Positions 1 to 64,000 of a stretch of DNA of 64,000 bases are shown one piece after another. This DNA comes from Patescibacteria group bacterium (lineage in GTDB: Bacteria; Patescibacteriota; Patescibacteriia; Buchananbacterales; GWA2-38-13). The DNA lies in the NCBI GenBank assembly GCA_028712155.1, contig JAQTQO010000001.1, forward strand, positions 1,501 through 65,500, read 5' to 3'. The translations under genes and the position numbers were made by a program. Under the pieces are notes generated by a model. It had not been told where the DNA came from and made no database searches. It saw only the letters and a list, made by a program, of their open reading frames with translations. How positions within the stretch are numbered: the stretch's first letter is position 1; every line of letters starts with the position of its first letter.

Positions 1-150
1 GTCATGAATTACTACTAATTCTCCGGTCTTACAAATGTAGACGTCCAATTCAACCATGTCGACACCGAGGGTGAGCGCTTTGCGAAATGATTGCAGTGTA
101 TTTTCGGGCGCATAGCCCATAGCTCCGCGATGACCGATTTTCATAAACAT
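1..150 (-). CDS. Glycerophosphodiester phosphodiesterase (GDPD family), N-terminal fragment; C-terminus lies outside the window
   Basis: Reverse-strand translation from ATG at 148-150 gives [50 protein letters not shown], with the GDPD HRG and E.D motifs. This region is unusually AT-rich relative to the rest of the window. Confidence 0.6.
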
Positions 151-511
151 AGAATCAAATCACGCATTAGTAGAATTCGTACGTTCCGTATTTAGTTTTT
201 TGCTTCGGCCCGATGCCGTGTGTGCTGGTTCTCTCCGGATTAATATTCGTGCATCTTCTGCTATCGGCATTATACCGCCGTCACCATCATGGAGCAAAAA
301 ATCGGATGAATTTTTTGGGTGCCAAATTTCTTGCTAAACTTGTTTTCATGAAGAGCAACGTCTAATTTTATTCGAAAGGCACCATCTTGGCGGGTATCTG
401 CCGGTTATTTTCCGGGAACAAAACAACACTCCTGCCATGCACCTTTGATGCTCCTTTTTTCCGGCTCCGCTCGAGGTCACTCGGGCGGCATATTTTTTAT
501 CATAAAAATAT

Positions 512-539
512 TTGCAAAACCTCCAAAAAGTTGTATAGT
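512..539 (+). promoter_or_regulatory. Sigma70-like promoter candidate in the AT-rich divergent intergenic region upstream of the sugar-transferase operon
   Basis: TTGCAA at 512-517, a 16-nt spacer, then TATAGT at 534-539; it sits about 80 nt upstream of the ATG at 622. Confidence 0.4.
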
Positions 540-621
540 AAAGCAAGATTTTTCATTATAAAGCCGTAGTAATACCGGCATTTTTTAGGGTTGAAAATTA
601 CGTTGTTGGGTGTAAATTCCC

Positions 622-2022
622 ATGAAACGCTCCGAACTATTTTTTTCCGTCGCCACGGTGCCGTTGGATTACATCGCGCTGCTAGCAGCGGCGCTGTTGG
701 CGCACCGGATTCGGTTTTCGCCGCAGTTTGTCGAACTCCGGCCGGTGATTTTCAAATTGCCGCTGGAAACGTATTTCCCGTGGGCGGCGCTCGCGGCGTT
801 GTGCGGCGTGCTCCTGTTTGCATTTTCCGGCGTGTATCGCATCGCGCCGGGGAGAAAATTCGGCGAAGAATTTTCCCGGATCGCGCTGGCATGTTCCACG
901 CTTCTGGCCGGGGTGCTACTGGTCATGTTTTCCACGCGCTATTTATTTGAATCCCGTTTCATTCTGGTCACCTCATGGTTTTTCGCCGTTTTTTTTGCCG
1001 CCGGCATCCGATTGTTGATTCGGGCCGCGCAGCGGCAGCTTTACCGCATCGGCGTCGGCGCGCATCGGGTGGCGCTGATCGGGCAAGGCGTGATTGCCGC
1101 TGAACTGGCCAACGAATTTCAGTCGCGTCCGACGCTGGGCTACCGCGTTGTTGAGCGGTTTCCTGATTTCACGCCGGCGGTTCCCGGTCAGCTGCAACAG
1201 CTGGCGCAAGATGACAAGATTGACGAGGTGGTCCAGGCGACCGCGCTGAGCCAGCAGCAGACGCTCGAACTCGTTTCGCAGTTGCAGGAAGTGCATTTGG
1301 ATTATACGTACGCGGCGGATTTACTGGGGACCAAGCTGAACAATTTCCAGGTAGTCATCCAGGCCGGCATTCCTTTGGTTGAAGTGAAGCGGACGCGGTT
1401 ACGCGGGTGGGGGAGAGTGTGGAAGCGCGGTTTCGATGTCGTAATCGCCGGCCTGCTGATTGTGGTGCTGTCGCCGGTGCTGCTGGTGATCAGTATCGCT
1501 ATCGTTACCGATTCCGGATTTCCGGTATTTTTTACCTACTGGCGCGTGGGCGAACGCGCCAAACGGTTCCGGTTCATCAAGTTCCGTTCCATGGTCAATG
1601 GCGCGCACCAGCTGCGCTATGATCCGAAATTCGTGGCGCAGCAGGAGAATTTGCGCGCGGGTACACCGATGATAAAGTTCAAAAACGATCCGCGTGTGAC
1701 GCGGGTCGGCCGGTTTTTGCGGCGCTGGAGTTTGGATGAGCTGCCGCAATTGCTGCTGGTGGTGGCCGGGAGCATGAGCCTGGTCGGGCCGCGGCCGCAC
1801 GAAGTCGAAGAGGTGGCGTGTTATTCAGGCGGGCAGCGGCAGATTCTGGCGATGCGGCCGGGGATGACTGGCCTTGCGCAGGTGAGCGGCCGTTCCGATC
1901 TGGATTTTAACGAAGAGGTGAAACTCGACAGTTTCTATATTCAGAACTGGTCGCCGTGGCTGGATTTGCAGATTCTTTTGAAGACTCCGGCAGCCGTGCT
2001 GCGGCGGCGGCGTTGTGTTTGA
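622..2022 (+). CDS. Polyprenyl-phosphate hexose-1-phosphate transferase (bacterial sugar transferase, WbaP/CpsE family)
   Basis: The 466-aa protein has N-terminal TM segments and the C-terminal sugar-transferase domain (…KFRSMV…DELPQL…GPRP…). It is the first gene of a glycan locus. Confidence 0.8.
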   Translation: MKRSELFFSVATVPLDYIALLAAALLAHRIRFSPQFVELRPVIFKLPLETYFPWAALAALCGVLLFAFSGVYRIAPGRKFGEEFSRIALACSTLLAGVLLVMFSTRYLFESRFILVTSWFFAVFFAAGIRLLIRAAQRQLYRIGVGAHRVALIGQGVIAAELANEFQSRPTLGYRVVERFPDFTPAVPGQLQQLAQDDKIDEVVQATALSQQQTLELVSQLQEVHLDYTYAADLLGTKLNNFQVVIQAGIPLVEVKRTRLRGWGRVWKRGFDVVIAGLLIVVLSPVLLVISIAIVTDSGFPVFFTYWRVGERAKRFRFIKFRSMVNGAHQLRYDPKFVAQQENLRAGTPMIKFKNDPRVTRVGRFLRRWSLDELPQLLLVVAGSMSLVGPRPHEVEEVACYSGGQRQILAMRPGMTGLAQVSGRSDLDFNEEVKLDSFYIQNWSPWLDLQILLKTPAAVLRRRRCV

Positions 2023-2033
2023 AATGCAGCAAT

Positions 2034-3215
2034 ATGAAAATTGCCCTCGTTCACGACCATCTCACGCAGGTCGGCGGCGCCGAACACGTGTTGCGGGTGT
2101 TGCAGGAGATTTGGCCCGAAGCGCCGACGTACACGCTGGTGTACAACGATGAGCGCGTCGCCGGTGCGGTGGATGGCCGCCGGATCCGTCCGTCGTTTCT
2201 CCAGCGTTTTCCCGGCGCCCGGCGCCATCCGCAGTGGTACCTGCCACTGATGCCGACGGCCACCGAAAGCTACGACCTGCGGGATTACGACGTCGTGCTC
2301 TCGTCGTGCTCGGCATTCGCGAAGGGTGTGATCACGCGGTCCAATACCGTACATATCTGCTACTGCCATACGCCGACCCGGTATTTGTGGTCCGACACGC
2401 AGCAGTACGTCGCCGACCTGCCGTACCCGCGGCTGATGAAGTGGTCAATCCGGCGGCTGATGACGCGGTTGCGTACCTGGGATCAGCTGGCGGCGCAGCG
2501 GGTGGATTTGTTCATCGCGAATTCGCGCAATGTCTCCGAACGCATTACCAAGTACTATCGGCGCGACTCCATCATCATTCCGCCTCCGGTGGAAATCGAA
2601 CGTTTCCGGCCGCAGCCGGTCGTTGATCGTTACTTTTTGACCGGCGGAAGAATCGTGCCGTACAAGCGGTTTGATCTCGTGGTCTCCGCCTTCAATCAGC
2701 TTGGCATTCCGCTCAAGGTATTTGGCGACGGGCCGACGCTGCCAAAACTGCGTGCGATGGCGAAACCGAATATCGAATTTCTCGGAAGAATTGATGCGGA
2801 GGCGCTGGCGACGCACTACGCACGAGCGCAAGCCTTTATCCAGCCGCAGATCGAAGACTTCGGCATCACGGCGATCGAAGCGATGGCGTCCGGCCGTCCG
2901 GTCATCGCGTTTGCCGCCGGCGGGGCGGTCGAGACGGTCGTGCCGGGAGTGACCGGCATGCTGTTTGACGAGCAATCGTGGGAATGTTTGGCCGATGCGG
3001 TGATCCGTTTTCAACCAAAAGACTTTTCGTCGGAACGCATCCGCAAACACGCCGAGCAGTTCAGCACCGCGCAGTTTCGGACGAGCATGCAAACGCTGGT
3101 TGAAACGGAGTGGCGAAAACTGCAGGAGCGGCGCTGGAACGTGCACCAGGTGACCGATGCGGTCCGGGAAGGCCGTGCGGTGTTCACGCTGCCGCCGGAG
3201 AAATCGTCCGAATAA
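2034..3215 (+). CDS. Glycosyltransferase family 4 (GT1-fold)
   Basis: Start reassigned to ATG 2034 (MKIALVHDHL…), which is in frame with ORF 1956 and just after the upstream stop at 2020-2022. The C-terminal part has a GT4 retaining-GT signature (…EDFGITAIEAMASGRPVIA…). Confidence 0.75.
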   Translation: MKIALVHDHLTQVGGAEHVLRVLQEIWPEAPTYTLVYNDERVAGAVDGRRIRPSFLQRFPGARRHPQWYLPLMPTATESYDLRDYDVVLSSCSAFAKGVITRSNTVHICYCHTPTRYLWSDTQQYVADLPYPRLMKWSIRRLMTRLRTWDQLAAQRVDLFIANSRNVSERITKYYRRDSIIIPPPVEIERFRPQPVVDRYFLTGGRIVPYKRFDLVVSAFNQLGIPLKVFGDGPTLPKLRAMAKPNIEFLGRIDAEALATHYARAQAFIQPQIEDFGITAIEAMASGRPVIAFAAGGAVETVVPGVTGMLFDEQSWECLADAVIRFQPKDFSSERIRKHAEQFSTAQFRTSMQTLVETEWRKLQERRWNVHQVTDAVREGRAVFTLPPEKSSE

Positions 3216-3264
3216 AAAAGAGGGCCGGCACGGCGCCAGCCCAATCGGAAGAACGGGAGGAAGG

Positions 3265-3882
3265 TTACGGAGTTTTGAAATCCGGGTTTCGGATGATTTT
3301 CCGAAGGAACGGCGCGGCCCGCAAGTAGTCGCACAGGGAGTAGATGGTGAAGCCGGCCATGATCACGATGAGGGTGGCGAAGAGCCAGAAAGGAAGGCCG
3401 ATGGTCCAGTCGGTGAGCCACCAGTCGGTGTTGACGGAATTCACTTTGATCCGGGAAATGAGCACGAACCCGAGGGTATAGGAACCGATGGTACGGAGTT
3501 TTCCCGACGAACGGGCAGAGATGGTCTGGTGGTGGTGGGCCGCCACGCTGCGCAGCCAGGAGACCGTGGTGTCACGGAAGATCATGATGAACGTCAGTAC
3601 GGGGAGCAGTGAGGTCGCCAGCACGTGGATGAGCGGAACGTAGATCGCCGCTACCAGGATCTTATCCGCCAGCGGATCGAATTCCTTGCCCAGATCGGTG
3701 ATCTGTCCGAAGCGGCTCCGGGCAAGCCGCCCGTCTACCATGTCGGTGACGGCGACCACGGCGAGACCGATGAGGGCGGCGAACTTGATCCGGTGGTCGT
3801 ACGGCGCCAACAGGATGAGGAAAAAGAGCGGGACGGCACCAATGATCCGCAGGAGGGTGACGAAATTTGCGCGGTTTGCCAT
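3265..3882 (-). CDS. CDP-alcohol phosphatidyltransferase family protein
   Basis: The D-x2-DG-x2-AR…G-x3-D-x3-D motif is present (DMVDGRLARSRFGQITDLGKEFDPLADK) in a 205-aa polytopic membrane protein embedded among the GT genes. Confidence 0.75.
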   Translation of the reverse strand: MANRANFVTLLRIIGAVPLFFLILLAPYDHRIKFAALIGLAVVAVTDMVDGRLARSRFGQITDLGKEFDPLADKILVAAIYVPLIHVLATSLLPVLTFIMIFRDTTVSWLRSVAAHHHQTISARSSGKLRTIGSYTLGFVLISRIKVNSVNTDWWLTDWTIGLPFWLFATLIVIMAGFTIYSLCDYLRAAPFLRKIIRNPDFKTP

Positions 3883-3977
3883 GGGTACCTCGAGGGACTA
3901 GGGTTCGGAAACGGGGAAAAGTCAAAGACCAGCTTCGGTATTGTAATCGGTAATAGAGGGAACGGTCAAATGCGTCT

Positions 3978-5105
3978 ATGAATATCGGCGTTGACATTCG
4001 ATGCCTGGCGGAACGGTACCGCACCGGGGTGGGGGAATACACCTGGAATCTCCTGCGCCGGCTGCCCCGGTTGCTCCCCGGTGAGCGTTTTACGTATTTT
4101 TGCAACGCCGCCAAACCGGTGCGCTTGCCGGAACTGGCGGCCGAAAACGTCCAGATCCGGCTGGGCCGGATTCCCAGCAAGGCGTTCAATATTTCCGTGC
4201 GGCTGTTGGGTCGGCCGCAGCTCGATGTGCTCTGCGGTGCCGATGCGGTGTTTCTGCCGAGTCTGCAGTCGGTCGCGCTCCGCCGTTCGGCCAAGCTGAT
4301 CGTCACGATTCATGATTTATCATTCGAGCGCTACCCGGAATTTTTTTCACCCAAGGCGCGGTTGTGGCACCGGTTGGTAAACCCGCGCTGGCTGTGCCAA
4401 CGGGCGGATGCGATTTTTGCGACGTCGGAACACACGCGCATGGAGGTGGTGGAATACTATCGTATCCCGCCGGAACGCATCACGGTCACGCCGCTGGGCG
4501 TTGACGAGAGCTTCTTTTCGCGCGCGGATAGCGCAGGCCGGGCGGCGGTGCGGCAGCGCTACCAATTACCACAACGATACGTCCTGACGGTCGGTAATCT
4601 TGAACCGCGGAAAAACATTGCGTCCGTGATCGCCGCGTTCGACCGCCTGCAGCCGGATGCGGATCTCGTGATTGTCGGGCGGGCAGTCTGGAACGTCGAG
4701 ACGCTCCGCCGTCTGGCGCAGAAAAGCCGGCTGCGGCAGCGCATGCATTTTCTCGGGTACGTGGATGCCGCGGACCGGCCGACGCTGTACCAGATGGCCG
4801 CCGCATTCGTGTACCCCTCCTACTATGAAGGGTTCGGGTTGCCGGCGCTGGAAGCGATGTCAAGCGGAGTACCGGTCGTCGCCGCAGGCACGACGTCGCT
4901 GCCCGAGGTCGTCGGGGACGGCGGGCTACTGATCGATCCGTACGATGTCAACGATCTGGCAGCGGCGTTGGAAACGATTTTGCAGGATACGCGCGTGCGC
5001 TCCCGCTGCATCGAGCGGGGATTGGCGCGTGCCCGACAATTCACGTGGGAGGAAACGGCCCGGCGTTCCGCCCGCGCGATCTCTAAATTAACCGCAAAGC
5101 ATTAG
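3978..5105 (+). CDS. Glycosyltransferase family 4
   Basis: The 375-aa protein has the …YEGFGLPALEAMSSGVPVVA… signature. Confidence 0.75.
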   Translation: MNIGVDIRCLAERYRTGVGEYTWNLLRRLPRLLPGERFTYFCNAAKPVRLPELAAENVQIRLGRIPSKAFNISVRLLGRPQLDVLCGADAVFLPSLQSVALRRSAKLIVTIHDLSFERYPEFFSPKARLWHRLVNPRWLCQRADAIFATSEHTRMEVVEYYRIPPERITVTPLGVDESFFSRADSAGRAAVRQRYQLPQRYVLTVGNLEPRKNIASVIAAFDRLQPDADLVIVGRAVWNVETLRRLAQKSRLRQRMHFLGYVDAADRPTLYQMAAAFVYPSYYEGFGLPALEAMSSGVPVVAAGTTSLPEVVGDGGLLIDPYDVNDLAAALETILQDTRVRSRCIERGLARARQFTWEETARRSARAISKLTAKH

Positions 5106-5118
5106 CGATTGCCGGCGT

Positions 5119-6243
5119 ATGCGTATCGGAATTGACGCGCGAATGTACGGACCCCGGGTGACGGGCATTGGAAATTACGTCCAGCATCTGACGGACGCAA
5201 TGTTTGCCCGTGACCGTGATGCGGAATTTGTGCTTTTTCTCAATCCTGACGTTTATCAGACGTTCGTTCCGTCCAACCGCCGGGTTACGGCGGTGGCGAC
5301 CGGGGCACCGTGGTATAGCTGGCAGGAGCAACTGACGCTGCCGTGGAAGCTGCGGCGTCAGCACTGCGATCTGGTACACTTTCCCAACTTCAATCATCCG
5401 TTAGGGTATCGCGGAAAATTCGTCGTCACCATTCACGATTTGACGCCGCTGCAATTCCCGGGGCCAAACCAGGTCCGGTCAAAAGTGCGCCGGGCAGCGT
5501 ACCTGGCCGTCCTGCGTTCGGCACTGCGGCGGGCACAAGCAATCATCGCCGTTTCTCAGCATACCGCCGATGAAATCAAGGCATATTACCCCGGTTGTGC
5601 GCAGCGTTTAGCGGTAATTTATCCGGGGTTATCCCCAGGTTTCTTGAAAAACGAAAATTGTGGTATAATAAATCCCCAGTTAGAACGGTGGGGGATTAGA
5701 AAAGGCTACATCTTCTACGCCGGTGTTTGGCGTGACCATAAAAATATCCCCAATCTTTTGCGGGCATTCAAGATCGTCCGGGATAAGTACGGGTTTGCCG
5801 GCCAATTGGTCGTGGGCGGTGATCAGCGCAATGCCGATCCGCAGATCGCGCGGGAACTAAAGAATTTTTCACCGCGCGAGGTCGTTGCACCCGGATTTAT
5901 TTTAGCGCAGGACTTGCCGGATTTTTACCGGGCCGCGGCGGTGACGGTGATCCCTTCGTTCAAAGAAGGGTTCGGATTGGTGGCGATCGAATCGCTGGCG
6001 TGCAAAACGCCGGTGGCCGCCTCCCAAACGACGAGTGTTCCCGAAGTTTTGGGCCGGTGCGGGCGGTACTTTCCACCCGATGAACCGGCGGTAATGGCCG
6101 AGCGCATTTGGGAGCTGCTGCAGCCAGACGCGCGCGCTGATGTACTGCAGCAGGCACCCGGTTTGGTGCAACGCTTTCAGTGGTCTCGGGCAGCCGGCGA
6201 AACGCTTTCCCTCTATCAGCGCGCAGTAAATTCAACGGCATGA
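5119..6243 (+). CDS. Glycosyltransferase family 4
   Basis: The 374-aa protein has the …KEGFGLVAIESLACKTPVAAS… signature. Confidence 0.75.
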   Translation: MRIGIDARMYGPRVTGIGNYVQHLTDAMFARDRDAEFVLFLNPDVYQTFVPSNRRVTAVATGAPWYSWQEQLTLPWKLRRQHCDLVHFPNFNHPLGYRGKFVVTIHDLTPLQFPGPNQVRSKVRRAAYLAVLRSALRRAQAIIAVSQHTADEIKAYYPGCAQRLAVIYPGLSPGFLKNENCGIINPQLERWGIRKGYIFYAGVWRDHKNIPNLLRAFKIVRDKYGFAGQLVVGGDQRNADPQIARELKNFSPREVVAPGFILAQDLPDFYRAAAVTVIPSFKEGFGLVAIESLACKTPVAASQTTSVPEVLGRCGRYFPPDEPAVMAERIWELLQPDARADVLQQAPGLVQRFQWSRAAGETLSLYQRAVNSTA

Positions 6244-9200
6244 AAAGGAAAAGAAAAAAATTGAAAACGATCCGGGTCCGGAAGCCCCCGGTGACGCACC
6301 GGCGCAAGCTGCAGAGGCGGGCGCAGCGCGGGAAGCGTAAACCGGCCCGCCGACGGATGCTGTCTGTCCGTCACGCGGTTTCTGCGGCCGTGCCTACAGA
6401 ACGGCATCCGGAGAGCGCGGTGCCGCAGCTGTCTGCGGAGTCATTGCCGATACTGGCATCAGTAGCCGACACACCGAATGTTGCGGCGTCGCAGACCGCG
6501 CAGCCATTCGAACCGGTGACGCCGGCGGTTGAGGCGGTGTCCGCGCCAGCGACCGTCGCCGAGACGGTCGCAACGGATCAAACCGACACCTCAAGTCCGG
6601 CAGTTTCCGACGCGCGGCCGCCGGAAATTAATTCTGCTTTCGCCATTGCACCGGTGACGCCGGATGAAGATTCTAATCCCACGATGGATATTCAGGACAC
6701 AACCGATTTTGACGAACACTCGGATAATCGGACTCCGACTCCGGCGCACGTGGTGTGGGTCAGCGAGATTAATGATGTATTGGAAACTCCGCCTGACGCC
6801 CTGCCGATCGTACCGTCGGAACCGGAAAATAGTGATGTCGCACCCGCAGCGCTCACCACGGTTGGAGTAACCCCGCAGCCCTTGTCCGATGACGACGCTT
6901 CCGTAGCGGAAGTGCGCCCCGCGATTTTGGAAGAACCGGAAATTCCATTGCACACCGTTGTACCGCCACAGGTCACAGAGATCACTGCGCCCGATCTGTT
7001 CGATGCGGCGGGCAATCTTACCCTGCCGCCAAAGATACAGACCCGTGCAGCGTTTACGCCAAACCTTGCGGTGACGCCGGTTCCTCCGGAGCCGACAACA
7101 GAAACTCCGGCGGTAGCGTCGGATCCTTTTGCGCCGGAGGCGGCCGAAACATTGTCCCGCATGCCGCCGGTTCAGCGGAAAAAGCGCCTGGATGGCGTCA
7201 CGGGTTTATCGGTCACCGGTGCCGTACGTTTGGCCTTCTGGCCGGTGAAATTTATTTACTGGCCATGCCGGCTGTTCGCATTACGGCGGCAGCGACGCGC
7301 CTATGAGCGGCAGTATGCAAAGCAGGCGGCGCCGATAGTGGAAACTCCGCTGTCCAACCTCGCGAGGCTGGCGCTGCAGTTCATCGTCGTTTGCGTCGTA
7401 CTGCTTCTCCCGCTGCAGATCGCCGTGTATTTGCAGGATTTGAACGACGCGCAAGACCACCTGCTGGCGCAATCGGGCATGGCGATCGGGGAATTGCGGC
7501 TAGGTCGAGATGAACTCAAGGCCTTGCGGCTGATGTCCGCCGCGGAGCATTTCCAGCGCGCGCAAGACAGTTTTTTGGCCGCCAATAAGGAGTACCGGCG
7601 GTTGAATTTTTTCACCAAAGCGATTTTGAAAACAACGCCGCATGGCCAACGGGCCCTGACCGCGGGTTTGTCCCTCCTGACGGCCGGCGAAAGTTTGGCA
7701 TCGGTCGGCAGTGAATTTTCCACCCGCGCGGCCACGGTGACGCGCGACGGCGTCGGCGAAAACTTGCCGGAGGTGCTGAACATGCTGAATGATTACACCG
7801 ACTCCATGATGGGGTTGCTGCCGAAAGTGGCGCAGGCCCGAACGGCATTGGATCGGCTCGACCTGACGCACGATCCGCTGGGCAATCGCGAGGGGTTTCT
7901 GACTGCCGCCAATGCGCTGCCGGAGCTGGAGGAGACGCTCAAAGATTCGACGGCGATTTCGCGTTCGATCTTACAATTGCTGGGCAAGGGTCAGTGGCGG
8001 CGGTATCTCGTGCTGTTTGAAAATAACGCCGAGCTGCGTGCCACCGGAGGATTTGTCGGCAGTTTTGCCCTGATGGATGTGCAGGATGGCAAGATCATCA
8101 ATCTCGAGGTGCCGGGCGGGGGAACCTATGATCTGCAGGGGCGTTTAATGGCCCTGGTGAATTCACCCGCACCATTGCATCTGGTGAACCCGCGGTGGGA
8201 GATGCAGGATGCAAATTGGTGGCCGGATTTTCCGACCAGCGCGAAAAAAACGGCATGGTTTCTCGAACAATCCCGCGGCGGCAGCGTGGACGGGGTGATT
8301 GCGCTCACCAACACGCTGGTCGAGCGGATTTTAGCCGTCACGGGGCCGATCGAATTGCCGTCCTACGGGCGGGTCATCAGCGCGGAAAATTTTGTGACGG
8401 AAACGCAAAACCTGGTGGAGATCGACTACGACCGGACCGAAAACCGGCCGAAACAGTTCTTGGCGGACCTCGCACCGCGATTGATCGAACGCATGTTGGA
8501 ACTCGACCCCGTGAAACAGCAGGCACTTTTGACGGTGCTCTACGAGGCGATCCGGGAAAAGCACCTCATGATGTACAGCGCTGATCCGCAAACGCAGGAA
8601 ATTCTGGCGTCGCTGGACTGGGCCGGTCAGCAGCAGCCCGTAGGACTGAGCGATTACCTGATGGTGGTGACGACCAACGTCCTCGGCGGAAAGTCCGACC
8701 GCGTAGTGGAAACCAATCTCCGCCATGCCGTCACCGTCGGTGAGGACGGGAAAATGACCGTGAGCCTGATGATCACCAAAACGCACCGCGGGCAGGCCGA
8801 TGATCCGTTCACCGGGCTGCCGAATCGGAGTTACCTGCGCGTGTATGTGCCGGCCGGCAGCACGCTGATTTCCGCGACCGGTTTCGCCCCGCCTGACCCG
8901 TCATTAGAGAAGGCACCTGACGGCGTTTTCACCGACGACGCGGATCTGCTGGCGATCGAAGGGCAGCACGAAATCGACGCTGCGAGCGGAGTTGAAATCT
9001 ATGCGGAGCTTGGCAAGACCGTGTTTGCGCACTGGCTGACCGTCGCTCCCGGCGAGCAGCGATCGGCGACCCTGACCTACCAACTCCCGTTCACCCTCGA
9101 TGAGGCCAACGGCAGCTACACGTTGCTCGCGCAAAAACAGGCCGGTACCGCCGGTGATGAGCTGCTCGCGACCCTGCATTTTCCGGTCACCAACCAGGTC

Positions 9201-9344
9201 GCGCGGGCGTATCCTCAAATCGGTGACGAGCGGATGCAGCAGCTGGGCAATGTGATCCAATTTCACGATCGGTTGACGACGGACAAATTTTACGGTATCG
9301 TTTTTACCCCGGCGGGAGCGGCCGCGGATAACCGCGCGCCGTAG
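6240..9344 (+). CDS. Large envelope protein with a DUF4012-like C-terminal region; basic N-terminus, long acidic/Pro/Thr-rich disordered segment, and a single TM
   Basis: Start set at ATG 6240, which overlaps the upstream TGA (ATGA), giving MKRKRKKLK…. The TM is around residues 370-395. The C-terminal region has …LFENNAELRATGGFVGSFALMD…, typical of DUF4012 proteins found in cell-wall loci. Confidence 0.6.
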   Translation: MKRKRKKLKTIRVRKPPVTHRRKLQRRAQRGKRKPARRRMLSVRHAVSAAVPTERHPESAVPQLSAESLPILASVADTPNVAASQTAQPFEPVTPAVEAVSAPATVAETVATDQTDTSSPAVSDARPPEINSAFAIAPVTPDEDSNPTMDIQDTTDFDEHSDNRTPTPAHVVWVSEINDVLETPPDALPIVPSEPENSDVAPAALTTVGVTPQPLSDDDASVAEVRPAILEEPEIPLHTVVPPQVTEITAPDLFDAAGNLTLPPKIQTRAAFTPNLAVTPVPPEPTTETPAVASDPFAPEAAETLSRMPPVQRKKRLDGVTGLSVTGAVRLAFWPVKFIYWPCRLFALRRQRRAYERQYAKQAAPIVETPLSNLARLALQFIVVCVVLLLPLQIAVYLQDLNDAQDHLLAQSGMAIGELRLGRDELKALRLMSAAEHFQRAQDSFLAANKEYRRLNFFTKAILKTTPHGQRALTAGLSLLTAGESLASVGSEFSTRAATVTRDGVGENLPEVLNMLNDYTDSMMGLLPKVAQARTALDRLDLTHDPLGNREGFLTAANALPELEETLKDSTAISRSILQLLGKGQWRRYLVLFENNAELRATGGFVGSFALMDVQDGKIINLEVPGGGTYDLQGRLMALVNSPAPLHLVNPRWEMQDANWWPDFPTSAKKTAWFLEQSRGGSVDGVIALTNTLVERILAVTGPIELPSYGRVISAENFVTETQNLVEIDYDRTENRPKQFLADLAPRLIERMLELDPVKQQALLTVLYEAIREKHLMMYSADPQTQEILASLDWAGQQQPVGLSDYLMVVTTNVLGGKSDRVVETNLRHAVTVGEDGKMTVSLMITKTHRGQADDPFTGLPNRSYLRVYVPAGSTLISATGFAPPDPSLEKAPDGVFTDDADLLAIEGQHEIDAASGVEIYAELGKTVFAHWLTVAPGEQRSATLTYQLPFTLDEANGSYTLLAQKQAGTAGDELLATLHFPVTNQVARAYPQIGDERMQQLGNVIQFHDRLTTDKFYGIVFTPAGAAADNRAP

Positions 9345-9391
9345 CCAATCCGGCCTGGCCGGTATCCGGTCCGGCGAGGTTTAGGTATACT

Positions 9392-11314
9392 ATGGAACCA
9401 AAACGGCTTCGACAATTGCAACAGCAGTCCGGCGTTGATTCCGAGCTGCTGAAAATTTACCGCGATTACAACGGTCAGGTACCGGATATTTCGCGTCTGC
9501 AAATCCACCGGACCAATTGGACCGCCCGGATTTTGGGGTGGGCGCTGGCACTCGGCGTGGTGGGGGGATTGGGGTGGTGGGCGTGGGCGTCGTTTATCGG
9601 CGGGAATGGCACCGCGGCGTCGAGCCTGCGGGTGGCCGTGACCGCGCCGCCCGAGCTGGCGTCCGGCGAAGCGGTGACCTACGCGATCAGCTACGAGAAC
9701 GTCGACCGGGTGGCGCTGCAGGGCGTTGAATTGAATGTGCGGTATCCCGAAGGGTTTACGTTCGTCAGTGCGGAGCCGACTCCGTCGAATGCATATCACA
9801 ATACCTGGCAGCTCGGGCAATTGCTGTCCGGTCGCAGCGGACAAGTCCGCATCACCGGGAAGGTGGTGGGAAACATCGGGAGCATCGTGACCGTGACCGG
9901 GACCGCGACCTACCGGCCGCAGAATTTCAACGAATCGTTCAAGGCCAAGAATGATTTTACCTCCAGCAGCCAGATCACCACTTCGCTTTTGACGCTGGAA
10001 ATTGCCGGGCCGGGGCAGGCGGTGGCCGATCGCGAAGTGACGTACACGGTGAACTACGTGAACGCGTCCGATAATCCGTTAAGCGACGTGCTCATCGTGG
10101 CGACGTACCCCGCCGGATTTACCTTCCGCAAGGCGACCCCGGGAATCAAGCCGCCGTCCATCACTGTCGCGTATCCGTCAAACGTTGGCGGCAAGCCGCC
10201 GGATGCGACGTGGGTGATCCCGACGATCGAACCGAAGGCGAAAGGGCAGATAGTTCTTGTCGGTGGATTTCCGACCGCACAGCAGGTCAACGGGAACGGC
10301 GGGCGTGAACTGGTCGTACGCGGGGGGTTTGTCGATGAAACCGGGACTTTTTCGCTCCAGCAGGAGCAGCGGTTCACGACCGCGCTGCTGCAGCCCAACC
10401 TGCAGCTTTCCCTCATCATCAACGGTCAGACCACCGACAAACCGGTGAATTTCGGCGATACGCTTGACTTCCGGGTGGTCTACAAAAATTTGGGGAAGGA
10501 GAAGCTGCAGGATGTCCGGATTACCGTTGAAATCGCGTCGAAGCTGATCGATTGGAACACGTTGACCGACAAGAATCTCGGCCGGGTCAGCGGCAACTCG
10601 ATCCAGTGGGATCAGCTGGGCATCGCGGGACTGGCGGAAATTCCGCCGCTCGGTGAAGGAACCATTGATTTTTCCGTTCAACTGAAACCGCAGCAATCCG
10701 TTGAGGCCGGGGTCGAAAATTTCAGTACCGTCAGCACGGCAAAAGCGGCGATCGCTTCGGTGGATAATTTAGCTTCCGACCAGGTGGTGGCGGCCACGCC
10801 GATCACCAATACCGTCAATACGTCGCTGACGCTGAAAGCCCAGGGACGGTATTTCAACGACGATAATCTGGCCGTCGGTTCCGGGCCGTTGCCCCCGGTG
10901 GTCGGTGAAAAAACCTCGTTCCGCATTTATTGGTCGCTGCAAAACAGTTTGCATGAGGCGAAGCGCGTGACGGTGACCACCAAGCTGTCCGCCGACGTCG
11001 TATGGGAGAATAAGCAGATCGCCTCGACCGGGCAGCTGATCTATAATCCGGATGACCGCACGGTGACGTGGGCGATCACGTCGATGCCGACCAAGGCGAG
11101 CGAGGAAGATTATAACGCATGGTTTGACATATCGGTCACCCCGGCCCAGGACGAGGTGGGAAAGCTTTTGCTGCTGACCAGTGAAACGAATCTTGCGGCG
11201 ACCGACGCCGTCACCAACGCCCCGATCGACGGCATGGTCCGAAGCATCACGTCAAATCTCGAGGACGACCCGTCCGTCGCGGGCCGCGGCTTGGTCGTTG
11301 AGCTCGGGCAGTAA
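9392..11314 (+). CDS. Cell-surface protein with DUF11-type conserved repeat domains, N-terminal TM anchor
   Basis: The 640-aa protein contains repeated units such as …VTYAISYENVDRVALQGVELNVRYPEGFTFVSAEP… and …VTYTVNYVNASDNPLSDVLIVATYPAGFTF…. An N-terminal hydrophobic segment (ILGWALALGVVGGLGWWAWASF) is present. Confidence 0.65.
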   Translation: MEPKRLRQLQQQSGVDSELLKIYRDYNGQVPDISRLQIHRTNWTARILGWALALGVVGGLGWWAWASFIGGNGTAASSLRVAVTAPPELASGEAVTYAISYENVDRVALQGVELNVRYPEGFTFVSAEPTPSNAYHNTWQLGQLLSGRSGQVRITGKVVGNIGSIVTVTGTATYRPQNFNESFKAKNDFTSSSQITTSLLTLEIAGPGQAVADREVTYTVNYVNASDNPLSDVLIVATYPAGFTFRKATPGIKPPSITVAYPSNVGGKPPDATWVIPTIEPKAKGQIVLVGGFPTAQQVNGNGGRELVVRGGFVDETGTFSLQQEQRFTTALLQPNLQLSLIINGQTTDKPVNFGDTLDFRVVYKNLGKEKLQDVRITVEIASKLIDWNTLTDKNLGRVSGNSIQWDQLGIAGLAEIPPLGEGTIDFSVQLKPQQSVEAGVENFSTVSTAKAAIASVDNLASDQVVAATPITNTVNTSLTLKAQGRYFNDDNLAVGSGPLPPVVGEKTSFRIYWSLQNSLHEAKRVTVTTKLSADVVWENKQIASTGQLIYNPDDRTVTWAITSMPTKASEEDYNAWFDISVTPAQDEVGKLLLLTSETNLAATDAVTNAPIDGMVRSITSNLEDDPSVAGRGLVVELGQ

Positions 11315-11387
11315 CAAAAGCGCAAAACGACTTAGGTATTTTTGAATATTACGTTGTCGTTTTTGCGTTTCCATTTTATTATCCGGA

Positions 11388-12509
11388 ATGTTTCAAATAC
11401 TCAAAACTTCGAAAATTTCCAGCGCCCGAATCTCGCGCCTGGCCACTCCTCACGGCACCGTCGACGGGCCTTTTTTTATGCCGATCGCGACGCGGGGGGC
11501 GGTCAAGCATTTGGCGGCCGATGAATTGGATGCCGTGGGCGCTTCCATAATTCTTTCCAACACGTACCATCTTTCCTTGCGGCCCGGGGCGGCGTTGGTC
11601 GCCCGCGGCGGCGGTTTGCACCGGTTGATGTCCTGGAAAAAACCGATCCTGACGGACTCGGGCGGTTTTCAGGTTTTCTCTTTGGCGCGCTGGCGGAAAG
11701 TAACCGACCGCGGAGTGGAGTTCCGTGATCCGACCACCGGTCAGCGCGTATTCCTCACTCCGCGGCGGGCGATTGCCATCCAACGCCAGCTGGGCTCCGA
11801 CATTCTGATGGTATTGGACGAATGTGTCGGGTTCACCGCCACCCGTGATCAAATTGCCGCTGCGGTCGACCGCACGACCCGCTGGGCGCAGGCGGCGGTC
11901 CCGCACCTGCCCCGGGGGCGGCGCCGCCCGCTGACGTTTGCCATCGTGCAGGGCGGGGTATATGCGCCGCTGCGCAAGCGTTCGGCCCAGGCGCTGGTAG
12001 CGATGCCTTTTGACGGATACGCCATCGGAGGTTTGGCGTTACCGGGGATCCATGAGTCGCGCGGAAAAATGCTTGCCACCGTTGGCCAGACGGCCGCGCT
12101 GTTACCGCCGCATAAACCGCGTTACCTGATGGGCGTCGGAAAGCCGGAGGAAATTCTCGCCGCCGTCAAACTCGGGGTAGACATGTTTGATTGCGTTATC
12201 CCGACCCGTGAAGCGCGGCACGGGCGTGCCTATGTGTGGTCGCAGTCCGGCCGTCGTATCGGATCGCGAGGGAATAGGTTGTTTTACCATACCGTGCAAG
12301 TGAAAAACAAAAGATTGAAAACACGTTTTCAACCGCTGGATAAAAAATGCAAATGTTTTTGCTGTAAAAATTACACCGCGGCCTACCTGAACCATCTCTT
12401 TCACGTCAACGAACCTCTGGGCCAGCGTTTGGTGACGCTCCACAATCTGAAATTTTACCTCGATTCGATGGCGGAAATCCGCCGGGCCATCCGTGCAGGA
12501 AGTCTATAG
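11388..12509 (+). CDS. tgt: Queuine tRNA-ribosyltransferase
   Basis: N-terminus …TPHGTVDGPFFMPIATRGAVKHL… and the C-terminal zinc motif CKCFCCKNYTAAYLNHL. Confidence 0.85.
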   Translation: MFQILKTSKISSARISRLATPHGTVDGPFFMPIATRGAVKHLAADELDAVGASIILSNTYHLSLRPGAALVARGGGLHRLMSWKKPILTDSGGFQVFSLARWRKVTDRGVEFRDPTTGQRVFLTPRRAIAIQRQLGSDILMVLDECVGFTATRDQIAAAVDRTTRWAQAAVPHLPRGRRRPLTFAIVQGGVYAPLRKRSAQALVAMPFDGYAIGGLALPGIHESRGKMLATVGQTAALLPPHKPRYLMGVGKPEEILAAVKLGVDMFDCVIPTREARHGRAYVWSQSGRRIGSRGNRLFYHTVQVKNKRLKTRFQPLDKKCKCFCCKNYTAAYLNHLFHVNEPLGQRLVTLHNLKFYLDSMAEIRRAIRAGSL

Positions 12510-12553
12510 TCAGGTACCGGATGCTGTGCGCGACACTTCAGCAAAAATGGATC

Positions 12554-12576
12554 AACCGGTGCGAAGCCGGTTTTTT
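12554..12576 (+). terminator. Intrinsic terminator downstream of tgt
   Basis: AACCGG-TGCGAAG-CCGGTT hairpin followed by TTTTTT. Confidence 0.5.
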
Positions 12577-12623
12577 CGCATCGAGCGGATTTTTCGTACC
12601 GAATACAAAACGGTCGAATAATA

Positions 12624-12632
12624 TGGTATAAT
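12624..12632 (+). promoter_or_regulatory. Extended -10 promoter (TGgTATAAT) about 9 nt upstream of the ATG at 12642; near-leaderless transcript
   Basis: TGGTATAAT at 12624-12632; the start codon at 12642 leaves essentially no leader. Confidence 0.45.
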
Positions 12633-12641
12633 TCACTCATT

Positions 12642-13040
12642 ATGACCCGCAGCGTTGTCCTCAGCTCACTCAAGTATTTTTCGCTTGACCTCGTTGGAAA
12701 AGTGCTGTATTGGCCCCTGTGGTGGTATACCGTCGGCTTTCAAAAGCTCATGACGATCACGGCGGGGAATGTTTTGGAAGAAGAGCACCAGCTCGGCGTC
12801 GTGTTGTGGTGGAAGAATCTTTTCGTGCCGATGTACGGCCAGTACGATTGGCAGGGGCGGATTATCAGTTTCTTCATGCGGCTGGTTATCGGCATCGCGC
12901 GCATCGCCCTCCTGGTGGTGTGGTTTGCGTTTTCCTTGACGGTTATTGTCGCGTGGGTACTGGTGCTTCCGTTGGCGGCCTATTTTCTGTGGATTAATGT
13001 TCTCTACGCGTTTGATATCGCCTGGTGGCCATACGCGTAG
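12642..13040 (+). CDS. Small Trp-rich integral membrane protein (hypothetical), co-operonic with the downstream AAA+ gene
   Basis: The 132-aa protein has several hydrophobic segments, and the 13044 gene starts 4 nt after its stop. Confidence 0.5.
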   Translation: MTRSVVLSSLKYFSLDLVGKVLYWPLWWYTVGFQKLMTITAGNVLEEEHQLGVVLWWKNLFVPMYGQYDWQGRIISFFMRLVIGIARIALLVVWFAFSLTVIVAWVLVLPLAAYFLWINVLYAFDIAWWPYA

Positions 13041-13043
13041 GCA

Positions 13044-15824
13044 GTGAGGGGTATGGGGGAGAAGCATGCGAAACTTGTGACGCGATTTGCGTGCCCGACA
13101 TGCCGCGGGATAGGCGTGCAGGGGGCGCAGCGCTGCCGTACGTGCGGCGGTCGCGGAACCATCGGGCGGCAGGGCGACCTGATGTTGTATTGGGGGCGTC
13201 CGATCGACTACCGGCATCTGGCGCAACGGCATGTCATCGCCATCGCCCAGTACACGGTGGTGACGATTCTGCTCGGGTTTGCCGCGTTGGGCGTCGGGGG
13301 GCTGCTCTGGCAGCTGATTCTGCTTGACCAGTACGGCGTACCGTTGTGGCGTTTTTGGGAGCAGCAGAATATTTGGATGCTGACGTTTTGGTGGTCATTG
13401 GTGGTGGACAGCTACCTGGTGTATCACTTCTCACAGGAGTACGCCAAAATTCAGCACATCCCGCGGCGAGCCCGGCGGGGAGTCACCGGCGCGGCCGCAC
13501 CGCCGACGTCCTGGGAAACGGCCCTGCAGGTCCGGCGCGGACAGACCGTGAATCTCTCCGACCTCTACACGGCGGAAGCGATCGCGGCGGTTGAAAAGTC
13601 GTGGGAGTTTGCCGCATCATCGCGCCACCACGCGGTGGCGCCTTTGCACCTGCTGGTTGCGCTACTGCAGTTTCCCGCCATGACGGAGATGTTTGTGCGG
13701 TTGGGCGCTCCGTTTACGCGTTTGAATCGGCTGGTGACGGGTGCGTTGCCGCGCTACGCCGTTCCGACCGGAAACGCCCTTACGTTCGACGCCGAATATT
13801 TTGAGGCGCTGTTTTCCGCGTACGAGGAGGCCTGGAGCCGCCAGCAGAAGAAAGTCGACCTTTCGGAACTGCTGGTTGCCTGCGTGACCACCTCCGAGGT
13901 GGTGCGCGACGTTCTCTATGACGTCAAGATCGACACGGACGCGATTCATAACGTCGCCGCATGGTTCCGCGTGCGGCGTGAACAGCGCGCGCGCTACCAT
14001 CATCTCCGCAGCCGCACGTCGTACCGGCCCCGGCGCACGACCATGGACCGCGCGATGACCGCGGTGGCGACGCCGGCCCTCGACAGCTTCAGCCAGGACT
14101 TGACGCAGTTGGCGCGGGCCGGGTACTTAGAGCCGTGCCTTGGCCGCGATCATGAAGTCACCGAAATATTCCGCATTTTTTCGGCCGGCGGCCGGCAGAA
14201 CATCGTGCTGGTCGGCAATCCCGGCATCGGCAAGCGCACCATCGTGAACGGCGTAGCGCAGCTGATGGTCGCCGAGGATGTGCCGAAGTTCATGCAGGAC
14301 AAACGTTTGGTGAGTCTGAGCGTGGCGCGGCTTATTTCCGGGGTGACGGCGAGCGTTGCCGAAGAGCGCTTGCTTCACTGTCTCAACGAAGCCGCGCGTT
14401 CCCGCAATATCATTCTCTTTATCAACGACGTGTCAAAGATGGTGGGGATTTCTCCGGGCGGCAGCGCATCGCTGGATTTGGCCGGGGCCCTTGCCCAGGC
14501 GCTCACCCAGACGGGCCTGCGCGCAATTACCACCGCCTTGCCGACCGACTATAGCCGGTACGTCGAAAATCACCTCCTTGGCCAGGTGCTGGAAAAGATG
14601 AATATTGAAGAACCCGAAGGTAACGACGCCATTCAAATTCTCGAAGCGAAAGTCGGCGCCATCGAGGCGAATTATCACGTATACTTCACGTACGAAGCGA
14701 TCGCGCAGGCAGTCAAATTGAGCGGCCGGTACCTGCACGACCGGTTTTTGCCCGAAAAGGCGATCGAAGTGCTGGATGAAAGCGCCGTGCGCACGCTCAA
14801 CGAAAAAGGGCGCGACAGCTCCGTCACCGGCCAGGATGTCGCCCTGACGGTGTCGGAAAAAACCGGCATCCCATTGACCGAAGTCACCCAGCAGGAATCC
14901 GCCAAGCTGCTGAATCTCGAGCAAGAAATTCACCAGCGCATGGTGGACCAGGAGGAGGCGGTGAAGCTGGTGTCGGCGGCCATCCGGCGGGCGCGGGCCG
15001 AGCTGCGCGACGTGCGGCGGCCGATCGTCAACCTGCTGTTTTTGGGGCCGACCGGCGTGGGCAAGACCGAACTGGCAAAAATCGTCGCGTCGGTGTATTT
15101 CGGGCGGGCGAGCGAACTGATCCGGCTGGATATGTCGGAATACCAGGAGAAATCATCCGTGAACCGCCTCCTGGGGGCGCCCGCAGGTTTTGAAGGGCAC
15201 GGCGAGGGCGGCTATCTGACCGAAGCGGTGCGTCACCATCCGTTCGCCTTGCTGCTGCTGGATGAGATCGAAAAGGCGCATCCGGATATTCTGAATTTGT
15301 TTTTGCAGGTCATGGACGATGGCCGGCTGACGGATGCGGTCGGCCGGACGGTGGATTTTACCAATGTCATTTTGATCGCCACGTCAAACGCCTGTACGCC
15401 GACCATCCAGCGTTTGACGGCTGCAGGGGTCAGCGTGGCGGAGGTAAAAGCCAAATTGCTTTCCGGCGAATTACAGCAGCACTTCCGGCCGGAGTTTCTG
15501 AACCGCTTCGATAGCGTGGTGGTGTTCAAACCGCTGGGCATGCCCGAGGTGCAGAAAATCGCCCGATTGATGCTGCAGGAGGTGGGCAAGCGTTTACTGG
15601 AGAAAGGAGTTTCCCTGCAGCCGACGGATGCGGCAATTGACGAACTCGCCACCGCCGGGTATGATCCGGAGTTCGGGGCCCGGCCGTTGCGGCGCGTGAT
15701 TCAGGAGCGCGTGGACGATGCGATCGCGACAAAAATCCTCGGCGGTGAGCTGGAGCGCCGGGATACCATTATTCTGGACGTGGGCGGACGCGTGACGATC
15801 AAGAAGCCGGCACGCCGGGCATGA
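13044..15824 (+). CDS. Membrane-anchored double-AAA+ Clp-like ATPase with N-terminal DnaJ-type zinc finger (atypical ClpC/ClpB relative)
   Basis: The N-terminus has CPTCRGIG…CRTCGGRG (two CxxCxGxG repeats) followed by two TM helices and Clp_N-like repeats. D1 has a degenerate Walker A (GNPGIGKRT) and Walker B (LFINDV), while D2 is canonical (GPTGVGKT; [11 protein letters not shown]). No ClpB-type M-domain and no IGF/LGF ClpP loop were seen. Confidence 0.7.
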   Translation: MRGMGEKHAKLVTRFACPTCRGIGVQGAQRCRTCGGRGTIGRQGDLMLYWGRPIDYRHLAQRHVIAIAQYTVVTILLGFAALGVGGLLWQLILLDQYGVPLWRFWEQQNIWMLTFWWSLVVDSYLVYHFSQEYAKIQHIPRRARRGVTGAAAPPTSWETALQVRRGQTVNLSDLYTAEAIAAVEKSWEFAASSRHHAVAPLHLLVALLQFPAMTEMFVRLGAPFTRLNRLVTGALPRYAVPTGNALTFDAEYFEALFSAYEEAWSRQQKKVDLSELLVACVTTSEVVRDVLYDVKIDTDAIHNVAAWFRVRREQRARYHHLRSRTSYRPRRTTMDRAMTAVATPALDSFSQDLTQLARAGYLEPCLGRDHEVTEIFRIFSAGGRQNIVLVGNPGIGKRTIVNGVAQLMVAEDVPKFMQDKRLVSLSVARLISGVTASVAEERLLHCLNEAARSRNIILFINDVSKMVGISPGGSASLDLAGALAQALTQTGLRAITTALPTDYSRYVENHLLGQVLEKMNIEEPEGNDAIQILEAKVGAIEANYHVYFTYEAIAQAVKLSGRYLHDRFLPEKAIEVLDESAVRTLNEKGRDSSVTGQDVALTVSEKTGIPLTEVTQQESAKLLNLEQEIHQRMVDQEEAVKLVSAAIRRARAELRDVRRPIVNLLFLGPTGVGKTELAKIVASVYFGRASELIRLDMSEYQEKSSVNRLLGAPAGFEGHGEGGYLTEAVRHHPFALLLLDEIEKAHPDILNLFLQVMDDGRLTDAVGRTVDFTNVILIATSNACTPTIQRLTAAGVSVAEVKAKLLSGELQQHFRPEFLNRFDSVVVFKPLGMPEVQKIARLMLQEVGKRLLEKGVSLQPTDAAIDELATAGYDPEFGARPLRRVIQERVDDAIATKILGGELERRDTIILDVGGRVTIKKPARRA

Positions 15825-15858
15825 AGCGTGAATGGCCGCTGCCCGTCACCGCGCATGA

Positions 15859-16908
15859 ATGTACGGAGACATGAATCGGATCCTGTTGTATTTCGGCGTA
15901 GTCATCATTTCGGCTGGAGTGGCGTGGCTCGGCACGCGGCTTTTGGTATACGTTGTTCCCGGCTGGCAGATTACGGATTCACCGAATGGAGAGCGCAAGC
16001 GTCACGCCCGGCCGGTTCCGTTGCTTGGAGGTGCGGCAGTGTGGGGGAGTGTCGTTCTGACCGCGGCGATGCTTTGCGGCCTTGGTTTTTTGCCCGAAGG
16101 GAAAGTCACGTGGTTCGTGCTTTTTGGCATGCTCGCCGGGAGTGCGATGCTAATGATCGGCGGATTTTTCGATGACCGTTTTCATTTGCCTCCTTCTGCG
16201 CAGATGATTGCTCCCGCCCTGGCAGCCGTAACGGCGATCATCAGCGGCGTCGGGTTCACTCTGATTACCAATCCGTTGGGCGGCGTGCTGCGCATTGCCG
16301 GGTGGGTTTCACCGATCCTGGCGTTTGCCTGGTTGCTTGGCATGATGTACACCACGAAATTTCTCGACGGCATTGACGGACTGGTCACGAGCCTGACGGC
16401 AATTGGAGCGTTGATAATTTTTGCGCTCAGCCTCCGGTGGGACGCTCCGTCGGTGAGTACCGCGTTGCTCGCGCTCGCGTTATGCGGAGCGTGCCTGGGG
16501 TTTCTGCCGTTCAACCTTACGCCGGCGAAAATTTTTTTGGGGGAAGGCGGGAGTGTGTTCACCGGTTACCTGCTGGGGTTACTCGCGATCGTGTCAGGGA
16601 GTAAAATCACTACCACGCTGCTGGTCATGGGCGTGCCGATACTTGATGTGGCCTGGGTCATAGCGGAACGGGCGTGGCATCGTACCCCGGTCACGCGCGG
16701 GGACCGCCGCCATCTCCATTTTCGATTACTGGAGCGCGGTTTGAGTACGCGGCAGGTGGTGCTGCTGCTGTCGGCAATTTCGGGGGCGTTTGGGGCAGTC
16801 GCGCTCATCGTTTCTCCCGCCGGAAAGGCGGTGGCGCTCGCGGCACTAGTTGTCGTGGTTATCGGACTGATGCAGTGGGCGCGCCAGGAAAATTTTCATC
16901 GAAGTTGA
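15859..16908 (+). CDS. Glycosyltransferase family 4 polyprenol-phosphate HexNAc-1-phosphate transferase (MraY/WecA/TagO family)
   Basis: A polytopic membrane protein with …MMYTTKFLDGIDGLVTSL…. Confidence 0.75.
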   Translation: MYGDMNRILLYFGVVIISAGVAWLGTRLLVYVVPGWQITDSPNGERKRHARPVPLLGGAAVWGSVVLTAAMLCGLGFLPEGKVTWFVLFGMLAGSAMLMIGGFFDDRFHLPPSAQMIAPALAAVTAIISGVGFTLITNPLGGVLRIAGWVSPILAFAWLLGMMYTTKFLDGIDGLVTSLTAIGALIIFALSLRWDAPSVSTALLALALCGACLGFLPFNLTPAKIFLGEGGSVFTGYLLGLLAIVSGSKITTTLLVMGVPILDVAWVIAERAWHRTPVTRGDRRHLHFRLLERGLSTRQVVLLLSAISGAFGAVALIVSPAGKAVALAALVVVVIGLMQWARQENFHRS

Positions 16909-16925
16909 GAATAATATTTACTTGA

Positions 16926-17405
16926 ATGCATCATCAATTTTTTACTTGGTGGTTGGGTGTGGTCGGCGGGCTTGGAGTATGCCTGGTGCTGGCGGCGGTG
17001 TGGTATGCCCGGACAATTCCCGTTAACCGTACCGGCGGCCTTTCAAGTGTGACGGTCACCGTCGGTGGTGTTCGCGTGGTTGCGGAAGTCGCTGCCACGC
17101 CGGAGGAACAGGAGCGCGGACTGTCGGGACGGGTTGATCTGGCGGAAGGAACCGGGATGCTTTTCCCGTTCCGGACGCCGACGCGTCCGACTTTTTGGAT
17201 GCGCGGGATGCTTTTTCCCATCGACATCATCTGGATTCGCGGGTCGTCGGTGGTTGGAATGAGCGAGAATTTGCCGGTTCCCCGCGTCGGTATACCGCTG
17301 CCCATGTTTTCTCCGCCGACATCAGTTACGGCCGCACTGGAAGTGCCGGCCGGGTTTGCCCGCCGTCACCAGCTTCAGGTGGGTAGTGCGGTCGTGCTCG
17401 ATTAG
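16926..17405 (+). CDS. DUF192 family protein
   Basis: N-terminal TM, then …GLSGRVDLAEGTGMLFPF…FWMRGMLFPIDIIWI…, typical of DUF192/COG1430. Confidence 0.6.
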   Translation: MHHQFFTWWLGVVGGLGVCLVLAAVWYARTIPVNRTGGLSSVTVTVGGVRVVAEVAATPEEQERGLSGRVDLAEGTGMLFPFRTPTRPTFWMRGMLFPIDIIWIRGSSVVGMSENLPVPRVGIPLPMFSPPTSVTAALEVPAGFARRHQLQVGSAVVLD

Positions 17406-17424
17406 CCACGTTTCCGGACGGGTG

Positions 17425-17453
17425 TTGACGAGTTATCAGAAATCCGCTACGAT
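17425..17453 (+). promoter_or_regulatory. Sigma70-like promoter for rplU
   Basis: TTGACG at 17425-30, a 17-nt spacer, then TACGAT at 17448-53. Confidence 0.5.
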
Positions 17454-17478
17454 ACAATATATTTTTAACGATCCAGTT

Positions 17479-17781
17479 ATGCAGCATGCCGTCATAGTCG
17501 TCGCCGGAAAGCAATACCTCGTGCAGGCCGGCACAAAACTCACCACGGATCACGTAGCCGGGAAGGCGGGGGAAACCGTTGAGTTTCCTAAGCTTTTGTC
17601 GTTCGATGAATCGGCGCAGCAAATCGGTACGCCGAAACTGACGGGTACGGCGAAAGGAAAGATCGTATCCCAGGGCCTCGGCGATAAAGTGATGGTCGTG
17701 AAGTTCAAGCGCAAAGTGCGCTACCGCCGCAAAAGCGGATACCGTACACCGCAGACGGTCCTGGAAATCACCGCGGTGTAG
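17479..17781 (+). CDS. rplU: 50S ribosomal protein L21
   Basis: MQHAVIVVAGKQYLVQAGTKL… with start at the internal ATG 17479; L21 fold signature. Confidence 0.85.
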   Translation: MQHAVIVVAGKQYLVQAGTKLTTDHVAGKAGETVEFPKLLSFDESAQQIGTPKLTGTAKGKIVSQGLGDKVMVVKFKRKVRYRRKSGYRTPQTVLEITAV

Positions 17782-17807
17782 TGCCGGTGACCGGGCATAT
17801 TCCATAA

Positions 17808-17842
17808 CCGTCCCGCACCAATTGCGGGACGGTTTTGTGTTT
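17808..17842 (+). terminator. Intrinsic terminator after rplU
   Basis: CCGTCCCGCA-CCAAT-TGCGGGACGG 10-bp stem followed by TTTTGTGTTT. Confidence 0.7.
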
Positions 17843-17869
17843 GACAAAGTTGCCGTATTTATCTACAAT
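17841..17869 (+). promoter_or_regulatory. Consensus sigma70 promoter upstream of the purF-like gene
   Basis: TTGACA at 17841-46, a 17-nt spacer, then TACAAT at 17864-69. Confidence 0.6.
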
Positions 17870-17934
17870 TTCAGACCCGACGCGTAATTTGACAACCACT
17901 GTTCATTCGAATTGTTTGAGGAAGGAGGTATGCC

Positions 17935-19341
17935 GTGTGTGGGATCGCAGGGTATGCCGTACGGAGAGGAAACGCGGCAGCGCAGGTGCTCAGAATGCAG
18001 GTCGAATTGGAAGGTCGCGGCCAGCATTCAGCCGGAGTCCATGCACTCGGACCGGACGGTACCATCCGGTATCAAAACCGTCTTGGCCCGCCAAGCCACT
18101 TGATCCAGCGCGTCAACTGCGCCGGGTATCCCGGCTGCATGGCGATCGGGCATAACCGGTATGCCACGGCCGGGACGCTGGCGGATGCGCAACCGCTCTG
18201 GGGGAGGATCAACGACCGCCAGATCTCGCTCGCGGTCAACGGCGACACGGTACGGATCGACGGCATGACGGTCGCCGAATATCGGCGCTCGCTGCGGACG
18301 GTGTTTCGTGCCGATTCGGATACGGAAGTGCTGCTGCATTTGGTCGCGCAGATGCCAGGTCTGGATCTCGTGGAAATGCTGCAGAACGCGTTTCGTCGCG
18401 TCGAGGGCGCCTGGAGCTTGCTGGCGCTTCTCAATGACGGCCGGATGGTCGCAATGCGCGACCCGTGGGGCTTCCGTCCGCTCTGGATGGGCCGTGGCAA
18501 GGGCTGCGTGGCGTTCGCTTCCGAAGATTGCGCACTCCCGCGGGAAGCCAGCCGACGCTGTGAGGTCGCGCCGGGCGAGATGATCATCGTCGGACCGGGA
18601 CTCGTCGTTGAACGTCGGACATACGCGCCGCCAGCAGAGCGCCTGTTTAGGTGCTCATTCGAAGAGGTCTACTTCAAAAGCCCGGGCAGTCGCGGCGTGT
18701 ACCGATTTCGGACCGCATGCGGGAAAGCAACGGCCGAGGAGATGATGCGTGCTGATGCGGTTCCCGCCTGCCTGGACGGCGTCGTACCGGTACTGGATTC
18801 CGGGCGCGATGGCGGAAATGCCGTTGCCTACCGGCTGGGGCTGCCGGTCATCTGCGGTGTCAACCGCACCCGCCTCAGCAAGGGTTTCCGGGCGTTCCAG
18901 GGACACACCGAAGCGGCACGCCGCAAAATCGCATTCGGGAAACACGCCCCTAACCGCGAAGCGATCCGCGGGAAGCGGATTCTGCTGGTCGAAGATTCGA
19001 TTGTGCGCGGAGACACGCTCATAGTGCTCATCGCGATGCTGCGTGCCGCCGGAGCGCGCGAGGTCCACGTCGCGGTCGTATCGCCGCGGATCACCGGTCC
19101 CTGCTACTACGGAATCGCCACGCCCAAGCGCGAGAAGCTGATCGCCGCAAACCTCGATATGGAGGAAACCCGTAATAAGCTCGGGGCCGATTCACTCTTT
19201 CATCTTTCCGTCGCCGGGTTTCAGGCAAACTACCACCTGCTCAGCATCGCCGGTTTCCGGGAGCATCTGACCGCCGGCCGTGACGTCTGTGACGCGTGCC
19301 TGACCGGCGACTACCCGCCGTTCGTTTTGCCGGGCGCATAA
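17935..19341 (+). CDS. purF: Amidophosphoribosyltransferase-like (class-II glutamine amidotransferase + PRTase domains), GTG start
   Basis: The MCGIAG N-terminal nucleophile requires GTG 17935. A GAAGGAGG SD sits at 17921-28, and an ATG at 17930 lies in another frame. Further motifs are YPGCMAIGHNRYATAG and C-terminal …ILLVEDSIVRGDTL…. Confidence 0.7.
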   Translation: MCGIAGYAVRRGNAAAQVLRMQVELEGRGQHSAGVHALGPDGTIRYQNRLGPPSHLIQRVNCAGYPGCMAIGHNRYATAGTLADAQPLWGRINDRQISLAVNGDTVRIDGMTVAEYRRSLRTVFRADSDTEVLLHLVAQMPGLDLVEMLQNAFRRVEGAWSLLALLNDGRMVAMRDPWGFRPLWMGRGKGCVAFASEDCALPREASRRCEVAPGEMIIVGPGLVVERRTYAPPAERLFRCSFEEVYFKSPGSRGVYRFRTACGKATAEEMMRADAVPACLDGVVPVLDSGRDGGNAVAYRLGLPVICGVNRTRLSKGFRAFQGHTEAARRKIAFGKHAPNREAIRGKRILLVEDSIVRGDTLIVLIAMLRAAGAREVHVAVVSPRITGPCYYGIATPKREKLIAANLDMEETRNKLGADSLFHLSVAGFQANYHLLSIAGFREHLTAGRDVCDACLTGDYPPFVLPGA

Positions 19342-19372
19342 CCCCGATTCGTCGAACTTTGCATACCACGCA

Positions 19373-19401
19373 AGAGAGCCTCACCTGAGGCTCTCTTTTT
19401 T
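19373..19401 (+). terminator. Intrinsic terminator between convergent purF-like and cyclophilin genes
   Basis: AGAGAGCCTCA-CC-TGAGGCTCTCT 11-bp stem followed by TTTTTT. Confidence 0.7.
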
Positions 19402-19427
19402 GTCGGGAGATTACTTGCGATGCCGTT

Positions 19428-20057
19428 TTACAGGACGGTCACTTTTTTTACGATGACATCGTTGAGCGGGCGATCGTTCGCGTCGACTTTGACTTGGCCG
19501 ATTTTTTCCACCACATCCATGCCGCCGACAACCTGGCCGAAGTTCGTATGCTTGCCGTCGAGCCACGGGGTCGCTTCTTTCGTGACGATAAAGAATTGGC
19601 TGCCGTTCGTATCCGGCCCACGGTTGGCCATGGCGAGCGACCCGCGCACGAGTTTACGGCTGTTGATCTCATCGGCGAACATTTCGTCGGGGCCGCCGGT
19701 TCCCCAGCGATCTTTGCTGGCAACATCCTTGCTGAGGGGGTCGCCGCCCTGAATCATGAAGTCATTAATCACGCGATGAAACCGCGTACCGTCATAGTAA
19801 CCGCTCTGCGCCAGGCGGACGAAGTTCGCGACGGTATTGGGCGCATCGCCGGGGTAGAGATCAAGCGTAATGTTGCCGAGCGTCGTTTCCATTTTTACCT
19901 GGATCGGTTCGGTCGGAGTCGCCGATGCTTCCGCCGCCGCGGCCGGGGTTGGTTGGACGGGAACCGTACCGACGGTGGCGTCAGGTTGCCGCGTGCAGGC
20001 AACCACAACGGGCGCAACGGACAGCAGAGCGATAATGGTTTTTCTCATAGTTGGCAT
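19428..20057 (-). CDS. Cyclophilin-type peptidyl-prolyl cis-trans isomerase, predicted lipoprotein
   Basis: Cyclophilin core (…FHRVINDFMIQGGDP…) and an N-terminal signal with a VVAC lipobox. An alternative start is MRK at 20048. Confidence 0.8.
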   Translation of the reverse strand: MPTMRKTIIALLSVAPVVVACTRQPDATVGTVPVQPTPAAAAEASATPTEPIQVKMETTLGNITLDLYPGDAPNTVANFVRLAQSGYYDGTRFHRVINDFMIQGGDPLSKDVASKDRWGTGGPDEMFADEINSRKLVRGSLAMANRGPDTNGSQFFIVTKEATPWLDGKHTNFGQVVGGMDVVEKIGQVKVDANDRPLNDVIVKKVTVL

Positions 20058-20294
20058 GAACGAATTTGCTATTAGTGCGGCAATTGCCGCTGAATAAATA
20101 TGGGGCGAATATTCTGTGCTGGTGCTTCGGTGCCTGGATGCATGGCAAATTTTTTTGTCCTTGACAAGTGAATCCTCGCAATCCTATGTAAAATGCAAAG
20201 CCAAAACATGGGGATAACTGTAGCCGTGGTGCGGATGTCAGTGATGACAATTGGTGTTCAGTCACATAGGATTAGGGCATTTTCCCGCACAATG

Positions 20295-20365
20295 CTGGGG
20301 GGGATGGAATCGAACCATCATTCGCAGCTCCAAAGGCTGCTGTCCTGCCATTAGACGACCCCCCA
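20295..20365 (-). tRNA. tRNA-Gln (anticodon UUG)
   Basis: Manual fold of the reverse strand gives acceptor UGGGGGG/CCCCCCA with U1:A72 and G73, D-stem GTCT/GGAC, anticodon stem GCAGC/GCTGC with loop CTTTGGA, and T-arm GATGG-TTCGATT-CCATC. CCA is not encoded. Confidence 0.75.
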
Positions 20366-20496
20366 GCGATGTGCGCGAGTGGTAATGGAGATTGAAACGT
20401 TCAAAAGACCATCCTCATCAGCATCGTTTGTTCAACATACACGAGGCCGCCCGAAGCTTCGGGCGGCAGCACCTGCGCCAAGCACACGGGTCACGA

Positions 20497-20784
20497 CTAC
20501 CCGTAACGTTGCAGGTGGTGAAATTTTCGAATGGCGAGAATCCCGGCGATCGCAAGTATTATGCCGAGGTAGCCGATCACCAACGTTTTCATGGAGATCG
20601 ACACATTTTGGCCGATGATGAAATTTGCCACCTCGATGATCAGCAGCATGGCCATGAGCACCATGATGATAAATGCCACCATGATGACGGAGAGAATTGT
20701 TTCGAGCAATCGGCCGGCGTACATAGCGTGATAACGCGCGTGGTTACCGCTTCCATCGTACCCAGTCCCGCGTAGTTCTGTCAA
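20497..20784 (-). CDS. Small hydrophobic membrane protein (hypothetical)
   Basis: The 95-aa ORF has two strongly hydrophobic segments. The overlapping plus-strand ORF is His-rich and artefact-like. Confidence 0.35.
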   Translation of the reverse strand: MTELRGTGYDGSGNHARYHAMYAGRLLETILSVIMVAFIIMVLMAMLLIIEVANFIIGQNVSISMKTLVIGYLGIILAIAGILAIRKFHHLQRYG

Positions 20785-20796
20785 TGACGTCTGCCG

Positions 20797-21732
20797 CTAG
20801 ACTTTGAGGTAGCGCCGGATCGCGATCGTTGATGCGACGACGTTCAGGAGCGTGATGCCAACCAGCTGCAGACCGAAGATGGTGAAGAAATTCTCGGTGA
20901 AATATTGGGCGAGATTGAGCGGCGTACCGGTGAAAAAATTTTGCAGCTGGGGCTGAATGCCGTTGATGCCGATCAAGGTCACAACGGCGGTAATCACGGA
21001 AGCGATGAGCGCATACAAAACGCCTTCCACCACGAACGGGGCAGTGATGATGGCGTTACTGGCGCCGACAAGTTTCATGATGGCAATTTCCTCACGATGG
21101 GTGTAGATAGTTACCCGGATGGTGTTGAATGCGATCAAAATAGCTATCACCACAAAGAACAAGCTGATGGCGAGTCCGGTGCGGTTCACCCGCGACGCGA
21201 TCGCGATAATTTCATCGATCGTTGCGCGGTGCGTACTGAAATTTTCTTCCGTCACCAAACCTTTGTACGGAGAGCGATCAAGGATTTTGGCAATCTCGGG
21301 GTAATCCTCCGGCTGGTGCGCGGTGACAATGAGCGTCGCGCCGAGCGGGTTTTCACCCAAATCCTCGAGCGCCTGAAGAATCATCGCATCGTCGCTATGC
21401 CGGAGCCTGAGCTCCTGCAGTGCGACGGCGGGAGAAATGTAACGGACGCTTGCCACCTGTGAAAGCTTGGCGAGGTAGTCTTGAACTTCGAGTACGGTGG
21501 CTTCATCGGCTCCCGGATCAAAATAGATACTGATGTCAATTTTTTGCTGCAGCGATTTGACCGCGGAATCGGCAACCACATTGAGTGCGAGCAGTGTGTT
21601 GACGGTCAGGCTGGCCAGTACGATGATGCTGACGGTGGCGACGGAGAGCCAAAAATTGCGCCAAAATCCCTGCCAGGCGAACCGGACGATGCGGTAGAGC
21701 GTCACAATAATCATAGGATGCGATCCCGTCAT
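20797..21732 (-). CDS. ftsX: Cell division permease FtsX
   Basis: Four-TM topology with a C-terminal FtsX-like region; it overlaps ftsE by 4 nt. Confidence 0.8.
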   Translation of the reverse strand: MTGSHPMIIVTLYRIVRFAWQGFWRNFWLSVATVSIIVLASLTVNTLLALNVVADSAVKSLQQKIDISIYFDPGADEATVLEVQDYLAKLSQVASVRYISPAVALQELRLRHSDDAMILQALEDLGENPLGATLIVTAHQPEDYPEIAKILDRSPYKGLVTEENFSTHRATIDEIIAIASRVNRTGLAISLFFVVIAILIAFNTIRVTIYTHREEIAIMKLVGASNAIITAPFVVEGVLYALIASVITAVVTLIGINGIQPQLQNFFTGTPLNLAQYFTENFFTIFGLQLVGITLLNVVASTIAIRRYLKV

Positions 21733-22415
21733 TCTAAGCGGTATCGGCCAACCGCCTGGTCGGAGACGATCTTGCCGTCATCAAGCACGATCACGCGGCG
21801 CCGGATGTGGTTCACGAGCGACTGGTCATGGCTGACGAGCAGCACCGTGGTGCCGATCTGGTTGATTTTCAGCAGGAGCGCAATAATTTCCTGCGAGGTC
21901 ATCGCGTCGAGGTTGCCGGTCGGTTCGTCGGCAACCAGAATTTTTGGACCGTGCGCTAATGCCCGGGCGATAGCGACGCGCTGTTGTTCGCCTCCGGAGA
22001 GATGGATGGGAAAGCGATCCAGCTTATCTTCGAGGCCGACGATCTTGAGCACTTCCGGCACAATGCGTCGGATGCGCGAGGGCCGCGCACCGATAACCTG
22101 GAGCGCGAATGCGACGTTTTCCAGCACCGTTTTTTTTGGCAACAGTTTGAAATCCTGGAAGACGACGCCGATTTGCCGCCGGAGGTAGGGGATTTCACGG
22201 TGCCGGATGCGGGTAATGTCCCAGCCGCCGACCGTAACCTGGCCTTCGGTCGCGCGGGTTTCCGCGGTCAAAATTTTTACCAACGTGGTTTTCCCCGTCC
22301 CGCTTTTTCCCACGATGGAAACAAATTCACCCGGCGCGACGTCAAATGTCACATTCGCCAGCGCGATCGTCCGTTCGGGGTAAAAAATTTTGGAAACACC
22401 GCGGAAATTGATCAT
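21729..22415 (-). CDS. ftsE: Cell division ATP-binding protein FtsE
   Basis: ABC ATPase with GKSGTGKTT Walker A, LSGGEQQR signature and ILVADEPTGNLD. Confidence 0.85.
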   Translation of the reverse strand: MINFRGVSKIFYPERTIALANVTFDVAPGEFVSIVGKSGTGKTTLVKILTAETRATEGQVTVGGWDITRIRHREIPYLRRQIGVVFQDFKLLPKKTVLENVAFALQVIGARPSRIRRIVPEVLKIVGLEDKLDRFPIHLSGGEQQRVAIARALAHGPKILVADEPTGNLDAMTSQEIIALLLKINQIGTTVLLVSHDQSLVNHIRRRVIVLDDGKIVSDQAVGRYRLE

Positions 22416-22688
22416 GGAATATTGCGCTCAATGATTTTCTCGTCTAAACGGCCGGTAAAGGTCTGACTTGAAAGGCGTTACGGGTTGCGGTATATTGGTA
22501 TCCTGAAGCGAGTGGCCGTTTCGGTCAAGGGCAAACAGGCGGCGCGGTGAACATTTCTGCGGCAAGAATCTCGGTAAAATCGTCGCGCCGTGCCAGTATC
22601 AGCCCCTTTGAACTTACCCACAACCGGCGACGTTTTGACGGGAATATCTTCGTACCGAGGAGTATCCCGAGACTCATCGGAAGCAGGC

Positions 22689-22736
22689 GCGGGATTAGTA
22701 CCATGGTAGTACGTCGGCTTCCCAAGCCGAAGACGC
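22689..22736 (+). pseudogene. Truncated copy of the 5' 48 nt of tRNA-Gly(CCC), followed by an inverted copy of the tRNA 3' end/flank
   Basis: Positions 22689-22736 are identical to the first 48 nt of the intact tRNA-Gly at 22771 apart from one mismatch, after which the sequence diverges. Positions 22743-22766 are the reverse complement of 22834-22853 (ATCCCgCTGAATGGTGTGG). Confidence 0.6.
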
Positions 22737-22770
22737 AAGCCTGCCCCCCACACCATTCAGTGGGATCTAG

Positions 22771-22841
22771 GCGGGATTAGTACAATGGTAGTACGTCGGC
22801 TTCCCAAGCCGAAGACGCGAGTTCGATTCTCGTATCCCGCT
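22771..22841 (+). tRNA. tRNA-Gly (anticodon CCC)
   Basis: Acceptor GCGGGAT/ATCCCGC, D-stem GTAC/GTAC, anticodon stem TCGGC/GCCGA with loop TTCCCAA, and T-arm GCGAG-TTCGATT-CTCGT. Confidence 0.8.
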
Positions 22842-22940
22842 GAATGGTGTGGTGGCGTATCCCGCTCATTGCTGGGCTGGGCGGACGGGGCGTGGTGACG
22901 GCGAAATGGACAGCAGTGGATCAATCCGCGGCTGCCTTAA

Positions 22941-23015
22941 GCCGAAGTAGCTCAATGGCAGAGCAGTGCTTTCGTAAAGCAAAGGTTGTGGGTTCGACTC
23001 CCACCTTCGGCTCCA
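22941..23015 (+). tRNA. tRNA-Thr (anticodon CGU), CCA encoded
   Basis: Acceptor GCCGAAG/CTTCGGC, D-arm GCTC-AATGGCA-GAGC, anticodon loop TTCGTAA, T-arm GTGGG-TTCGACT-CCCAC, then T-CCA. Confidence 0.75.
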
Positions 23016-23058
23016 GGCAATCGCGTATTCATCTTTTGGGAAATGAGCGGCGACGGAC

Positions 23059-23919
23059 TCATCGCGGCGTACCGTTCCGGGGTCGGGTGAACAAACGTCG
23101 TAACGTTGATCGACGGACAGTTGGTCGGATGATGTGGATCACTCCGATAAGTTTTGCGTTTACCAGCACCGGAGAGGAAGTGATATCGAGCTGCACCCGG
23201 GTACCGTCGAGGAGCAGAAAGGGGCAGTTGACCAGAGTAACTTTTCTGCCGGTGTTGAGTACCTCCTGCGTCGGCCACTGCACCGGAGGGACGGCTTTCC
23301 CGTGTTGATCAAGCAGCGTATAGAGCGCGGTGTGGTGCTTGCCGAGCGCGCGCTGCAGGTCGATGTGCAAGAGGCGTTCGGCCTGGGGGTTTATCAGCAG
23401 GACTTTGCTCTCCGGATCGACCGCGATCAATCCTTCGCCGATGCTCTCCAGCAGCGCCTGATCGCGCACGCGGAGTTCATCAATCGCCGCGTAGAGTTCG
23501 AACAGTTTGCGATTCTGCGCCTGGATTTCTCCCTGCGCGCGCTTTCGTTCCGTGATGTCGATCTCAATGCTCACAAACCCGCGGAGAGCGCCGTTTTTGC
23601 CGAGGATCGGCGCGATCCGGACATCGGCGATATACATCTCGCCGTTTTTCCTCCGGTTGGTAATTTCACCGGTGTACCGTCGCCGGTCGTCCTTTATCGT
23701 CCGCCACATGGCGGCGTAGTATTCTTTGGACATCTGCTGGCCCCAGAGCCGCGGGTTTCCTCCGATCAGTTGATCGCGCGTGTACCCGGTGATTTTTTCC
23801 GCCGCGGCGTTGGCGTACAATATGGTGCCGTTGACGTCGGTGTAAATAATCTGCACCGGCGCATTTTCCGCGGCGAGCTGAAAATCGATCTCTTTTTTGG
23901 GAGCGGGTTTGCCGGCCAT
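23059..23919 (-). CDS. Tandem PAS-domain protein without recognizable output domain
   Basis: The PAS S-box (…ILYANAAAEKITGYTRDQLIGGNPRLW…) is followed by a second PAS-like segment. The start is placed at the internal ATG 23919 (MAGKPAPKK…), downstream of the neighbouring gene's stop. Confidence 0.6.
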   Translation of the reverse strand: MAGKPAPKKEIDFQLAAENAPVQIIYTDVNGTILYANAAAEKITGYTRDQLIGGNPRLWGQQMSKEYYAAMWRTIKDDRRRYTGEITNRRKNGEMYIADVRIAPILGKNGALRGFVSIEIDITERKRAQGEIQAQNRKLFELYAAIDELRVRDQALLESIGEGLIAVDPESKVLLINPQAERLLHIDLQRALGKHHTALYTLLDQHGKAVPPVQWPTQEVLNTGRKVTLVNCPFLLLDGTRVQLDITSSPVLVNAKLIGVIHIIRPTVRRSTLRRLFTRPRNGTPR

Positions 23920-23932
23920 AGCATCCGATGAG

Positions 23933-25222
23933 TTAGGGAACAAGCGTTCGGACGGAAAACGTTTGCAGTTCTTGGGCAAGGAGCGTTTCCAGGCTCGGGT
24001 TCGGCGGGAGAAGAATATGCAATACGTGGATGCGTTCTTCGCCCGGTGTTGCTCCCGATAAGTGCTCAAGCACCATCAGCAGGTGGTAACCGTCGACGGA
24101 ACGGACCGGCGGAGAAATTTCGTTGACGCCCAAGGCGCTGGCTGCGGCAAACAGCGCCGGGTCGAGGTCGTTGGCGCCGCGAAAGCCGAGATCACCGTCG
24201 GATGAAACCCGCTCGTCGCGGTTGTAGCGCGCCACGGCATCCGCAAAGGTCATCTCTTTGGCGAGAATTTTATTCCGGATGTCATTGGCTTGCTGCTCGG
24301 CGTTCCGCCAGCTGGTCGGGTCGGTCAAAACTTGGGTTTGCACGGCTTGCCGGAGCAAGTAGGGTTCCAACAGCCGTCGGCGGAAGTCTTCAATACTCCA
24401 GCCGGGAAAATTGTTGGCAAGTTCCGCAGCTAACCTTTCCGGGCTGCCCAACTCCTGGATAAGCGCGTCGAGTTGCCGTTGCGATTCTGCCGGAGTGACG
24501 GTGATGTTGAGGCGGCTGGCAAGGCGACGAAATGCCACGCGCTGCGTGAAATTCGCGATAACCTTCCGATGGATATCGGCGGCCGTGAGGTTCTGATGCT
24601 GTGCAGCTGCTGATCTTGCCAGGAGCTCGGATTCATTCAGGAAATCGGACAGCCGCAACGTTTCATCACCGGCGTATGCAGCCGGTAACGGGAATATGCG
24701 CGCAATACTTTTGACGATCGGATGCGACCAGCCGTAACGGTAGGTGCCAACTAAAAATACCAGGGTAGCGGTAAATAACCCCGCACTCACCAGCAGAAAT
24801 GCCATCGCGTAAACAGGCCGCGGCGTGCGCTTGGGGCGGATCCGTGGTTCCGGCAGCAGCCCGTTGATTTTTCCGTCGGGCTTTTTTGCAACCTCCGGAA
24901 TTTTTGTAACGCGGGGCGGTGATTTTCTCCGCACCGTCGCCGTCGGGCGCGGCAGGAGGGCTGGGTTTGACGCCGCAATGCGGTCCGGCTGTTTTGTCGC
25001 GGTCGGGCTTTGCTTCTTTTCCTTTACCGGAAGTGTCGGCTCAAAAGTCTTTGTGCGCGTAGCGGTACGTTTTTTCCGTACGACGCGCTTCGGGCTTTCC
25101 CCGGCCGGAGGCGGGGACGACCCGCGCTCTTTTTCCATCTCCAGCCAGCGAAGGACTTCGCGGCGCATGCTCGCAAGTTCTTCATCGCTGAATGTCCCCT
25201 TTGGCGGCGTAGGTTCCGTCAT
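23933..25222 (-). CDS. Membrane-anchored PpiC/parvulin-type peptidyl-prolyl isomerase (PrsA/SurA-like foldase) with K/R/P-rich N-terminal tail
   Basis: The C-terminal parvulin motif is …SDGDLGFRGANDLDPALF…GYHLLMVLEH…. There is a single TM (AMAFLLVSAGLFTATLVFLV). The start is uncertain (25222 or 25279). Confidence 0.65.
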   Translation of the reverse strand: MTEPTPPKGTFSDEELASMRREVLRWLEMEKERGSSPPPAGESPKRVVRKKRTATRTKTFEPTLPVKEKKQSPTATKQPDRIAASNPALLPRPTATVRRKSPPRVTKIPEVAKKPDGKINGLLPEPRIRPKRTPRPVYAMAFLLVSAGLFTATLVFLVGTYRYGWSHPIVKSIARIFPLPAAYAGDETLRLSDFLNESELLARSAAAQHQNLTAADIHRKVIANFTQRVAFRRLASRLNITVTPAESQRQLDALIQELGSPERLAAELANNFPGWSIEDFRRRLLEPYLLRQAVQTQVLTDPTSWRNAEQQANDIRNKILAKEMTFADAVARYNRDERVSSDGDLGFRGANDLDPALFAAASALGVNEISPPVRSVDGYHLLMVLEHLSGATPGEERIHVLHILLPPNPSLETLLAQELQTFSVRTLVP

Positions 25223-25293
25223 AGTTTTGATCCGGTGTGGTTGGTGATCAATGCGATCGAAACGTTCTCCCTGCTGCACGAACCGTACATATA

Positions 25294-25689
25294 TTATCCG
25301 TCCGTCCGCCGGCTAAAAAAGTAGGTCCACCAGGCACGGAGCGGCGTCTGCTGTTCGGGTACCGGCGAACTGGCCGCGCGAGCGGGCGAGCCGATCGAAC
25401 CGGCCTGATCGGGCGGGATGACCATCACGCTTTCGCCCGGCTTGGTCAGTCCCAGCTCGAGGCGGGCCCGCGTTTCCGCATACCCGGCGGAATCGAAATA
25501 CTTCAGCAGGTCGGCCATCTGAATATTGCGGGTTTGCAGCGTCGCGGCTTCCTGGCGCAGGGCGTTGAGTTCAGTTTCAACTCCCTGGGCATGCTGGTAG
25601 TCAAACCAATAGTAGTACCCGACGACGGCGATCAGGCAGCATCCGATAATTATGACGATGAGGTAGCGAAATGACGTGCGCTGTGGCAT
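25294..25689 (-). CDS. Septum formation initiator family protein (FtsB/DivIC-like)
   Basis: The 131-aa protein has an N-terminal TM and a coiled coil (…ETELNALRQEAATLQTRNIQMADLLKY…). Confidence 0.55.
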   Translation of the reverse strand: MPQRTSFRYLIVIIIGCCLIAVVGYYYWFDYQHAQGVETELNALRQEAATLQTRNIQMADLLKYFDSAGYAETRARLELGLTKPGESVMVIPPDQAGSIGSPARAASSPVPEQQTPLRAWWTYFFSRRTDG

Positions 25690-25783
25690 ACGGAGTAACC
25701 ATCATGGCCTGGTCATCAGTATAGCGGAATTTTTGGCGTTAAACTAGCGGTCAACGCACCATTCCGTTGTGACGAATATCGGC

Positions 25784-28492
<2,709 letters not shown>

Positions 28493-28499
28493 GCGATTA

Positions 28500-28508
28500 A
28501 TTATATCA
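28500..28508 (-). promoter_or_regulatory. Extended -10 (TGaTATAAT) on the minus strand, 7 nt upstream of the P-type ATPase ATG; candidate leaderless promoter
   Basis: The reverse complement of 28500-28508 reads TGATATAAT, and the ATG lies at 28490-28492. Confidence 0.35.
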
Positions 28509-28699
28509 TATTCACGCTGCGCGCGGTGAGGGTTTGCTGCATCGCCCCGCGGGCAGGCGTACTTCGATGTAGCCGGATGTACGACCGCCGGCGAGAAATT
28601 TTTTTGCGAAACGCGGCACGTTTACTAAATTGACATTATTTGCTATCGTATTTTTGTTATCTGCCGTGTACTGCGGGGGCGGCAGAAGATATGCGGTTA

Positions 28700-28770
28700 G
28701 CGGATTTTCGGGTCCATAGCTCAGTGGTAGAGCAGCGGCCTTTTAAGCCGATGATGAGGGTTCGATTCCC
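28700..28770 (+). tRNA. tRNA-Lys (anticodon UUU)
   Basis: Acceptor GGGTCCA/TGGACCC, D-arm GCTC-AGTGGTA-GAGC, anticodon loop CTTTTAA, and T-arm GAGGG-TTCGATT-CCCCC. Confidence 0.75.
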
Positions 28771-28790
28771 CCTGGACCCATAAGATTTGT

Positions 28791-29603
28791 ATGTTCTCAG
28801 CGCTGTGGCATAACGTGGTTTTTAACCCGTTGTACAATTTTTTGATGTACCTGTATTTCTACCACGCCAACTTCAATCTGGGGTGGGCGGTGGTGTACAT
28901 GACGCTCATTTTGCGTCTTTTACTGGTACCGTTTTCGGTCATCACCGAGCGCGGTAAGGAATTCTACCGTCGTATCAGCGACAAGGTTACCGAGGCCCAA
29001 AAGGATTACGCGGATGATCAAGTGAAACAAAAAACCGTCATCCGCGATTTGTTGCGTCAGAATAAAATACGTCCATGGTCGAACCTCATCGTCCTGCTTT
29101 TCCACGTGCTCATTCTCGTCGCTTTCTACCAGGTATTCGTGGGCGGCATGAAAGTCGGGGCCATTGTGGATTCGCTGTACCCGTCGATTCCCCGGCCTGA
29201 CGTCATCAATACGAATTGGATATGCTTCGGTTGGGGGCCTGGCGCGCCGTGCCTGGACATCAAGGAGCGAAGCCTGCCGTTTGCCGCCGTGGTCGCCGTC
29301 GTGCTGTTTATCGAAATCACGCTGGGTCAGCGGGGCCGCAAAGGCCGTTTGACGCAGCAGGAGATTGTTTACCGCTTCCTGTTCCCCGCGTTTACCTTCG
29401 TCGCGTTGGGCTTGCTGCCGTCGGTCAAGTCGCTGTTCATTTTGACTTCCTTGCTGTTTTCCATTATGATTAGCCTGGGTGGGACGCTGTTTTGGGGTTT
29501 TGGAACCCGCCGCAAAGCGAAAGGAGAACGTCAGGCTGCCATGAACGCGGCGGCGCGTGATCCGTTCGATAATAATTTCCACTATGGCCGACAGCCTCGA
29601 TAA
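28791..29603 (+). CDS. yidC: Membrane protein insertase YidC/Oxa1 family (short form)
   Basis: The 270-aa polytopic protein has a YidC core pattern (…NLGWAVVYMTLILRLLLVP…) and a basic C-terminal tail. Confidence 0.7.
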   Translation: MFSALWHNVVFNPLYNFLMYLYFYHANFNLGWAVVYMTLILRLLLVPFSVITERGKEFYRRISDKVTEAQKDYADDQVKQKTVIRDLLRQNKIRPWSNLIVLLFHVLILVAFYQVFVGGMKVGAIVDSLYPSIPRPDVINTNWICFGWGPGAPCLDIKERSLPFAAVVAVVLFIEITLGQRGRKGRLTQQEIVYRFLFPAFTFVALGLLPSVKSLFILTSLLFSIMISLGGTLFWGFGTRRKAKGERQAAMNAAARDPFDNNFHYGRQPR

Positions 29604-30159
29604 GATCATGTACAGCTTCGTGGTGGAGGACGTGCTGAAGGGGTTTTTCATCCACGTACCGCCGGGTTACGTCGCGTGCGTGTACGACATGGGACGCGGG
29701 GTGTTGCGCAAGGTGTACGAACCGGGTCTCCATTTGAAAATTCCGTTCTGGCAGAAGGCTAAACTTTTCAATACCCAGACGCTGGAGTACAACATCAACC
29801 GTAACTTTGACCCGAACAAGCCGAAGCTGATGGGGGATCAGCCCGTGGTGTGCAAGGCTGTCGACGGACGGAGCATCAAACTGGAAGGCACCATTCTGCT
29901 GCGGCTGGACATCGACCGCATTCCGGAGATCTGGCAGTCGATCGGCGAGGAATTCGTGGAAAAGATCGTCCGGCCGACGGTGCGCAGCCGTTTGCGCCTG
30001 GTTGCTTCGCACCACTCAGGGTCCGAGCTGATTACGTCCAAGCGCGGTGCGATTGAAACCGAAGCCCAGCAGGAGCTGGAACGGGTTTTTCATCCGCGCG
30101 GCATTGTGGTGGAAAACGTACTCTTTTCGGAAATCGAAGACGGCGTGAAGACCGGCTGA
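29584..30159 (+). CDS. SPFH/band-7 (prohibitin/stomatin-like) domain protein
   Basis: Start at the internal ATG 29584 (MADSLDK…). SPFH core: …VPPGYVACVYDMGRGVLRKVYEPGLHLKIPF…. Confidence 0.65.
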   Translation: MADSLDKIMYSFVVEDVLKGFFIHVPPGYVACVYDMGRGVLRKVYEPGLHLKIPFWQKAKLFNTQTLEYNINRNFDPNKPKLMGDQPVVCKAVDGRSIKLEGTILLRLDIDRIPEIWQSIGEEFVEKIVRPTVRSRLRLVASHHSGSELITSKRGAIETEAQQELERVFHPRGIVVENVLFSEIEDGVKTG

Positions 30160-30178
30160 GGAACGAAAGGTAAACTAT

Positions 30179-30214
30179 AAAAAATGAGGGTCCCGCTTGG
30201 GCGGGACCCTTTTT
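30179..30214. terminator. Bidirectional intrinsic terminator between convergent genes
   Basis: AAAAAA-TGA-GGGTCCCGC-TTGG-GCGGGACCC-TTTTT. Confidence 0.75.
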
Positions 30215-30223
30215 GAAATGTGT

Positions 30224-31054
30224 CTACCTTCCGGGAACGAGAGCAGTGACGTGTTTCTCCTCAAGGGCACGCGCGGTCATCAGCTCGCAGCGCCAACCGA
30301 GCGTCAGGGCGCCGAAGTAGGCGAACTGCAGCTCTTCGAGAATGCAGTAGCTGACGAGAGACACCCGGAGCGGACAGTTACCGGCCTCCTTCATCTGCGT
30401 GAAGCGCTCGCTGATCGCCAGCAGCGTTCTCCTCAACGCCCGAAGCCGTACTAACAGGTGCGGACAGTATTGCGGAAGATCGGTACCGCGCACGAACGCC
30501 TTGGCCGCGTTGTTGAAGCGCCCGCGGAAGGCCTCCGGCGGATGACCGCGGTGCAGCAGGGCGAAGTTGAGGACTGCCGCCTCCAACAGGGAGAGAACCA
30601 CCTGGTCGAACTCCTCGTTCGGTTGGTGCAGGCCACGCTTCTCCAGGTGGCACACCAGTTCGAGTGCACCCAGTACGCACCCGAGCGTAAACGCCGTCGA
30701 ACAGTTCTTCTCGGCTTCGAAGTCATTGAGAGGAATTGCAGCGAACGGTACGCTGAGAATCTGCAGCCATTGCTGCGCGTAATCCGGACGAGACGCGCCG
30801 GTCGCCACGACGATCTTGGCAACCGTCTCCCATTCGTTGCCGGAGCAACACATGGGAAGGATCGCCTCCAGACAACGCGTGGCGTCGTCTTCTCCGATGA
30901 GCACGGCCGCCGGCTCAAGCAGGGCGGCATCCGGCTTGCTGCCAAACAGCACGGTGCTGATGGCGGTAAAACGTTCCGTTCTGTTCACGGGCGATCTCCT
31001 TTCAGAGATTCGGGCCTCGATAAAAGAACCATTGGCGCTTTCACGCCAATACAA
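30224..31054 (-). CDS. Hypothetical Cys-containing cytoplasmic protein, divergent from dnaB
   Basis: The 276-aa ORF has protein-like composition and is followed by the terminator at 30179-30214. The competing plus-strand ORF is Arg-rich and artefact-like. Confidence 0.5.
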   Translation of the reverse strand: MYWRESANGSFIEARISERRSPVNRTERFTAISTVLFGSKPDAALLEPAAVLIGEDDATRCLEAILPMCCSGNEWETVAKIVVATGASRPDYAQQWLQILSVPFAAIPLNDFEAEKNCSTAFTLGCVLGALELVCHLEKRGLHQPNEEFDQVVLSLLEAAVLNFALLHRGHPPEAFRGRFNNAAKAFVRGTDLPQYCPHLLVRLRALRRTLLAISERFTQMKEAGNCPLRVSLVSYCILEELQFAYFGALTLGWRCELMTARALEEKHVTALVPGR

Positions 31055-31211
31055 CCGGGGTGATGGTACGACTAAAATGCATCATTGTCAAGCATTGCTC
31101 ACCCAGTTTTTGAACATCTGGTAGAACAAAAAAATAGGTGGATATACTGTGATTCTCCATTCTTGCCGGAATGTATCCTTCCTGTTACAATACCACCGCT
31201 CACTCACGGAT

Positions 31212-32594
31212 ATGGCCACAGGAGAAACCCTGCAGGGGCGCGTGCCGCCGCAGAATCTTGAAGCCGAAGCATCATTGCTCGGCGCGCTTTTGATTGACCG
31301 CGACGCCATCATCAAGGTTTCCGATATCGTGCGGCCGGACGATTTCTATAAAGAGGCGCACGGCATCATTTTTTCGACGATGATCGAACTGTTCGAACAC
31401 CACGAACCGATCGATCTTTTGAACCTCGCGAACCGTCTGGAAGAAACCAAACGGCTCGAAGCGGTCGGTGGCCGGACGTACCTGACCAGCCTTGCCAATC
31501 TCGTGCCGACCTCCAGCCACGTGCGGTCGTACGCGACCATTGTCCAGCGCAAAGCGACGCTGCGGCGGCTGTTGAACGCCGCCGGTGAAATCGGCGAACT
31601 GGCGACACAGGAAACCGAGGACGTGACCACGCTCCTGGATTCGGCCGAACGCGCACTGTTTGGCATTTCGCACCGCTATTTGAAGCGGGCGTTCGTTCCC
31701 ATCCGCGAGGTGTTGACGGAGGCGTTCGACCGCATTGACGAGCTGCACCGCGAAAGCGGCAAGCTCCGCGGCGTTCCGACGGGATACCGCGACATCGACA
31801 ATAAACTGGCCGGCCTGCAGAATTCCGATCTCATTATTTTAGCGGCGCGGCCGTCCATGGGAAAAACCACGCTGGCGCTGGACATCGCCCGCCAGGTGGC
31901 GGTGAAAACCAAAACGCCTGTCGGCATTTTCTCACTGGAAATGTCCAAGGAGCAGGTCGTGGACCGGTTGCTGTGCGCGGAGGCCGGCGTAAACCTGTGG
32001 AAGATGCGCACCGGCATGCTGTCCGACCAGGGCGAGAACGACGATTTCACGCGCATCGGCCATGCCATGGGCGTGCTGTCCGAAGCGCCGATGTTCATTG
32101 ACGATTCGGCAACCGCCAACGTGATGGAAATCCGCACCAAGGCGCGGCGGCTGCAGACCGAGCACGGACTGGGACTGATGGTGATCGATTACCTCCAGCT
32201 GATGGAAGGCCGCGGCGCGGAGAACCGCGTGCAGGAAGTCTCCGATATTTCCCGCAACCTCAAGGCGATCGCCCGGGAGCTCAACATTCCTGTCATCGCC
32301 ATTTCGCAGCTGTCGCGCGGCGTCGAGTCGCGGGAAACGCACGTGCCGCGCCTCGCCGACCTGCGGGAATCCGGTTCCATCGAGCAGGATGCCGACGTGG
32401 TGATGTTCATCTATCGCGAAGCCATGTACTCACGCGACCTGCCGCCGGACCGCCAGCACCTTGCCGAGGTCATCATCGCCAAACACCGCAACGGCCCGAC
32501 CGGAAAGATCCCGCTGTTTTTCGACGAACACCGCGTGACGTTCAAGACGGTGGAAAAGCAGATTGCTGATGATGCGAGCAGCATGATCGAGTGA
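31212..32594 (+). CDS. dnaB: Replicative DNA helicase DnaB
   Basis: N-terminus …PPQNLEAEASLLGALL…, Walker A ARPSMGKTTLAL, and …VIDYLQLM…. Confidence 0.9.
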   Translation: MATGETLQGRVPPQNLEAEASLLGALLIDRDAIIKVSDIVRPDDFYKEAHGIIFSTMIELFEHHEPIDLLNLANRLEETKRLEAVGGRTYLTSLANLVPTSSHVRSYATIVQRKATLRRLLNAAGEIGELATQETEDVTTLLDSAERALFGISHRYLKRAFVPIREVLTEAFDRIDELHRESGKLRGVPTGYRDIDNKLAGLQNSDLIILAARPSMGKTTLALDIARQVAVKTKTPVGIFSLEMSKEQVVDRLLCAEAGVNLWKMRTGMLSDQGENDDFTRIGHAMGVLSEAPMFIDDSATANVMEIRTKARRLQTEHGLGLMVIDYLQLMEGRGAENRVQEVSDISRNLKAIARELNIPVIAISQLSRGVESRETHVPRLADLRESGSIEQDADVVMFIYREAMYSRDLPPDRQHLAEVIIAKHRNGPTGKIPLFFDEHRVTFKTVEKQIADDASSMIE

Positions 32595-32642
32595 TTCATT
32601 GCAGGACAACCATATTAATTATCGCGAACATACGACAAGCCT

Positions 32643-32936
32643 ATGAGCATGTTCAGTAAACTCAAGCAGTTCAAGGAACTGCGGAGCGCCGCAAAGTCAT
32701 TACAGCAGGAATTAGCCCAGGAGCAGGTGATCACGGAACGCAACGGCATCACCTTGACGTTCGACGGCAACCTCGACGTCAAAAGCTTGGTGCTGCCGCC
32801 GGGTATGAGTACCGACGAGCTGCAGCGCCGGCTGCCGGAAGTTATCAATCAGGCGATCGACAAGACTCAGCGGATGGCAGCCGAAAAAATCCGCAAGCGC
32901 GGCGGCCTTGAAGGGCTGGGCTTGGGCGGGAATTAG
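32643..32936 (+). CDS. ybaB: Nucleoid-associated protein YbaB/EbfC
   Basis: The 97-aa protein has the YbaB pattern (…LQQELAQEQVITERNGITLTFDGNLDVKSLVL…). Confidence 0.8.
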   Translation: MSMFSKLKQFKELRSAAKSLQQELAQEQVITERNGITLTFDGNLDVKSLVLPPGMSTDELQRRLPEVINQAIDKTQRMAAEKIRKRGGLEGLGLGGN

Positions 32937-32962
32937 TCACCGGCGGTTAGCAAACAAGTAGG

Positions 32963-33601
32963 GTGCTTGATTTGCGATTCATTTATTTTGTGCCGCATTA
33001 CCCGCGCTCAATTTTAGAGCTCATCGCGCAATTTACGCGGTTGCCCGGCATCGGGCCCAAGACCGCCGAGCGGTTGGCGTTGTATCTGGCCAGCCGTCCG
33101 CCGGCTGATGCCGATGCGTTGGCGCGGGCGGCGGCGGCGCTGCACGCGGAACTGGTCAAATGTAAAATCTGCGGCGATTACGCCGAAACCGATCCCTGCG
33201 GAATTTGCCGCGACCAGTCGCGCGACCCGGCGATTTTATGCGTCGTGGCAAAGCCCCAGGACCTGCTCGCGCTGGAGCGCACCGGAGAATTCCGCGGACG
33301 CTACCACGTGCTCGGCGGTACGGCCAACCCTCTCGAGGGGGTGACCCTGGAACATCTCAATGTGTCGGCCTTGCGCGACCGCATCAAACGCGACTCCGTG
33401 CGGGAGGTGATTTTGGCGTTTAACCCCGATGTCGCCGGCGAGCATACGGCGCTGGCGGTGCGCAATGTCCTCTCGGCGCTCGCGGTGTCGCCGCCGTTGA
33501 AAATCACCAAGCTCGCGCGCGGTCTGCCGCTGGGTTCCGATGTCGAGTATGCCGACGAGGTGACCTTGGGGCATGCGCTGCGCGGCCGCCGCCCGGTGTA
33601 G
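32963..33601 (+). CDS. recR: Recombination protein RecR
   Basis: HhH (LPGIGPKTAERLAL), a C4 zinc finger (CKICGDYAETDPCGICRD) and a Toprim domain. An alternative GTG start is possible near 32990. Confidence 0.85.
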   Translation: MLDLRFIYFVPHYPRSILELIAQFTRLPGIGPKTAERLALYLASRPPADADALARAAAALHAELVKCKICGDYAETDPCGICRDQSRDPAILCVVAKPQDLLALERTGEFRGRYHVLGGTANPLEGVTLEHLNVSALRDRIKRDSVREVILAFNPDVAGEHTALAVRNVLSALAVSPPLKITKLARGLPLGSDVEYADEVTLGHALRGRRPV

Positions 33602-33607
33602 ATCGGT

Positions 33608-35326
33608 ATGGAACACGCTGCCTCCCGCCCGCCGTGGTACCGGCAAAACGGAAATCTCCGTTGGTGGCTGGTGGCGCTGGTCATCGTGATCACGGCCGCC
33701 GGCGTGCGTCTGGTAAAACTCAACGACGACGAGGTGCGCACCGATGAGGGAAACTATGCCGTGCGCGCGATCGGGTGGAACGATTTCATGTTCTCCACGA
33801 CACTGGGGTCGGGTTGGGTCTGGCATCAGCAGGATGAGGTATTGCCGGCCTGGACACAGCTGAGTTTCAACGATCATCCGCCGCTCCACTTCGCGGCCAT
33901 CTGGTTGTCCACGCATTTGTTCGGCATCAATCTGTTTGCCGTCCGTTTGCCGTCGGCGCTCTACGGAGTCGGTGCCGTGCTTTTAGTCATGCTGATATTG
34001 CGGCGCTGGCGGCAACCGCAAGGAGCGCTGGTCGCCGGTGCAATCCTGGCGTTGCTGCCCTGGCACATTTTTATTTCCCGCCAGGCGATCCAGGAGTCCG
34101 GGGTTATTTTTTGGATTCTGGCGGCGTTGCTGGCTGCCGTCTACGTGGGAAATGACGCCCTGCCGAGGCGCCCACGCGCATTGGGGTGGGCAATGCTGGG
34201 CGCAACGCTGGGTTTGGGCCTGCTCACCAAGTACTCCGCAGCTATTGTGCTGGCGCCGCTCACGGTCATGGCAGTGCAGGGGCGCTGGTGGCGGCATCCC
34301 GAATTTTGGCTGGCGCCGCTAACGGTTTTGATTCTATTGAGTCCGGTGGTGTATTACAATCGGCGGGTGTATATCGAGCGCGGGCATTTCGACTTACAGC
34401 TGAGCCGTTTGCTCAAACAAGATACCCGCGGTGACTGGCCGGCAAGCAACCAGGGCATCTGGCAGGGCGATTGGCGCCAGGCGGGTAATTTTTTGCAGCA
34501 GCAGCTGGTCGGTTTGTCGTGGCCGGCCGCCGTACTGTTGCTGTGGGGAATCATTGCGCCGCGGCGCCGCCAGAACCTGCCGTCCGGGGCCGTGGCGGCC
34601 AGCTACGGCGCCGCTGCGATCGGGGCGATCCTTGCGCTCATTACGTTGAATGACTACGGGCGCGGTTCAATTCTCTTGCCTTTTTACGCCCTCGCAATAG
34701 GAATTTCTGCCCAAACGCTTCGCCCGTTCCTTTTGCGGACTGTTGCCGCAGTCACCGTCGGGGTGCTGGTTTTGGCGGCGTTCCCGACGTTTGCCAGTGA
34801 TACCGCGGTGCAATATCTGGTGAAAACTTTCCCTGCCAGTCCGGTCGGTTTTGCCAATTGGGAAGCGTGGCGGGCACAGAATATCCCGACGTCATTTGCC
34901 CCGGTACATTACGCCTCGTTGAAAAGTTGGTTGTACGGTCAGATTGAACGGACGGGAAACGGTGAGGCGCTGGTTGTCTATGATGATCGGATCGCATGGT
35001 TTCCGGCCAACTGGTATTTTTTTCGCTACGGTTTTTACAGCCAGAAAACCGTTTTCATGAACTCCGGCATTTTTTCATTCTTGTCAACGCAGCATGTGCT
35101 TGATCATCTGCGCGGCCGAAACATCCGGTTCATTGAAGTTGGCCAGGCGGCGGCCGACAGTAAAAATGTTTTGAACGAGCAAACCGCATTGACCGATAAA
35201 TTTTTCCGTACGCTCCGTACCAGCCAGCGGGTTAACCCCGTTATGGTCACCGGAGAAAACGGAGCAGAGATGCTGCGCGTGTGGGACGTCTACTGGGATC
35301 CGGCGGTTGCCTTTCCGGGCGGGTAG
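33608..35326 (+). CDS. Glycosyltransferase family 39 (ArnT/PMT-like polyprenol-phosphate-sugar dependent transferase)
   Basis: The 572-aa polytopic protein has an N-terminal DE…HPPL pattern typical of GT-C/GT39. Confidence 0.65.
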   Translation: MEHAASRPPWYRQNGNLRWWLVALVIVITAAGVRLVKLNDDEVRTDEGNYAVRAIGWNDFMFSTTLGSGWVWHQQDEVLPAWTQLSFNDHPPLHFAAIWLSTHLFGINLFAVRLPSALYGVGAVLLVMLILRRWRQPQGALVAGAILALLPWHIFISRQAIQESGVIFWILAALLAAVYVGNDALPRRPRALGWAMLGATLGLGLLTKYSAAIVLAPLTVMAVQGRWWRHPEFWLAPLTVLILLSPVVYYNRRVYIERGHFDLQLSRLLKQDTRGDWPASNQGIWQGDWRQAGNFLQQQLVGLSWPAAVLLLWGIIAPRRRQNLPSGAVAASYGAAAIGAILALITLNDYGRGSILLPFYALAIGISAQTLRPFLLRTVAAVTVGVLVLAAFPTFASDTAVQYLVKTFPASPVGFANWEAWRAQNIPTSFAPVHYASLKSWLYGQIERTGNGEALVVYDDRIAWFPANWYFFRYGFYSQKTVFMNSGIFSFLSTQHVLDHLRGRNIRFIEVGQAAADSKNVLNEQTALTDKFFRTLRTSQRVNPVMVTGENGAEMLRVWDVYWDPAVAFPGG

Positions 35327-35401
35327 CGGGGGAGACTTGCAAAAATTTTTACGGCTTGCTACGCTTGACTGCACATAGTCCGACGGTCCTCGGAGAGGGG
35401 A

Positions 35402-37096
35402 GTGCACCGTGCAACATCGGGAAATAGCATGACCACGCACACGAAAGTTCGCCTTGGAGTACTGGGGATTTTCATCGTAACTGCGGTTGCGGTGCTTTTT
35501 GATTTCCCGCGTTTAGGCACCGGTTTAACGTTGCCGCAGTGGTTTTTGAAACCTTTTCGTCTCGGTCTTGATCTGCGCGGCGGAGTGCAACTGGTCTACA
35601 GCGCCGACGTCAGCGCGATTCCGCCGGGTGAGGAGTCTAGCGCCCTGGATGGCGTGCGGGACGTGATTGAGCGCCGCGTGAATATCTTTGGCGTATCCGA
35701 GCCACTGGTGCAGACTTCGCGCAGCAGTTCGGACTGGCGCGTGATCGTTGAGCTGCCGGGGGTGACCGATGTTAAGGCGGCCGTGGACCTCATCAATGAA
35801 ACCCCGCGACTCGAGTTCAAGGAAGTTGATACCAATCCCACAACGACCCCGACGCTGTCGGAAGCGGAAATCAAGGCAAAAGCTGAGACCGTACTCAAAG
35901 ACGCCCTGAAACCGAAAGCGGATTTTGCCGCATTGGCAAAGGAGTATTCCGACGACGCCGGTAGCAAGGACCAGGGCGGTGATTTGGGTTGGAAGAAAGC
36001 CAGCGATTTGGTGCCGGAATTTTCGGCTGCGTGTTTCAAGGACGGAAAAGTCGGCGCTGTGTATCCCAAGCTGGTAAAAAGCGAATTCGGATATCACATT
36101 ATCAAAGTGGTGGAACGGCGGGGTACGGGCGACAGCCTTGAGGCGCATTGTCAGCATATCCTCCTGTCCACCGTGCCGCCCCCCGCACCGACGGGCATTG
36201 TCTGGAAGAACACAGGACTGAGCGGGTCGCAGCTCAAGCGGGCAACGGTATCGTTCGATCCGCAAACGGGCGAACCGCAGGTGAGCTTGGTGTTCAATAC
36301 GGAAGGCGGTAAACTGTTCGGCGATATAACGCGCCGCAATGTCGGCAAGCAGGTGGCCATTTTCCTCGACGGAGCGATCATCTCCAGCCCGGTCGTGCGC
36401 GAAGCGATTACCAGCGGCAGCGCGGTCATCAGCGGCAATTTTTCCATCGCCGAAGCCAAGCAACTCAAAGAGCGGCTCAACGCGGGAGCGCTGCCGGTGC
36501 CCATCACCATCATTTCGCAGCAAACCGTGGGTGCGACGCTCGGACAAGCAGCGGTCATCAAGAGTTTCCAGGCGTCCATCTTCGCGGCCATCCTCGTCGG
36601 GCTGTTCATGATTTTGATCTACCGTTGGCCCGGTCTGATCGCGACTCTCAGCCTGGCGGTCTACGGGCTGGTGATTTTGGCGCTGTTCAAGCTCATTCCC
36701 GTCACGCTGACGCTCGCCGGTATCTCCGGTTTCATCCTCGGTATGGGTATGGCGGTGGACGCCAACGTGCTGATCTATGAGCGCCTCAAGGAGGAGCTGC
36801 GCGGCGGCGGGACGTTGTCGCACGCGATAACGCTCAGCTACCGACGGGCCTGGCCGTCGATTCGCGACGGTAATCTGACGACGCTGCTCACGAGCGTCAT
36901 CCTGATGTGGTTTTCCACCAGCGTCATCAAAGGCTTTGCCATCACCCTGGCGATCGGCTTGCTGGTCAACTTCTTTTCCGCTATGGTGGTTTCCCATCTC
37001 CTGATGGCAATGCTGCAGCCGCGCCGGCACCCGGAACGATGGCTGTGGTGGTACTGCGTCTCACCCCGAGAAATTCGGACGGTAAAAGGCAAGTAA
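35402..37096 (+). CDS. secD: Protein translocase subunit SecD with an embedded parvulin (PpiC) PPIase domain in the periplasmic head region
   Basis: SecD P1 and TM core are present. A parvulin motif (…DQGGDLGWKKASDLVPEFSAACFKDGKVGAVYPKLVKSEFGYHIIKV…) is inserted between the P1-head segments. Confidence 0.75.
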   Translation: MHRATSGNSMTTHTKVRLGVLGIFIVTAVAVLFDFPRLGTGLTLPQWFLKPFRLGLDLRGGVQLVYSADVSAIPPGEESSALDGVRDVIERRVNIFGVSEPLVQTSRSSSDWRVIVELPGVTDVKAAVDLINETPRLEFKEVDTNPTTTPTLSEAEIKAKAETVLKDALKPKADFAALAKEYSDDAGSKDQGGDLGWKKASDLVPEFSAACFKDGKVGAVYPKLVKSEFGYHIIKVVERRGTGDSLEAHCQHILLSTVPPPAPTGIVWKNTGLSGSQLKRATVSFDPQTGEPQVSLVFNTEGGKLFGDITRRNVGKQVAIFLDGAIISSPVVREAITSGSAVISGNFSIAEAKQLKERLNAGALPVPITIISQQTVGATLGQAAVIKSFQASIFAAILVGLFMILIYRWPGLIATLSLAVYGLVILALFKLIPVTLTLAGISGFILGMGMAVDANVLIYERLKEELRGGGTLSHAITLSYRRAWPSIRDGNLTTLLTSVILMWFSTSVIKGFAITLAIGLLVNFFSAMVVSHLLMAMLQPRRHPERWLWWYCVSPREIRTVKGK

Positions 37097-37115
37097 CGCA
37101 TATTCTCTGGCACGT

Positions 37116-38018
37116 ATGTTCACGGTTATTCCGCATCGCAAGTGGTGGTACATATTCTCAACGCTTTTGGCGGTGGGGAGCATTATCGTGCTATTCACCT
37201 GGGGGCTGAAGCCGGGAATTGATTTTACCGGCGGGAGTTTACTCGAACTCGATTATCCGACCAGCACCCCGTCGCTGATCGATATCCGCAACACCGTGCA
37301 GCAGTCGACCGGGCAGACCGTCTCCACGGTCCAGTCGGTCGGCGAACGCGGGGTGGTCGTCCGTTTTCCCCACATCACAGAAGCGGCGCACCAGAAATTA
37401 CTGACGGATCTCAAGCAGATCGGGCCGGATGTCATCGAGCAGCGGTTTGATGCCATTGGTCCGACCATCGGAGCGGAACTGAAGCAAAAAACCGCGTGGG
37501 CGGTCGGATTGGCGGTGCTGGGGATGATCATCTACATCACGATCGCATTCTACAAGGTTACCCGGCCCGTGCCGTCGTGGCAGTACGGCAGCATCGCGAT
37601 CTTCTCACTGCTGCATGATCTGTTGATTACCGCCGGAGCATTCGCCGTCATCAGCCGTTTCTACGGCATGGAGGTGAACGCCTCTTTTGTCGCGGCCATG
37701 CTGACGGTGTTCGGGTATTCGGTGAACGATACCATCATTATTTTTGACCGGATCCGCGACAACCTGCAGCATCACCCGAACCCAAACTTTGCCGAACTGG
37801 TGGACACCAGTATCCGGCAGACGCTGTACCGCTCCACCAATACCGTTCTCACGGTGCTTTTGGCGCTCTTTGCCGTGCTGCTGTTCGGCGGGGAATCCAT
37901 CCGTGATTTCGCCGTCACGCTCATCGTCGGCATTACGCTGGGAACCTACTCGTCAATTTTTCTCGCCAGTCCGCTGCTGGTGGAAGCGCAGCGCATCCGG
38001 TTCGGCAAAAAGCGGTAG
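37116..38018 (+). CDS. secF: Protein translocase subunit SecF
   Basis: The 300-aa protein has the SecF fold pattern and six TM segments. Confidence 0.85.
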   Translation: MFTVIPHRKWWYIFSTLLAVGSIIVLFTWGLKPGIDFTGGSLLELDYPTSTPSLIDIRNTVQQSTGQTVSTVQSVGERGVVVRFPHITEAAHQKLLTDLKQIGPDVIEQRFDAIGPTIGAELKQKTAWAVGLAVLGMIIYITIAFYKVTRPVPSWQYGSIAIFSLLHDLLITAGAFAVISRFYGMEVNASFVAAMLTVFGYSVNDTIIIFDRIRDNLQHHPNPNFAELVDTSIRQTLYRSTNTVLTVLLALFAVLLFGGESIRDFAVTLIVGITLGTYSSIFLASPLLVEAQRIRFGKKR

Positions 38019-38037
38019 ACAACCGATGCGCCGGGCA

Positions 38038-38068
38038 AAAAATTCCGGTCCGCCGGAATTTTTTTTAT
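38038..38068 (+). terminator. Intrinsic terminator after secF
   Basis: AAAAAA-ATTCCGG-TCCG-CCGGAAT-TTTTTTT. Confidence 0.7.
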
Positions 38069-38169
38069 TGCGCGCAAATTCCTTGACCCGAAATTGATTT
38101 TATAGTGTGACTGAAAATTTTTTAGCATGCAGAAAATTTTGAGCAAGGGAATGAAAAACCGTGTCGGAG

Positions 38170-38198
38170 TTGACTATTCTTTGACTTTATGCTATATT
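38170..38198 (+). promoter_or_regulatory. Sigma70-like promoter in the AT-rich region upstream of the 38251 operon
   Basis: TTGACT at 38170-75, a 17-nt spacer, then TATATT at 38193-98. Confidence 0.45.
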
Positions 38199-38250
38199 TT
38201 CATTATTGGGATAAATGATATTGTTTTTTGGCTAAGATAAGTGGAATAAT

Positions 38251-39450
38251 ATGGCTCAACCAAAGTCAATTTTGGACAAAATCATCCAAAGTAAAAATAT
38301 TGAGGAAGCCAGTCAGTTCAACCCAACGGAAATCATTTCCGATCTGGTGAAAGAGCTGAATGCAAAGGAGCGCGAAGTACTGTCGCGCCGTTTTGGGCTG
38401 AATGGAGAGCCATTGCAGACGCTGGAGGAAATCGGCAAGAATTTTGAAATCACTCGCGAGCGCATCCGGCAAATTCAGGGTGCCGCGGTGCGTAAGGTTC
38501 GCGTGGCGGCCGAAGCGAAGCAGAGGCTGGCGGTGCTTGAGCACACGGTCACGCGACTTTTGCACGAACACGGCGGAATTGCCGAAGCGGAAACGTTTTA
38601 CCGGAATTTACTTTCCCATCTCGACGAATCCGCAACGCATCGTCAGGCGGCCATTTTCATCATCACCGAGCTTTTGCCGACGCATGTTGAACGGGTCCGG
38701 CAGAATGATCAATTCTATCACGGTTGGAAGCACCGGGTGCTGGATTTGGCGTTTGTTCAGCAAACGATTGACACGTTGCGCGGACTCATTGAGGGTCAGC
38801 AACGGTCGCTGAAATTTGACGACCTGATCACCTCGTTTAAGGGCCATGATTTCTACCTTGCCAACCGCGAACGTTTTGTTCCGGCCGGCATCACGATGGT
38901 GGAAAATGACGAGGAGGCGATCAACCGGGTATTGCTTTCGTATCTGACGATCAGCCGGCAGATCGAGCAGAATATCCTGGGTGAATGGGGGCTGAGTGAA
39001 TGGCCGACGATTCGTCCCCGCCGCATGGGCGACAAGATTTACCTCGTACTCAAACAGGGCGGTAAACCCCTGCATTTTACGGAAATCACCGAAGAAATTA
39101 ACCGGGCGAGCTTTGATCACAAGGTGGCGTACCCTGCGACGATCCACAATGAGCTCATTTTGGATGAGCGGTACGTCTTGGTCGGGCGTGGCATTTACGC
39201 TCTCCGCGAATGGGGCTACGAGCCAGGAACGGTTGGAGATGTTATTATGAAAGTGCTCACCGAGGCCGGTAAGCCGTTGACGCGCGACGAGATCGTCAAC
39301 GAAGTCAGCCGGCGCCGGTTTGTCCGGAAAAGTACGATTTACCTGGCGCTGACCAATCGCGAACATTTTGCGAAAATCGGCGACCGTTATCAGCTCAAGC
39401 CCGAAAATCAAGCGGTCGGCGTGCGCGCCGGTGCGAAAAAAACAAACTAA
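38251..39450 (+). CDS. Sigma-70 region-4-like HTH domain protein (no sigma region 2) with large C-terminal domain of unknown function
   Basis: N-terminus …EREVLSRRFGLNGEPLQTLEEIGKNFEITRERIRQIQGAAVRKV… (sigma70_r4 pattern). The remaining 300 aa are uncharacterized. Confidence 0.65.
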   Translation: MAQPKSILDKIIQSKNIEEASQFNPTEIISDLVKELNAKEREVLSRRFGLNGEPLQTLEEIGKNFEITRERIRQIQGAAVRKVRVAAEAKQRLAVLEHTVTRLLHEHGGIAEAETFYRNLLSHLDESATHRQAAIFIITELLPTHVERVRQNDQFYHGWKHRVLDLAFVQQTIDTLRGLIEGQQRSLKFDDLITSFKGHDFYLANRERFVPAGITMVENDEEAINRVLLSYLTISRQIEQNILGEWGLSEWPTIRPRRMGDKIYLVLKQGGKPLHFTEITEEINRASFDHKVAYPATIHNELILDERYVLVGRGIYALREWGYEPGTVGDVIMKVLTEAGKPLTRDEIVNEVSRRRFVRKSTIYLALTNREHFAKIGDRYQLKPENQAVGVRAGAKKTN

Positions 39451-39506
39451 ATACTTCCCAATCCGTCCGGTTTTTGGCGTGCGGGCGCGGTGCGGGGAGT
39501 GGCGTT

Positions 39507-40853
39507 ATGGGTTTCAATCTCAATGAATTTGCCGATGTAGCAGCGCAAAATCCATTTGTGCTGATCGGGTGGTTTCTCGCCCACGGTGGGTGGGTTTTTT
39601 TGTTGCCGTGGGCGGTGTGGGTGGCGACGGTGATGTGGCTGGAATGGCGGCGGGGGATTTACGATTCCCAGCGCGAATTTGTCGTACTGGCCGTTGATAT
39701 TCCGCGCACCAACGAGCAGACGCCGCGGGCTATCGAGCAGTTGTTCTCGCATTTTTCCGGCATGCACAACGATCCGCAAAAAGAGGATAAGTGGATCGCC
39801 GGCGAAATGGAAGAAAGCATTGGTCTTGAGATCGTGAGCTTCGGCGGCTATATTCAATTTCTCATCCACCTGAACGTCAAATTCCGCGATCTGGTCGAGG
39901 GGGCGATCTACGCGCAGTATCCGGAGGCGGAAATCGCCGAGGTGGAGGATTACGCGATGCGTTTCAAGGGCATCAAATTTCCTAATGATCAGTTTGACGT
40001 CTGGGGCGGCGAGCTGCGCATGACCAATAAACAATACTACCCGATTAAAACCTACCGTGAGTTCGAGGATATGGTTTCCGGCGAATTCAAGGACCCGATG
40101 GCGAGCATCCTGGAAATTTTCAGCAAGATGACGCCGGATGAGCAGGCGTGGTATCAAATTGTTATCACTCCGGCCAACAATAATTGGGGCGAGCCCGGAA
40201 TGGAACTGGTGTACAAACTCATCGGCGCTAAAGTATCAAAAAAGAAAAAAATTTGGGAGAGCCTTATCGACGCGCCGTTGAACATTATCAGCATGTTCGG
40301 GGACATCATTTCCGGCACGTGGGGCGTAGCCGCCCAGGAGCAACCGGCGACGCTCATCCCGATGAGCCAGATGTTGCACCTCCCGCCCGGCAAGCGCACG
40401 GTCGTTGAAGCAGTGGAGCGGAAAATTTCCAAAATCGGTTTTCATACCCGCATCCGGTTGGTTTACATCGCGCGGAAACATGCGTTCAATAAAGCGACGC
40501 GTTCCAGCGCGCTGTTCGGCGCGATCAAGCAATTCAATACGCTGGATATGAACGGGTTCAAGCCAAACAAGAAAAAATTCACCAAAGTGTATGGCCTGTT
40601 CAAAAAACCGCGCATTAATATCCGAAAGAATAAGGTCATGCGCTGGTATCGGATGCGTGCGCGGCAGTACGAACCGGGGTACTATGGGCCGATTTTGAAT
40701 ATCGAAGAATTGGCCGGCTTATGGCATTTCCCGCTGATGACGGTAAAGGTGCCCACGCTCCAGCGGACGGAAGCCAAGCGCGCGGAGCCGCCGGTAACCT
40801 TGCCCATCGCGCCATACCGTGAAGGTGAGCCGCCGGTCGACCAACTTGTATGA
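39507..40853 (+). CDS. Bitopic membrane protein of unknown function, translationally coupled to the downstream ATPase
   Basis: Start at ATG 39507, with GGGGAG 7 nt upstream. The N-terminus has two hydrophobic helices, followed by a large soluble domain with a Lys-rich C-terminus. The stop overlaps the next ATG (ATGA at 40850). Confidence 0.6.
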   Translation: MGFNLNEFADVAAQNPFVLIGWFLAHGGWVFLLPWAVWVATVMWLEWRRGIYDSQREFVVLAVDIPRTNEQTPRAIEQLFSHFSGMHNDPQKEDKWIAGEMEESIGLEIVSFGGYIQFLIHLNVKFRDLVEGAIYAQYPEAEIAEVEDYAMRFKGIKFPNDQFDVWGGELRMTNKQYYPIKTYREFEDMVSGEFKDPMASILEIFSKMTPDEQAWYQIVITPANNNWGEPGMELVYKLIGAKVSKKKKIWESLIDAPLNIISMFGDIISGTWGVAAQEQPATLIPMSQMLHLPPGKRTVVEAVERKISKIGFHTRIRLVYIARKHAFNKATRSSALFGAIKQFNTLDMNGFKPNKKKFTKVYGLFKKPRINIRKNKVMRWYRMRARQYEPGYYGPILNIEELAGLWHFPLMTVKVPTLQRTEAKRAEPPVTLPIAPYREGEPPVDQLV

Positions 40854-42727
40854 CGAATCCGGAAAACGATCGCATCGTGTATTTCGGCATTACCAACTTC
40901 CGCAACCAGCGGTTGAAGTTTGGCATAAAAAAAGACGACCGGCGCCGTCACATGTACCTGATCGGGAAAACCGGCATGGGCAAATCCACGGTGCTGGAAA
41001 ATATGGTCGTCCAGGATATTTTGAACGGCGAGGGAGTCGCCGTGGTGGATCCGCACGGCGATTTCGCCGAGAAAATCATTAAGTTCATTCCCAACCACCG
41101 CATCAACGACGTCGTCTATTTTAACCCTTCCGACATCGATTTTCCCATCTCGTTCAACGTGATGGAATCGGTGGATGAGCAGCACAAGCACCTCATTGCA
41201 TCCGGCCTGGTTGGCGTGTTCAAAAAACTCTGGGCGGACTCCTGGGGGCCCCGGCTGGAATACGTGCTGCGCAATGCGATTCTGGCGCTCCTGGATTACC
41301 CGGGCAGCACACTGCTTGGCGTCATGCGTATTCTGGTAGACAAGAATTATCGGAAGAAAGTCATCGCGAAAATCAAAGACCCGGTGGTGCGGTCGTTTTG
41401 GGTGGACGAGTACTCGAAGTACCCCGACCGTTTTCAGGCCGAAGCGATCGCCCCGATTCAAAATAAAGTCGGGCAGTTCTTGTCAACCGCGCTGATCCGC
41501 AACATCGTCGGCCAGGTCAGGTCCAGCATTGACATTCGCGAGGTCATGGACCATCAAAAAATTCTCATCCTTAATTTGTCCAAGGGGCGGCTCGGTGAAG
41601 ACGCATCGGCTTTGATGGGCGCGATGATGATCACCAAAATCCAGCTGGCGGCGATGAGCCGCATCGACCTGCCGGAGGATGAGCGCAAGGATTTCTACCT
41701 CTACGTCGACGAGTTCCAGAATTTCGCCACGGAAAGTTTCGCGAACATTCTCTCCGAGGCCCGCAAATACCGTCTCAACCTGATTATCGCTCACCAATAC
41801 ATCGAGCAAGTCGAAGAGAATGTTCAGGCGGCGGTACTGGGCAACGTCGGTACCATCATGGCGTTTCGCATCGGCGCCGCCGACTCCGAGTTGCTGGCCA
41901 AGGAATTCGCGCCCTATTTCGACGAAGAGGACGTCGTGAACCTGGCCAAATACGACATTTACCTCAAGCTGATGATCGACGGCGTCGCATCAAACCCGTT
42001 TTCCGCCACGACACTCCCGCCGATCGAGAAATGGGCCAAACCCTCGGGAAACGTCGATAAGATCGTCCAGGTGACGCGCGAACGGTACGGCAAGCCGCGT
42101 GAGATCGTGGAGGATAAGATTGCCCGTTGGAGCGGCATGGTGGGGGAGGGCGAAGAACGGGAAGCATCGGATGAGGACGCCGAACCGGCACCGCGTTTGA
42201 AGGTGGTCGAGCCGCGGATTTTCAGGCCGGTTACCCTTGTGCCGTCTGCCGAGACGGGAAAACATCCGGCGCCGACGCCGGTTGCACCGACCAAAGACGA
42301 GCGCAAGCCTGCGGCCGCGAACCGCTTTACCGTTGATTGCTACGAGTGCGGTGCGCAGGTCGAAGTGAACTTCAAGCCTGACGGTATCCGGCCCGTTTAC
42401 TGCAAGCGTTGTTTTAAGGAAATTCGTGAACGTTCGTTGCGGAAGGAATCGGCCGCCCCGGAAGCGGTTCAACCGCCGGTGGCGGAAATGAGCCTGGCCG
42501 ACGCGCTCCGGTCCAAACCCGTCCCGATCAGCGCCACGCGCCGCCGCACGCACAGCGAAGAGCGGCCGGAGTCAGACGCAAGCATGGCATCCGCAGCGGC
42601 ACCGACGCCCGATGAAAGTGCCGGTACAGAAACCGACGTCACCGTGAAAGAGGAGACGTCGCGTCCCCGGAAAGATTTTTCGCACCCGCAGATTCTGTCG
42701 CCCCGCCGGATCGTACGGTTCAATTAA
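40850..42727 (+). CDS. VirD4/TraD-like (type IV coupling protein family) P-loop ATPase with C-terminal CxxC-x17-CxxC zinc ribbon and disordered tail
   Basis: Walker A LIGKTGMGKST, a T4CP-like DPHGDF motif, and Walker B LYVDEFQNF. Zinc ribbon CYECGAQ…CKRC at 42338-42415. Confidence 0.7.
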   Translation: MTNPENDRIVYFGITNFRNQRLKFGIKKDDRRRHMYLIGKTGMGKSTVLENMVVQDILNGEGVAVVDPHGDFAEKIIKFIPNHRINDVVYFNPSDIDFPISFNVMESVDEQHKHLIASGLVGVFKKLWADSWGPRLEYVLRNAILALLDYPGSTLLGVMRILVDKNYRKKVIAKIKDPVVRSFWVDEYSKYPDRFQAEAIAPIQNKVGQFLSTALIRNIVGQVRSSIDIREVMDHQKILILNLSKGRLGEDASALMGAMMITKIQLAAMSRIDLPEDERKDFYLYVDEFQNFATESFANILSEARKYRLNLIIAHQYIEQVEENVQAAVLGNVGTIMAFRIGAADSELLAKEFAPYFDEEDVVNLAKYDIYLKLMIDGVASNPFSATTLPPIEKWAKPSGNVDKIVQVTRERYGKPREIVEDKIARWSGMVGEGEEREASDEDAEPAPRLKVVEPRIFRPVTLVPSAETGKHPAPTPVAPTKDERKPAAANRFTVDCYECGAQVEVNFKPDGIRPVYCKRCFKEIRERSLRKESAAPEAVQPPVAEMSLADALRSKPVPISATRRRTHSEERPESDASMASAAAPTPDESAGTETDVTVKEETSRPRKDFSHPQILSPRRIVRFN

Positions 42728-42782
42728 AGTATTTTGGGCGCATCGTCGTCCGACCGGACGATTTTTTTGTGTTGCTGAATGT

Positions 42783-42810
42783 TTGACAGACGCAAAAAAG
42801 CTTCGTATGA
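42783..42810 (+). promoter_or_regulatory. Sigma70-like promoter for ugd; likely leaderless or short-leader transcript
   Basis: TTGACA at 42783-88, a 16-nt spacer, then TATGAT at 42805-10; the ATG lies at 42819. Confidence 0.45.
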
Positions 42811-42818
42811 TTTGTAGC

Positions 42819-44144
42819 ATGGATAAAAAATTTAAACCCATCCGCATCGGGATTATCGGCGCCGGGTACGTCGGGTTGACCACCGGCGTCTGTTTTAGCG
42901 ATATCGGCCACCAAGTCCTATGCGCCGATTCCGATTCTTCCAAACTTGAACGGCTGCGGCAGGGGGAATCGCCGTTTTTTGAGCCTGGGCTGGAAGAGTT
43001 GCTGCGCAAAAATGTCGCTTCCGGGCGCCTGCGGTTCATCAGCGATAACACGGAACTCGTCGCCAATTCCGACGTCATTTTTATCTGCGTCAATACGCCG
43101 CCGAAAAGCGACGGCCGCGCGGACCTGCGCTATGTCGAGCAAGTGGCAAAAGAAATCGCATTTGCACTGCCGGACGAGTACCGTTTGATCGTTGACAAGA
43201 GCACCGTCCCGGTGCACACGGCCGAAAAGGTGACGGAGACCATCCGTCGCTACCGGCCGGACGCCAAGTCCTTCGACGTCGTTTCCAACCCCGAATTCCT
43301 TCGCGAAGGAAGCGCGATTGAGGATACCATGCGACCGGATCGCATCGTCGTCGGCGCCTCCAGCGATCGGGCGCGACAGCTCATGCGCGAAGTATATCAG
43401 CCGATACTCAACCAGACGAAAGCCGAGCTGTGCGAGGTGTCTATCCGCAGCGCCGAGCTCATCAAACATGGCGCCAATACGCTGCTGGCGACAAAAATTT
43501 CGTTTGCCAACCTGATTGCCGATGCGTGTGAGAATGTCGGCGCGAATGCCAGCGAGGTACTGCACGGCATCGGCATTGACCGGCGGATCGGCGAAGCGTT
43601 CCTGAAGCCGGGCATCGGATTCGGCGGGAGCTGCTTTCCGAAAGATATCGCGGCATTTCGACACACGCTCCAGACGGTCGGCGTCAGCCCGGCGCTGGTG
43701 ACCGCAGTGGAAGAGATCAACGATACGGCGTACCGGCGGTTTCTGCAGCGCATCGAACGGGTGCTGTGGGTATTGGACGGTAAGCGCATCTGCGTCCTGG
43801 GGTTGAGCTTCAAAGCCAACACCGATGATTTACGCAACGCCCCTTCACTGAGGATCATCCGCGCGCTCCTCAAGGAAGGCGCCGTCGTTTCCGCCTATGA
43901 TCCGAAGGCGCGGGCAAAAGCGCAGCATGCGGTGCCCGAGGTAAAATACGCGGACAACCCGTATGCAGCGGCGGAAGGCAGCGAAGCGATCGTCGTCTGC
44001 ACGGAATGGGATGAATTTACTCAACTCGATTTGCCCCGGCTGCGAAAACTCGTTTTGATGCCGATTATTTTTGACGGACGTAACGTCATCAACCGTGCCT
44101 CGGCTGAGGCGGCGGGCTTTACCTACTACGGGGTCGGCCACTAA
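42819..44144 (+). CDS. ugd: UDP-glucose 6-dehydrogenase
   Basis: N-terminus MDKKFKPIRIGIIGAGYVGLTTG…, …NPEFLREGSAI…, and catalytic GGSCFPKD. Confidence 0.85.
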   Translation: MDKKFKPIRIGIIGAGYVGLTTGVCFSDIGHQVLCADSDSSKLERLRQGESPFFEPGLEELLRKNVASGRLRFISDNTELVANSDVIFICVNTPPKSDGRADLRYVEQVAKEIAFALPDEYRLIVDKSTVPVHTAEKVTETIRRYRPDAKSFDVVSNPEFLREGSAIEDTMRPDRIVVGASSDRARQLMREVYQPILNQTKAELCEVSIRSAELIKHGANTLLATKISFANLIADACENVGANASEVLHGIGIDRRIGEAFLKPGIGFGGSCFPKDIAAFRHTLQTVGVSPALVTAVEEINDTAYRRFLQRIERVLWVLDGKRICVLGLSFKANTDDLRNAPSLRIIRALLKEGAVVSAYDPKARAKAQHAVPEVKYADNPYAAAEGSEAIVVCTEWDEFTQLDLPRLRKLVLMPIIFDGRNVINRASAEAAGFTYYGVGH

Positions 44145-44269
44145 ACGCCCCAAGCGACGAAAAGGGAGGGGAATGTGAAGAAAAATTGCATAACGAAATC
44201 CGGTTACCCGGCCAAATAAGGTTACCGGGTATTTGTGGTATTATTTATTCAATAATTCTCGGCATTGTA

Positions 44270-44298
44270 TTGACAATTTCCAGGCGGGGGTATATGAT
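44270..44298 (+). promoter_or_regulatory. Consensus sigma70 promoter for clpB
   Basis: TTGACA at 44270-75, a 17-nt spacer, then TATGAT at 44293-98. Confidence 0.6.
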
Positions 44299-44299
44299 A

Positions 44300-44326
44300 T
44301 TAGCACTCGTAAATAGAGAGTGCTAA
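44300..44326 (+). promoter_or_regulatory. CIRCE operator (HrcA binding site) overlapping the clpB transcription start
   Basis: TTAGCACTC-GTAAATAGA-GAGTGCTAA, a perfect match to the CIRCE consensus TTAGCACTC-N9-GAGTGCTAA. Confidence 0.8.
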
Positions 44327-44345
44327 TGCCAGAGAGGCAACCGAA

Positions 44346-46967
44346 TTGACTATGGATCCGTCGAAATTTACCTACAAAGTCCAAGAGGCGCTGCAGCGGA
44401 CCGTGCAGTTCACCACCGAGCTTGGACAGCAGCAAATTACCGTGCCCCACCTCCTGTACGTTCTGGTGGAGCAATCGGACAGCATTGTCCCGGCCGTGCT
44501 CAAAAAACTGGAGATTGACCTCGCGGCGCTCAAAGAGCGCCTGCTTGAAGCGGCCAAAAAAATGCCGACCGTGAACGGTCTGGTGGTGACGCCGTATCTG
44601 ACGACCGAATTCAACGTGGTATTAGGCCGGTGCGAACGCATCGCAAAATCATTGGGCGATGAATATGTCTCGACCGAACACCTGCTGCTCGGCATCACCG
44701 AAGTGAATTCCGAGGCGAAGACGATCCTGGGTGATTTTGGCGTGACGCATGAGCGCGTCATGAACGTATTGAAAGAGGTGCGGGGGAGCCACCGGGTCGT
44801 CGACATGGACCCCGAAAGCAAATACCAGGCGGTGCGCAAGTACGCCACGAATTTGAACGAACTGGCGCGTAACGGCAAGCTCGATCCGGTGATCGGACGC
44901 GACCGTGAGATCCGCCGGATCATGCAGGTGATTACGCGGAAAAAGAAGAATAATCCGGTGCTCATCGGCGAACCGGGTACCGGAAAGACCGCGATCGTGG
45001 AAGGGTTATCCCAGCGGATCGTCAAAGGTGACGTTCCCGAAAGCCTCAAAGATAAGGAAATTCTGAATCTGGATATCGGTTCGATTTTGGCCGGGTCGAA
45101 ATTCCGCGGTGAATTTGAAGACCGCTTGAAAGCGGTCCTGAAAGAGATCGAGGATGCGGAGGGCAAATTTATCCTGTTTGTCGACGAACTGCACGTCATC
45201 GTCGGCGCCGGCGGCGCGGAAGGTGCGATCGACGCGGCCAACCTTTTGAAACCGGCGTTGGCCCGCGGCAGCTTGCGGATGATCGGCGCCACGACGCTGA
45301 AGGAGTACCAACGTTACGTGGAAAAGGACGCCGCGCTCGAGCGGCGGTTCCAACCGGTTTTTGTCGGCGAACCGACCCTGGAGGATACCATCGCGATTTT
45401 GCGCGGGATCAAGGAAAAGTATGAACTGCACCATGGCATTAAAATCACCGATGGCGCGTTGATCGCGGCCGCCAAGTTATCCCAGCGCTACATTACCGAT
45501 CGGTTTTTACCCGACAAGGCGATTGATCTGGTGGATGAGGCGGCGTCGGGCTTGCGGTTGGTGATCGATTCGATGCCCGATGACCTGGATGTGTTGAAGC
45601 GCAAGATCATTCAGCTGAAAATTGAAAAAGAGGCGTTGAAAAAGGAGGGCGGAGCGTCGTCAAAGCCGCTGGCCGAGGTGAAGGCAAAACTCGCGAATAC
45701 TGAGGAGCAGGCACGGCAGATCGAGATTCACTGGCGGGCCGAGAAGGAACTCATTAACCAGATCAAGCAGGCGCGCGAGGATATCGATAAACTCAAGATG
45801 AAAGCCGAACGGTATGAGCGCCAGGGCGAACTTCAGCAGGTGGCGGAAATCAAGTACGCCGGGTTACCCGGACTGGAGAAAAAGATCACCGAACTCACGA
45901 GTAAGCTCAACCGGCTGCAAGCCGAACGACAGATCATCAAGGAAACCGTGACCGAAACGGATATCGCGGGCGTGGTTTCGCGCTGGACGGGAATTCCGGT
46001 GGACAAGATGCTGGAAAGCGAGTCGAAGAAACTTGCCCGCATGGAGGAAATGTTGCGGCGGCGCGTGGTCGGTCAGGACCAGGCGATCGCGGCAGTTTCC
46101 AACGCGGTCCGGCGGTCGCGCGCCGGGATCGCCGAAGAGTACCGGCCGATCGGCACGTTCCTGTTTCTCGGTCCCACGGGCGTCGGCAAAACGGAACTGG
46201 CGAAAGCCGTCGCGGAGTTTCTCTTCGATGACGAACGGGCGCTTGTTCGGGTTGATATGTCCGAATACATGGAACGGCACTCGGTGGCTAAAATTACCGG
46301 TTCACCGCCGGGGTACGTCGGTTACGAGGAAGGCGGACAGCTGACGGAGATCATCCGCCGACGGCCGTATGCGGTCATCCTGCTCGACGAAATCGAAAAA
46401 GCACACCCGGATGTGTTCAACTTGCTGCTGCAGATTCTTGACGAAGGTCGTTTGACCGATGCGAAAGGGCGCGTCGTGAATTTCAAAAACACCGTGGTCA
46501 TCATGACGTCAAATCTCGGATCGGACATCATTCACGAGTACGCGCTCGGCTTTACCACCGAACGCCGGTCCGCCGGCATCAATCAGCAGGAGATGGAAGA
46601 TCGCATCCAGGATATGTTGCGCCGGACGTTTAAACCGGAATTTCTCAACCGGCTGGATGCCAGTATCACATTCCATGCGCTCGGACATCGGGAGATCCGT
46701 CAGATTATCGATCTGCAGTTGCGGCAGGTCAGCGAACGCCTTGCCCAGCAGGGGATTACGGTCGGGTTTAGCGAGCGCCTGAAAGATTACCTGGCCAAGA
46801 AGGGTTTTGATCCGGCATTCGGCGCCCGGCCGCTCAAACGCCTGATCCAGCAAAAAATTCTTGACGAATTAGCGCTGGGAATCGTTGAGGGCCGGTTGAA
46901 GGAGGGCCAACATCTGACCGTCGATGAACGAAAAGGAAAAGTCGTTACCGCGCCGACAAAATCGTAA
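44346..46967 (+). CDS. clpB: Chaperone disaggregase ClpB
   Basis: The 873-aa protein has two AAA domains (GEPGTGKT; GPTGVGKT), a long coiled-coil M-domain, and no ClpP loop. Confidence 0.9.
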
Positions 46968-46980
46968 CCGCATACATGAG

Positions 46981-47011
46981 GCCGCCGGGATTTTCCCCGG
47001 CGGCTTTTTTT
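46981..47011 (+). terminator. Intrinsic terminator after clpB
   Basis: GCCGCCGGG-ATTTTC-CCCGGCGGC followed by TTTTTTT. Confidence 0.8.
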
Positions 47012-47067
47012 GGTATTTTAGCGTTTGACGAAGCAGCAAATTTTCCGTAGTTTATGAGTACTCGCTT

Positions 47068-48141
47068 ATGCCAAAAAAGCAGCCCTGGAAAGTAGCCGTT
47101 GCGATGTCGGGCGGCGTTGACTCTTCAGTCGCCGCCGCGTTGCTCGTCGAACAAGGGTATTCGGTGATGGGGGCTTACATGAAAAATTTTTCCACCGAAT
47201 CATGGCGCGGAACGCTGCAAACGGAATGCCCGTGGGAAAAAGATGTCGCCGATGCCGAGGCGGTCTGCCGTAAGCTGGGAATACCGTTTCGGACGTTCAA
47301 TTTTGAGCGCGAATACCGCCGGGCGGTATTGAATAATTTTTTCGACGAATACCGGCGGGGCCGTACGCCGAACCCGGATGTGCGCTGTAATCGGGAGATT
47401 AAATTCGGAAGTTTTCTTGCCGCCGTACGCCATTTGGGGTATGCGCACATGGCAACCGGCCACTACGCGCGCATCGTCAACGGTCAACTGCAAAAAGGCG
47501 TCGATGCCGCCAAAGACCAGTCGTATTTTCTCTATGTGCTCACCTCCCGGCAATTAGCGCACACGCTGTTCCCGATCGGCGGTTACACAAAAGACCGCAT
47601 CCGCCAGCTTGCCCGCCGATGGAAATTGCCCACCGCCGATAAAAAAGATTCCCAAGGCATTTGTTTCGTGGGACCGGTCAAACTCCGGGAATTTTTAGCA
47701 CAGGAAATTCCGCACCGCCGCGGTTTGGTCGTGGATACCGATGGGCACAAACTTGGATATCATGACGGGGTCTGGTACTATACAATCGGGCAGCGGCATG
47801 GCATCGGTATTGCCGGTCCCAAACCCTACTACGTCGTAGACAGAAACGCCGCTACCAACACGCTGGTGGTGGCGGCCGGGCGGCAACACCCCGCACTCTA
47901 CCGGCAAGACATTCGACTCAGTCGTCTCCACTGGATCGGCATACGCCCGAAACTGCCGTTGACGTGCCGCGCAAAGATCCGCTATCAACAGAACGACCAA
48001 GCCTGCGTGGTACGGCAGACGCGGCTTGGCACGATCGCGCATTTTCGCCGGCCGCAGTTTGCGGTCGCGCCGGGCCAAGCCGTGGTGCTGTATCGCGGGA
48101 GCCTGGTGCTCGGCGGCGGAATCGCCTCGTCGTTTGCGTAA
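47068..48141 (+). CDS. mnmA: tRNA-specific 2-thiouridylase MnmA
   Basis: PP-loop VAVAMSGGVDSSV and the MnmA core. Confidence 0.85.
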   Translation: MPKKQPWKVAVAMSGGVDSSVAAALLVEQGYSVMGAYMKNFSTESWRGTLQTECPWEKDVADAEAVCRKLGIPFRTFNFEREYRRAVLNNFFDEYRRGRTPNPDVRCNREIKFGSFLAAVRHLGYAHMATGHYARIVNGQLQKGVDAAKDQSYFLYVLTSRQLAHTLFPIGGYTKDRIRQLARRWKLPTADKKDSQGICFVGPVKLREFLAQEIPHRRGLVVDTDGHKLGYHDGVWYYTIGQRHGIGIAGPKPYYVVDRNAATNTLVVAAGRQHPALYRQDIRLSRLHWIGIRPKLPLTCRAKIRYQQNDQACVVRQTRLGTIAHFRRPQFAVAPGQAVVLYRGSLVLGGGIASSFA

Positions 48142-48153
48142 ATCTTACCGTTT

Positions 48154-49911
48154 ATGACCAGCCAGGAATTGATTACGAAATTTCTCCAATTTTTTCGCGC
48201 CAAGCAGCACGCCCGCATGCCGGGCGCTTCGCTGATACCGGAAAACGACCCGACGGTTTTGTTTACGACGGCCGGCATGCATCCGCTCGTGCCGTATCTT
48301 TTAGGGCAGCCGCATCCGTTGGGCAAGCGCTTGTGCGACGTACAGCCATGCCTGCGCACCAGCGACATCGATGAAGTCGGTGACTTAACCCATCATACGT
48401 TTTTCGAGATGCTGGGGAATTGGTCGCTTGGCGGATATTTTAAAGAAGAAGCGATCGCATTAAGCTGGGAGTTTTTGACTGCGCCCGAAAATCTTGGGAT
48501 ACCGCGGGAACGGCTTGCGGTGAGCGTGTTCGCCGGCGACCAGGACGCGCCGCGTGACGAGGAATCCGCACGTCTTTGGCAGCAGTGCGGCGTGCCGCTT
48601 GACCGGATAGCCTATTTGCCGAAAGCCGATAACTGGTGGGGACCGGCCGGCGTCACCGGACCGTGCGGACCGGATACGGAGATGTTCTACTGGACCGGCG
48701 AAGAACCGGCGCCGTCAAAGTTTGATCCGACCGATAAGCGCTGGGTGGAGATCTGGAATGACGTATTCATGCAATACCGTAAAACGGAAAACGGGACCTA
48801 TGAACCCCTGCAGCAGAAAAATGTGGATACCGGCATGGGGGTGGAACGAACGGTCGCAGTCCTCAACGGATACGGGAACGTGTACGAAATCGATACCATC
48901 GCCCCCGTGATGGCGGCGATTCGCAGTCGGGCTATCCGGGCCGACGAACGGGCGGTCCGGATAGTCGCCGATCATCTTTTGGCGGCGGCGATGATCCTGG
49001 CAGACCCGGCAGGCGTGACCCCGTCCAACGTCGAGCGCGGATACATTCTGCGGCGGCTGATTCGCCGGGCAATCCGCTACGGCAATGCGCTGGGCATGCC
49101 GTCACCGTTCACGGCTGACCTCGCGTCGCTTTATCGCCACGGGTACGGGGAGCGTTACCCGGCGCTGATGGAGCGGGCCAATGTGATATCCGAACAACTG
49201 AATCTCGAAGAAGAGCGGTTCGTGGCGACACTCGCACGCGGGATGAAAAAACTGACCCAGCGCTTCGGTCAATCGGGCAGCGGGGCCGTCATCTCGGGTG
49301 CGGATGCGTTTGACCTGTTCCAGACGTACGGTTTTCCCGTTGAACTTGTGGAAGAAGTCGCCCGGGAACGCGGCTGGACGGTCGATCGGAAAGGCTTTGA
49401 TGCGGCGATGCAGCGGCACCAGGAACAGTCGCGTACGGCGTCGGCCGGGCGATTCCGTTCGGGGCTCGCGGATACCACGGAACAGACGACCAAATTGCAT
49501 ACTGCCACCCATCTCTTGCACGCCGCATTGCGAAGGGTGCTGGGAAATCACGTCCAGCAGAAAGGGAGTAACATTACCGCCGAACGCCTGCGTTTCGATT
49601 TTTCTCATACGGCAAAAATGACCAGTGAAGAAATCCGGCAGGTGGAAACGCTCGTCAACGAGCAAATCGCCCGTGCCTTGCCGGTGACCGTTAAGGAAAT
49701 GACGCCCGCGGAAGCGGAACAAGACGGGGCACTGGGTTTTTTTGGCCATAAATACGCGGCGCGCGTGACGGTCTACACGGTCGGAGACTTCAGCAAGGAA
49801 ATTTGCGCCGGTCCGCACGTGCAAAACACTGCCGTACTCGGGCAGTTCAAAATCATCAAAGAAGAGGCATCCTCGGCCGGAGTGCGGCGCATAAAAGCAA
49901 CCGTACAATAA
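48154..49911 (+). CDS. alaS: Alanyl-tRNA synthetase, short form (catalytic + tRNA-binding + editing domains, no C-Ala domain)
   Basis: …HTFFEMLGNWSLGGYFK… class-II AlaRS motif and the editing HTATHLLHAAL…; only 585 aa. Confidence 0.8.
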   Translation: MTSQELITKFLQFFRAKQHARMPGASLIPENDPTVLFTTAGMHPLVPYLLGQPHPLGKRLCDVQPCLRTSDIDEVGDLTHHTFFEMLGNWSLGGYFKEEAIALSWEFLTAPENLGIPRERLAVSVFAGDQDAPRDEESARLWQQCGVPLDRIAYLPKADNWWGPAGVTGPCGPDTEMFYWTGEEPAPSKFDPTDKRWVEIWNDVFMQYRKTENGTYEPLQQKNVDTGMGVERTVAVLNGYGNVYEIDTIAPVMAAIRSRAIRADERAVRIVADHLLAAAMILADPAGVTPSNVERGYILRRLIRRAIRYGNALGMPSPFTADLASLYRHGYGERYPALMERANVISEQLNLEEERFVATLARGMKKLTQRFGQSGSGAVISGADAFDLFQTYGFPVELVEEVARERGWTVDRKGFDAAMQRHQEQSRTASAGRFRSGLADTTEQTTKLHTATHLLHAALRRVLGNHVQQKGSNITAERLRFDFSHTAKMTSEEIRQVETLVNEQIARALPVTVKEMTPAEAEQDGALGFFGHKYAARVTVYTVGDFSKEICAGPHVQNTAVLGQFKIIKEEASSAGVRRIKATVQ

Positions 49912-50244
49912 GCACAAAGAGAGTCTGCGTCCGCTAAACAGAGCAAAATTTATCTCCCAAGAAATTCACAAGTTACAGGTTTGACAAAATTGAGGAATTC
50001 AGCTATCCTGGAATGCAGTTTCTGTAGACGTTTAAATTTTGCTCAATCAAGCCTTGATTCGGCAAAAAAGTGTTATTCAATGGCACGCGGTTGACCGGCG
50101 ACGATTCAGGCAACTACGGAAGGAGTATGTCCGGTCTGATTCGAGCGAGGGTAACTTGCTTAGAATTTTAGTATTACGTTAGCCGCAGTTAACCCGTCAG
50201 ACGGGAAGGGCTGAGGCACGTAATCACCGGGTATCAGAAACGCC

Positions 50245-50481
50245 ATGCCGCAAAATTCCACACCCTCAGCGAGCAAATCCTTCATCGAAATGCTCGGGGA
50301 GGTCAAAGAGCTTCTGCCGTCGGCGAATTTTCGCATCAAGCTGGATAGCGGGGCAGAAATTCTCGGACACTTGTCCGGACGGATGCGGATGAACCGGATC
50401 AAGCTTCTCCCCGGCGATCGGGTGAAAGTGCAGATAAGTCCCTACGATTTGACCAAGGGCAGAATTGTCTTTCGGTACTAA
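50245..50481 (+). CDS. infA: Translation initiation factor IF-1
   Basis: S1-like OB fold (…[65 protein letters not shown]). Confidence 0.85.
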
Positions 50482-50506
50482 ACTCAACGGCAACATCATC
50501 GACGTT

Positions 50507-50620
50507 ATGAAGGTGCGCGCATCGGTAAAAAAGATATGCAAAGACTGCAAGATCGTGCGTCGAAAAAAACGGCTGCATGTGATTTGCCTCAATCCGAAAC
50601 ACCGGCAACGCCAAGGGTAA
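50507..50620 (+). CDS. rpmJ: 50S ribosomal protein L36
   Basis: Manual translation gives [37 protein letters not shown] (37 aa). It is absent from the ORF track because it is shorter than 60 aa. Confidence 0.85.
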
Positions 50621-50662
50621 ATTAACGGACACGCAATTTGGATTCATCGATAACTCTATCGT

Positions 50663-51052
50663 ATGGCACGCATCAGCGGGATCACGCTTCCGGCACAAAA
50701 AAGGATCGAGATCGGCCTGACCTACCTCTACGGCATCGGCCGACCGCGGGCGCTGCAAATTTTGCAGCAGACGAAAATTAACCCCGATACCCGCGTCAAG
50801 GATCTAACGGAGCGCGAGGTAAATGCGCTGCATGAAATTATTGATAAAAATTACCACGTGGAAGGGGAATTGCGACGCGAAGTACAGACCAACATTAAGC
50901 GCTTGAAGGAAATCGGTTGCTACCGGGGGATCCGACATTTAAAGCACCTGCCCGTACACGGACAGCGGACCAAGACGAACTCCCGGACGGTTCGCGGTAA
51001 TGTCCGCAAGACCATGGGCTCGGGTCGTAAAGCCAGCGCACAGAAAACGTAA
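50663..51052 (+). CDS. rpsM: 30S ribosomal protein S13
   Basis: [10 protein letters not shown]…[11 protein letters not shown]…. Confidence 0.9.
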
Positions 51053-51061
51053 TCAGCATCT

Positions 51062-51535
51062 ATGCCAGTTGAAACTCCAACCGCCGCACCCGCACCCGTC
51101 ACACCGAAGGCGCCTGCCGCTCGACCAACCGAGCCGAAAGCGGGCGTCGCGGCTGAACGGTCCGCTCGGGCGAAGAAAGTGAAGCGCCAGGTGCCGGTCG
51201 GCCGGGTCTATATCCAGGCGACGTATAATAACACCATCGTTACTTTCACCGATCCCCAGGGCAACGTTCTGGCGCAGTCGTCGGCCGGGCTGATCGGTTT
51301 CCGCGGACCAAAGAAAGCGACTCCGTATGCGGCCGGTTCCATTATTCGCAGTGCGGTGACCAAGGTGCAGGGGTATGGTTTGCGGGAAGTAAATGTGTTC
51401 GTCAAAGGATTTGGCTCCGGACGTGAAGCCGCGATTCGGGCCATCAATGCCAACGGTATTGCCATTTTGGGCATCAAGGACGTCACGCCGCTGCCGCACA
51501 ACGGCTGCCGGCCTAAGAAGCCGCGGCGGATCTAG
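51062..51535 (+). CDS. rpsK: 30S ribosomal protein S11 (with about 30-aa Pro/Ala-rich N-terminal extension)
   Basis: Core …GRVYIQATYNNTIVTFTDPQGNVLAQSSAG…. Confidence 0.9.
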   Translation: MPVETPTAAPAPVTPKAPAARPTEPKAGVAAERSARAKKVKRQVPVGRVYIQATYNNTIVTFTDPQGNVLAQSSAGLIGFRGPKKATPYAAGSIIRSAVTKVQGYGLREVNVFVKGFGSGREAAIRAINANGIAILGIKDVTPLPHNGCRPKKPRRI

Positions 51536-51585
51536 CGCATCAAACGCTATCCATTATTTTTTGTTACTGGAAATAATTCATTGGT

Positions 51586-52197
51586 ATGTCCCGCTACATT
51601 GGTCCACGACATAAGCTCTGCCGACGCCTGGGTGTGAAGATTTGTGATGCGGCAAAATGTCCGCTCATGCGGCGGAATTACCCGCCGGGCATGCACGGTC
51701 CGATGGGTCACGGGCGACTGACGGCGTACGGCGAACAATTTCGTGAAAAGCAGCGCACGCGGCACACGTATGGGTGCAGTGAGCGGCAATTCTCGAACTA
51801 TTACCGCAAAGCGGTCGGCCAGTCCGGTGACAGCGGCATCAACCTTGCCACCATGCTCGAGATGCGGTTGGATAACGTCGTCTACCGGCTGCACTGGGCC
51901 AAAACACGCCCGCAGGCGCGCCAGATGGTCAGCCACGGGTTCATTACGGTCAACGGCAAGCGGATGGACATCCCGTCGTATGAGACGAAAACGAAAGATG
52001 CTATTGCGGTTAAACAGAATAAGCTCGGGAAAAAGATTTTTTTCGAACTGGCTGCCCGACGGGAGAAGCAGGGCATTCCCGATTGGCTGAACGTGCAGCG
52101 GGACGCTCTGCAGGCGAAAGTGATCGGCCAACCGGCTCCCGAATCGCTGAAAGGACTTTTTAACGCGCAGGCCGTTATCGAGCTGTACTCTCGGTAA
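51586..52197 (+). CDS. rpsD: 30S ribosomal protein S4
   Basis: MSRYIGPRHKLCRRLG… with a Cys cluster. Confidence 0.9.
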   Translation: MSRYIGPRHKLCRRLGVKICDAAKCPLMRRNYPPGMHGPMGHGRLTAYGEQFREKQRTRHTYGCSERQFSNYYRKAVGQSGDSGINLATMLEMRLDNVVYRLHWAKTRPQARQMVSHGFITVNGKRMDIPSYETKTKDAIAVKQNKLGKKIFFELAARREKQGIPDWLNVQRDALQAKVIGQPAPESLKGLFNAQAVIELYSR

Positions 52198-52245
52198 ACG
52201 GAAATCGCGTACCTCACACGCCAAAATATCAATAACCCAAAATAT

Positions 52246-53103
52246 ATGGAGAGCATTCCACTGCCTACGAGTATTCAGATCGAGGCGGGCGAAAATGATC
52301 GCATCGCCAAAATTATTATTGAACCGTTTTTCCCCGGCTACGGCACAACGATCGGCAACGCCCTGCGGCGGGTTTTGCTTTCGTCGTTACCGGGCGCGGC
52401 ACTCACCTCGTTCAGCGTGAAGGGGATTCAACATGAATTTTCGGCCGTGCCGGGAGTCAAGGAAGATTTCGTTGATATTGCCCTTAACCTCAAGCAGGTC
52501 CGACTGAAAGTGTACGCGGACCAGCCGGTACGCCTGCACCTGTCGGTCAAGGGGGAACGCAAAGTCACGGCAGGGGATATCACGGAAACCAGCGAGGTCA
52601 AAATCCTGAACCCCGAGCATGTGATCGCCACGCTGACGGACAAATCCGCCAGCCTGGAAATGGATTTCATCGCCCAGCAGGGCCGCGGCTATGTCCCGAC
52701 GGAAACCCGCGAGAAGGAAGAGCTTGAGGTTGGCATGATCGCGCTGGATGCCCTCTACAGTCCGATTCGTAAAGTAGGCTTTTTGGTGGAAAACGTGCGC
52801 GTCGGACAAATGACCAACTGGGATAAACTGATTTTGGAGATCGAAACGGACGGTGCGCTAACCCCCAAGGAGGCGCTCGAAATGTCGGCGAAGTATCTGA
52901 TCGATCAGATGACGTTCGTCGCGCAGCCCCAGGCGTCGGCGGCCGGTGCAACCGCGCCGGAGGCGGTGGAAGCAGCGGCGGCACCGGAAATGACCGGTCT
53001 GCAGGACATTCCGAGCGGAACGGACGCAACGGCTGATGCTTCGCTGACGGAACCTGCGACAAAGCCCGCGAAGAAGCGGGGGAAGAAAGCCACTACGGCC
53101 TAG
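52246..53103 (+). CDS. rpoA: DNA-directed RNA polymerase subunit alpha
   Basis: …IIIEPFFPGYGTTIGNALRRVLLSS…; the C-terminal domain is replaced or extended by an Ala/Pro-rich tail. Confidence 0.85.
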   Translation: MESIPLPTSIQIEAGENDRIAKIIIEPFFPGYGTTIGNALRRVLLSSLPGAALTSFSVKGIQHEFSAVPGVKEDFVDIALNLKQVRLKVYADQPVRLHLSVKGERKVTAGDITETSEVKILNPEHVIATLTDKSASLEMDFIAQQGRGYVPTETREKEELEVGMIALDALYSPIRKVGFLVENVRVGQMTNWDKLILEIETDGALTPKEALEMSAKYLIDQMTFVAQPQASAAGATAPEAVEAAAAPEMTGLQDIPSGTDATADASLTEPATKPAKKRGKKATTA

Positions 53104-53112
53104 TTTTTATCT

Positions 53113-53469
53113 ATGCGGCACCGGAATAAAAAGGTAATTTTGGATCGCTCCAAGTCTGCGCGGCAGGCAATGCTGCAGAATCTCGCGGCGAGCCTTATTT
53201 TGTACGAAAAGATTACTACGACCGAGGCCAAAGCGCGGGCCGTCCGTCCGATCGTTGAACGCTTGGTGACGATGGGAAGGACTTCCACCCTAGCCACGCG
53301 GCGTCGTTTGCTTGCGGTTTTGCCCGTCGAAGGTGCGGTGCGGAAGATCATTGATGTTTTGGGTCCGCGTTACCGCGACCGGCGCGGCGGGTATCTGAGG
53401 ATCGGAAAAATCGCCAGCCGACACGGTGACGGTGCAAAAATTGCCAGTATCGAGTTCATACCATCCTAA
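53113..53469 (+). CDS. rplQ: 50S ribosomal protein L17
   Basis: MRHRNKKVILDRSKSARQAMLQNLAASLILYEKITTT…. Confidence 0.9.
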   Translation: MRHRNKKVILDRSKSARQAMLQNLAASLILYEKITTTEAKARAVRPIVERLVTMGRTSTLATRRRLLAVLPVEGAVRKIIDVLGPRYRDRRGGYLRIGKIASRHGDGAKIASIEFIPS

Positions 53470-53864
53470 TGCCTATGCGTAAGGGTCATCCAACAAAACC
53501 ATCGGCACAGCCAGTTGTTCGCGCAAACAACGTTCTGGATGCGTCAACCATGACGCTGGGCCGTTTGGCGAGCACCGCAGCGGGCTATCTCACCGGCAAG
53601 CATAAAGCGTCGTACGAACCCCACCGCGATACGGGGGACTTCGTCACGGTTACCAACGTCGGGAAGTTGAAACTGAGCGGCCGCAAGCTCCAGCAAAAGG
53701 TCTACCATGACATGTCCGGTTACCCGGGCGGAATTCACACGCGCAGCGCGAAGGCGTTAATGGTTACCCGGCCGGAAGAAATTATCTGGCGCGCCGTGCG
53801 ACTGATGCTGCCGGAGAACAAATATCGGCAAGCGCGCCTGCGTCGTCTCCACCTGAGTCGTTAA
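53469..53864 (+). CDS. rplM: 50S ribosomal protein L13
   Basis: …VVRANNVLDASTMTLGRLAS…; overlaps the rplQ stop by 1 nt. Confidence 0.85.
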   Translation: MPMRKGHPTKPSAQPVVRANNVLDASTMTLGRLASTAAGYLTGKHKASYEPHRDTGDFVTVTNVGKLKLSGRKLQQKVYHDMSGYPGGIHTRSAKALMVTRPEEIIWRAVRLMLPENKYRQARLRRLHLSR

Positions 53865-53880
53865 ACGAGCATTATTTGTT

Positions 53881-54408
53881 ATGGTTACCGCACCGCAAGT
53901 CAAAAAAACGCGTTCCAGCCGCACCGCCAAGCCGGTGGTAAAAAGCGTTCGAAAAGCAACGACAAAACCGCACGCAAAAGCGGATGCAACGGTACCGGCA
54001 GCGCCGACGCCACGGATGCAAAATTATTTTTCCGGTGTCGGACGCCGCAAAACTGCGGTGGCCCGCGTTCGCCTGACCCCGTCCAGTACGCCGACTTTTA
54101 CCGTGAATGGAAAACCGCTCACGGAGTACTTCCGGACCATGCAACTGCAGGAAATCGTCATGGCACCGCTCAAAATTACCGGGAAAAATGAAAGTTTCAG
54201 CTGCAGCGTGAAGGTGAACGGAGGCGGATTCCACGGACAGGCCGAAGCCGTTCGTCACGGCATATCACGCAGCTTACTTGACTTTGAAGCGGGGCTGCGA
54301 CCAACCCTCAAGCCTTACGGCTTTCTTACCCGCGACCCGCGCATGAAGGAGCGGAAGAAACCAGGTCTTCACCGGGCCCGCCGCGCGCCTCAATGGGCCA
54401 AGAGGTAA
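53881..54408 (+). CDS. rpsI: 30S ribosomal protein S9 (with Lys-rich N-terminal extension)
   Basis: Core …YFSGVGRRKTAVARVRL… and C-terminal …KKPGLHRARRAPQWAKR. Confidence 0.9.
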   Translation: MVTAPQVKKTRSSRTAKPVVKSVRKATTKPHAKADATVPAAPTPRMQNYFSGVGRRKTAVARVRLTPSSTPTFTVNGKPLTEYFRTMQLQEIVMAPLKITGKNESFSCSVKVNGGGFHGQAEAVRHGISRSLLDFEAGLRPTLKPYGFLTRDPRMKERKKPGLHRARRAPQWAKR

Positions 54409-54426
54409 ATTGACTACTCATCAAAA

Positions 54427-54452
54427 ACCAGGGGTTTCCCCTGGTTTTTTGT
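54427..54452 (+). terminator. Intrinsic terminator after rpsI
   Basis: AAACCAGGGG-TTT-CCCCTGGTTT followed by TTTTT. Confidence 0.75.
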
Positions 54453-54461
54453 TATACCGCT

Positions 54462-55961
54462 GTGTCCTTTCCGGATGCTCTGCCATTCGCTATACTGACG
54501 TTAATGAAAGCCTATCGCGTAGCGCACAACACGGCGTTTCTGACCGGCGCGCAAATCACCCAAAAGATGCTCTCGTTCGGGTATTTTTGGTACCTGTCTA
54601 ACCAGTTGGGCAAATCGAGCCTGGGCACATACCTTTTTGCACTGTCTTTCGCCACACTGTTTGGCAGCGGAACGGATCTGGGCTTGACGCCGGTTCTGGT
54701 GCGGGAAACTGCCCGTCAGCCGGAACAGGGGAATGCGTACCTGCGCAACGTCATCGGGCTGAAACTCATTCTGACGTTTCTTGCCGTGGCGGCGGCTGCC
54801 ATCGCCATTACGGTCAGCGGAAAACCGGTGGAAACGCGGACGCTGGTGTACGCCGCCGGCGGTATCGTGCTGCTGGATGCTTTTACCCTGAGCTTTTGGG
54901 GAATATTCAAAGCGTCCCGAAATCTCGTGTACGAAAGCATCGCGACGATCGCCGTGCAACTGGTTATCATCACCGGAGGAATTATCGTATTGCAAACGTC
55001 GCGATCAACCCTGCATCTCGTGCTGAACCTGGTGCTGGCGGCGGTAGTCAATTTTTTGTTCGCCGTGATCTTTTTGCGAAGGCGTCTTGGATACCGGTTG
55101 CTGCCAAAATGGGATCGGTCGGTGCTGCGGATGTTTCTCAAATTTACGCCCGCGTTCGCGATGTCGCTTGTGTTCGTAAAAATCTACGGTGTGGCCGATA
55201 CGGTTTTACTGGGATACCTCGGGAATACGGTGGATATCGCCAACTATTCCATTCCGACCAAGGTGGTTACTTCACTGCAGCAGGTGATACCGGCGGCGTT
55301 CGCTTCCGTGATCTATCCGGTTTTCACCCAGTGCTACCAGCGGGGCGGAGCGGAGCTGTCACGATTGTTCGAGCGGGCCTGTCTGTACCTGCTGGGGGTC
55401 AGCATCCCGGCGACGGTTGCCCTCGTGACGCTGGCGCCAAAAATCCTTTCCACCGTATGGCCGGCATATACCGAGGTGACGTACGCGTTCCGTCTTATGG
55501 CGTTGGCGCTGCCGTTTATTTTTTTAACCTTTCCCACCGGGTATCTGCTCAACGCCTGCGACCGCCAGCGCCGCACAACGTTCAATCGTGGCGTGTACGT
55601 CATGCTGTCCGTGCTGGGCAATCTCATGCTCATTCCCATCGCCGGCTACCGCGGTTCCGCAGGTATTTTTCTCGTCACCAATGCCGCCTTGCTGGTCTTT
55701 GACGGATGGGCAGTGCGCCGACTGCTGCATCTGAATTTCCGCGTACTGGGAATCGCATTAGCAAAAATTGCGATCGCCAGCGTCGTAATGCTGGCTTTGC
55801 TTCTGGTCTTGTCGAATGTCCTCCATTTATTCGTCCTCATCGGTGTCGGGGCGGTCGCGTACGTCGGTTTGACCTATGCCATGGGATTTTGGAAATTCAT
55901 GGGGTTACGACTCCGGGGAATGGGACCATCGCCCTCGGCATCATCTTCGAATCAGCTATGA
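54462..55961 (+). CDS. Polysaccharide biosynthesis flippase (MOP superfamily, Wzx-like)
   Basis: The 499-aa protein has about 12 TM segments and a Wzx/MATE-like pattern. Confidence 0.7.
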   Translation: MSFPDALPFAILTLMKAYRVAHNTAFLTGAQITQKMLSFGYFWYLSNQLGKSSLGTYLFALSFATLFGSGTDLGLTPVLVRETARQPEQGNAYLRNVIGLKLILTFLAVAAAAIAITVSGKPVETRTLVYAAGGIVLLDAFTLSFWGIFKASRNLVYESIATIAVQLVIITGGIIVLQTSRSTLHLVLNLVLAAVVNFLFAVIFLRRRLGYRLLPKWDRSVLRMFLKFTPAFAMSLVFVKIYGVADTVLLGYLGNTVDIANYSIPTKVVTSLQQVIPAAFASVIYPVFTQCYQRGGAELSRLFERACLYLLGVSIPATVALVTLAPKILSTVWPAYTEVTYAFRLMALALPFIFLTFPTGYLLNACDRQRRTTFNRGVYVMLSVLGNLMLIPIAGYRGSAGIFLVTNAALLVFDGWAVRRLLHLNFRVLGIALAKIAIASVVMLALLLVLSNVLHLFVLIGVGAVAYVGLTYAMGFWKFMGLRLRGMGPSPSASSSNQL

Positions 55962-57085
55962 GAAAAACTCTCCTGATCACCGATGATTTTCCGCCCCACT
56001 ACGGCGGTGTCGCTGCCTATTATTCCGCGCTTTGCCGGCGGTTGCCCCCGGGACGCTTGGGAGTGGTTACCGTACCCGCAACGGATTCGCTCGCGTTCGA
56101 CCGGAGCCAAACGTATCCGGTTTACCGTCTGCCACTCCTTTCGACCAATCCGTTCCTGTGGCCGAAATGGGTCACGGGTTGGCGCGCCATCGGCCGTTTG
56201 TACCGGCAGCAGCGGTACGGGATGTTGCTGGTGGGCCAAATTCTTCCCTACGGGACGATCGCCTGGCTTTTACATCTGCGTTATCGTACGCCGTATGTGG
56301 TCATCGCACACGGGATGGATATTGCTGTTCCGCGCGGTCGAAAACGGATATTGTGCGGAAAAATTTTACGGCGGGCGGTTCGGGTGATCGCCAACAGCCA
56401 TGCCACCGCCGACCTTCTCCGCCCGTATGGCGTCGCGCAAGATAAAATAACCGTTATCACGCCTGGCGTTGAAGCGCGACCAGGCGTGTCGGCTACGCGT
56501 TTACAGGAACTTCAGGCGAAATATCATCTGACGGGAAAGCAGGTGGTGCTATCCGTCGGACGGCTGGTGTCACGGAAGGGGGTACGCGAAGTGCTCACGG
56601 CATTGATAAAGGTCCGCACCGCCGTCCCCAATGCGGTGTACGTCATCGCCGGTGACGGACCCGAACGAGAAAATTTGCATCGCCATGCGCGGGCGATCGG
56701 TATTGCCCCGCAGGTAATCTTTGCCGGCGCAATACCTCATGATGAACTTGCGACCTGGTACGAGCGATGTGACCTGCTGGTTGCAGCGCCGCAACCGGAC
56801 ACGTCCGGGGATATCGAAGGATTCGGAATGGTGTATCTCGAGGCTGCCATACACGGCAAACCATCAATTGCAACGGATTTACCGGGAATTCGCGAGGCGG
56901 TACTTGACGGGGTAAGCGGACTATTAGTTCCCGTACACGATGCGCCTGCGCTCGCGTCGGCTTTGATCCGGCTCCTGAAAAATCCGGCCGAACGGCATCG
57001 CCTCGGGATCCAGGGTCAAGATCGCGCCGTGCGCGAGTTTGCCTGGGACACGCGGGCGCGACAGCTGGAATTGATTTTACGGTAA
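55958..57085 (+). CDS. Glycosyltransferase family 4
   Basis: Start at ATG 55958, overlapping the flippase stop (ATGA); MRKTLLITDDFPP… with a C-terminal GT4 EGFGMVYLEA motif. Confidence 0.75.
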   Translation: MRKTLLITDDFPPHYGGVAAYYSALCRRLPPGRLGVVTVPATDSLAFDRSQTYPVYRLPLLSTNPFLWPKWVTGWRAIGRLYRQQRYGMLLVGQILPYGTIAWLLHLRYRTPYVVIAHGMDIAVPRGRKRILCGKILRRAVRVIANSHATADLLRPYGVAQDKITVITPGVEARPGVSATRLQELQAKYHLTGKQVVLSVGRLVSRKGVREVLTALIKVRTAVPNAVYVIAGDGPERENLHRHARAIGIAPQVIFAGAIPHDELATWYERCDLLVAAPQPDTSGDIEGFGMVYLEAAIHGKPSIATDLPGIREAVLDGVSGLLVPVHDAPALASALIRLLKNPAERHRLGIQGQDRAVREFAWDTRARQLELILR

Positions 57086-57087
57086 CC

Positions 57088-57771
57088 ATGGCTATCATCG
57101 ACATCGTTATACCGGTGTACAATCAGGCGCGCACCATCAGTCGCTGTCTGCAGAGTATAGAAAAGCAGTCAGCTTCCGACGTTACGATTTCCGTGGTTGA
57201 TGACGGATCAACGGACAATCTTTTGCCGGTCCTTTCACCGTACCGAGAACGTATCCGTTTTATCCGTCAGTCGAACGCCGGCGCGTCAGCCGCCAGGAAT
57301 CGGGGCGCCAGGGAGGGGAGTGCCCCGTTTATACTGTTTTGCGACGCTGATGTAATACTCAAACCAAACTTTCTCCACACGCATTTACATGTCTTACAAA
57401 ACAACCCGCAAAAATCTTACGCTTATGCATCCTTCAGGTGGGGATGGAAAGCATTTCGGCCCGGCCCCTTCGACCCCGTACGACTGCACCGCGAACCATA
57501 CATTAATACCCACGCCGTAATCCGCCGCGCGCACTTTCCGGGATTTGATGAAACGCTGAAGCGGTTTCAGGATTGGGATTTGTGGCTGACGATACTTGAC
57601 CAGGGCCGCGAAGGGGTATGGATTGACCAGCAATTATTTACGGTACGACCCGGCGGCACCATGAGCCGCTGGTTGCCTAAGGCCGCGTATCGGCTGCTGC
57701 CGCGGCTGCGAACCGTCCGGGAATACCGCGCGGCATCTGAAATAGTAAAAATGAAACATGCCAAAAAATAA
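57088..57771 (+). CDS. Glycosyltransferase family 2
   Basis: MAIIDIVIPVYNQARTISRCL… …VVDDGSTDN… …CDADV…. Confidence 0.8.
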   Translation: MAIIDIVIPVYNQARTISRCLQSIEKQSASDVTISVVDDGSTDNLLPVLSPYRERIRFIRQSNAGASAARNRGAREGSAPFILFCDADVILKPNFLHTHLHVLQNNPQKSYAYASFRWGWKAFRPGPFDPVRLHREPYINTHAVIRRAHFPGFDETLKRFQDWDLWLTILDQGREGVWIDQQLFTVRPGGTMSRWLPKAAYRLLPRLRTVREYRAASEIVKMKHAKK

Positions 57772-58015
57772 TGAGGGCCAACGCGAGGCTGGCCCTCATT
57801 CCATCAGACGTCACGCGTCACCCGATACTCTGGGCTAGGCGACCGACATCCTCCGGAACATGCGGAGCTGGTTCATAAGGTGAAACCCCTTTCGGCATAC
57901 CCTTGGGGATACGCCCATGAACCGGTGAAAGAAACATGCGCGGAGCATCCATACTCCGGCATGCAAATATTTTAGGGTAATCCATGGTATCGGTCAATGC
58001 CTATTTGATCGCAGT

Positions 58016-58918
58016 ATGAATGAGGTACGACGCGATTTTGACGTGAGTATTATCATTGTGAGCTGGAATGCGGCACAATGCATTGGCGACTGTCTGCGTT
58101 CCATTCCGGCGGCGCTCGGCGCTTTACGCGGTGAAATTTTTGTCATTGACAACAATTCAAGCGACCAGACCGTCTCCAGAGTAAACGGATTGAAAAACAA
58201 TTTGAGCAATTTGCATCTGATCGAGTTAAAAGACAATATCGGTTTTTCGCGAGCAAATAACCGGGCAGCAAAAGAAGCAAAAGGAAAGTACCTTCTGCTG
58301 TTGAACCCCGATACCGAACTGACGCACCATGCGATTGCGACGCTGGTAAGCTGCTCCAGCACGCATGAGGCGGCGCTGGTCGGTGCAAAACACTGTAATC
58401 CTGATCGCAGCCTACAGCCTTCCGTCCGGCGGCTGCCAAGCATTTCGGCCATGATTTTTTTGCTCCTGAAGCTCCATCGCATTTTCCCGCGCGCTTCGCT
58501 CTGGCGCCATTACCTCGCATCGGATTTTGACTACAGCCAGGCGCAGGCGGCGGAACAACTTGCCGGCTCTTGCCTGCTGGTGCGTCGCGATGCCTGGGAT
58601 ATGCTGAACGGATTCGATGAGCGATTCCACCTGTGGTTTGAAGACGTTGATCTGTGCTACCGGGCGAAGGCCGCAAAATTGAAAACCTGGTACTGTCCGG
58701 ATTCGACCGTCGTTCACCTGGGCGGGCAAGGTTTCCGCCAACTCAGCACCATTCGGAGGCAAAGAGCATTCAATCGTTCGTTGAGATACTATATCCGCAA
58801 GCATCACGGAGCATTATTCTGGCTTTTGCTTTGGGCCGTAGAACCATTGAGCCTGACATTGGCGGCGCTGACCGAATACTTACCCCGCGGTATGGACAAA
58901 AATGAACGGCAAGTATGA
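58016..58918 (+). CDS. Glycosyltransferase family 2
   Basis: …VSIIIVSWNAAQCIGDCL… …IDNNSSDQT… …LLLNPDTEL…. Confidence 0.8.
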   Translation: MNEVRRDFDVSIIIVSWNAAQCIGDCLRSIPAALGALRGEIFVIDNNSSDQTVSRVNGLKNNLSNLHLIELKDNIGFSRANNRAAKEAKGKYLLLLNPDTELTHHAIATLVSCSSTHEAALVGAKHCNPDRSLQPSVRRLPSISAMIFLLLKLHRIFPRASLWRHYLASDFDYSQAQAAEQLAGSCLLVRRDAWDMLNGFDERFHLWFEDVDLCYRAKAAKLKTWYCPDSTVVHLGGQGFRQLSTIRRQRAFNRSLRYYIRKHHGALFWLLLWAVEPLSLTLAALTEYLPRGMDKNERQV

Positions 58919-58924
58919 ACATTT

Positions 58925-60391
58925 TTGGTTATGGTTCTCGCTGACCGATTTTTTGTTCTGGCCATTGCGACGTTTACGGCCGCTGAGGTGCTTTCGTATC
59001 TTGCTTCCCTGCATCCCGCCTTCGGTACGGCGCTGACGGCCATTATCGCAATCACGGTAATGCTGCTAACGCTGCGCGATTTACGCTGGGGCGTATACGC
59101 GATCCTGGGTGAACTGTTCGTCGGCGGCAAAGGCTACCTATTGAGCTTACCGATCGGCTCCAATCCGCTCTCGTTACGCATGGTGCTCTTTTTGATCGTT
59201 CTGCCCATCGGTGTGGTCCGTCTCACTGCACACCGGTTTTCCGGCAAACCCAAACCAAGTATCCAACTGCCGATCTGCACGTATGTGTTCTTGACGACTC
59301 TGGCGTGCGGCATAATTCTCGGATTGCTGCGTTACCCCTTCAATCAAACTTTCTTTGACGCCAACGCCTGGCTGTTCGTCGCGCTGTTGCCGGTCTTTAT
59401 CGCGGCGCTGACCACACCCGACCATTACCGCCGCCTGATGCAAATTCTGAGCGCCTCCGTTATCGTTGTGGCGGCGAAAAGTCTTGCGCTGCTCTTCATA
59501 TTCGGACATTTCGACGCGGTCGCACTGAATCCCATCTACCATTGGGTACGCGACACGGGCGTCGGTGAGATCACCCTGATCACGGGTACGCTTTTCCGCA
59601 TCTTTTTTCAATCGCACGTGTATATGCTGGTGGCGTGGCTGGCCGGGCTTGCCCTCCTGCTGCACCGCGCATTCCATCGTGCGATTGACGTCGCAATGTT
59701 GGGGGTCGTACTCTATCTGGCGAGCGCGACACTTGTGGTCAGCCAGTCGCGCAGTTTCTGGGTTGCGGGTGCAATCGGGACGCTCGCCGTAGTCCTGCAT
59801 GCCGGATCGACGCGACGCGTGTCGTGGGCACGCGCCGGCCTGATCGTGCTCATGCTTGCCTACACCGTGCAGTCGCAATTTTCTCTGGTGTCGCTGGTTT
59901 CCGGTAATTACGGCGGTAACGTTCTGGCCGCGCGCCTGCGTAATTTGCAATATGAACCGGCGGCGTCAAGCCGCCAACGCCAGCTTTTACCGTTGCTGTC
60001 GGCGATCGGACAACATCCGTGGCTGGGTTCCGGCTTCGGCCGGACCGTGACCTATTTGTCATCCGATCCGCGCGTATTGGCTAACCATCCAAACGGTGCC
60101 TACACAACCAGCGCTTTCGAATGGGGATACCTTGATATCGCGCTAAAGATCGGACTGGCGGGGCTGCTCGCGTACGGCGCTTGGATCGCCACGCAAATTT
60201 TCGGCCTGCTGAAAAAAAATCTCCCGCCGGAGTGGGGAGGTTTGTGCGCCGGATGCGCATTCGGGATGCTGGGCATTGCAATTGCCAACGTCTTCACGCC
60301 GTACCTGAATCACCCGTTAGGCATCGGCTGGGTACTCACCGGTGCGGCGCTGTTGCATGCCGCGACCGTTAAACGAGAACACTCCCGATAA
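58925..60391 (+). CDS. O-antigen ligase/polymerase family (Wzy_C-like) membrane protein
   Basis: About 12 TM segments, with …QHPWLGSGFGRT…ANHPNGAYTTSAFEWGYLDIALKIG…. Confidence 0.65.
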   Translation: MVMVLADRFFVLAIATFTAAEVLSYLASLHPAFGTALTAIIAITVMLLTLRDLRWGVYAILGELFVGGKGYLLSLPIGSNPLSLRMVLFLIVLPIGVVRLTAHRFSGKPKPSIQLPICTYVFLTTLACGIILGLLRYPFNQTFFDANAWLFVALLPVFIAALTTPDHYRRLMQILSASVIVVAAKSLALLFIFGHFDAVALNPIYHWVRDTGVGEITLITGTLFRIFFQSHVYMLVAWLAGLALLLHRAFHRAIDVAMLGVVLYLASATLVVSQSRSFWVAGAIGTLAVVLHAGSTRRVSWARAGLIVLMLAYTVQSQFSLVSLVSGNYGGNVLAARLRNLQYEPAASSRQRQLLPLLSAIGQHPWLGSGFGRTVTYLSSDPRVLANHPNGAYTTSAFEWGYLDIALKIGLAGLLAYGAWIATQIFGLLKKNLPPEWGGLCAGCAFGMLGIAIANVFTPYLNHPLGIGWVLTGAALLHAATVKREHSR

Positions 60392-61295
60392 ACCCGGCAT
60401 GTCCGCGCAAAAAATCGCCGACCGGCAGCGATGTTTTCCCTTCCACCTGAACTGCGCGCAGAGTTATGGCGTGTTGCCCGCATGCCACCGCGACCGCATC
60501 ACCGACGCGCAGAATGGTTCCCGGCGTCGTCGTCGTGATGTGGGGAATTATTTTTATCCCTTCGATTATCAGCCGTTTCCCTTGCCACGTCGTAAAAACA
60601 CCCGGCCACGGAAAATACGCGCGCGACAGCCGCTCAATCGTATCGGCGCTTTTCTGCCAGTCGATCCGGCCGTCGTCGCGACGCACCGTTCGGGTAATGG
60701 TTGCCGCCCGTTCGTCCTGGGGAGCCGGGGATAAGCGTCCGGCAGCGTATTCCGGCAAAAGATTCAGTAACGTTTTTGTTCCGATATCGGCCAGCCGCGA
60801 AAGCAGCTGCGGGGCGGTTTCGCCCGGTTCGATTTCCGTTTCGGCTTGGCCGACGATGGGACCGTGGTCAAGCTGCGCGTCAAGGCGAATAATCGTTACC
60901 CCGGTTCGCTTTTGACCGTCGAGAATCGCCTGGGTCACCGGCGAAGGTCCGCGGTACCGCGGCAAAAGCGACGGGTGAAGATTGAGAATACCTTTGGGAA
61001 ACACCCCGAGAAGCTCGGCGGGGATCATTTTACCGTACGCAAAAAGTATTCCCAGGGTCGGACGCATCGCGGTCAGAGCGGGAATAATTTCCCGCAGCCG
61101 GTCGGGCTGCAGCAGGGGATAGGCCAGACGTTCGGCACACCGCTTCACGGGCGAAGGTGAGATCTGCCGGTTGCGTCCGGCCGGCCGATCCGGCTGGGTA
61201 ACGACGGCAACCACGTCAACCTGCTGCGTGACGGCCTCCAGGGTCGGTACGGCAAAATCCGGCGTGCCAAAATACACAACGCGTTCGCTGGCCAT
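60369..61295 (-). CDS. fmt: Methionyl-tRNA formyltransferase
   Basis: MASERVVYFGTPDFAVPTLEAV… …ILNLHPSLLPRYRGPSP…. Confidence 0.9.
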   Translation of the reverse strand: MASERVVYFGTPDFAVPTLEAVTQQVDVVAVVTQPDRPAGRNRQISPSPVKRCAERLAYPLLQPDRLREIIPALTAMRPTLGILFAYGKMIPAELLGVFPKGILNLHPSLLPRYRGPSPVTQAILDGQKRTGVTIIRLDAQLDHGPIVGQAETEIEPGETAPQLLSRLADIGTKTLLNLLPEYAAGRLSPAPQDERAATITRTVRRDDGRIDWQKSADTIERLSRAYFPWPGVFTTWQGKRLIIEGIKIIPHITTTTPGTILRVGDAVAVACGQHAITLRAVQVEGKTSLPVGDFLRGHAGFIGSVLV

Positions 61296-61308
61296 AGTGC
61301 AACCGGTC

Positions 61309-61839
61309 TCAATGTTTGGACGTCGTCGTTTTACCAGTGCGATGCGGTAAAAATTTTTCCCACATACCCTTCAGTAAGACTGATCCGCCGGTAAATTTTT
61401 TGACCCGATCGATAAATAAAATCCCGTCCAGGTGATCGATCTCGTGCTGAATCACGCGGGCAAACAGCCCGTCTGCCCGAAATGTTACGGTTTCCCCCGC
61501 GGCCGTTTGCGCCTGCACGCCAATGCTTTTGGCGCGGGACACCAGCCCAAAGACCCTGGGTACGCTCAGGCAACCTTCTTCACCGGTTTCCTGTTCCGCC
61601 GAGCGCTCGGAGATATTCGGATTCACCAACGCGAGCATACCGTCACGGGTGTTCACCAGCACCACCCGCTGCGCACTGCCCACCTGCGGGGCCGCCAAAC
61701 CGAGCCCCTTTGCCCGGCGGAGCGTCTGCTCCATGTCCGCGATCAACGCCGATAATTCCGGCACGTCAAAATCAACGACCGGTCCAACGACCTGCCGCAG
61801 CTGCGGGTTTGGGTAGGTAACCAAGGGTAAATCGGCCAT
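61309..61839 (-). CDS. def: Peptide deformylase
   Basis: The three PDF motifs GLAAPQVG, EGCLS and HEIDHL are present. The start is placed at the internal ATG 61839 (MADLPLVTYPNPQLRQ…). Confidence 0.85.
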   Translation of the reverse strand: MADLPLVTYPNPQLRQVVGPVVDFDVPELSALIADMEQTLRRAKGLGLAAPQVGSAQRVVLVNTRDGMLALVNPNISERSAEQETGEEGCLSVPRVFGLVSRAKSIGVQAQTAAGETVTFRADGLFARVIQHEIDHLDGILFIDRVKKFTGGSVLLKGMWEKFLPHRTGKTTTSKH

Positions 61840-61931
61840 ACCGGAATGCGAAAACGTGACTTTACGATACCACACAAGCGGTAATCCGCAAACCGTGCCG
61901 ATGGCCGCCTTAACCTTTGGCCAACTGCCGC

Positions 61932-62081
61932 TCACCGGATGATTTTGTTTTCCAATCGTCGAATTTTCTGCTCGATCCGATCATACACTTCCCAATCCTG
62001 TTGCTGGTAGGCCTGCAATTGAAGCGTGACGTATAATTTCAGACGTTCCACGGTTGTTTTAATTGACTCTCGGTGTTCCAT
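61932..62081 (-). CDS. Candidate 49-aa small protein (MEHRESIKTTVERLKLYVTLQLQAYQQQDWEVYDRIEQKIRRLENKIIR), upstream of def-fmt
   Basis: Found by manual translation of the minus strand; it is below the ORF-track size cutoff. The sequence has amphipathic, coiled-coil-like composition, sits in an AT-rich island, and is preceded by a promoter and a terminator-like hairpin. Confidence 0.3.
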   Translation of the reverse strand: MEHRESIKTTVERLKLYVTLQLQAYQQQDWEVYDRIEQKIRRLENKIIR

Positions 62082-62262
62082 AGGAAATCGAAAAAATTGA
62101 CCTGAGCTCAGGACAACGTCGGGAGCAAGCGGCCGGCTATATTTTGTTGAACCTTCCGCTCCTACCGGCTCCCGCCGGTTCGCGACCTGGCTGATCGGTT
62201 GACGGAGCCGTGCATGCCGCGGTTATTGAACCGCAATATGTTCTGTCGCGAAATGATACTCC

Positions 62263-62291
62263 AGTATAGTGGTTGATTTTTTGCCTGTCAA
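62263..62291 (-). promoter_or_regulatory. Near-consensus sigma70 promoter on the minus strand (drives leader, small ORF and probably def-fmt)
   Basis: On the minus strand, TTGACA (plus 62286-62291), a 17-nt spacer, then TATACT (plus 62263-62268). Confidence 0.55.
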
Positions 62292-62398
62292 TGGTAGGAG
62301 ATGATTTTTTGTGTGGATAAAGTGACCTTTTTGATGATGACGTATGATTGCTGCGAAATTTTTTCCACAATTTGTTTGTGGGAAAAGAATATTTCTTC

Positions 62399-64000
62399 CT
62401 AGGCGGTATCAGGATCTACGTCAACCACCCACGGCGTTGGAAGCGCATTGAGCATTGCCGCCAAGGACGAGTAGCCCGTAGTCAGGGAAACCGGAACACG
62501 CCGCCGAGGCGTTTCCACCGGTATTTTGATGATAATTTCCTGGACCTGACGCCGTGCGCGTACAATACCCGATGATTTTTGCGGTCCAAATACCTGCACA
62601 GTTGGCAGCGAGACACCAAGCTCGCGCCGCAGACGCTCAGCCACCGTCTCGCTCTGAGCAACGGCCATCGCTTGCGACGCGTGCGCGTAGGTCAGCCGGA
62701 TTAGCCTGCCAAATGGCGGGTAACTCAGCGCCTGCCGCCCGGCAAGCTCGGCGTCGTACCAAGACGCAATTTGCCCGTGTTGGACTACCTGGTACAGCGG
62801 ATGGCGTGCAAGATGCGTCTGGATGATCAAACGTTCCGATGCCATTGCGCGCAAACCAAGGAGTAACTGGAGGGTGCGTTCGCTCGCACGAAAGTCAGCT
62901 TGTTGCATGCCGGCATCCGGGGCCAGCACTGCCACCATTGGCACCCGAGTGATCTCAGGAAGTGACCGGACCATCGCCGTACCCACCAGCACGGTGACCT
63001 CATTGCGCGCCAACTCACCCAGCAACGCCGTCCGTTCCTGTTGGCTGCAATCGGCATCCAACCGCCGGACCGTGCCGTCACGAACAAACGACTGCGCATA
63101 ACCGGCAACGCGCCGGCTGCCAAAACCAACGGCACGAAATTCCGGACCGCCGCACGTCGGGCATTTCGCCGGTAGCGATCCAGTGAGACCACAGCGATAG
63201 CAATGCAGATTCTCACCGCTGGACTCCAGCGCCCGTCCAATCCCGCCGTCCGGCTGCCGGATGGTCACGTACCGAAAAGGCGTTGCGCACTGCGGACAAC
63301 GCGGCACGTATCCGCAATCACGACAGCGCACAAAAGTCGCCGTTCCTTTTCGGTTGACCAGCAGCAGTGCCTGCAGGCCCGAATGGGACGGAACGCGGGA
63401 CAGAATTTCCTGCAGCCGCCGGCTCAACGGGTTGAAATTCCGCATCGCGTACTCAGCCTTAAGATCAACCAGTTCAACCAAGGGCGGTTTTGAGGGCGCG
63501 ATGGTATGCATATCAAAGAGCTTGGCCGTGGAATTTGCGTAGGAGGTCACGGTCGGGGCGAATGTTTGCAGCAGGACACCGCATCCCTGCAGTTCAGCCA
63601 GTTTCAGGGCGACTTCCCGGGCATGATAGCGCGGATTTTGATCCCATTGTTTATAGCTTCCATCATCCTCGGCCAACATCAAAATCAGCGTAAGATTTTT
63701 GAGTGGCGCGAACACCGCGCGTCGCGTTCCGATCACCACCATGGGATCGCCGCGCGCCGCCGTCCGCCAAAATTGCCACGTTGCATGCAGGACATTGAAA
63801 TCCGGAAAAATCATTGCCGCCGGACCGAAGAAGCGCGCGAGGAAACCGTGCAGCGCGTCCGCCCGGGTAACTTCCGGTACAAGAATGAGCATCTGGCGCT
63901 GCTGCGCCAAGACCTCTTTGACCAGATGAGCGATGCATTCCGGACGTAGATTTCCCTGCAGCAGAATGGAAGCCCCCGGCCGCAACGTCTTTTCCACGAA
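62399..64000 (-). CDS. priA: Primosomal protein N' (PriA helicase), N-terminus outside the window
   Basis: Helicase core after Walker A (…LILVPEV…), a Cys-rich zinc-binding region (CRDCGYVPRCPQCATPF…CYRCG…CPTCGG), and a C-terminal domain. The ORF runs to the window edge. Confidence 0.8.
   Translation of the reverse strand, partial: FVEKTLRPGASILLQGNLRPECIAHLVKEVLAQQRQMLILVPEVTRADALHGFLARFFGPAAMIFPDFNVLHATWQFWRTAARGDPMVVIGTRRAVFAPLKNLTLILMLAEDDGSYKQWDQNPRYHAREVALKLAELQGCGVLLQTFAPTVTSYANSTAKLFDMHTIAPSKPPLVELVDLKAEYAMRNFNPLSRRLQEILSRVPSHSGLQALLLVNRKGTATFVRCRDCGYVPRCPQCATPFRYVTIRQPDGGIGRALESSGENLHCYRCGLTGSLPAKCPTCGGPEFRAVGFGSRRVAGYAQSFVRDGTVRRLDADCSQQERTALLGELARNEVTVLVGTAMVRSLPEITRVPMVAVLAPDAGMQQADFRASERTLQLLLGLRAMASERLIIQTHLARHPLYQVVQHGQIASWYDAELAGRQALSYPPFGRLIRLTYAHASQAMAVAQSETVAERLRRELGVSLPTVQVFGPQKSSGIVRARRQVQEIIIKIPVETPRRRVPVSLTTGYSSLAAMLNALPTPWVVDVDPDTA

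Follow-up and report, generated by a model that had tools for sequence, protein, structure and literature searches.

Positions 12624-15824 of the window, a stretch of 64,000 nt from a Patescibacteria group bacterium (GCA_028712155.1 JAQTQO010000001.1:1501-65500), are, to judge from the sequence, a leaderless two-gene operon that encodes a small Trp-rich membrane protein, here called the partner, and an Hsp100/Clp-family ATPase (Table 1). The promoter is of the extended -10 type, with no usable -35 in the sequence. Since it ends 9 nt before the partner ATG, the mRNA would be leaderless or nearly so. The window contains three matches to the extended -10 motif versus 0.61 expected by chance. Among related loci, a perfect TGnTATAAT lies within 60 nt 5' of the partner gene in 39 of 78 species (chance expectation 0.006 per locus), and in 28 of these 39 loci its end is 6-12 nt away from the start codon. 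A GC-rich hairpin followed by a T run is likely the terminator that separates the operon from tgt; our hairpin search listed it for the minus strand, owing to its palindromic stem, and T-rich runs directly 5' of the promoter were seen repeatedly at related loci. The partner stop codon (TAG) ends at 13040 and three intervening nucleotides precede the GTG at 13044, a spacing that the first-pass annotation of this DNA had given as '4 nt after' the stop. Its proposal that both genes are co-transcribed from the extended -10 element was upheld. The start codon of the ATPase is ambiguous by three codons (GTG 13044 versus ATG 13053), and an identical NCBI record (P0001, 'AAA family ATPase [Patescibacteria group bacterium]', 923 aa) starts at ATG 13053.

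Table 1. Features of the operon, with context and comparison genes, in the window.
Feature	Position	Strand	Residues	Basis and remarks
GC-rich hairpin AACCGG..CCGGTT, then T run	12554..12580	+		sequence read; 3' of tgt stop (12509)
Extended -10 promoter TGgTATAAT	12624..12632	+		motif scan; 9 nt from its end to ATG 12642
Partner, 132-aa Trp-rich membrane protein	12642..13040	+		ORF call, AlphaFold2, hydropathy
Hsp100/Clp-family ATPase, predicted to be membrane-anchored	13044..15824	+		926 aa from GTG 13044 or 923 aa from ATG 13053
Zinc ribbon, CPTCRGIG-x6-CRTCGGRG	13092..13157	+	17-38	motif; followed by conserved beta-hairpin motif LYWGR
TM helix 1	13242..13328	+	~67-95	family-mean Kyte-Doolittle peak 2.2-2.4; AlphaFold2 helix 56-97
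TM helix 2	13371..13433	+	~110-130	hydropathy peak 1.6; AlphaFold2 helix 110-135
Divergent Clp_N-type N-domain	13569..14018	+	176-325	alignment to ClpA/ClpB N-domains
D1 AAA module, degenerate	14079..14813	+	346-590	motif alignment; AAA_lid_9 retained
D2 AAA + D2-small, catalytically complete	14964..15788	+	641-915	sensor-1 N782, R768, GAR880
WecA-like polyprenyl-phosphate HexNAc-1-P transferase (Glycos_transf_4, GT4), context gene	15859..16908	+		Pfam 1.4e-28; 34 nt downstream
Canonical ClpB, comparison gene outside the operon	44346..46967	+		M-domain and all D1/D2 motifs intact (Pfam, four-way alignment)

The partner contains 11 tryptophans (8% of its 132 aa). AlphaFold2 (pLDDT 90.9) predicted a long helical hairpin with helices at residues 5-51 and 70-128, which are joined by an invariant motif, KNLFxPM(Y/F)GQYDxxGRIISFxxR. 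Arg80 is invariant and Arg87 nearly so, both at the membrane boundary, and hydropathy and charge predict a cytoplasmic location for the K/R-rich loop side. We found no family match for the partner in Pfam, NCBIfam or PADLOC, and no match of its fold in the PDB (best E 2.6). Its family comprises at least 2859 clusters, all of them 'hypothetical' Patescibacteria proteins, and is present in at least 478 species genomes. A partner homologue lies directly 5' of the ATPase in all five relatives analysed, and the ATPase follows directly 3' of the partner in 75 of 77 testable species loci. The gap between the genes is at most 15 nt in 61 of 74 loci, with overlapping genes in 29. Judged from this conserved pairing, the ATPase would have an obligate partner.

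Tandem AAA+ modules with Pfam matches to AAA_lid_9 (3.6e-15), AAA_2 (5.6e-57) and ClpB_D2-small (3.7e-24) give the ATPase the make-up of a class I two-ring Hsp100/Clp protein. In the PDB sequence search, the ATPase matched ClpC and ClpB best (E ~1e-140), and a ClpE chain (29hb_b) was also among the matches. In the AlphaFold2 model (pLDDT 91.1, pTM 0.84), the D1-D2 body superposed on hexamer-state ClpC/ClpB protomers with a TM-score of ~0.9 and an rmsd of 3.1-3.5 Å. The best-scoring NCBIfam model was ClpB (TIGR03346) with 597.6 bits versus a cutoff of 1232.1, while ClpA (TIGR02639) reached 522.9 bits versus 993. Alignment revealed neither an M-domain, as both the ~120-aa insert of E. coli ClpB and the window's ClpB and the ~60-aa insert of ClpC are missing, nor a ClpP-docking [LIV]G[FL] loop in D2, where the aligned segment reads TAAGVSV and relatives show no conserved hydrophobic-G-[FL] pattern. 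The first-pass annotation had noted both absences and had set the protein apart from ClpA, ClpB, ClpC, ClpX and FtsH, which agrees with NCBIfam scores of about half the ClpB and ClpA cutoffs. Membership in ClpB was thus rejected on score and missing M-domain, and membership in ClpA/ClpC on the missing ClpP loop and active D1 together with the ClpA score. No peptidase family was found among the Pfam matches of the ATPase, and an FtsH-type protease (single AAA plus M41) was dismissed on this ground and on the two-ring Hsp100 architecture. In PADLOC, the ATPase had only generic AAA_2-domain matches (PDC-M37B, DolB) and the partner had none; as no single system covers both genes, a known anti-phage defence ATPase was rejected as well. 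The window also encodes an intact ClpB, which scores 1219.8 bits against the TIGR03346 cutoff of 1232.1. The sequence therefore identifies the ATPase as a specialised paralogue rather than the housekeeping disaggregase, and it does not stand in for ClpB as a general quality-control chaperone.

The N-terminal region starts with a zinc ribbon, in which the first-pass annotation had seen a DnaJ-type zinc finger. Two CxxCxGxG repeats are indeed present and, as in DnaJ and anti-TRAP, would form a 4-Cys zinc centre. However, DnaJ has four such repeats and two zinc centres, and the match to DnaJ_CXXCXGXG (PF00684) stays at motif level (E = 0.0004-0.02, 15-21 bits versus a cutoff of 32.7), so that membership in this domain family was rejected and the label 'substrate-binding' is conjecture. 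The NCBIfam anti-TRAP model likewise matched below threshold (E 0.0014). ClpE also has an N-terminal zinc finger; those of ClpE and ClpX are C4 modules without the CxxCxGxG signature. Every homologue that has the module keeps all four cysteines, the spacing between Cys2 and Cys3 is usually 10 residues, and the second repeat has the full xGxG in only 21 of the 46 species with the module. Because the ribbon is missing from the other 18 of the 64 species compared, it is not essential to the family.

Hydropathy, charge and AlphaFold2 agree on the two TM helices of the first-pass annotation, which lie N-terminal to Clp_N and D1 in the alignment. TM1 is clear and TM2 is moderately hydrophobic, with conserved FW115-116, Asp122 (30/64 species), Y127 and R128. 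The loop between the helices is short and K/R-poor and the flanks are K/R-rich, which fits an N-in/loop-out/C-in topology; should TM2 fail to cross the membrane, the zinc ribbon would lie outside the cell. The following N-domain matched Pfam Clp_N below the cutoff (E 0.056, 14 bits versus 20.7). The alignment to the NCBIfam ClpA model begins at residue 181, PF02861 is precomputed for most homologues and the Clp_N helical pattern was modelled with high confidence by AlphaFold2.

The two AAA modules differ sharply in their motifs. In D1, Walker A reads GNPGIGK-R, a Thr-to-Arg substitution with no insertion, and Walker B reads LFINDV, where ClpA and ClpB have LFIDE(I/L). Re-alignment thus upheld the disrupted Walker motifs described before, and it did so family-wide: among 64 species, GK[ST] is kept in only 14 and the Walker B DE in none. 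D1 further lacks a KYRG pore loop and RR arginine fingers, with LGQVL where ARRF would be expected, and neither RR fingers nor a pore-loop Tyr or other aromatic occurs in any of the 64 species. These two losses go beyond what the first-pass annotation had observed. By its motifs, D1 is dead throughout the family. D2, in contrast, had been called canonical, and for catalysis this holds: Walker A, Walker B, sensor 1, Arg finger and sensor 2 are all canonical in the ATPase, the two Walker motifs and both sensors are found in 64 of 64 species, and Arg768 in 55. With 66% mean pairwise identity, D2 is the most conserved domain.

The D2 pore loop is less constant. In every studied Hsp100 its aromatic grips the substrate. 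Here the loop is of full length and reads GFEG (Phe716) instead of the canonical GYVG, and a Buchananbacteria-like clade keeps the aromatic as GY. An aromatic is found in only 11 of 64 species (21 of 120 homologues) and is absent from the remaining 53; in 52 species the loop is shortened by 4-6 residues with the aromatic deleted. Even in the five closest relatives the residue is F/P/P/S/F, and it varies between F, P and S among relatives that are 59-72% identical to the ATPase. The pair of aromatic loops that marks Hsp100 threading, KYRG in D1 and GYVG in D2, is not present, and this scarcity and variability make canonical threading by D2 doubtful. The unfoldase or extraction mechanism put forward in the first-pass annotation is consequently only weakly supported.

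We defined a Zn-ribbon/TM-anchored Clp family by [Zn ribbon]-LYWG, a TM hairpin with FWxSxxxDxYLxYR, Clp_N, a degenerate D1, a live D2 and the partner directly 5', and the ATPase fits this definition. A profile of the N-terminal module detected 1147 representative clusters at E <= 1e-3. The architecture recognised before (anchor, zinc ribbon, dead D1 and live D2) is conserved across this large Patescibacteria family, and none of the observations that the first-pass annotation had listed against itself, namely a canonical D1, unconserved N-terminal Cys motifs or a routine ClpC paralogue whose relatives lack TM segments, was made in the family comparison. From the last of these, only the name applies: homologues are routinely called 'ATP-dependent Clp protease ATP-binding subunit / ClpC' in databases, but the relatives do have TM segments. 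A sister family of ~600 aa comprises zinc ribbon, TM hairpin, Clp_N and dead D1 without D2, from which it follows that the N-terminal module may act independently of the motor. It retains the genomic position and adjoins GT4 too. The GT4 gene scored higher with the NCBIfam WecA than with the MraY model, both below cutoff; it lies 3' of the ATPase in 4 of 5 relatives and in 35 of 56 species loci with enough DNA (at least 63%). Upstream of the operon are genes for a sugar transferase, three GT1 proteins, DUF4012 and DUF11. Given the strong synteny of Patescibacteria, this envelope-gene context may be phylogenetic inertia.

Several known systems share parts of this architecture. The order of putative Clp_N, D1, D2 and D2-small, a D2 with 40-45% identity and every catalytic motif, and the absence of a ClpP loop recall ClpB/Hsp104. 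The ATPase differs from these in its lack of the M-domain (the DnaK-coupling element of ClpB), the D1 Walker B Glu, the Arg fingers and the pore Tyr, in a D2 Tyr that is not conserved, and in its predicted membrane anchor, zinc ribbon and dedicated membrane partner. With ClpA it shares two AAA rings and the lack of a long M-domain, whereas the missing ClpP-docking loop, the dead D1 and the anchor separate it from ClpA, ClpC and ClpE. In FtsH, which has two N-terminal TM helices, and in Msp1/ATAD1, an N-terminal TM anchor likewise holds the substrate-entry side of the AAA+ hexamer at the membrane surface. However, these belong to the classical AAA clade and have a single ring, conserved aromatic pore loops and, in FtsH, a protease domain, whereas the ATPase is a two-tier Hsp100 with degenerate pore loops and no protease; we found no sequence relationship to them beyond the AAA+ fold. 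One non-hydrolysing ring of two is also known from NSF (D2) and p97/Pex1-Pex6 (D1), where a tier with a P-loop but no catalytic residues is used for assembly and the other tier is the motor. These are soluble members of a different AAA clade and have kept the pore-loop aromatics of the active ring. Torsins are Hsp100 D2 relatives without aromatic pore loops that act at the membrane and depend on the TM partners LAP1/LULL1. They provide a conceptual precedent, with no homology claimed, for a non-threading membrane Hsp100 derivative with an obligate partner; yet torsin is a single AAA module of the eukaryotic ER lumen without its own Arg finger, whereas D2 here keeps Arg768 and the partner is a simple helical hairpin rather than an AAA-like activator.

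The database names of the homologues, 'ATP-dependent Clp protease ATP-binding subunit (ClpC)', would be accounted for if the ATPase were an ordinary ClpC/ClpA paralogue with a gene-calling or assembly artefact at its N-terminus. This we regard as barely conceivable and rejected, since hundreds of independent assemblies agree in the length and sequence of the N-terminal module, AlphaFold2 is confident through this region, the NCBIfam scores reach only about half the ClpA/ClpB cutoffs, and both a ClpP loop and an active D1 are lacking. It is also unlikely that the ATPase is a general membrane-protein quality-control unfoldase, whose D2 would thread misfolded membrane proteins out of the bilayer in the manner of FtsH or Msp1 without a protease. 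The predicted ring entry face at the membrane, the catalytically complete D2, the putative Clp_N domain and Phe716 in its full-length loop, together with GY in the Buchananbacteria-like clade, are in keeping with such an activity. However, most species have lost the gripping aromatic (53/64) and shortened the loop (52/64), and the variation in the closest relatives implies that this pore position is free of the constraint observed in all threading Hsp100 proteins studied. Nor does D1 contribute a pore loop, a protease or refolding partner that could take the extracted chain is lacking, and the strict pairing with a single small partner points to a dedicated rather than a general role.

Degenerate pore loops in both rings, family-wide, would be in line with a non-threading machine, in which D2 hydrolysis moves 12 TM helices and the partner hairpins that form or gate a membrane assembly. 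Such an assembly would handle export, insertion or flipping tied to the adjacent lipid-linked glycan pathway; in another version, the ATPase would take apart partner oligomers. The conserved TM2 residues (Asp122, FW, Y127, R128), Arg80 and Arg87 of the partner at the membrane boundary, the conserved WecA-like GT4 neighbour, which the D2-less sister family shares, and a wider neighbourhood rich in envelope-glycan genes point the same way. We nevertheless judge this improbable: the evidence is purely context and conservation, the partner has no channel-like fold match, 12-24 short helices with an outer loop of ~14 residues are not obviously a conduit, and the synteny could be inherited rather than functional. 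A scaffold or pseudo-enzyme, in which N-terminal module and D1 organise a membrane complex and D2 does no more than switch its assembly in response to nucleotide, would explain why the sister family keeps the N-terminal module and genomic position without D2 and why D1 is a pseudo-ATPase everywhere. Such a role seems quite unlikely to us, because the conservation of D2 and its catalytic residues in 64 of 64 species indicate that hydrolysis itself, beyond nucleotide binding, is under selection.

The account that we tentatively prefer, with a confidence somewhat short of even, is that of a dedicated remodeller close to the membrane, which is assisted by the partner and has D2 as its only motor. 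On the sequence evidence, the ATPase is a divergent Hsp100/Clp paralogue that its N-terminal two-helix hairpin anchors on the cytoplasmic side of the membrane. It would assemble as a ClpB-like double ring, with the N-terminal face (Zn ribbon, Clp_N and D1) held against the membrane and D2 towards the cytoplasm. D1 would be a pseudo-ATPase tier that binds nucleotide at most and has a role in assembly and docking, leaving D2 as the sole motor. As both the ClpP loop and the M-domain are missing, the machine would be coupled to neither a protease nor DnaK. The invariant cytoplasmic loop of the hairpin partner may bind to the N-terminal face, where it would be a fixed adaptor or a receptor for clients. 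With this partner, the ATPase would have the dedicated role of remodelling or extracting proteins at the membrane, and its clients would be specific membrane or envelope-biogenesis proteins rather than bulk aggregates. The loss of the aromatic in 53 of 64 species argues against any pulling mechanism. Since this residue is dispensable in the family, force transmission would have to be non-canonical, that is, weak-grip/short-stroke pulling or rigid-body remodelling instead of processive threading. We found no published description of such a membrane-anchored Clp variant in the searchable literature. The operon, which occurs in hundreds of species of ultra-small Patescibacteria (CPR), appears to encode an undescribed variant of a well-known protein-remodelling machine.

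The ATPase, a membrane-anchored Hsp100/Clp paralogue, belongs to class I of these proteins by fold and domain order. Pfam recognized AAA_2 (5.6e-57), ClpB_D2-small (3.7e-24) and AAA_lid_9 (3.6e-15), and the nearest solved structures were ClpC and ClpB (E ~1e-140). An AlphaFold2 model from a 105-sequence alignment reached a pLDDT of 91.1 and a pTM of 0.84; its D1-D2 body matched hexamer-state ClpC and ClpB protomers with TM-scores of 0.88-0.91 and an rmsd of 3.1-3.5 A. The NCBIfam models of ClpB, ClpA, ClpK, ClpG and ClpV aligned to the protein, each at about half of its curated cutoff or less (ClpB 597.6 versus 1232, ClpA 522.9 versus 993).

The N-terminal part had been described in the first-pass annotation as a DnaJ-like zinc finger and two transmembrane (TM) helices followed by Clp_N. 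Both finger and helices were recovered. Two CxxCxGxG repeats form the zinc ribbon, which matched the DnaJ_CXXCXGXG and anti-TRAP models below threshold only, and a conserved LYWGR beta-hairpin lies between the ribbon and TM1. The loop between the TM helices is short and poor in K and R. Hydropathy and family-mean K+R counts (4.0 immediately ahead of TM1, 1.1 between the helices, 9.0 after TM2) fit an N-in / loop-out / C-in topology, which predicts a cytoplasmic location for both the zinc ribbon and the AAA body. For Clp_N, the ClpA model aligned from residue 181 and the N-domain alignments point to a divergent domain, although the Pfam match in the query was sub-threshold. The linker between Clp_N and D1 carries a family-specific motif, DRAMTA(V/I)xTP, in which T339 and T343 are invariant; its mean pairwise identity (56%) exceeds that of D1 itself, and it adjoins the sole low-confidence stretch of the model (332-336).

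Features of the window, with residue ranges for parts of the ATPase
Feature	Window position	Strand	Residues	Remark
Envelope-glycan run	622-11314	+		directly upstream of tgt
tgt end	12509			upstream of partner
GC hairpin and T-run	12554-12580			3' of tgt
Extended -10	12624-12632			perfect TGgTATAAT; ends 9 nt 5' of ATG 12642
Partner ORF	12642-13040		132 aa	immediately 5' of ATPase
Partner Arg80, Arg87	12879-12902			at membrane boundary
ATPase ORF	13044-15824	+	926 aa	GTG start
Zinc ribbon			17-38	CPTCRGIG-x6-CRTCGGRG
TM1			~67-95	
TM2			~110-130	family motif FWxSxxxDxYLxYR
Asp122	13407-13409		122	mid-TM2
Clp_N, divergent			~176-325	
Clp_N-D1 linker motif	14046-14075		335-344	
Sigma-70-like site	15637-15665	+		TTGACG-17-TATGAT, 10/12 matches
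GT4	15859-16908	+		Glycos_transf_4
SecD	35402-37096	+		
SecF	37116-38018			after SecD
Coupling-protein ATPase	40850-42727	+		TrwB/VirD4-like, type IV
ClpB	44346-46967	+	873 aa	canonical

We compared the motifs of both AAA modules with those of E. coli ClpA, E. coli ClpB and the window's own ClpB, and counted them in 64 complete family proteins, one per species. The proposed inactive D1 and canonical D2 were both borne out, and the losses in D1 extend beyond the Walker motifs to the pore loop and the arginine fingers.

Motifs of the ATPase and their conservation in the family
Motif	ClpA/ClpB	ATPase	Kept in species
Zinc-ribbon four Cys			46/64
D1 Walker A	GK-T	GNPGIGK-R	Lys 52/64; GK[ST] 14/64
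D1 Walker B	LFIDE(I/L)	LFINDV	DE 0/64
D1 pore loop	KYRG	one residue shorter, no aromatic	aromatic 0/64
D1 Arg fingers	RR	LGQVL	RR 0/64
D2 Walker A	GPTGVGKT	GPTGVGKT	64/64
D2 Walker B	LLLDE(I/V)EK	LLLDEIEK	64/64
D2 sensor 1	present	N782	64/64
D2 Arg finger	present	R768	55/64
D2 sensor 2	present	GAR880	64/64
D2 pore loop	GYVG	GFEG	aromatic at tyrosine position 11/64; 4-6 residue deletion 52/64

The shortening of the D2 pore loop does not depend on the alignment, since the invariant anchors RLIG and GGxLTE are 6 residues apart in shortened loops versus 10 in ClpB. Even in the query's five closest relatives (59-72% identical), the GYVG tyrosine position is occupied by P, F, P, S and F. Mean pairwise identity is 66% in the large part of D2, 46-47% in D1, 28% in Clp_N and 22% in the TM hairpin. 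Thus, motif counts and domain identities indicate that D1 is a pseudo-ATPase tier throughout the family, that D2 is an ATPase under strong selection and that its canonical substrate-gripping residue is dispensable.

The ATPase lacks the M-domain insert of ClpB and ClpC, and TAAGVSV stands where ClpA has IGL and ClpC has VGF, so that the protein offers no ClpP-docking tripeptide. That it is none of the familiar machines, as initially suggested, therefore stands: the M-domain and the model cutoff separate it from ClpB, while the ClpP loop, an active D1 and the model cutoff separate it from ClpA/ClpC, and FtsH is unrelated in architecture. The canonical ClpB of the window (TIGR03346, 1219.8 bits) provided a control from within the same genome; its M-domain and its D1 and D2 motifs, including GYVG, are intact. 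At the position of the ClpA/ClpC docking loop this ClpB has an insertion of 8-9 residues with 'ALGF', which E. coli ClpB lacks, and it may represent a naturally occurring ClpB equipped with a loop of the ClpP type.

Database searches recovered the same fusion widely. The 120 best homologues (about 870-960 aa, query coverage 89-100%) came from Parcubacteria, Buchananbacteria, Komeilibacteria, Magasanikbacteria, Kerfeldbacteria and similar lineages; coverage was at least 94% in all but two of the full-length proteins, and the sole exception in length was P0077, an N-terminally truncated fragment of 703 aa. A profile of the N-terminal 170 residues retrieved 1147 representative clusters (50% identity) among 1.84 billion proteins, with full-length matches of ~900 aa and a remainder made up mostly of fragments. 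It also recovered a sister group of ~590-630 aa with 22-26% identity to the query (P0274, P0280, P0282, P0284, P0289, P0293, P0301, P0302, P0319 and P0326). These proteins align to query residues ~10-617 and end soon after the D1-D2 junction ('...PYTKILK'); they have the zinc ribbon, the TM hairpin, Clp_N and a degenerate D1, and D2 is absent. On the sole contig available for this form (L091, gene at 401-2221), a genuine stop codon is followed by a WecA-like GT4 gene, no hairpin partner gene lies upstream, and Pfam found Clp_N only. Thus, the N-terminal module and a dead D1 can persist without any ATPase. A longer variant of ~1230 aa has ~300 extra residues and no zinc ribbon (locus L018, 1234 aa; P0290, 1231 aa). 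Among the GTDB species-representative MAGs, many that bear the operon have the title 'uncultured Gammaproteobacteria bacterium' (L013, L018, L027, L032, L033, L085 and others, including the closed 1.0-Mb chromosome OZ246408.1); on these records, patescibacterial in both content and size, the labels look like placeholders or errors.

The Trp-rich small membrane protein encoded upstream (the partner) had a homologue in all five relatives examined. At 90% identity its family forms at least 2859 clusters, none of them named, and the family occurs in at least 478 genomes in a scan with one genome per species. Among 77 loci with enough downstream DNA, located by tblastn, the ATPase gene lies next to the partner on the same strand in 75. 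No more than 15 nt separate the two genes in 61 of 74 loci, and they overlap in 29. At the two remaining loci, L024 and L026, the next ORF resembles Sua5/YrdC (…GGVIIYPTDTAYAL). AlphaFold2 modelled the partner (95 sequences, pLDDT 90.9) as two long helices, 5-51 and 70-128, linked by the invariant KNLFxPM(Y/F)GQYDxxGRIISFxxR. Hydrophobicity is highest in the C-terminal half of helix 2, with which the N-terminal half of helix 1, containing WPLWWY, would pair. Mean K+R is 8.1 on the loop side versus 1.5 at one terminus and 0.1 at the other, which predicts a cytoplasmic loop, on the side of the zinc ribbon, Clp_N and D1 of the ATPase. The fold matched no solved structure, and no family was found in Pfam, NCBIfam or PADLOC; scanned singly, 21 of 95 members hit DUF4873, all sub-threshold (best E 0.0017). 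At the membrane boundary, Arg80 of the partner is invariant and Arg87 nearly so. Residue 122 in the ATPase is Asp in 30 of 64 species and Asn in 8 more, and Asp122 with Arg80/Arg87 is a candidate intramembrane contact.

Co-transcription of the two genes from an extended -10 promoter, noted in the first pass, agrees with the wider comparison. In 39 of 78 species loci (among L011-L090; background 0.006 per locus), a perfect TGnTATAAT occurs within 60 nt 5' of the partner gene; it ends 6-12 nt from the start codon in 28 of the 78 and often follows a T-run, a remnant of the preceding gene's terminator. This recurrence close to the start suggests that the operon mRNA is typically leaderless or near-leaderless, a pattern that the window fits; leaderless transcripts in Patescibacteria were not the subject of any paper in the literature searched. 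In the window, TGNTATAAT occurs 3 times versus 0.61 expected. The sequence between partner and ATPase contains neither promoter nor terminator. Translation of the ATPase starts at either GTG 13044 or ATG 13053: the identical deposited protein (P0001, 'MAG: AAA family ATPase [Patescibacteria group bacterium]') begins at the latter, three codons further in, and a GAGGGG stretch lies shortly 5' of it. No terminator was detected in the 34 nt between the ATPase stop and the next gene, and the sigma-70-like site in the final part of the ATPase gene, ~190 nt 5' of the GT4 start, could act as an internal promoter of the downstream genes.

These downstream genes are the WecA-like GT4, then DUF192 and L21. 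GT4 adjoins the ATPase in 4 of 5 relatives and in 35 of 56 species loci with enough DNA. Reading GT4 as the MraY of a dcw-cluster, to which L007 with mraZ, rsmH and an ftsL-like gene upstream had pointed, found no support: the WecA model outscored the MraY model, both below cutoff, and among 80 loci only 7-8 have MraZ and RsmH nearby. In the envelope-glycan run, a 1054-aa DUF4012 protein and a 640-aa DUF11/CLIPPER surface protein accompany a Bac_transf sugar transferase and three GT1 glycosyltransferases, and relatives L001 and L002 have the same block. We take this envelope-biogenesis setting as a lead and not as evidence because synteny is strong in Patescibacteria. A role in defence was rejected after a PADLOC search, and the housekeeping synteny also speaks against it. 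Elsewhere in the window, SecD carries an inserted PPIC-type peptidyl-prolyl isomerase (rotamase) domain (aa 150-239), and the coupling-protein ATPase, which also matches HerA/DUF87, ends in a treble-clef zinc finger (zf_Tbcl_2).

Tentatively, and with slightly less than even confidence, we regard the ATPase as a dedicated, partner-assisted, membrane-proximal remodeller that is driven by D2 alone, without coupling to a protease or to Hsp70, and whose clients would be particular membrane or envelope proteins. It would form a hexamer with the N-terminal face of the ring oriented to the membrane, and the partner loop would dock on it. The sequences themselves show the architecture and its conservation, a dead D1 beside an intact D2, the lack of both M-domain and ClpP loop, the obligate partner in the operon, the leaderless-type promoter and a normal ClpB in the same genome. 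The general membrane-protein extraction or quality-control unfoldase proposed in the first-pass annotation is conceivable for the query itself, which keeps Phe716 in a full-length D2 loop; but this residue is not conserved even in close relatives, which weakens the proposal, and we consider it unlikely.

The main alternatives are a non-threading membrane machine, which we hold to be equally unlikely, and a scaffold with an ATP switch, which is less likely still. It is also rather unlikely that the family is a Patescibacteria-wide Hsp100 derivative that has abandoned threading, in which a dead D1 and a pore-loop-less but catalytically intact D2 would use ATP to move a ring of TM hairpins and the partner hairpins. 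If true, this would be an AAA+-driven membrane machine of a kind not known before, which might serve the export or insertion of envelope polymers or proteins; Patescibacteria lack many canonical envelope systems.

Functionally, the remodeller favoured here would resemble FtsH and Msp1, with the entry face of the ring at the membrane, and NSF and p97, with one structural ring. It also recalls Torsin with LAP1, an Hsp100-D2 relative without pore aromatics that works at the membrane with an obligate TM partner. The literature searched contained no description of a membrane-anchored, zinc-ribbon Clp in Patescibacteria, and within it the ATPase appears to be the first bacterial Hsp100 with an integral membrane anchor and an obligate membrane partner. 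The family is widespread, mechanistically puzzling and consistently mis-annotated: the labels 'ATP-dependent Clp protease ATP-binding subunit' and 'ClpC' imply a partnership with ClpP that the sequence does not support.

Pore-loop threading is classically exemplified by Hsp100 proteins. This family, in at least 478 species, keeps a full D2 ATPase under strong selection and has lost all catalytic and gripping elements of D1; most members also lack the D2 gripping tyrosine, which makes them a natural experiment on a Clp ring without pore loops. Patescibacteria are largely uncultured and have tiny genomes and envelope-dependent epibiotic lives, and the operon is a conserved and probably core two-gene unit among their envelope-biogenesis genes.

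What the first reader, a model, noticed from the sequence alone, without database searches (positions are those of the whole stretch)
35402..37096. SecD carrying an embedded parvulin-type PPIase domain
A complete PpiC/parvulin signature (…DQGGDLGWKK…F..GYHIIKV…) sits inside the periplasmic P1 head region of SecD, between …RLEFKEV and the resumption of SecD sequence (…VSLVFNTEGG…). A separate membrane-anchored parvulin gene also exists at 23933-25222. Fusing a folding catalyst into the SecDF post-translocation chaperone would couple translocation directly to prolyl isomerization. I do not recognise this as a standard SecD architecture.
Basis: partly seen in the sequence, partly recalled or inferred. 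Interest (0 to 1): 0.55.

Follow-up and report, generated by a model that had tools for sequence, protein, structure and literature searches.

The report
SecD with built-in, rearranged prolyl isomerase
In this candidate-phyla-radiation bacterium and many relatives, the protein-export helper SecD carries a folding-enzyme (parvulin) domain spliced into its outward-facing part, a real and apparently unreported design that joins two export-and-folding components that work as separate proteins in model bacteria.

Summary
ORF 35402-37096 (+) is a bona fide SecD (TIGR01129 389 bits, cutoff 244), followed by secF. A parvulin PPIase domain (Pfam Rotamase_3, E 2.8e-22, aa 150-239) sits between the P1-base strand (RLEFKEV) and the P1 head. 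It is not a mis-assembly: all 120 best database relatives (50-68% identity, independent assemblies) and 31 GTDB species genomes, all Patescibacteria-like by synteny, share it. The domain looks catalytically intact: D185, S/T227, H232 and H252 are 57-58/58 conserved.

New detail: the domain is circularly permuted. The canonical first strand (xHILL, H252) follows the last strand (GYH232II) as a hairpin. The permuted HMM match, the SurA P2 alignment and a confident AlphaFold2 model (pLDDT 89.6) support this.

Relatives also include two-parvulin SecDs, and lipoproteins made of the P1+parvulin module alone, one of which is encoded right after secDF.

Best explanation: a translocon-tethered foldase/chaperone, a cis version of the PrsA, SurA, PpiD or Mpn444 partnerships with Sec. 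Function is inferred, not shown. I found no paper describing the fusion or a permuted parvulin. Verdict: new variant of a known kind, moderate-to-good interest.

The parts
35402..37096 (+). secD ORF (564 aa from GTG 35402; GenBank start is ATG 35429, 555 aa). Residue numbers in this report count from 35402.
   Evidence: TIGR01129 389.4 bits, cutoff 244.4; T. thermophilus SecDF 3aqp, E 4e-79.
35435..35503 (+). TM1 helix (aa 12-34), preceding the extracytoplasmic P1 domain.
   Evidence: AF2 model helix 12-34. The topology follows from homology to solved SecDF structures.
35651..35830 (+). N-terminal half of the P1 base (Pfam SecD_1st, aa 84-143), ending in strand RLEFKEV (aa 136-142).
   Evidence: E 5.6e-17; AF2 strand 137-142; aligns to T. 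thermophilus SecDF residues 33 to about 125.
35831..36202 (+). Whole insertion relative to canonical SecD (aa 144-267): N-linker 144-153, parvulin 154-256, C-linker 257-267.
   Evidence: T. thermophilus SecDF has about 35 residues here (about 125-159) against about 130 in this protein. Linker columns are variable and gappy in homologues.
35861..36121 (+). Parvulin alpha1-alpha2-alpha3-beta2-alpha4-(beta3)-beta4 (aa 154-240). Carries D185 (35954-35956), L195, L203, F207, S227 (36080-36082), G230 and H232 (36095-36097).
   Evidence: Pfam Rotamase_3/Rotamase; AF2 pLDDT 88-98 with secondary structure H154-169, H175-182, H186-189, E194-199, H205-214, E230-240; residue conservation; coordinates verified.
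36140..36169 (+). Permuted parvulin strand (aa 247-256, EAHCQHILLS) carrying invariant H252 (36155-36157). It is the equivalent of canonical strand beta1 but is placed after beta4.
   Evidence: H252 58/58, I253 and L254 at 90% or more. In-silico permutation gives an end-to-end PF00639 match. It aligns to SurA P2 beta1 'VHARHILL'. AF2 strand 247-256 lies six residues after strand 230-240.
36197..36499 (+). P1 head subdomain (Pfam SecDF_P1_head, aa 266-366).
   Evidence: E 2.2e-32; aligns to T. thermophilus SecDF from residue 160.
36503..37018 (+). SecD membrane domain TM2-TM6 (aa 368-539), including invariant D453 (36758-36760) in the AVDANV motif.
   Evidence: Pfam SecD_SecF_C; AF2 helices 382-431, 438-467, 472-504, 507-537; D453 invariant and aligned with 'AVDGNV' of T. 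thermophilus SecDF.
37116..38018 (+). secF (300 aa), 19 nt downstream of secD; partner subunit in the same operon.
   Evidence: TIGR00966 287.2 bits against cutoff 160; Pfam SecD_SecF_C E 3.6e-59. The secD-secF pair is conserved in every fusion locus long enough to show the downstream gene.
23933..25279 (-). Separate membrane-anchored parvulin protein (448 aa longest ORF; GenBank 429 aa from ATG 25222). It is context only, not part of SecD, but has the same permuted order (…DGYHLLMV…EERIHVLHILLP…).
   Evidence: PF00639 E 1.3e-12, aa 325-403, profile 16-95; collinear 34% identity to the SecD insert including the trailing His strand, E 7e-8.

Best explanation
This is the SecD subunit of a functional SecDF proton-driven export motor from a Patescibacteria (CPR) bacterium. 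A complete, catalytically competent-looking parvulin-type peptidyl-prolyl isomerase domain has been inserted into its extracytoplasmic P1 domain. The insertion sits at the crossover from the P1 base (after strand RLEFKEV) to the mobile P1 head.

The inserted domain is circularly permuted. It runs alpha1…beta4 (GYH232) and then supplies the canonical first strand (H252-I-L-L) as a hairpin after beta4. Its entry and exit points are therefore the two ends of what is a continuous beta1-alpha1 loop in ordinary parvulins.

Proposed mechanism (inferred): as a Sec substrate emerges from SecYEG on the outer face of the membrane it is captured by the SecD P1 head. The tethered parvulin, held next to that capture site, binds the unfolded chain and catalyses cis/trans isomerisation of Xaa-Pro bonds and/or acts as a holdase. 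Release from the translocon and the first folding steps would then happen on one polypeptide. This would be a cis-encoded equivalent of the trans partnerships of PrsA, PpiD, SurA or Mpn444 with the Sec machinery.

Shown here: the architecture, its conservation, the conserved active-site residues, the permuted order and the intact SecD motor motifs. Inferred: PPIase activity, action on nascent exported chains, and any coupling to head movement.
For: - Architecture: Pfam and NCBIfam domain order. PDB sequence matches split into SecDF (3aqp, 5xan, 5mg3) for the flanks and SurA P2/PrsA for aa 149-242.
- Structure: AF2 model with mean pLDDT 89.6, and 88-98 over the insert. The model matches solved SecDF structures, none of which has the insert. 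The isolated region matches parvulin PPIases, e.g. SurA domain II with TM 0.73.
- Not an artefact: all 120 best homologues (50-68% identity) carry Rotamase plus SecD domains. 31 of the 80 best GTDB loci are full fusions with conserved secD-secF synteny. 47 of the 150 best 50%-identity cluster representatives contain SecD flanks.
- Catalytic competence: D185 57/58, S/T227 58/58, H232 58/58, H252 58/58, and pocket residues L195, F/M/L203 and F207 are conserved.
- Permutation: native PF00639 match covers profile 13-96, the permuted sequence covers 1-96 with a higher score. 'AHCQHILL' aligns with SurA P2 'VHARHILL'. There is a hairpin strand after beta4 in two AF2 models.
- Motor intact: D453 is invariant and aligned with T. 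thermophilus 'AVDGNV'; secF is adjacent.
- The module behaves as a functional unit: free-standing lipoproteins consist of P1 base + permuted parvulin + P1 head, and one is encoded directly after secD-secF.
- Precedent for the partnership in trans: SurA parvulin domains are predicted to dock on the SecDF P1 head and SurA binds the holo-translocon (PMC9987972). The parvulin lipoprotein Mpn444 cross-links to SecD (bioRxiv 10.1101/2024.09.05.611430). The P1 domain is proposed to bind and pull emerging chains (PMC6028853).
Against: - No biochemical data exist; PPIase activity is inferred from conserved residues only.
- From my own knowledge: several extracytoplasmic parvulin domains (SurA P1, PpiD) are catalytically inactive, and PrsA's isomerase activity is reported to be dispensable in vivo. 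A chaperone or structural role is therefore equally compatible.
- In the two-parvulin homologues one unit has lost its active-site residues, which shows the fold is also kept for non-catalytic reasons.
- The position of the parvulin active site relative to the P1 head cleft could not be examined.
- The permutation rests on sequence logic and predicted secondary structure, not on measured strand pairing.
- The genome also has a separate membrane-anchored parvulin, so the SecD insert is not the only candidate foldase.
Confidence: 0.7

Rival explanations
1. The inserted parvulin fold is a non-catalytic substrate-binding (holdase/chaperone) module. It enlarges the polypeptide-binding surface of the SecD P1 head, as SurA P1 or the PpiD parvulin domain do, and prolyl isomerisation is irrelevant.
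For: In double-parvulin SecD homologues the outer unit has lost the beta4 His and the pocket residues yet is retained, so the fold has value without catalysis. From my own knowledge: SurA P1 and the PpiD parvulin domains are inactive, and PrsA PPIase activity is not essential. The free-standing P1+parvulin lipoproteins resemble chaperone-type foldases.
Against: In the single-domain form found in this window, all four hydrogen-bond-network residues and the proline pocket are conserved at 57-58 of 58 across sequences only about 50-68% identical overall. In double forms one unit keeps the full set in nearly every case. Such conservation is hard to explain without catalysis or at least specific Pro-peptide binding.
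Confidence: 0.2
2. The insert is mainly a mechanical or regulatory element. Placed at the base-head crossover, it modulates the swing of the P1 head between its known conformations, or it docks SecDF to another envelope component. It does not act on substrates.
For: The insertion site is at the junction between P1 base and P1 head. Movement of the head is considered central to SecDF function (PMC6028853). This segment also differs greatly in length among canonical SecDs: it is about 35 aa in Thermus, and E. coli SecD reaches the P1 head only at about residue 321.
Against: This does not explain the strict conservation of parvulin active-site and pocket residues. It also does not explain why the same P1+parvulin module is kept in lipoproteins that lack the membrane motor entirely.
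Confidence: 0.07
3. The architecture is an artefact: an assembly chimera or gene-calling fusion of a parvulin gene with secD.
For: The window comes from a metagenome-assembled genome, and read coverage could not be inspected.
Against: It is a single uninterrupted ORF with no compositional break. The same in-frame insert at the same site occurs in all 120 best homologues, from four independent data sources, in 31 GTDB species genomes and in 47 cluster representatives. AF2 folds the whole protein confidently.
Confidence: 0.01

Closest known systems
Canonical SecDF (Thermus thermophilus 3AQP/5YHF, Deinococcus radiodurans 5XAM/5XAN, E. coli SecD in 5MG3)
   Same: It has the same family-level HMM matches, TM1-P1-TM2-6 layout, P1 base and P1 head subdomains, a conserved TM Asp (D453) and an adjacent secF. 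It presumably has the same proton-driven role in late translocation.
   Different: About 95 extra residues forming a parvulin domain lie between the last strand of the N-terminal P1 base and the first strand of the P1 head. No solved SecDF has a PPIase domain.
PrsA (Bacillus/Staphylococcus/Listeria lipoprotein foldase; 4WO7, 5TVL, 6VJ6)
   Same: Both are membrane-tethered, extracytoplasmic parvulins acting (here, presumed to act) on proteins leaving the Sec channel in a single-membrane envelope. The parvulin is likewise a domain inserted into a host scaffold. The sequences are similar (PrsA NCBIfam hits E 1e-14 to 1e-16; PDB hits).
   Different: In PrsA the host scaffold is the SurA/trigger-factor-like NC chaperone domain and the anchor is a lipid. 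Here the scaffold is the SecD P1 domain and the anchor is the SecD membrane motor. The PrsA parvulin has canonical strand order; this one is permuted.
SurA / PpiD association with the Sec holo-translocon (E. coli)
   Same: Parvulin-containing chaperones positioned at the periplasmic exit of the translocon. SurA's parvulin domains are predicted to contact the SecDF P1 head (PMC9987972). PpiD-YfgM associates with SecYEG (PMC9643414, abstract). The best PDB sequence match of the insert is SurA P2.
   Different: Those are separate proteins that bind transiently and serve outer-membrane-protein traffic in diderms. Here the parvulin is covalently part of SecD, and there is no SurA_N-type chaperone domain.
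Mycoplasma pneumoniae Mpn444/Mpn436 parvulin lipoproteins cross-linked to SecD
   Same: In a minimal, wall-less or monoderm-type bacterium, a surface parvulin PPIase with chaperone features sits physically next to SecD and is proposed to fold chains emerging from SecYEG (bioRxiv 10.1101/2024.09.05.611430).
   Different: Mpn444 is a separate trimeric lipoprotein with propeller and chaperone-like domains. The association is non-covalent and was inferred from cross-links.

Membership tests
SecD (protein translocase subunit SecD, TIGR01129; RND superfamily) | Full-length match to the curated SecD model above its cutoff | tested here: met
   TIGR01129 389.4 bits against cutoff 244.4, aa 54-535 covering profile 1-397. 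Pfam Sec_GG, SecD_1st, SecDF_P1_head and SecD_SecF_C are all above gathering score.
SecD (protein translocase subunit SecD, TIGR01129; RND superfamily) | TM1, then a large extracytoplasmic P1 domain (base + head), then a five-helix membrane bundle | tested here: met
   AF2 model: helix 12-34, mixed alpha/beta region 61-376, helices 382-537. Foldseek top hits are SecDF structures, E about 1e-23. The model is a prediction; topology was not measured.
SecD (protein translocase subunit SecD, TIGR01129; RND superfamily) | Conserved membrane-embedded Asp of the proton pathway (T. thermophilus D340, residue number from my memory) | tested here: met
   D453 is invariant in 58 sequences and aligned in 'AVDANV' against 'AVDGNV' of 3aqp.
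SecD (protein translocase subunit SecD, TIGR01129; RND superfamily) | Partner SecF encoded adjacently or fused | tested here: met
   secF at 37116-38018, 19 nt downstream; TIGR00966 287 bits against cutoff 160. This is conserved in related loci.
SecD (protein translocase subunit SecD, TIGR01129; RND superfamily) | Proton-motive-force-dependent stimulation of protein export | not testable with these tools
   Requires in vivo or in vitro translocation assays.
Parvulin / PpiC-type PPIase (Pfam PF00639, PF13616) | Significant match to the family HMM | tested here: met
   Rotamase_3 E 2.8e-22 (79.9 bits, cutoff 22.5); Rotamase E 2.4e-18 (67.4 bits, cutoff 21.7).
Parvulin / PpiC-type PPIase (Pfam PF00639, PF13616) | Canonical beta1-alpha1-alpha2-alpha3-beta2-alpha4-beta3-beta4 order along the chain | tested here: not met
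   All elements are present, but beta1 (H252 strand) follows beta4. The native match lacks profile positions 1-12, while the in-silico permuted sequence matches 1-96 of 97. The SurA P2 alignment includes beta1 only after permutation. AF2 secondary-structure order agrees. It is therefore a circular permutant of the family fold, not a canonical member by topology.
Parvulin / PpiC-type PPIase (Pfam PF00639, PF13616) | Active-site hydrogen-bond network (Cys/Asp-His-His-Thr/Ser; Pin1 C113-H59-H157-T152 and Par14 D74-H42-H123-T118, from my own knowledge) | tested here: met
   D185, H252, H232 and S227 are present and 57-58 of 58 conserved. The correspondence to beta1 and beta4 His is shown by the SurA P2 alignment. 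The spatial adjacency of the residues was not measured.
Parvulin / PpiC-type PPIase (Pfam PF00639, PF13616) | Hydrophobic proline-binding pocket (Pin1 L122, M130, F134 equivalents, from my own knowledge) | tested here: met
   L195 (52/58 L), position 203 F/M/L (54/58) and F207 (55/58).
Parvulin / PpiC-type PPIase (Pfam PF00639, PF13616) | Measured peptidyl-prolyl cis/trans isomerase activity | not testable with these tools
   Needs a protease-coupled or refolding assay on the purified domain.
PrsA / SurA / PpiD-type periplasmic chaperone-PPIases | Parvulin domain(s) inserted in a SurA_N / trigger-factor-like N+C chaperone module (PF09312, PF13624, PF13623) | tested here: not met
   No such domain is detected in the SecD protein at E up to 0.01; the host scaffold is the SecD P1 domain. 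It may work like these proteins but is not a member of this group.

The most novel reading that the evidence does not exclude
In a large part of the candidate phyla radiation, the SecD P1 + permuted-parvulin module is the principal extracytoplasmic foldase. It works as an energy-coupled device: the proton-driven swing of the P1 head hands the emerging chain to, or pulls it through, the tethered isomerase. Translocation, prolyl isomerisation and release would then be mechanically linked on one polypeptide. The module would also represent a previously undescribed circularly permuted topology of the parvulin fold. That topology has been duplicated (nested two-parvulin SecDs) and released from the motor as secDF-linked lipoproteins.
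Probability: 0.25. Interest if true: 0.75.

Novelty: new variant of a known kind. Interest (0 to 1): 0.58.

Why it matters
- **Evidence for an inferred partnership.** How proteins are received and folded as they leave the Sec channel is still argued from indirect evidence: low-resolution EM and AlphaFold docking for SurA-SecDF, cross-links for Mpn444-SecD, and co-purification for PpiD-YfgM. A natural, widely conserved covalent fusion of a parvulin to the SecD P1 domain is 'Rosetta-stone' evidence that the SecDF periplasmic domain and parvulin foldases work on the same substrates at the same place.
- **A tractable object for structural and biochemical work.** The partnership sits on a single polypeptide.
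- **A new parvulin topology.** It adds a circularly permuted version of the parvulin fold, with apparent evolutionary relatives in the same family: single permuted, nested double and free-standing lipoprotein forms.
- **CPR biology.** It points to how organisms with very small genomes economise on envelope proteostasis.
- **Annotation.** These proteins are currently labelled only 'protein translocase subunit SecD', which hides the foldase domain.

Tried and rejected
- **Mis-assembly or chimera:** rejected. There is no composition break, it is a single ORF, and the insert is conserved across independent assemblies.
- **Long antisense ORFs over secD** (e.g. 35525..37030 minus strand, 501 aa): treated as shadow ORFs of a 57-61% GC gene. 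Similar minus-strand shadows appear in the high-GC related loci.
- **Non-CPR labels on some fusion loci** (Gammaproteobacteria, Lysobacteraceae, Binatia, Hyphomicrobiales): not accepted as evidence for spread outside Patescibacteria. Their SecD is 41-54% identical to the window's, and their secD-secF-downstream synteny matches the window.
- **Family-size estimate:** the count of 621 proteins at E <= 1e-30 from the junction profile is not a family size, because multi-parvulin proteins inflate it. Only 47 of the 150 listed hits were verified as SecD-linked.
- **My first regex for domain boundaries** in related loci failed (the insert_len values are meaningless). Only the motif order from that call was used, and it was redone with an HMM.
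- **Homologue search with the standalone parvulin** returned only itself and remote SurA-like proteins. There is no family-level test of whether its permutation is conserved.
- **Primary SecDF papers not held:** Tsukazaki 2011 and Ficici 2017. The published residue ranges of head, base and hinge could not be cited, so Pfam domain boundaries were used instead.
- **Literature:** nine searches. Those aimed at the fusion or at a permuted parvulin found no description of either; one search looked only for P1 head/base definitions.
Full report
**1. The observation**

GenBank holds the same protein as MDD5109615.1, 'protein translocase subunit SecD [Patescibacteria group bacterium]'. It is 555 aa long and starts at the ATG at 35429. 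My residue numbers count from 35402.

Pfam gives this order:

| Domain | Residues | Support |
|---|---|---|
| Sec_GG | 48-69 | E 3.5e-5 |
| SecD_1st | 84-143 | E 5.6e-17 |
| Rotamase_3 | 150-239 | E 2.8e-22, 79.9 bits (cutoff 22.5) |
| Rotamase PF00639 | 151-237 | E 2.4e-18 |
| SecDF_P1_head | 266-366 | E 2.2e-32 |
| SecD_SecF_C | 368-539 | E 1.8e-15 |

NCBIfam's SecD equivalog model TIGR01129 scores 389 bits against a cutoff of 244. The next ORF (37116..38018, 19 nt downstream) is SecF, with TIGR00966 at 287 bits against a cutoff of 160.

Against the PDB, the flanks match SecDF of Thermus (E 4e-79), Deinococcus and E. coli. Residues 149-242 match SurA's second parvulin domain (E 4e-21) and PrsA.

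**2. Not an artefact**

GC content shows no break across the insert. All 120 best database relatives (50-68% identity; sources NCBI, JGI, ENA and Logan) carry PF00639 and PF13616 together with the SecD domains. Those with names are Buchananbacteria, Kerfeldbacteria, Uhrbacteria, Falkowbacteria, Parcubacteria or 'Patescibacteria group'.

Of these, 31 encode full SecD-parvulin fusions at 41-54% identity to the window protein. The named ones add Moranbacteria and Magasanikbacteria.

Several fusion loci are labelled Gammaproteobacteria, Lysobacteraceae, Binatia or Hyphomicrobiales. They nevertheless have the same secD-secF gene order, mostly followed by a homologue of window gene 38251-39450 or 39474-40853, so I regard them as mislabelled CPR bins.

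In the 1.84-billion-protein representative library, 47 of the 150 best hits to the junction profile contain SecD flanks. I saw no fusion outside Patescibacteria-like sequences. All these searches are capped, however, so absence elsewhere is not shown.

**3. Where the insert sits**

Thermus SecDF aligns to window residues 52 to about 145 (Thermus 33 to about 125), and again from residue 273 (Thermus 160). Roughly 35 Thermus residues are therefore replaced by about 130 residues here.

The AlphaFold2 model has mean pLDDT 89.6, pTM 0.70, and pLDDT 88-98 over the insert. It shows the following elements in order:

- TM1 (12-34)
- the P1-base strand 137-142 (RLEFKEV)
- a variable linker (143-153)
- the parvulin (154-256)
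- a Pro-rich linker (257-267)
- the first P1-head strand (268-274)

The insert therefore lies at the base-to-head crossover of P1, on the outer face of the membrane. It is not inside the head proper.

The model's best structural matches are the solved SecDF structures, and none of them has such a domain. The SecD motor looks intact. D453, in the AVDANV motif that aligns with Thermus AVDGNV, is invariant in 58 sequences.

**4. The parvulin is complete, looks active, and is circularly permuted**

Across 58 homologues the key residues are conserved as follows:

| Residue | Conservation | Role |
|---|---|---|
| D185 | 57/58 | network |
| S/T227 | 58/58 | network |
| H232 | 58/58 | network (beta4 His) |
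| H252 | 58/58 | network (beta1 His) |
| L195 | 52/58 | proline pocket |
| 203 (F/M/L) | 54/58 | proline pocket |
| F207 | 55/58 | proline pocket |

From my own knowledge, the first four correspond to the parvulin hydrogen-bond network (Par14 D74-H42-H123-T118; Pin1 C113-H59-H157-T152), and the other three to the proline pocket.

The order along the chain is unusual. The Pfam match starts only at profile position 12-13, so the first strand is missing at the N-terminal side. The conserved 'xHILL' strand that normally opens the domain instead follows the 'GYHII' strand that normally closes it. Four lines of evidence support a circular permutation:

- Moving aa 243-262 in front of aa 144-242 in silico turns the PF00639 match from profile 13-96 (71.4 bits) into 1-96 of 97 (73.4 bits). 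For Rotamase_3 the match changes from 30-115 (84.0 bits) to 15-115 (88.3 bits).
- The permuted sequence aligns end to end with E. coli SurA P2. 'AHCQHILL' pairs with 'VHARHILL', and 'FGYHIIKV' pairs with 'FGWHLIEL'.
- Two AF2 models place a confident strand (247-256) six residues after beta4 (230-240). In a four-stranded parvulin sheet where beta4 already pairs with beta3, a hairpin partner of beta4 can only occupy the beta1 slot. This last step is inference.
- No His-bearing strand exists upstream of helix alpha1. That segment is coil, variable and gappy.

Foldseek on the isolated region recovers parvulin PPIases: 8hm3/8hm4 (E about 1e-7), SurA PPIase domain II (TM 0.73 normalised to the target) and PrsA. 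Strand pairing itself could not be measured, because coordinates are not exposed and permutation-aware aligners were unavailable.

**5. Relatives that illuminate the module**

(a) *Two size classes of SecD.* Single-parvulin forms (about 550-620 aa, like the window) always show beta4-His followed by beta1-His. Double forms (about 680-750 aa) have two Rotamase stretches.

An HMM of the permuted unit shows a consistent pattern in double forms:

- The first unit has usually lost the beta4 His and the pocket residues.
- The strand after it keeps His in 32 of the 33 forms where it could be aligned.
- The second unit keeps the full catalytic set.
- The trailing strand is usually R-I-L, or cannot be aligned.

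The two histidines must share one active site. This co-retention pattern therefore indicates a canonical-order active domain nested inside a degenerate, permuted-type outer domain. A few double forms (P0089, P0095) keep all four histidines. Whether the single permuted form arose from such duplicates, or the reverse, is open.

(b) *Free-standing modules.* P0177, P0212 and P0246 start with lipoprotein signal peptides (lipoboxes LLSGC, LTTGC, AVTGC), and P0191 has a TM anchor. Each then encodes a P1-base-like segment, the permuted parvulin and a P1 head, and ends there. They are 33-36% identical to the window SecD over aa 150-365.

P0246 is encoded immediately downstream of a parvulin-containing secD and secF, on the same strand. 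So the P1+parvulin unit is also used without the membrane motor, but still linked to secDF.

(c) *A single-chain SecDF.* P0142 (905 aa) is a fused SecDF with the same insert.

(d) *The window's other parvulin.* The gene at 23933..25279 (minus strand; GenBank 429 aa) has one TM segment and a parvulin that aligns collinearly with the SecD insert, including the trailing 'HVLHILL' strand (34% identity, E 7e-8). It has the same permuted order. A homologue search for it returned nothing useful.

**6. How it most likely works**

What is established: SecDF's P1 domain is thought to bind the emerging chain and move it away from the channel, driven by the proton gradient (review PMC6028853).

Parvulin foldases are found at, or proposed to dock on, this machinery in trans:

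- SurA binds the holo-translocon, and its parvulin domains are predicted to contact the SecDF P1 head (PMC9987972).
- The active parvulin lipoprotein Mpn444 cross-links to SecD in Mycoplasma (bioRxiv 10.1101/2024.09.05.611430).
- PpiD-YfgM associates with SecYEG (PMC9643414, abstract).

From my own knowledge, PrsA is the membrane-tethered parvulin foldase of monoderm bacteria, and CPR bacteria are generally considered monoderm.

My inference is that in this lineage the partnership has been made covalent. The parvulin, tethered next to the substrate-capturing head, binds newly exported unfolded chains and isomerises Xaa-Pro bonds and/or holds them until release. Conservation of the catalytic residues favours real catalysis or at least specific Pro-peptide binding. 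A purely chaperone role or a mechanical role cannot be excluded (see the rival explanations). No step of the function has been shown experimentally.

**7. Comparison and novelty**

The protein is a member of the SecD family; every testable defining feature is met. The insert belongs to the parvulin superfamily by sequence and active site but fails the canonical-topology criterion, so it is a circular permutant. It is not a PrsA/SurA/PpiD-type protein, because no SurA_N-like chaperone module is present, although it probably works like one.

The literature searches aimed at the fusion or at a permuted parvulin found no description of a SecD-parvulin fusion or of a permuted parvulin. The library lacks most subscription journals, and domain databases will already list the architecture implicitly: the Pfam hits are precomputed in the protein collection, while the proteins are annotated only as 'SecD'.

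I therefore rate it a new variant of a known kind. Both parts are well known, but their covalent combination, the permuted topology and the derived forms appear to be undescribed.

**8. Neighbourhood**

- Upstream: recR (32963-33601) and a PMT_2-type glycosyltransferase (33608-35326).
- Downstream of secF: a 232-nt AT-rich gap with a promoter-like site (38170-38198).
- Next: a Sigma70_r4 + HARE-HTH protein (38251-39450).
- Next: a protein with no Pfam hit (39474-40853).

One or other of the last two genes follows secDF in many related genomes.

**9. Verdict**

Interest is moderate to good (0.58). It is not revolutionary, because domain insertions are common and the partnership was already suspected. 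It is nevertheless a clean natural fusion that supports a debated functional link, and it comes with an unreported fold permutation and a set of derived forms worth a focused study.

Noticed in passing
window 23933-25279 (minus strand): The separate membrane-anchored parvulin (GenBank 429 aa from ATG 25222, one TM segment, low-complexity Pro/Lys-rich N-terminus) has the same non-canonical strand order as the SecD insert: …DGYHLLMV…EERIHVLHILLP, ending about 20 aa later. It aligns collinearly with the insert (34% identity, E 7e-8). A homologue search found only itself and remote SurA-like proteins.
   Followed up: partly
L081 6001-7056 (GCA_054021355.1, JBPMTB010000006.1); proteins P0177, P0191, P0212, P0246: Free-standing lipoproteins or TM-anchored proteins of 351-375 aa consisting of a SecD-P1-base-like segment, the permuted parvulin and a SecDF P1 head, with no SecD membrane domain. 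P0246 is encoded directly after a parvulin-containing secD and secF on the same strand. This looks like a PrsA-like foldase derived from SecD's own periplasmic domain.
   Followed up: partly
L013, L015, L016, L018, L019, L024, L025, L028, L034, L040, L048, L058, L066, L069, L077, L080; proteins P0051, P0086, P0089, P0095, P0122 and others: SecD homologues of about 680-750 aa carry two parvulin units at the same site. The first unit has usually lost its beta4 His and pocket. The strand after it and the second unit keep the catalytic set, and the trailing strand is usually R-I-L. This suggests an active canonical-order parvulin nested inside a degenerate permuted one. P0089 and P0095 keep all four His.
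   Followed up: partly
protein P0142 (905 aa): A single-chain SecDF fusion that also carries the parvulin insert (SecD_1st, Rotamase, P1 head, two SecD_SecF_C stretches, two Sec_GG motifs).
   Followed up: no
L003, L006, L008, L013, L015, L016, L021, L028, L040, L058, L066, L069, L077: Public MAG records titled Gammaproteobacteria, Lysobacteraceae, Binatia or Hyphomicrobiales encode CPR-type SecD-parvulin fusions (41-54% identity to the window). Where enough flanking sequence is held, they also share the window's secD-secF gene order, in several cases followed by the same downstream gene. The taxonomic labels are probably wrong.
   Followed up: partly
window 39474-40853 (+): A 459-aa ORF with no Pfam hit has homologues (35-44% identity) placed just downstream of secDF in many related Patescibacteria loci (e.g. 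L015, L016, L018, L025, L069). It is a conserved protein of unknown function syntenic with secDF.
   Followed up: no
window 38251-39450 (+): A 399-aa protein combining a Sigma-70 region 4 helix-turn-helix (aa 34-84) with a HARE-HTH domain (aa 263-321). Homologues follow secDF in several related loci (L002 52% identity; also L004, L006, L011, L066). It is preceded by an AT-rich gap with a promoter-like site at 38170-38198.
   Followed up: no
window 35402 versus 35429: The longest ORF starts at GTG 35402, but GenBank and the homologue alignments (BLAST query starts at residue 9-10) favour ATG 35429 as the true secD start.
   Followed up: yes
window 35525-37030 (minus strand) and other antisense ORFs over secD: A 501-aa antisense ORF and several shorter ones overlap secD. 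Similar antisense ORFs occur in high-GC related loci. They look like shadow ORFs of a GC-rich gene, not genes.
   Followed up: partly

Follow-up and report, generated by a model that had tools for sequence, protein, structure and literature searches.

A coupling-protein-like ATPase divided between two adjacent genes in a housekeeping locus of Patescibacteria

Introduction

The ATPases closest to the one described here are the coupling proteins (T4CPs) TrwB of R388, VirD4, TraD/TraG, Cag-beta and DotL, in which a P-loop domain carries an inserted all-alpha domain and the N-terminal transmembrane domain sits on the ATPase itself. Relaxosome accessory proteins such as TrwA are encoded upstream of T4CP genes. 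In VirB4, the assembly ATPase of the T4SS, the N-terminal domain (NTD) of the R388 protein serves VirB4 oligomerisation and binds VirB3 and the tails of VirB8. This domain comprises residues 15-400 of TrwK, and its fold was new with that structure (PMC9259494).

Patescibacteria need envelope machines for life on hosts, and nearly every one of their genomes has "orphan" T4CP homologues. According to a recent survey (Quinonero-Coronel et al. 2025, PMC12102498), 5,713 such homologues occur in 2,918 of 3,035 genomes (96%), only 148 of them near virB4, and a VirB4-type T4SS is encoded elsewhere in 2,417 genomes (80%). In Ca. Southlakia epibionticum the t4cp homologue was dispensable and the T4SS genes were essential, and the authors leave exaptation of the homologues possible (PMC12102498). 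The T4SS of Patescibacteria, essential in the single species tested, has been reported to have no recognisable coupling protein within its cluster. The ATPase analysed here is of the same VirD4-type, mostly virB4-distant kind; the passages of that survey consulted here make no mention of its DUF8128 partner or the VirB4-NTD-like fold of that partner, nor of split versus fused forms, the zinc ribbon or the sigma-r4/HARE-HTH neighbour.

Results

The window, by which we mean the whole 64-kb stretch of DNA analysed, comes from a Patescibacteria (CPR) MAG. An ORF check placed three genes, g1, g2 and g3, on the + strand of a housekeeping stretch, with the following features:

38037..38066, + strand: hairpin trailing secF (ttccgg-tccg-ccggaa) with an A-run and a T-run on either side, read from the sequence
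38170..38198, + strand: promoter-like site of the sigma-70 type (TTGACT-17-TATATT, TG-extended), a consensus match only (10/12 positions)
38251..39450, + strand: g1, 399-aa DNA-binding protein (ORF, Pfam/NCBIfam domain matches)
39507..40853, + strand: g2, 448-aa DUF8128 protein (ORF, PF26449, fold match)
40850..42727, + strand: g3, 625-aa T4CP-family ATPase, NCBI protein MDD5109619.1 (ORF, profiles, fold)
42745..42772, + strand: terminator-like hairpin and T-tract just 3' of the g3 stop (7 pairs, 4 GC, tail TTTTTTGTGT)

A first-pass annotation, made from the letters of the window, had described one co-directional gene set behind a single promoter, with g2 and g3 overlapping; both points agree with the sequence, in which the g2 stop and the g3 start share an ATGA. 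Its housekeeping context was also confirmed, with secD and secF upstream and ugd, clpB and mnmA downstream (assigned through their translations and the Pfam labels of syntenic genes, without a direct scan). Among 38 larger ORFs of the window surveyed with Pfam, a set that left out ORFs below 200 aa (pilins, for example) and a few larger ones, we found no VirB4, VirB11, relaxase or integrase. Short Logan fragments reaching ∼5 kb past the 3' end of the window contained no T4SS, relaxase or pilin genes either.

By sequence and by fold, g3 is an ATPase of the T4CP (TrwB/VirD4) family. All motifs previously listed for it were present and invariant across 54 homologues, namely Walker A GKTGMGKST (aa 39-47, nt 40964-40990), the DPHGDF box (aa 67-72), Walker B YVDEFQNF (aa 285-292, nt 41702-41725) and the zinc ribbon C497xxC500-x17-C518xxC521 (aa 493-525, nt 42326-42424). 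Pfam matches comprised TrwB_AAD_bind (E = 5.7e-13, 48.9 bits against a cut-off of 20.5, profile positions 9-331 of 387), TraG-D_C, a region shared with other T4CPs (7.8e-6, 26.3 bits, cut-off 22), T4SS-DNA_transf (1.8e-4, 20.9 bits, cut-off 20.1), DUF87 (1.9e-7, 31.9 bits) and zf_Tbcl_2 (5.1e-11). The nearest solved structure by sequence (phmmer against PDB) was TrwB (1.6e-7), followed by DotL. In Foldseek, the best 25 matches were TrwB chains (top E 6.8e-12; best TM-score 0.60, normalised to TrwB), and TrwB ranked ahead of HerA, Cag-beta, DotL and VirB4. As in the known T4CPs, the AF2 model has an all-alpha insertion, here of eight helices (aa 110-234, nt 41177-41551), that separates the strand of Walker A from that of Walker B. 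The earlier proposal of a coupling-protein-like motor is thus correct. We rejected an assignment to FtsK/SpoIIIE, since FtsK_SpoIIIE gave no Pfam match at E≤0.1 and no FtsK appeared among PDB sequence matches at E≤1 or among the best 50 fold matches.

Unlike the T4CPs named above, g3 has no hydrophobic or membrane segment, its Walker A motif lying already at aa 39; the anchor and an extra domain of 350 aa are instead found on g2. The C-terminal zinc ribbon sets g3 further apart, as does its chromosomal, vertically inherited locus with no relaxase or T4SS gene nearby. The linker and tail are predicted to be disordered (tail pLDDT <50) with conserved islands within. The tail had been called acidic as well as long and disordered, but aa 530-625 hold 15 D+E against 15 K+R (pI 6.96), so that only the disorder stands.

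The g2 product has 459 aa from TTG 39474 or 448 aa from ATG 39507, the start used in the NCBI model, with GGGGAG before it. It gave no match in NCBIfam or in a Pfam copy older than PF26449, and it had been regarded as a bitopic membrane protein without a recognizable domain. The latter view has to be revised: a protein identical in sequence (P0121) has a precomputed match to PF26449, i.e. DUF8128, a family of >3,000 sequence clusters, and PF26449.1 is precomputed in 119 of 120 listed homologues. The bitopic topology is unproven, a GG interrupting the hydrophobic, Trp-rich N-terminal stretch (aa 16-47, nt 39552-39647).

The remainder of g2 is an alpha/beta domain of ∼350 aa, the model of which appears to have a fold like that of the VirB4 NTD. 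All nine Foldseek matches at E≤1e-3 were TrwK chains, at low TM-scores of 0.30-0.37 and with the aligned TrwK residues not given by the tool. A g2 profile matched no PDB sequence even at E 10, and hhalign alignments to TrwK and to a Bacillus TraC-like protein were not significant; the predicted likeness is thus structural only. Sequence similarity was equally undetectable to the detached TrsD or TraC-like proteins of monoderm T4SSs, and in contrast to these g2 pairs with a T4CP-type rather than a VirB4-type ATPase. With regard to other paired systems, DotM of the DotL-DotM coupling complex was absent from the fold matches, and similarity to EccE of the type VII secretion pair EccC-EccE was partial. 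To our knowledge, no fusion of either pair has been described.

Comparison with other bacteria revealed that g2 and g3 are two halves of one T4CP-like motor, which elsewhere is made as one fused polypeptide. In 94 of 120 listed homologues of a Priestia fusion protein, a g2-like region is followed directly and collinearly by a g3-like one on the same chain of 700-930 aa, and the fusion junction coincides with the split point (in the fused protein P0432, g2 aa 30-433 correspond to 10-382 and g3 aa 10-444 to 387-833). A single N-terminal TM segment, or none, precedes DUF8128 in the fused relatives. The zinc ribbon was found in 0 of 102 fused proteins, and none of the four fused-form loci checked had a g1 relative. 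The dedication of g2 to g3 was rightly proposed, but g2 is a detached N-terminal module and not a separate, novel partner. Since the two halves are fused elsewhere, we conclude that the locus encodes a secretion ATPase of known kind in a split form that is fixed in the chromosome, and not a new kind of system.

The order secDF-(g1)-g2-g3-ugd/mnmA recurs in many species, although conservation of the complete triplet is partial. While g3 follows g2 in 51 of 69 species loci, g2 has no adjoining g3 in the other 18, and g1-g2 pairs without g3 also occur; g1 lies directly 5' of g2 in 32 of 71 species loci.

The description of g1 as a sigma70-region-4-like protein of ∼400 aa without region 2 was correct but incomplete. 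In addition to Sigma70_r4 (aa 34-84, nt 38350-38502, E = 3.6e-13), Pfam detected a HARE-HTH domain (aa 263-321, nt 39037-39213, E = 6.9e-10) and no sigma region 2; a second, weak winged-helix-like match covers aa 329-358. The N-terminus thus resembles region 4 of RpoD/RpoS, and aa 259-321 match the N-terminal domain of the RNA polymerase delta subunit with 40.5 bits, just short of the cut-off of 42. Unlike sigma factors, g1 has no region 2 or 3, and unlike delta it has no acidic tail and is linked to DUF8128 genes. With region 4 alone, and with every sigma equivalog score in NCBIfam far under its cut-off, g1 was rejected as a sigma-70 family sigma factor. Because g2 comes after g1 in 12 of 14 evaluable, independently fetched g1 relatives, we consider g1 a dedicated partner of g2, in the same gene position, 5' of a T4CP gene, as TrwA-type accessory proteins. 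An ORF that appeared to fuse g1 and g2 in one locus (L025) was discarded, a stop codon parting the two genes. Neither the zinc ribbon nor the C-terminal motif of g3 tracked with g1 presence.

Fused family members do occur within T4SS or ICE-like clusters, contrary to the earlier picture of a module without conjugation apparatus; this is one of the outcomes that the first-pass annotation had itself named as refuting. One such member, in a Bacillus locus (L085), has VirB4, a TraC-like gene, PrgI, a T4SS pilin and a hydrolase as neighbours. Another, on a 786-kb contig (L087), is flanked on one side by a VirB4 cluster and on the other by Replic_Relax, DUF3560 and a serine recombinase. They hold the T4CP position near VirB4 clusters and a relaxase-like gene, and in both clusters a separate, bona fide VirB4 accompanies the fused DUF8128-ATPase. 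Scanning viral contigs for g2 yielded a single marginal, partial match, and we thus conclude that the module is not phage-borne; its sole plasmid match was a Priestia megaplasmid.

Our literature searches found no papers on PF26449 or DUF8128 by name, on the DUF8128/VirB4-NTD link, on the split/fusion relation of g2-g3 or on a sigma-r4/HARE-HTH partner of g2-g3, and nothing relevant linking HARE-HTH with sigma.

Discussion

With a probability of roughly 0.6, we read g2 and g3 as one membrane-tethered VirD4/TrwB-family ATPase encoded in two translationally coupled genes, with g1 as its DNA-binding partner. The g2 protein would tether the machine to the membrane and contribute a cytoplasmic domain of VirB4-NTD-like fold, and g3 would contribute the P-loop motor with its T4CP-type all-alpha insertion, zinc ribbon and disordered tail with conserved short motifs. 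The two would assemble 1:1 as a ring at the membrane, where they may use NTP to handle a substrate, be it DNA, nucleoprotein or protein, with g1 as operon regulator or substrate adaptor. The substrate would presumably be passed on to a VirB4-type T4SS, which most genomes of the phylum encode elsewhere; this partner is assumed from the phylum-wide statistics, none being found in the window or ∼5 kb 3' of it.

The first-pass annotation had instead proposed a minimal, T4SS-independent translocation module. The lack of T4SS genes in the window does not imply autonomy, since T4CP homologues far from virB4, with a VirB4-type T4SS elsewhere in the genome, are common across the phylum (PMC12102498). 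We nevertheless keep as a live, if rather unlikely, alternative that g1-g2-g3 is an exapted, autonomous core translocase, membrane-associated and acting on DNA or another polymer without any T4SS; it may serve in chromosome handling at division or in DNA uptake or export. The housekeeping context is kept vertically in many species, the module is nearly absent from viral contigs and plasmids, and the split lineages have gained features, the zinc ribbon and g1, over the fused ones. A role apart from the T4SS is further favoured by the higher frequency of T4CP homologues than of VirB4 (96% versus 80% of genomes, although MAG incompleteness may account for part of this gap), by their rarity near virB4 and by the dispensable Southlakia homologue beside an essential T4SS (PMC12102498). 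Against autonomy speak the fused members that take the place of the T4CP within T4SS or ICE clusters, the composition of the machine, a ring ATPase and one small anchor without an evident membrane channel, and the predicted fold of the partner domain, which is like that by which VirB4 docks onto VirB3 and VirB8.

More doubtful still is an extended reading, namely that DUF8128+T4CP is a third, unrecognised VirB4/VirD4 architecture that was split and domesticated in ABY1/Parcubacteria-type Patescibacteria as a T4SS-independent core nucleic-acid translocase. Here, a T4CP motor may have kept a VirB4-type N-terminal domain and gained the zinc ribbon and a sigma-r4/HARE-HTH partner binding DNA or RNAP. 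If true, this would bear on the origin of T4CPs from a VirB4-like ancestor, and a possible role in these ultra-small episymbionts would be the handling of host-acquired DNA.

It is very improbable that g2 and g3 are a split VirB4, that is, a T4SS assembly ATPase and not a coupling protein. The fold matches of g2 are to VirB4/TrwK only, the order NTD-ATPase is that of VirB4, and detached VirB4-NTD-like proteins (TrsD or TraC-like) occur in monoderm T4SSs. But g3, which fits T4CP profiles, stayed below the cut-offs of AAA_10 (15.3 versus 27.5 bits) and P-loop_TraG (12.1 versus 25.8 bits) and had no CagE_TrbE_VirB match. Its family profile scored TrwB at 33.6 bits and the Bacillus VirB4 below zero, with no match to TrwK or the L087 VirB4, and the L085 and L087 clusters encode a VirB4 of their own.

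Least probable of all is a HerA-type ATPase of anti-phage defence or DNA repair with g2 as effector or partner: PADLOC matched g3 to mad8 (8.1e-16) and HerA (4.3e-10), HerA structures including defence complexes ranked high in Foldseek and g1 region 4 matched MzaA, but these are generic ATPase and region-4 matches, g2 has none, NCBIfam helicase_HerA reached 13.3 bits where its cut-off is 970, with only the generic DUF87 domain in common, TrwB exceeds HerA by sequence and fold, no nuclease, Sir2 or NurA-like neighbour is present, and the gene order is fixed in a housekeeping context over many species, unlike in defence islands.

Under the preferred reading of a two-gene coupling-protein ATPase, the orphan T4CP homologue of this locus is half of a two-gene unit. 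It assigns a function class to DUF8128, a large domain family, singles out a clade of T4CPs whose domains are ordered as in VirB4, relevant for the evolution of conjugation ATPases, and offers a concrete docking hypothesis, in which VirB3- or VirB8-like subunits would be bound by g2. Distant T4CPs were already known (PMC12102498); the putative DUF8128/VirB4-NTD link, the split/fusion relation and the sigma-r4/HARE-HTH partner did not turn up in our literature searches.

As to transcription signals, the hairpin at 38037..38066 is likely a terminator that cuts the operon off from secDF; it was missing from the terminator scan output, probably because the A and T runs lengthen its stem. The consensus scan found 7 promoter-like sites versus 4.1 ± 2.0 in shuffled sequences, and terminator-like sites numbered 13 versus 10 ± 3.1, i.e. 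without enrichment. A terminator-like hairpin also lies within g2, at codons 24-30 (39576-39594).

Gene arrangement and surroundings

The first-pass annotation had placed three co-directional genes, here g1, g2 and g3, at 38170-42727, and this arrangement was borne out with minor corrections (ORFs, ATGA overlap, promoter-like site). The features are as follows:

about 38037-38066, hairpin and T-tract 3' of secF, read from the sequence
38170-38198, promoter-like TTGACT-17-TATATT with TG extension, consensus match
38251-39450, + strand, g1, ORF of 399 aa
39507-40853, + strand, g2, ORF of 448 aa from the ATG of the NCBI model
40850-42727, + strand, g3, ORF of 625 aa
42745-42762, terminator-like hairpin 3' of g3, consensus match

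The g2 ATG is preceded at 7 nt by GGGGAG, an alternative in-frame TTG start at 39474 would add 11 residues, and an ATGA overlap joins the g2 stop to the g3 start. This layout appears compatible with one transcription unit, the sites being consensus matches and not proof of an operon. NCBI holds proteins identical to g2 and g3 (Patescibacteria-group MAG, 87-kb contig). A terminator-like hairpin (8 pairs) with a T7 run also lies inside g2 codons 24-30 (39576-39594), which encode HGGWVFLL of the membrane anchor; since such sites are no commoner in the sequence than in shuffles, the coding sequence itself probably accounts for it.

In a Pfam scan of 38 larger ORFs in the rest of the window (most of those of at least 200 aa), the genes were housekeeping or envelope genes (glycosyltransferases, TGT, two ClpB-like genes, FtsEX, P-type ATPase, YidC, DnaB, RecR, PMT, SecDF, Ugd, MnmA, AlaRS, RpoA, Fmt and Def), and no VirB4, VirB11, relaxase or integrase was found. 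T4SS genes were likewise absent from the readable ~5 kb past the 3' end of the window, where PriA, LigT and WecG are encoded. SecD (35402-37096) contains a parvulin-like stretch, an inserted PpiC/parvulin-type rotamase domain, and Rotamase Pfam matches also fall inside SecD at three related loci (L001, L003 and L054). Two ClpB-like AAA+ genes lie less than 30 kb apart (13044-15824 and 44346-46967), the former with an atypical N-terminal region of ~360 residues ahead of its first AAA match, and a large DUF4012 protein (6180-9344) adjoins GT4 glycosyltransferases.

g3 resembles type IV coupling proteins

We consider it very probable that g3 belongs to the family of coupling-protein (T4CP) ATPases. 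It matched nearly the entire Pfam profile TrwB_AAD_bind (5.7e-13), with further matches to TraG-D_C, T4SS-DNA_transf, DUF87 and the zinc-ribbon family zf_Tbcl_2 and none to FtsK_SpoIIIE. Its top NCBIfam matches were TraD/VirD4-like models, all far under their equivalog cut-offs, and the CxxC-x17-CxxC domain model scored above its cut-off. The closest solved structures by sequence were TrwB, the T4CP of R388 (1.6e-7), and DotL. An AlphaFold model computed from 54 homologues comprised a core and a zinc ribbon, both confident, along with disordered segments, and had an all-helical insertion (aa 110-234) at the site of the T4CP all-alpha domain. The top 25 Foldseek matches were TrwB chains (best E 6.8e-12), followed by HerA, Cag-beta, DotL and VirB4; FtsK was absent. 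HMM and fold searches thus upheld the earlier reading of g3 as a coupling-protein-family ATPase and not an FtsK.

No hydrophobic segment was found in g3, and its tail, previously described as long and acidic, carries no net acidic charge. The disordered tail (42455-42727) has two conserved islands among the g3 homologues of the fetched loci (L001-L100): a short helix near L549/F560 and, at the C-terminus, a K-P-G-Q-x-I/V-x-F-like motif. Most species have this motif, with or without g1, and it looks like a docking site for some partner.

A VirB4 reading was rejected, since the g3-family profile scored TrwB at 33.6 bits and Bacillus VirB4 below zero and matched neither TrwK (R388 VirB4) nor the VirB4 of a 786-kb contig. 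HerA was rejected because the NCBIfam model helicase_HerA reached 13.3 bits against a cut-off of 970 and there is no NurA-like neighbor, and FtsK because it appeared neither in the Pfam matches (E ≤ 0.1) nor among the 50 best fold matches. A defense role was dismissed as well: PADLOC matched only g3 (mad8, HerA) and region 4 of g1 (MzaA), and the position of the locus is fixed.

g2 is a DUF8128 protein with a predicted fold like the VirB4 N-terminal domain

While g2 had zero matches in our local Pfam and NCBIfam libraries and had been described as lacking a recognizable domain, PF26449 (DUF8128) is annotated on an identical database protein and on 119 of 120 listed homologues. The family counts 3,323 representatives (50% identity, E ≤ 1e-3), and we found no mention of it in the searchable literature. 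A confident model built from 62 homologues (pLDDT 87, pTM 0.80) predicts short N-terminal helices across a Trp-rich hydrophobic stretch, followed by an alpha/beta region of ~350 residues. All nine Foldseek matches at E ≤ 1e-3 were TrwK chains, with low TM-scores. Many structural relatives exist for the C-terminal domain of VirB4, and none of them is among these matches. Given this absence, and since the N-terminal part of TrwK (residues 15-400) forms a domain whose fold had not been known before (PMC9259494), we infer that the match, whose aligned range the Foldseek output does not give, is to that domain. In R388, the VirB4 N-terminal domain serves dimerization and binds VirB3 and the tails of VirB8 (PMC9259494). 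Sequence-profile comparisons of g2 with VirB4 gave nothing significant.

Relatives of g2 and g3 occur as one fused protein

A tblastn search of plasmids with g2 identified a Priestia megaterium megaplasmid gene in which a DUF8128-like region is followed by a g3-like ATPase. With this fused ORF as query, 120 proteins were listed, 102 of them 700-930 aa long with PF26449 plus TrwB_AAD_bind and/or DUF87; BLASTP matches to g2 and then g3 were collinear in 94. The g2-like part ends at residue ~385 and the g3-like part begins at ~387. Among the named sources are Bacillus, Priestia, WWE3, WS6 and Parcubacteria; of two examples, P0432 and P0427, the latter is 31% identical to g2 and 62% to g3. g2 and g3 are two halves of one protein family. 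The fused proteins have no transmembrane segment between their g2-like and g3-like parts, so the globular DUF8128 domain is expected to lie in the cytoplasm; the zinc ribbon is missing from all of them.

Synteny and the role of g1

The triplet is kept in three close relatives, in one with other flanks. The g2 alignment was used to collect 80 species-level genome loci. Of the 69 that could be evaluated for g3, 51 have it as the next gene after g2, and g1 is the gene just before g2 in 32 of 71; the triplet is only partly syntenic. In 42/71 loci, secDF is found no more than 2.2 kb upstream. The exceptions examined comprised secDF-g2 lacking a nearby ATPase, g1-g2 with glycosyltransferase genes downstream, and secDF-g2-g3 lacking g1. 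Conversely, g2 follows 12 of the 14 full-length g1 relatives with enough downstream sequence, out of 18 fetched independently from metagenomes. From both sets of counts and the exceptions, we conclude that g1 is a dedicated yet dispensable companion of g2.

In these 42 of the 71 species loci (L004-L083), as in the window (35402-38018), secD-secF directly precedes DUF8128 with or without g1 between them, and this includes loci where no ATPase gene follows. The arrangement may reflect a gene order passed down by descent or a functional connection with the Sec machinery. At one locus (L072, 7460-11583), a GT4-DUF4012 pair like that in the window replaces g3 directly downstream of g1-g2.

As initially annotated, g1 is a sigma-70 region 4 protein without region 2 (Pfam, NCBIfam), and the missing region rules out a sigma factor; HARE-HTH and a further weak winged-helix-like match complete its domains. 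R388 has a small DNA-binding gene, trwA, directly upstream of the T4CP gene trwB, and g1 might be likened to trwA by gene position, as an analogy and not as evidence.

Context of the fused forms and proposed function

The fused gene of Bacillus sp. Brlt_9 adjoins a monoderm-type T4SS cluster (VirB4, TraC-like gene, PrgI/VirB3, T4SS pilin, cell-wall hydrolase). On the 786-kb contig (67% GC), it directly follows pilin, TrbL/VirB6, PrgI, VirB4 and hydrolase genes and directly precedes genes for Replic_Relax and DUF3560 proteins, a methylase and a serine recombinase, a gene order that is ICE-like with the fused protein at the T4CP position. A third contig has housekeeping surroundings. We propose, with a probability of roughly 60% for the whole including function, that g1-g2-g3 would encode a T4CP-family motor split over two genes, one of them for a membrane subunit that is VirB4-NTD-like, together with a DNA-binding companion dedicated to it.

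The earlier interpretation as a minimal translocation module is partly supported; the module may feed a T4SS encoded elsewhere or act on its own. According to Quinonero-Coronel et al. (PMC12102498), VirD4-type T4CP homologues occur in 2,918 of 3,035 Patescibacteria genomes, only 148 of 5,713 such homologues lie near virB4, and monoderm-type VirB4 T4SSs are present in 2,417 genomes; in Ca. Southlakia epibionticum, the t4cp homologue is dispensable while T4SS genes are essential, which leads those authors to regard T4CP exaptation as possible. The T4SS cluster of this species is reported to have no recognizable coupling protein (Wang et al., PMC10633639). We regard autonomous action of g1-g2-g3 as rather unlikely. 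Because of these two studies, a lone coupling-protein-like ATPase amid housekeeping genes, the surprise of the first-pass annotation, is already known for the phylum. Relative to the searchable literature, the novel elements are the partner's identity and predicted VirB4-NTD-like fold, the relation between split and fused forms, the zinc ribbon and the association with g1.

Two fused loci showed further features. CheW and sigma-factor genes also lie near the Brlt_9 fusion (L085, JAYJLO010000003.1, 1-12541), where the TraC-like protein is detached; PrgI, T4SS_pilin, TraC-like and VirB4 are the set described as typical for Patescibacteria T4SSs. Group I introns are uncommon within bacterial protein-coding genes, and the fused gene of the P. 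megaterium megaplasmid pFDU301A (L084, NZ_CP045273.1, 9168-11546) is broken by two in tandem (10215-10475 and 10535-10793; Rfam RF00028, 89.4 bits each), directly after the Walker B YVDE. A 212-nt repeat present in two copies (9502-9713 and 10920-11131) lies at two further reading-frame breaks, and uninterrupted 848-aa versions of the protein share its sequence cluster.
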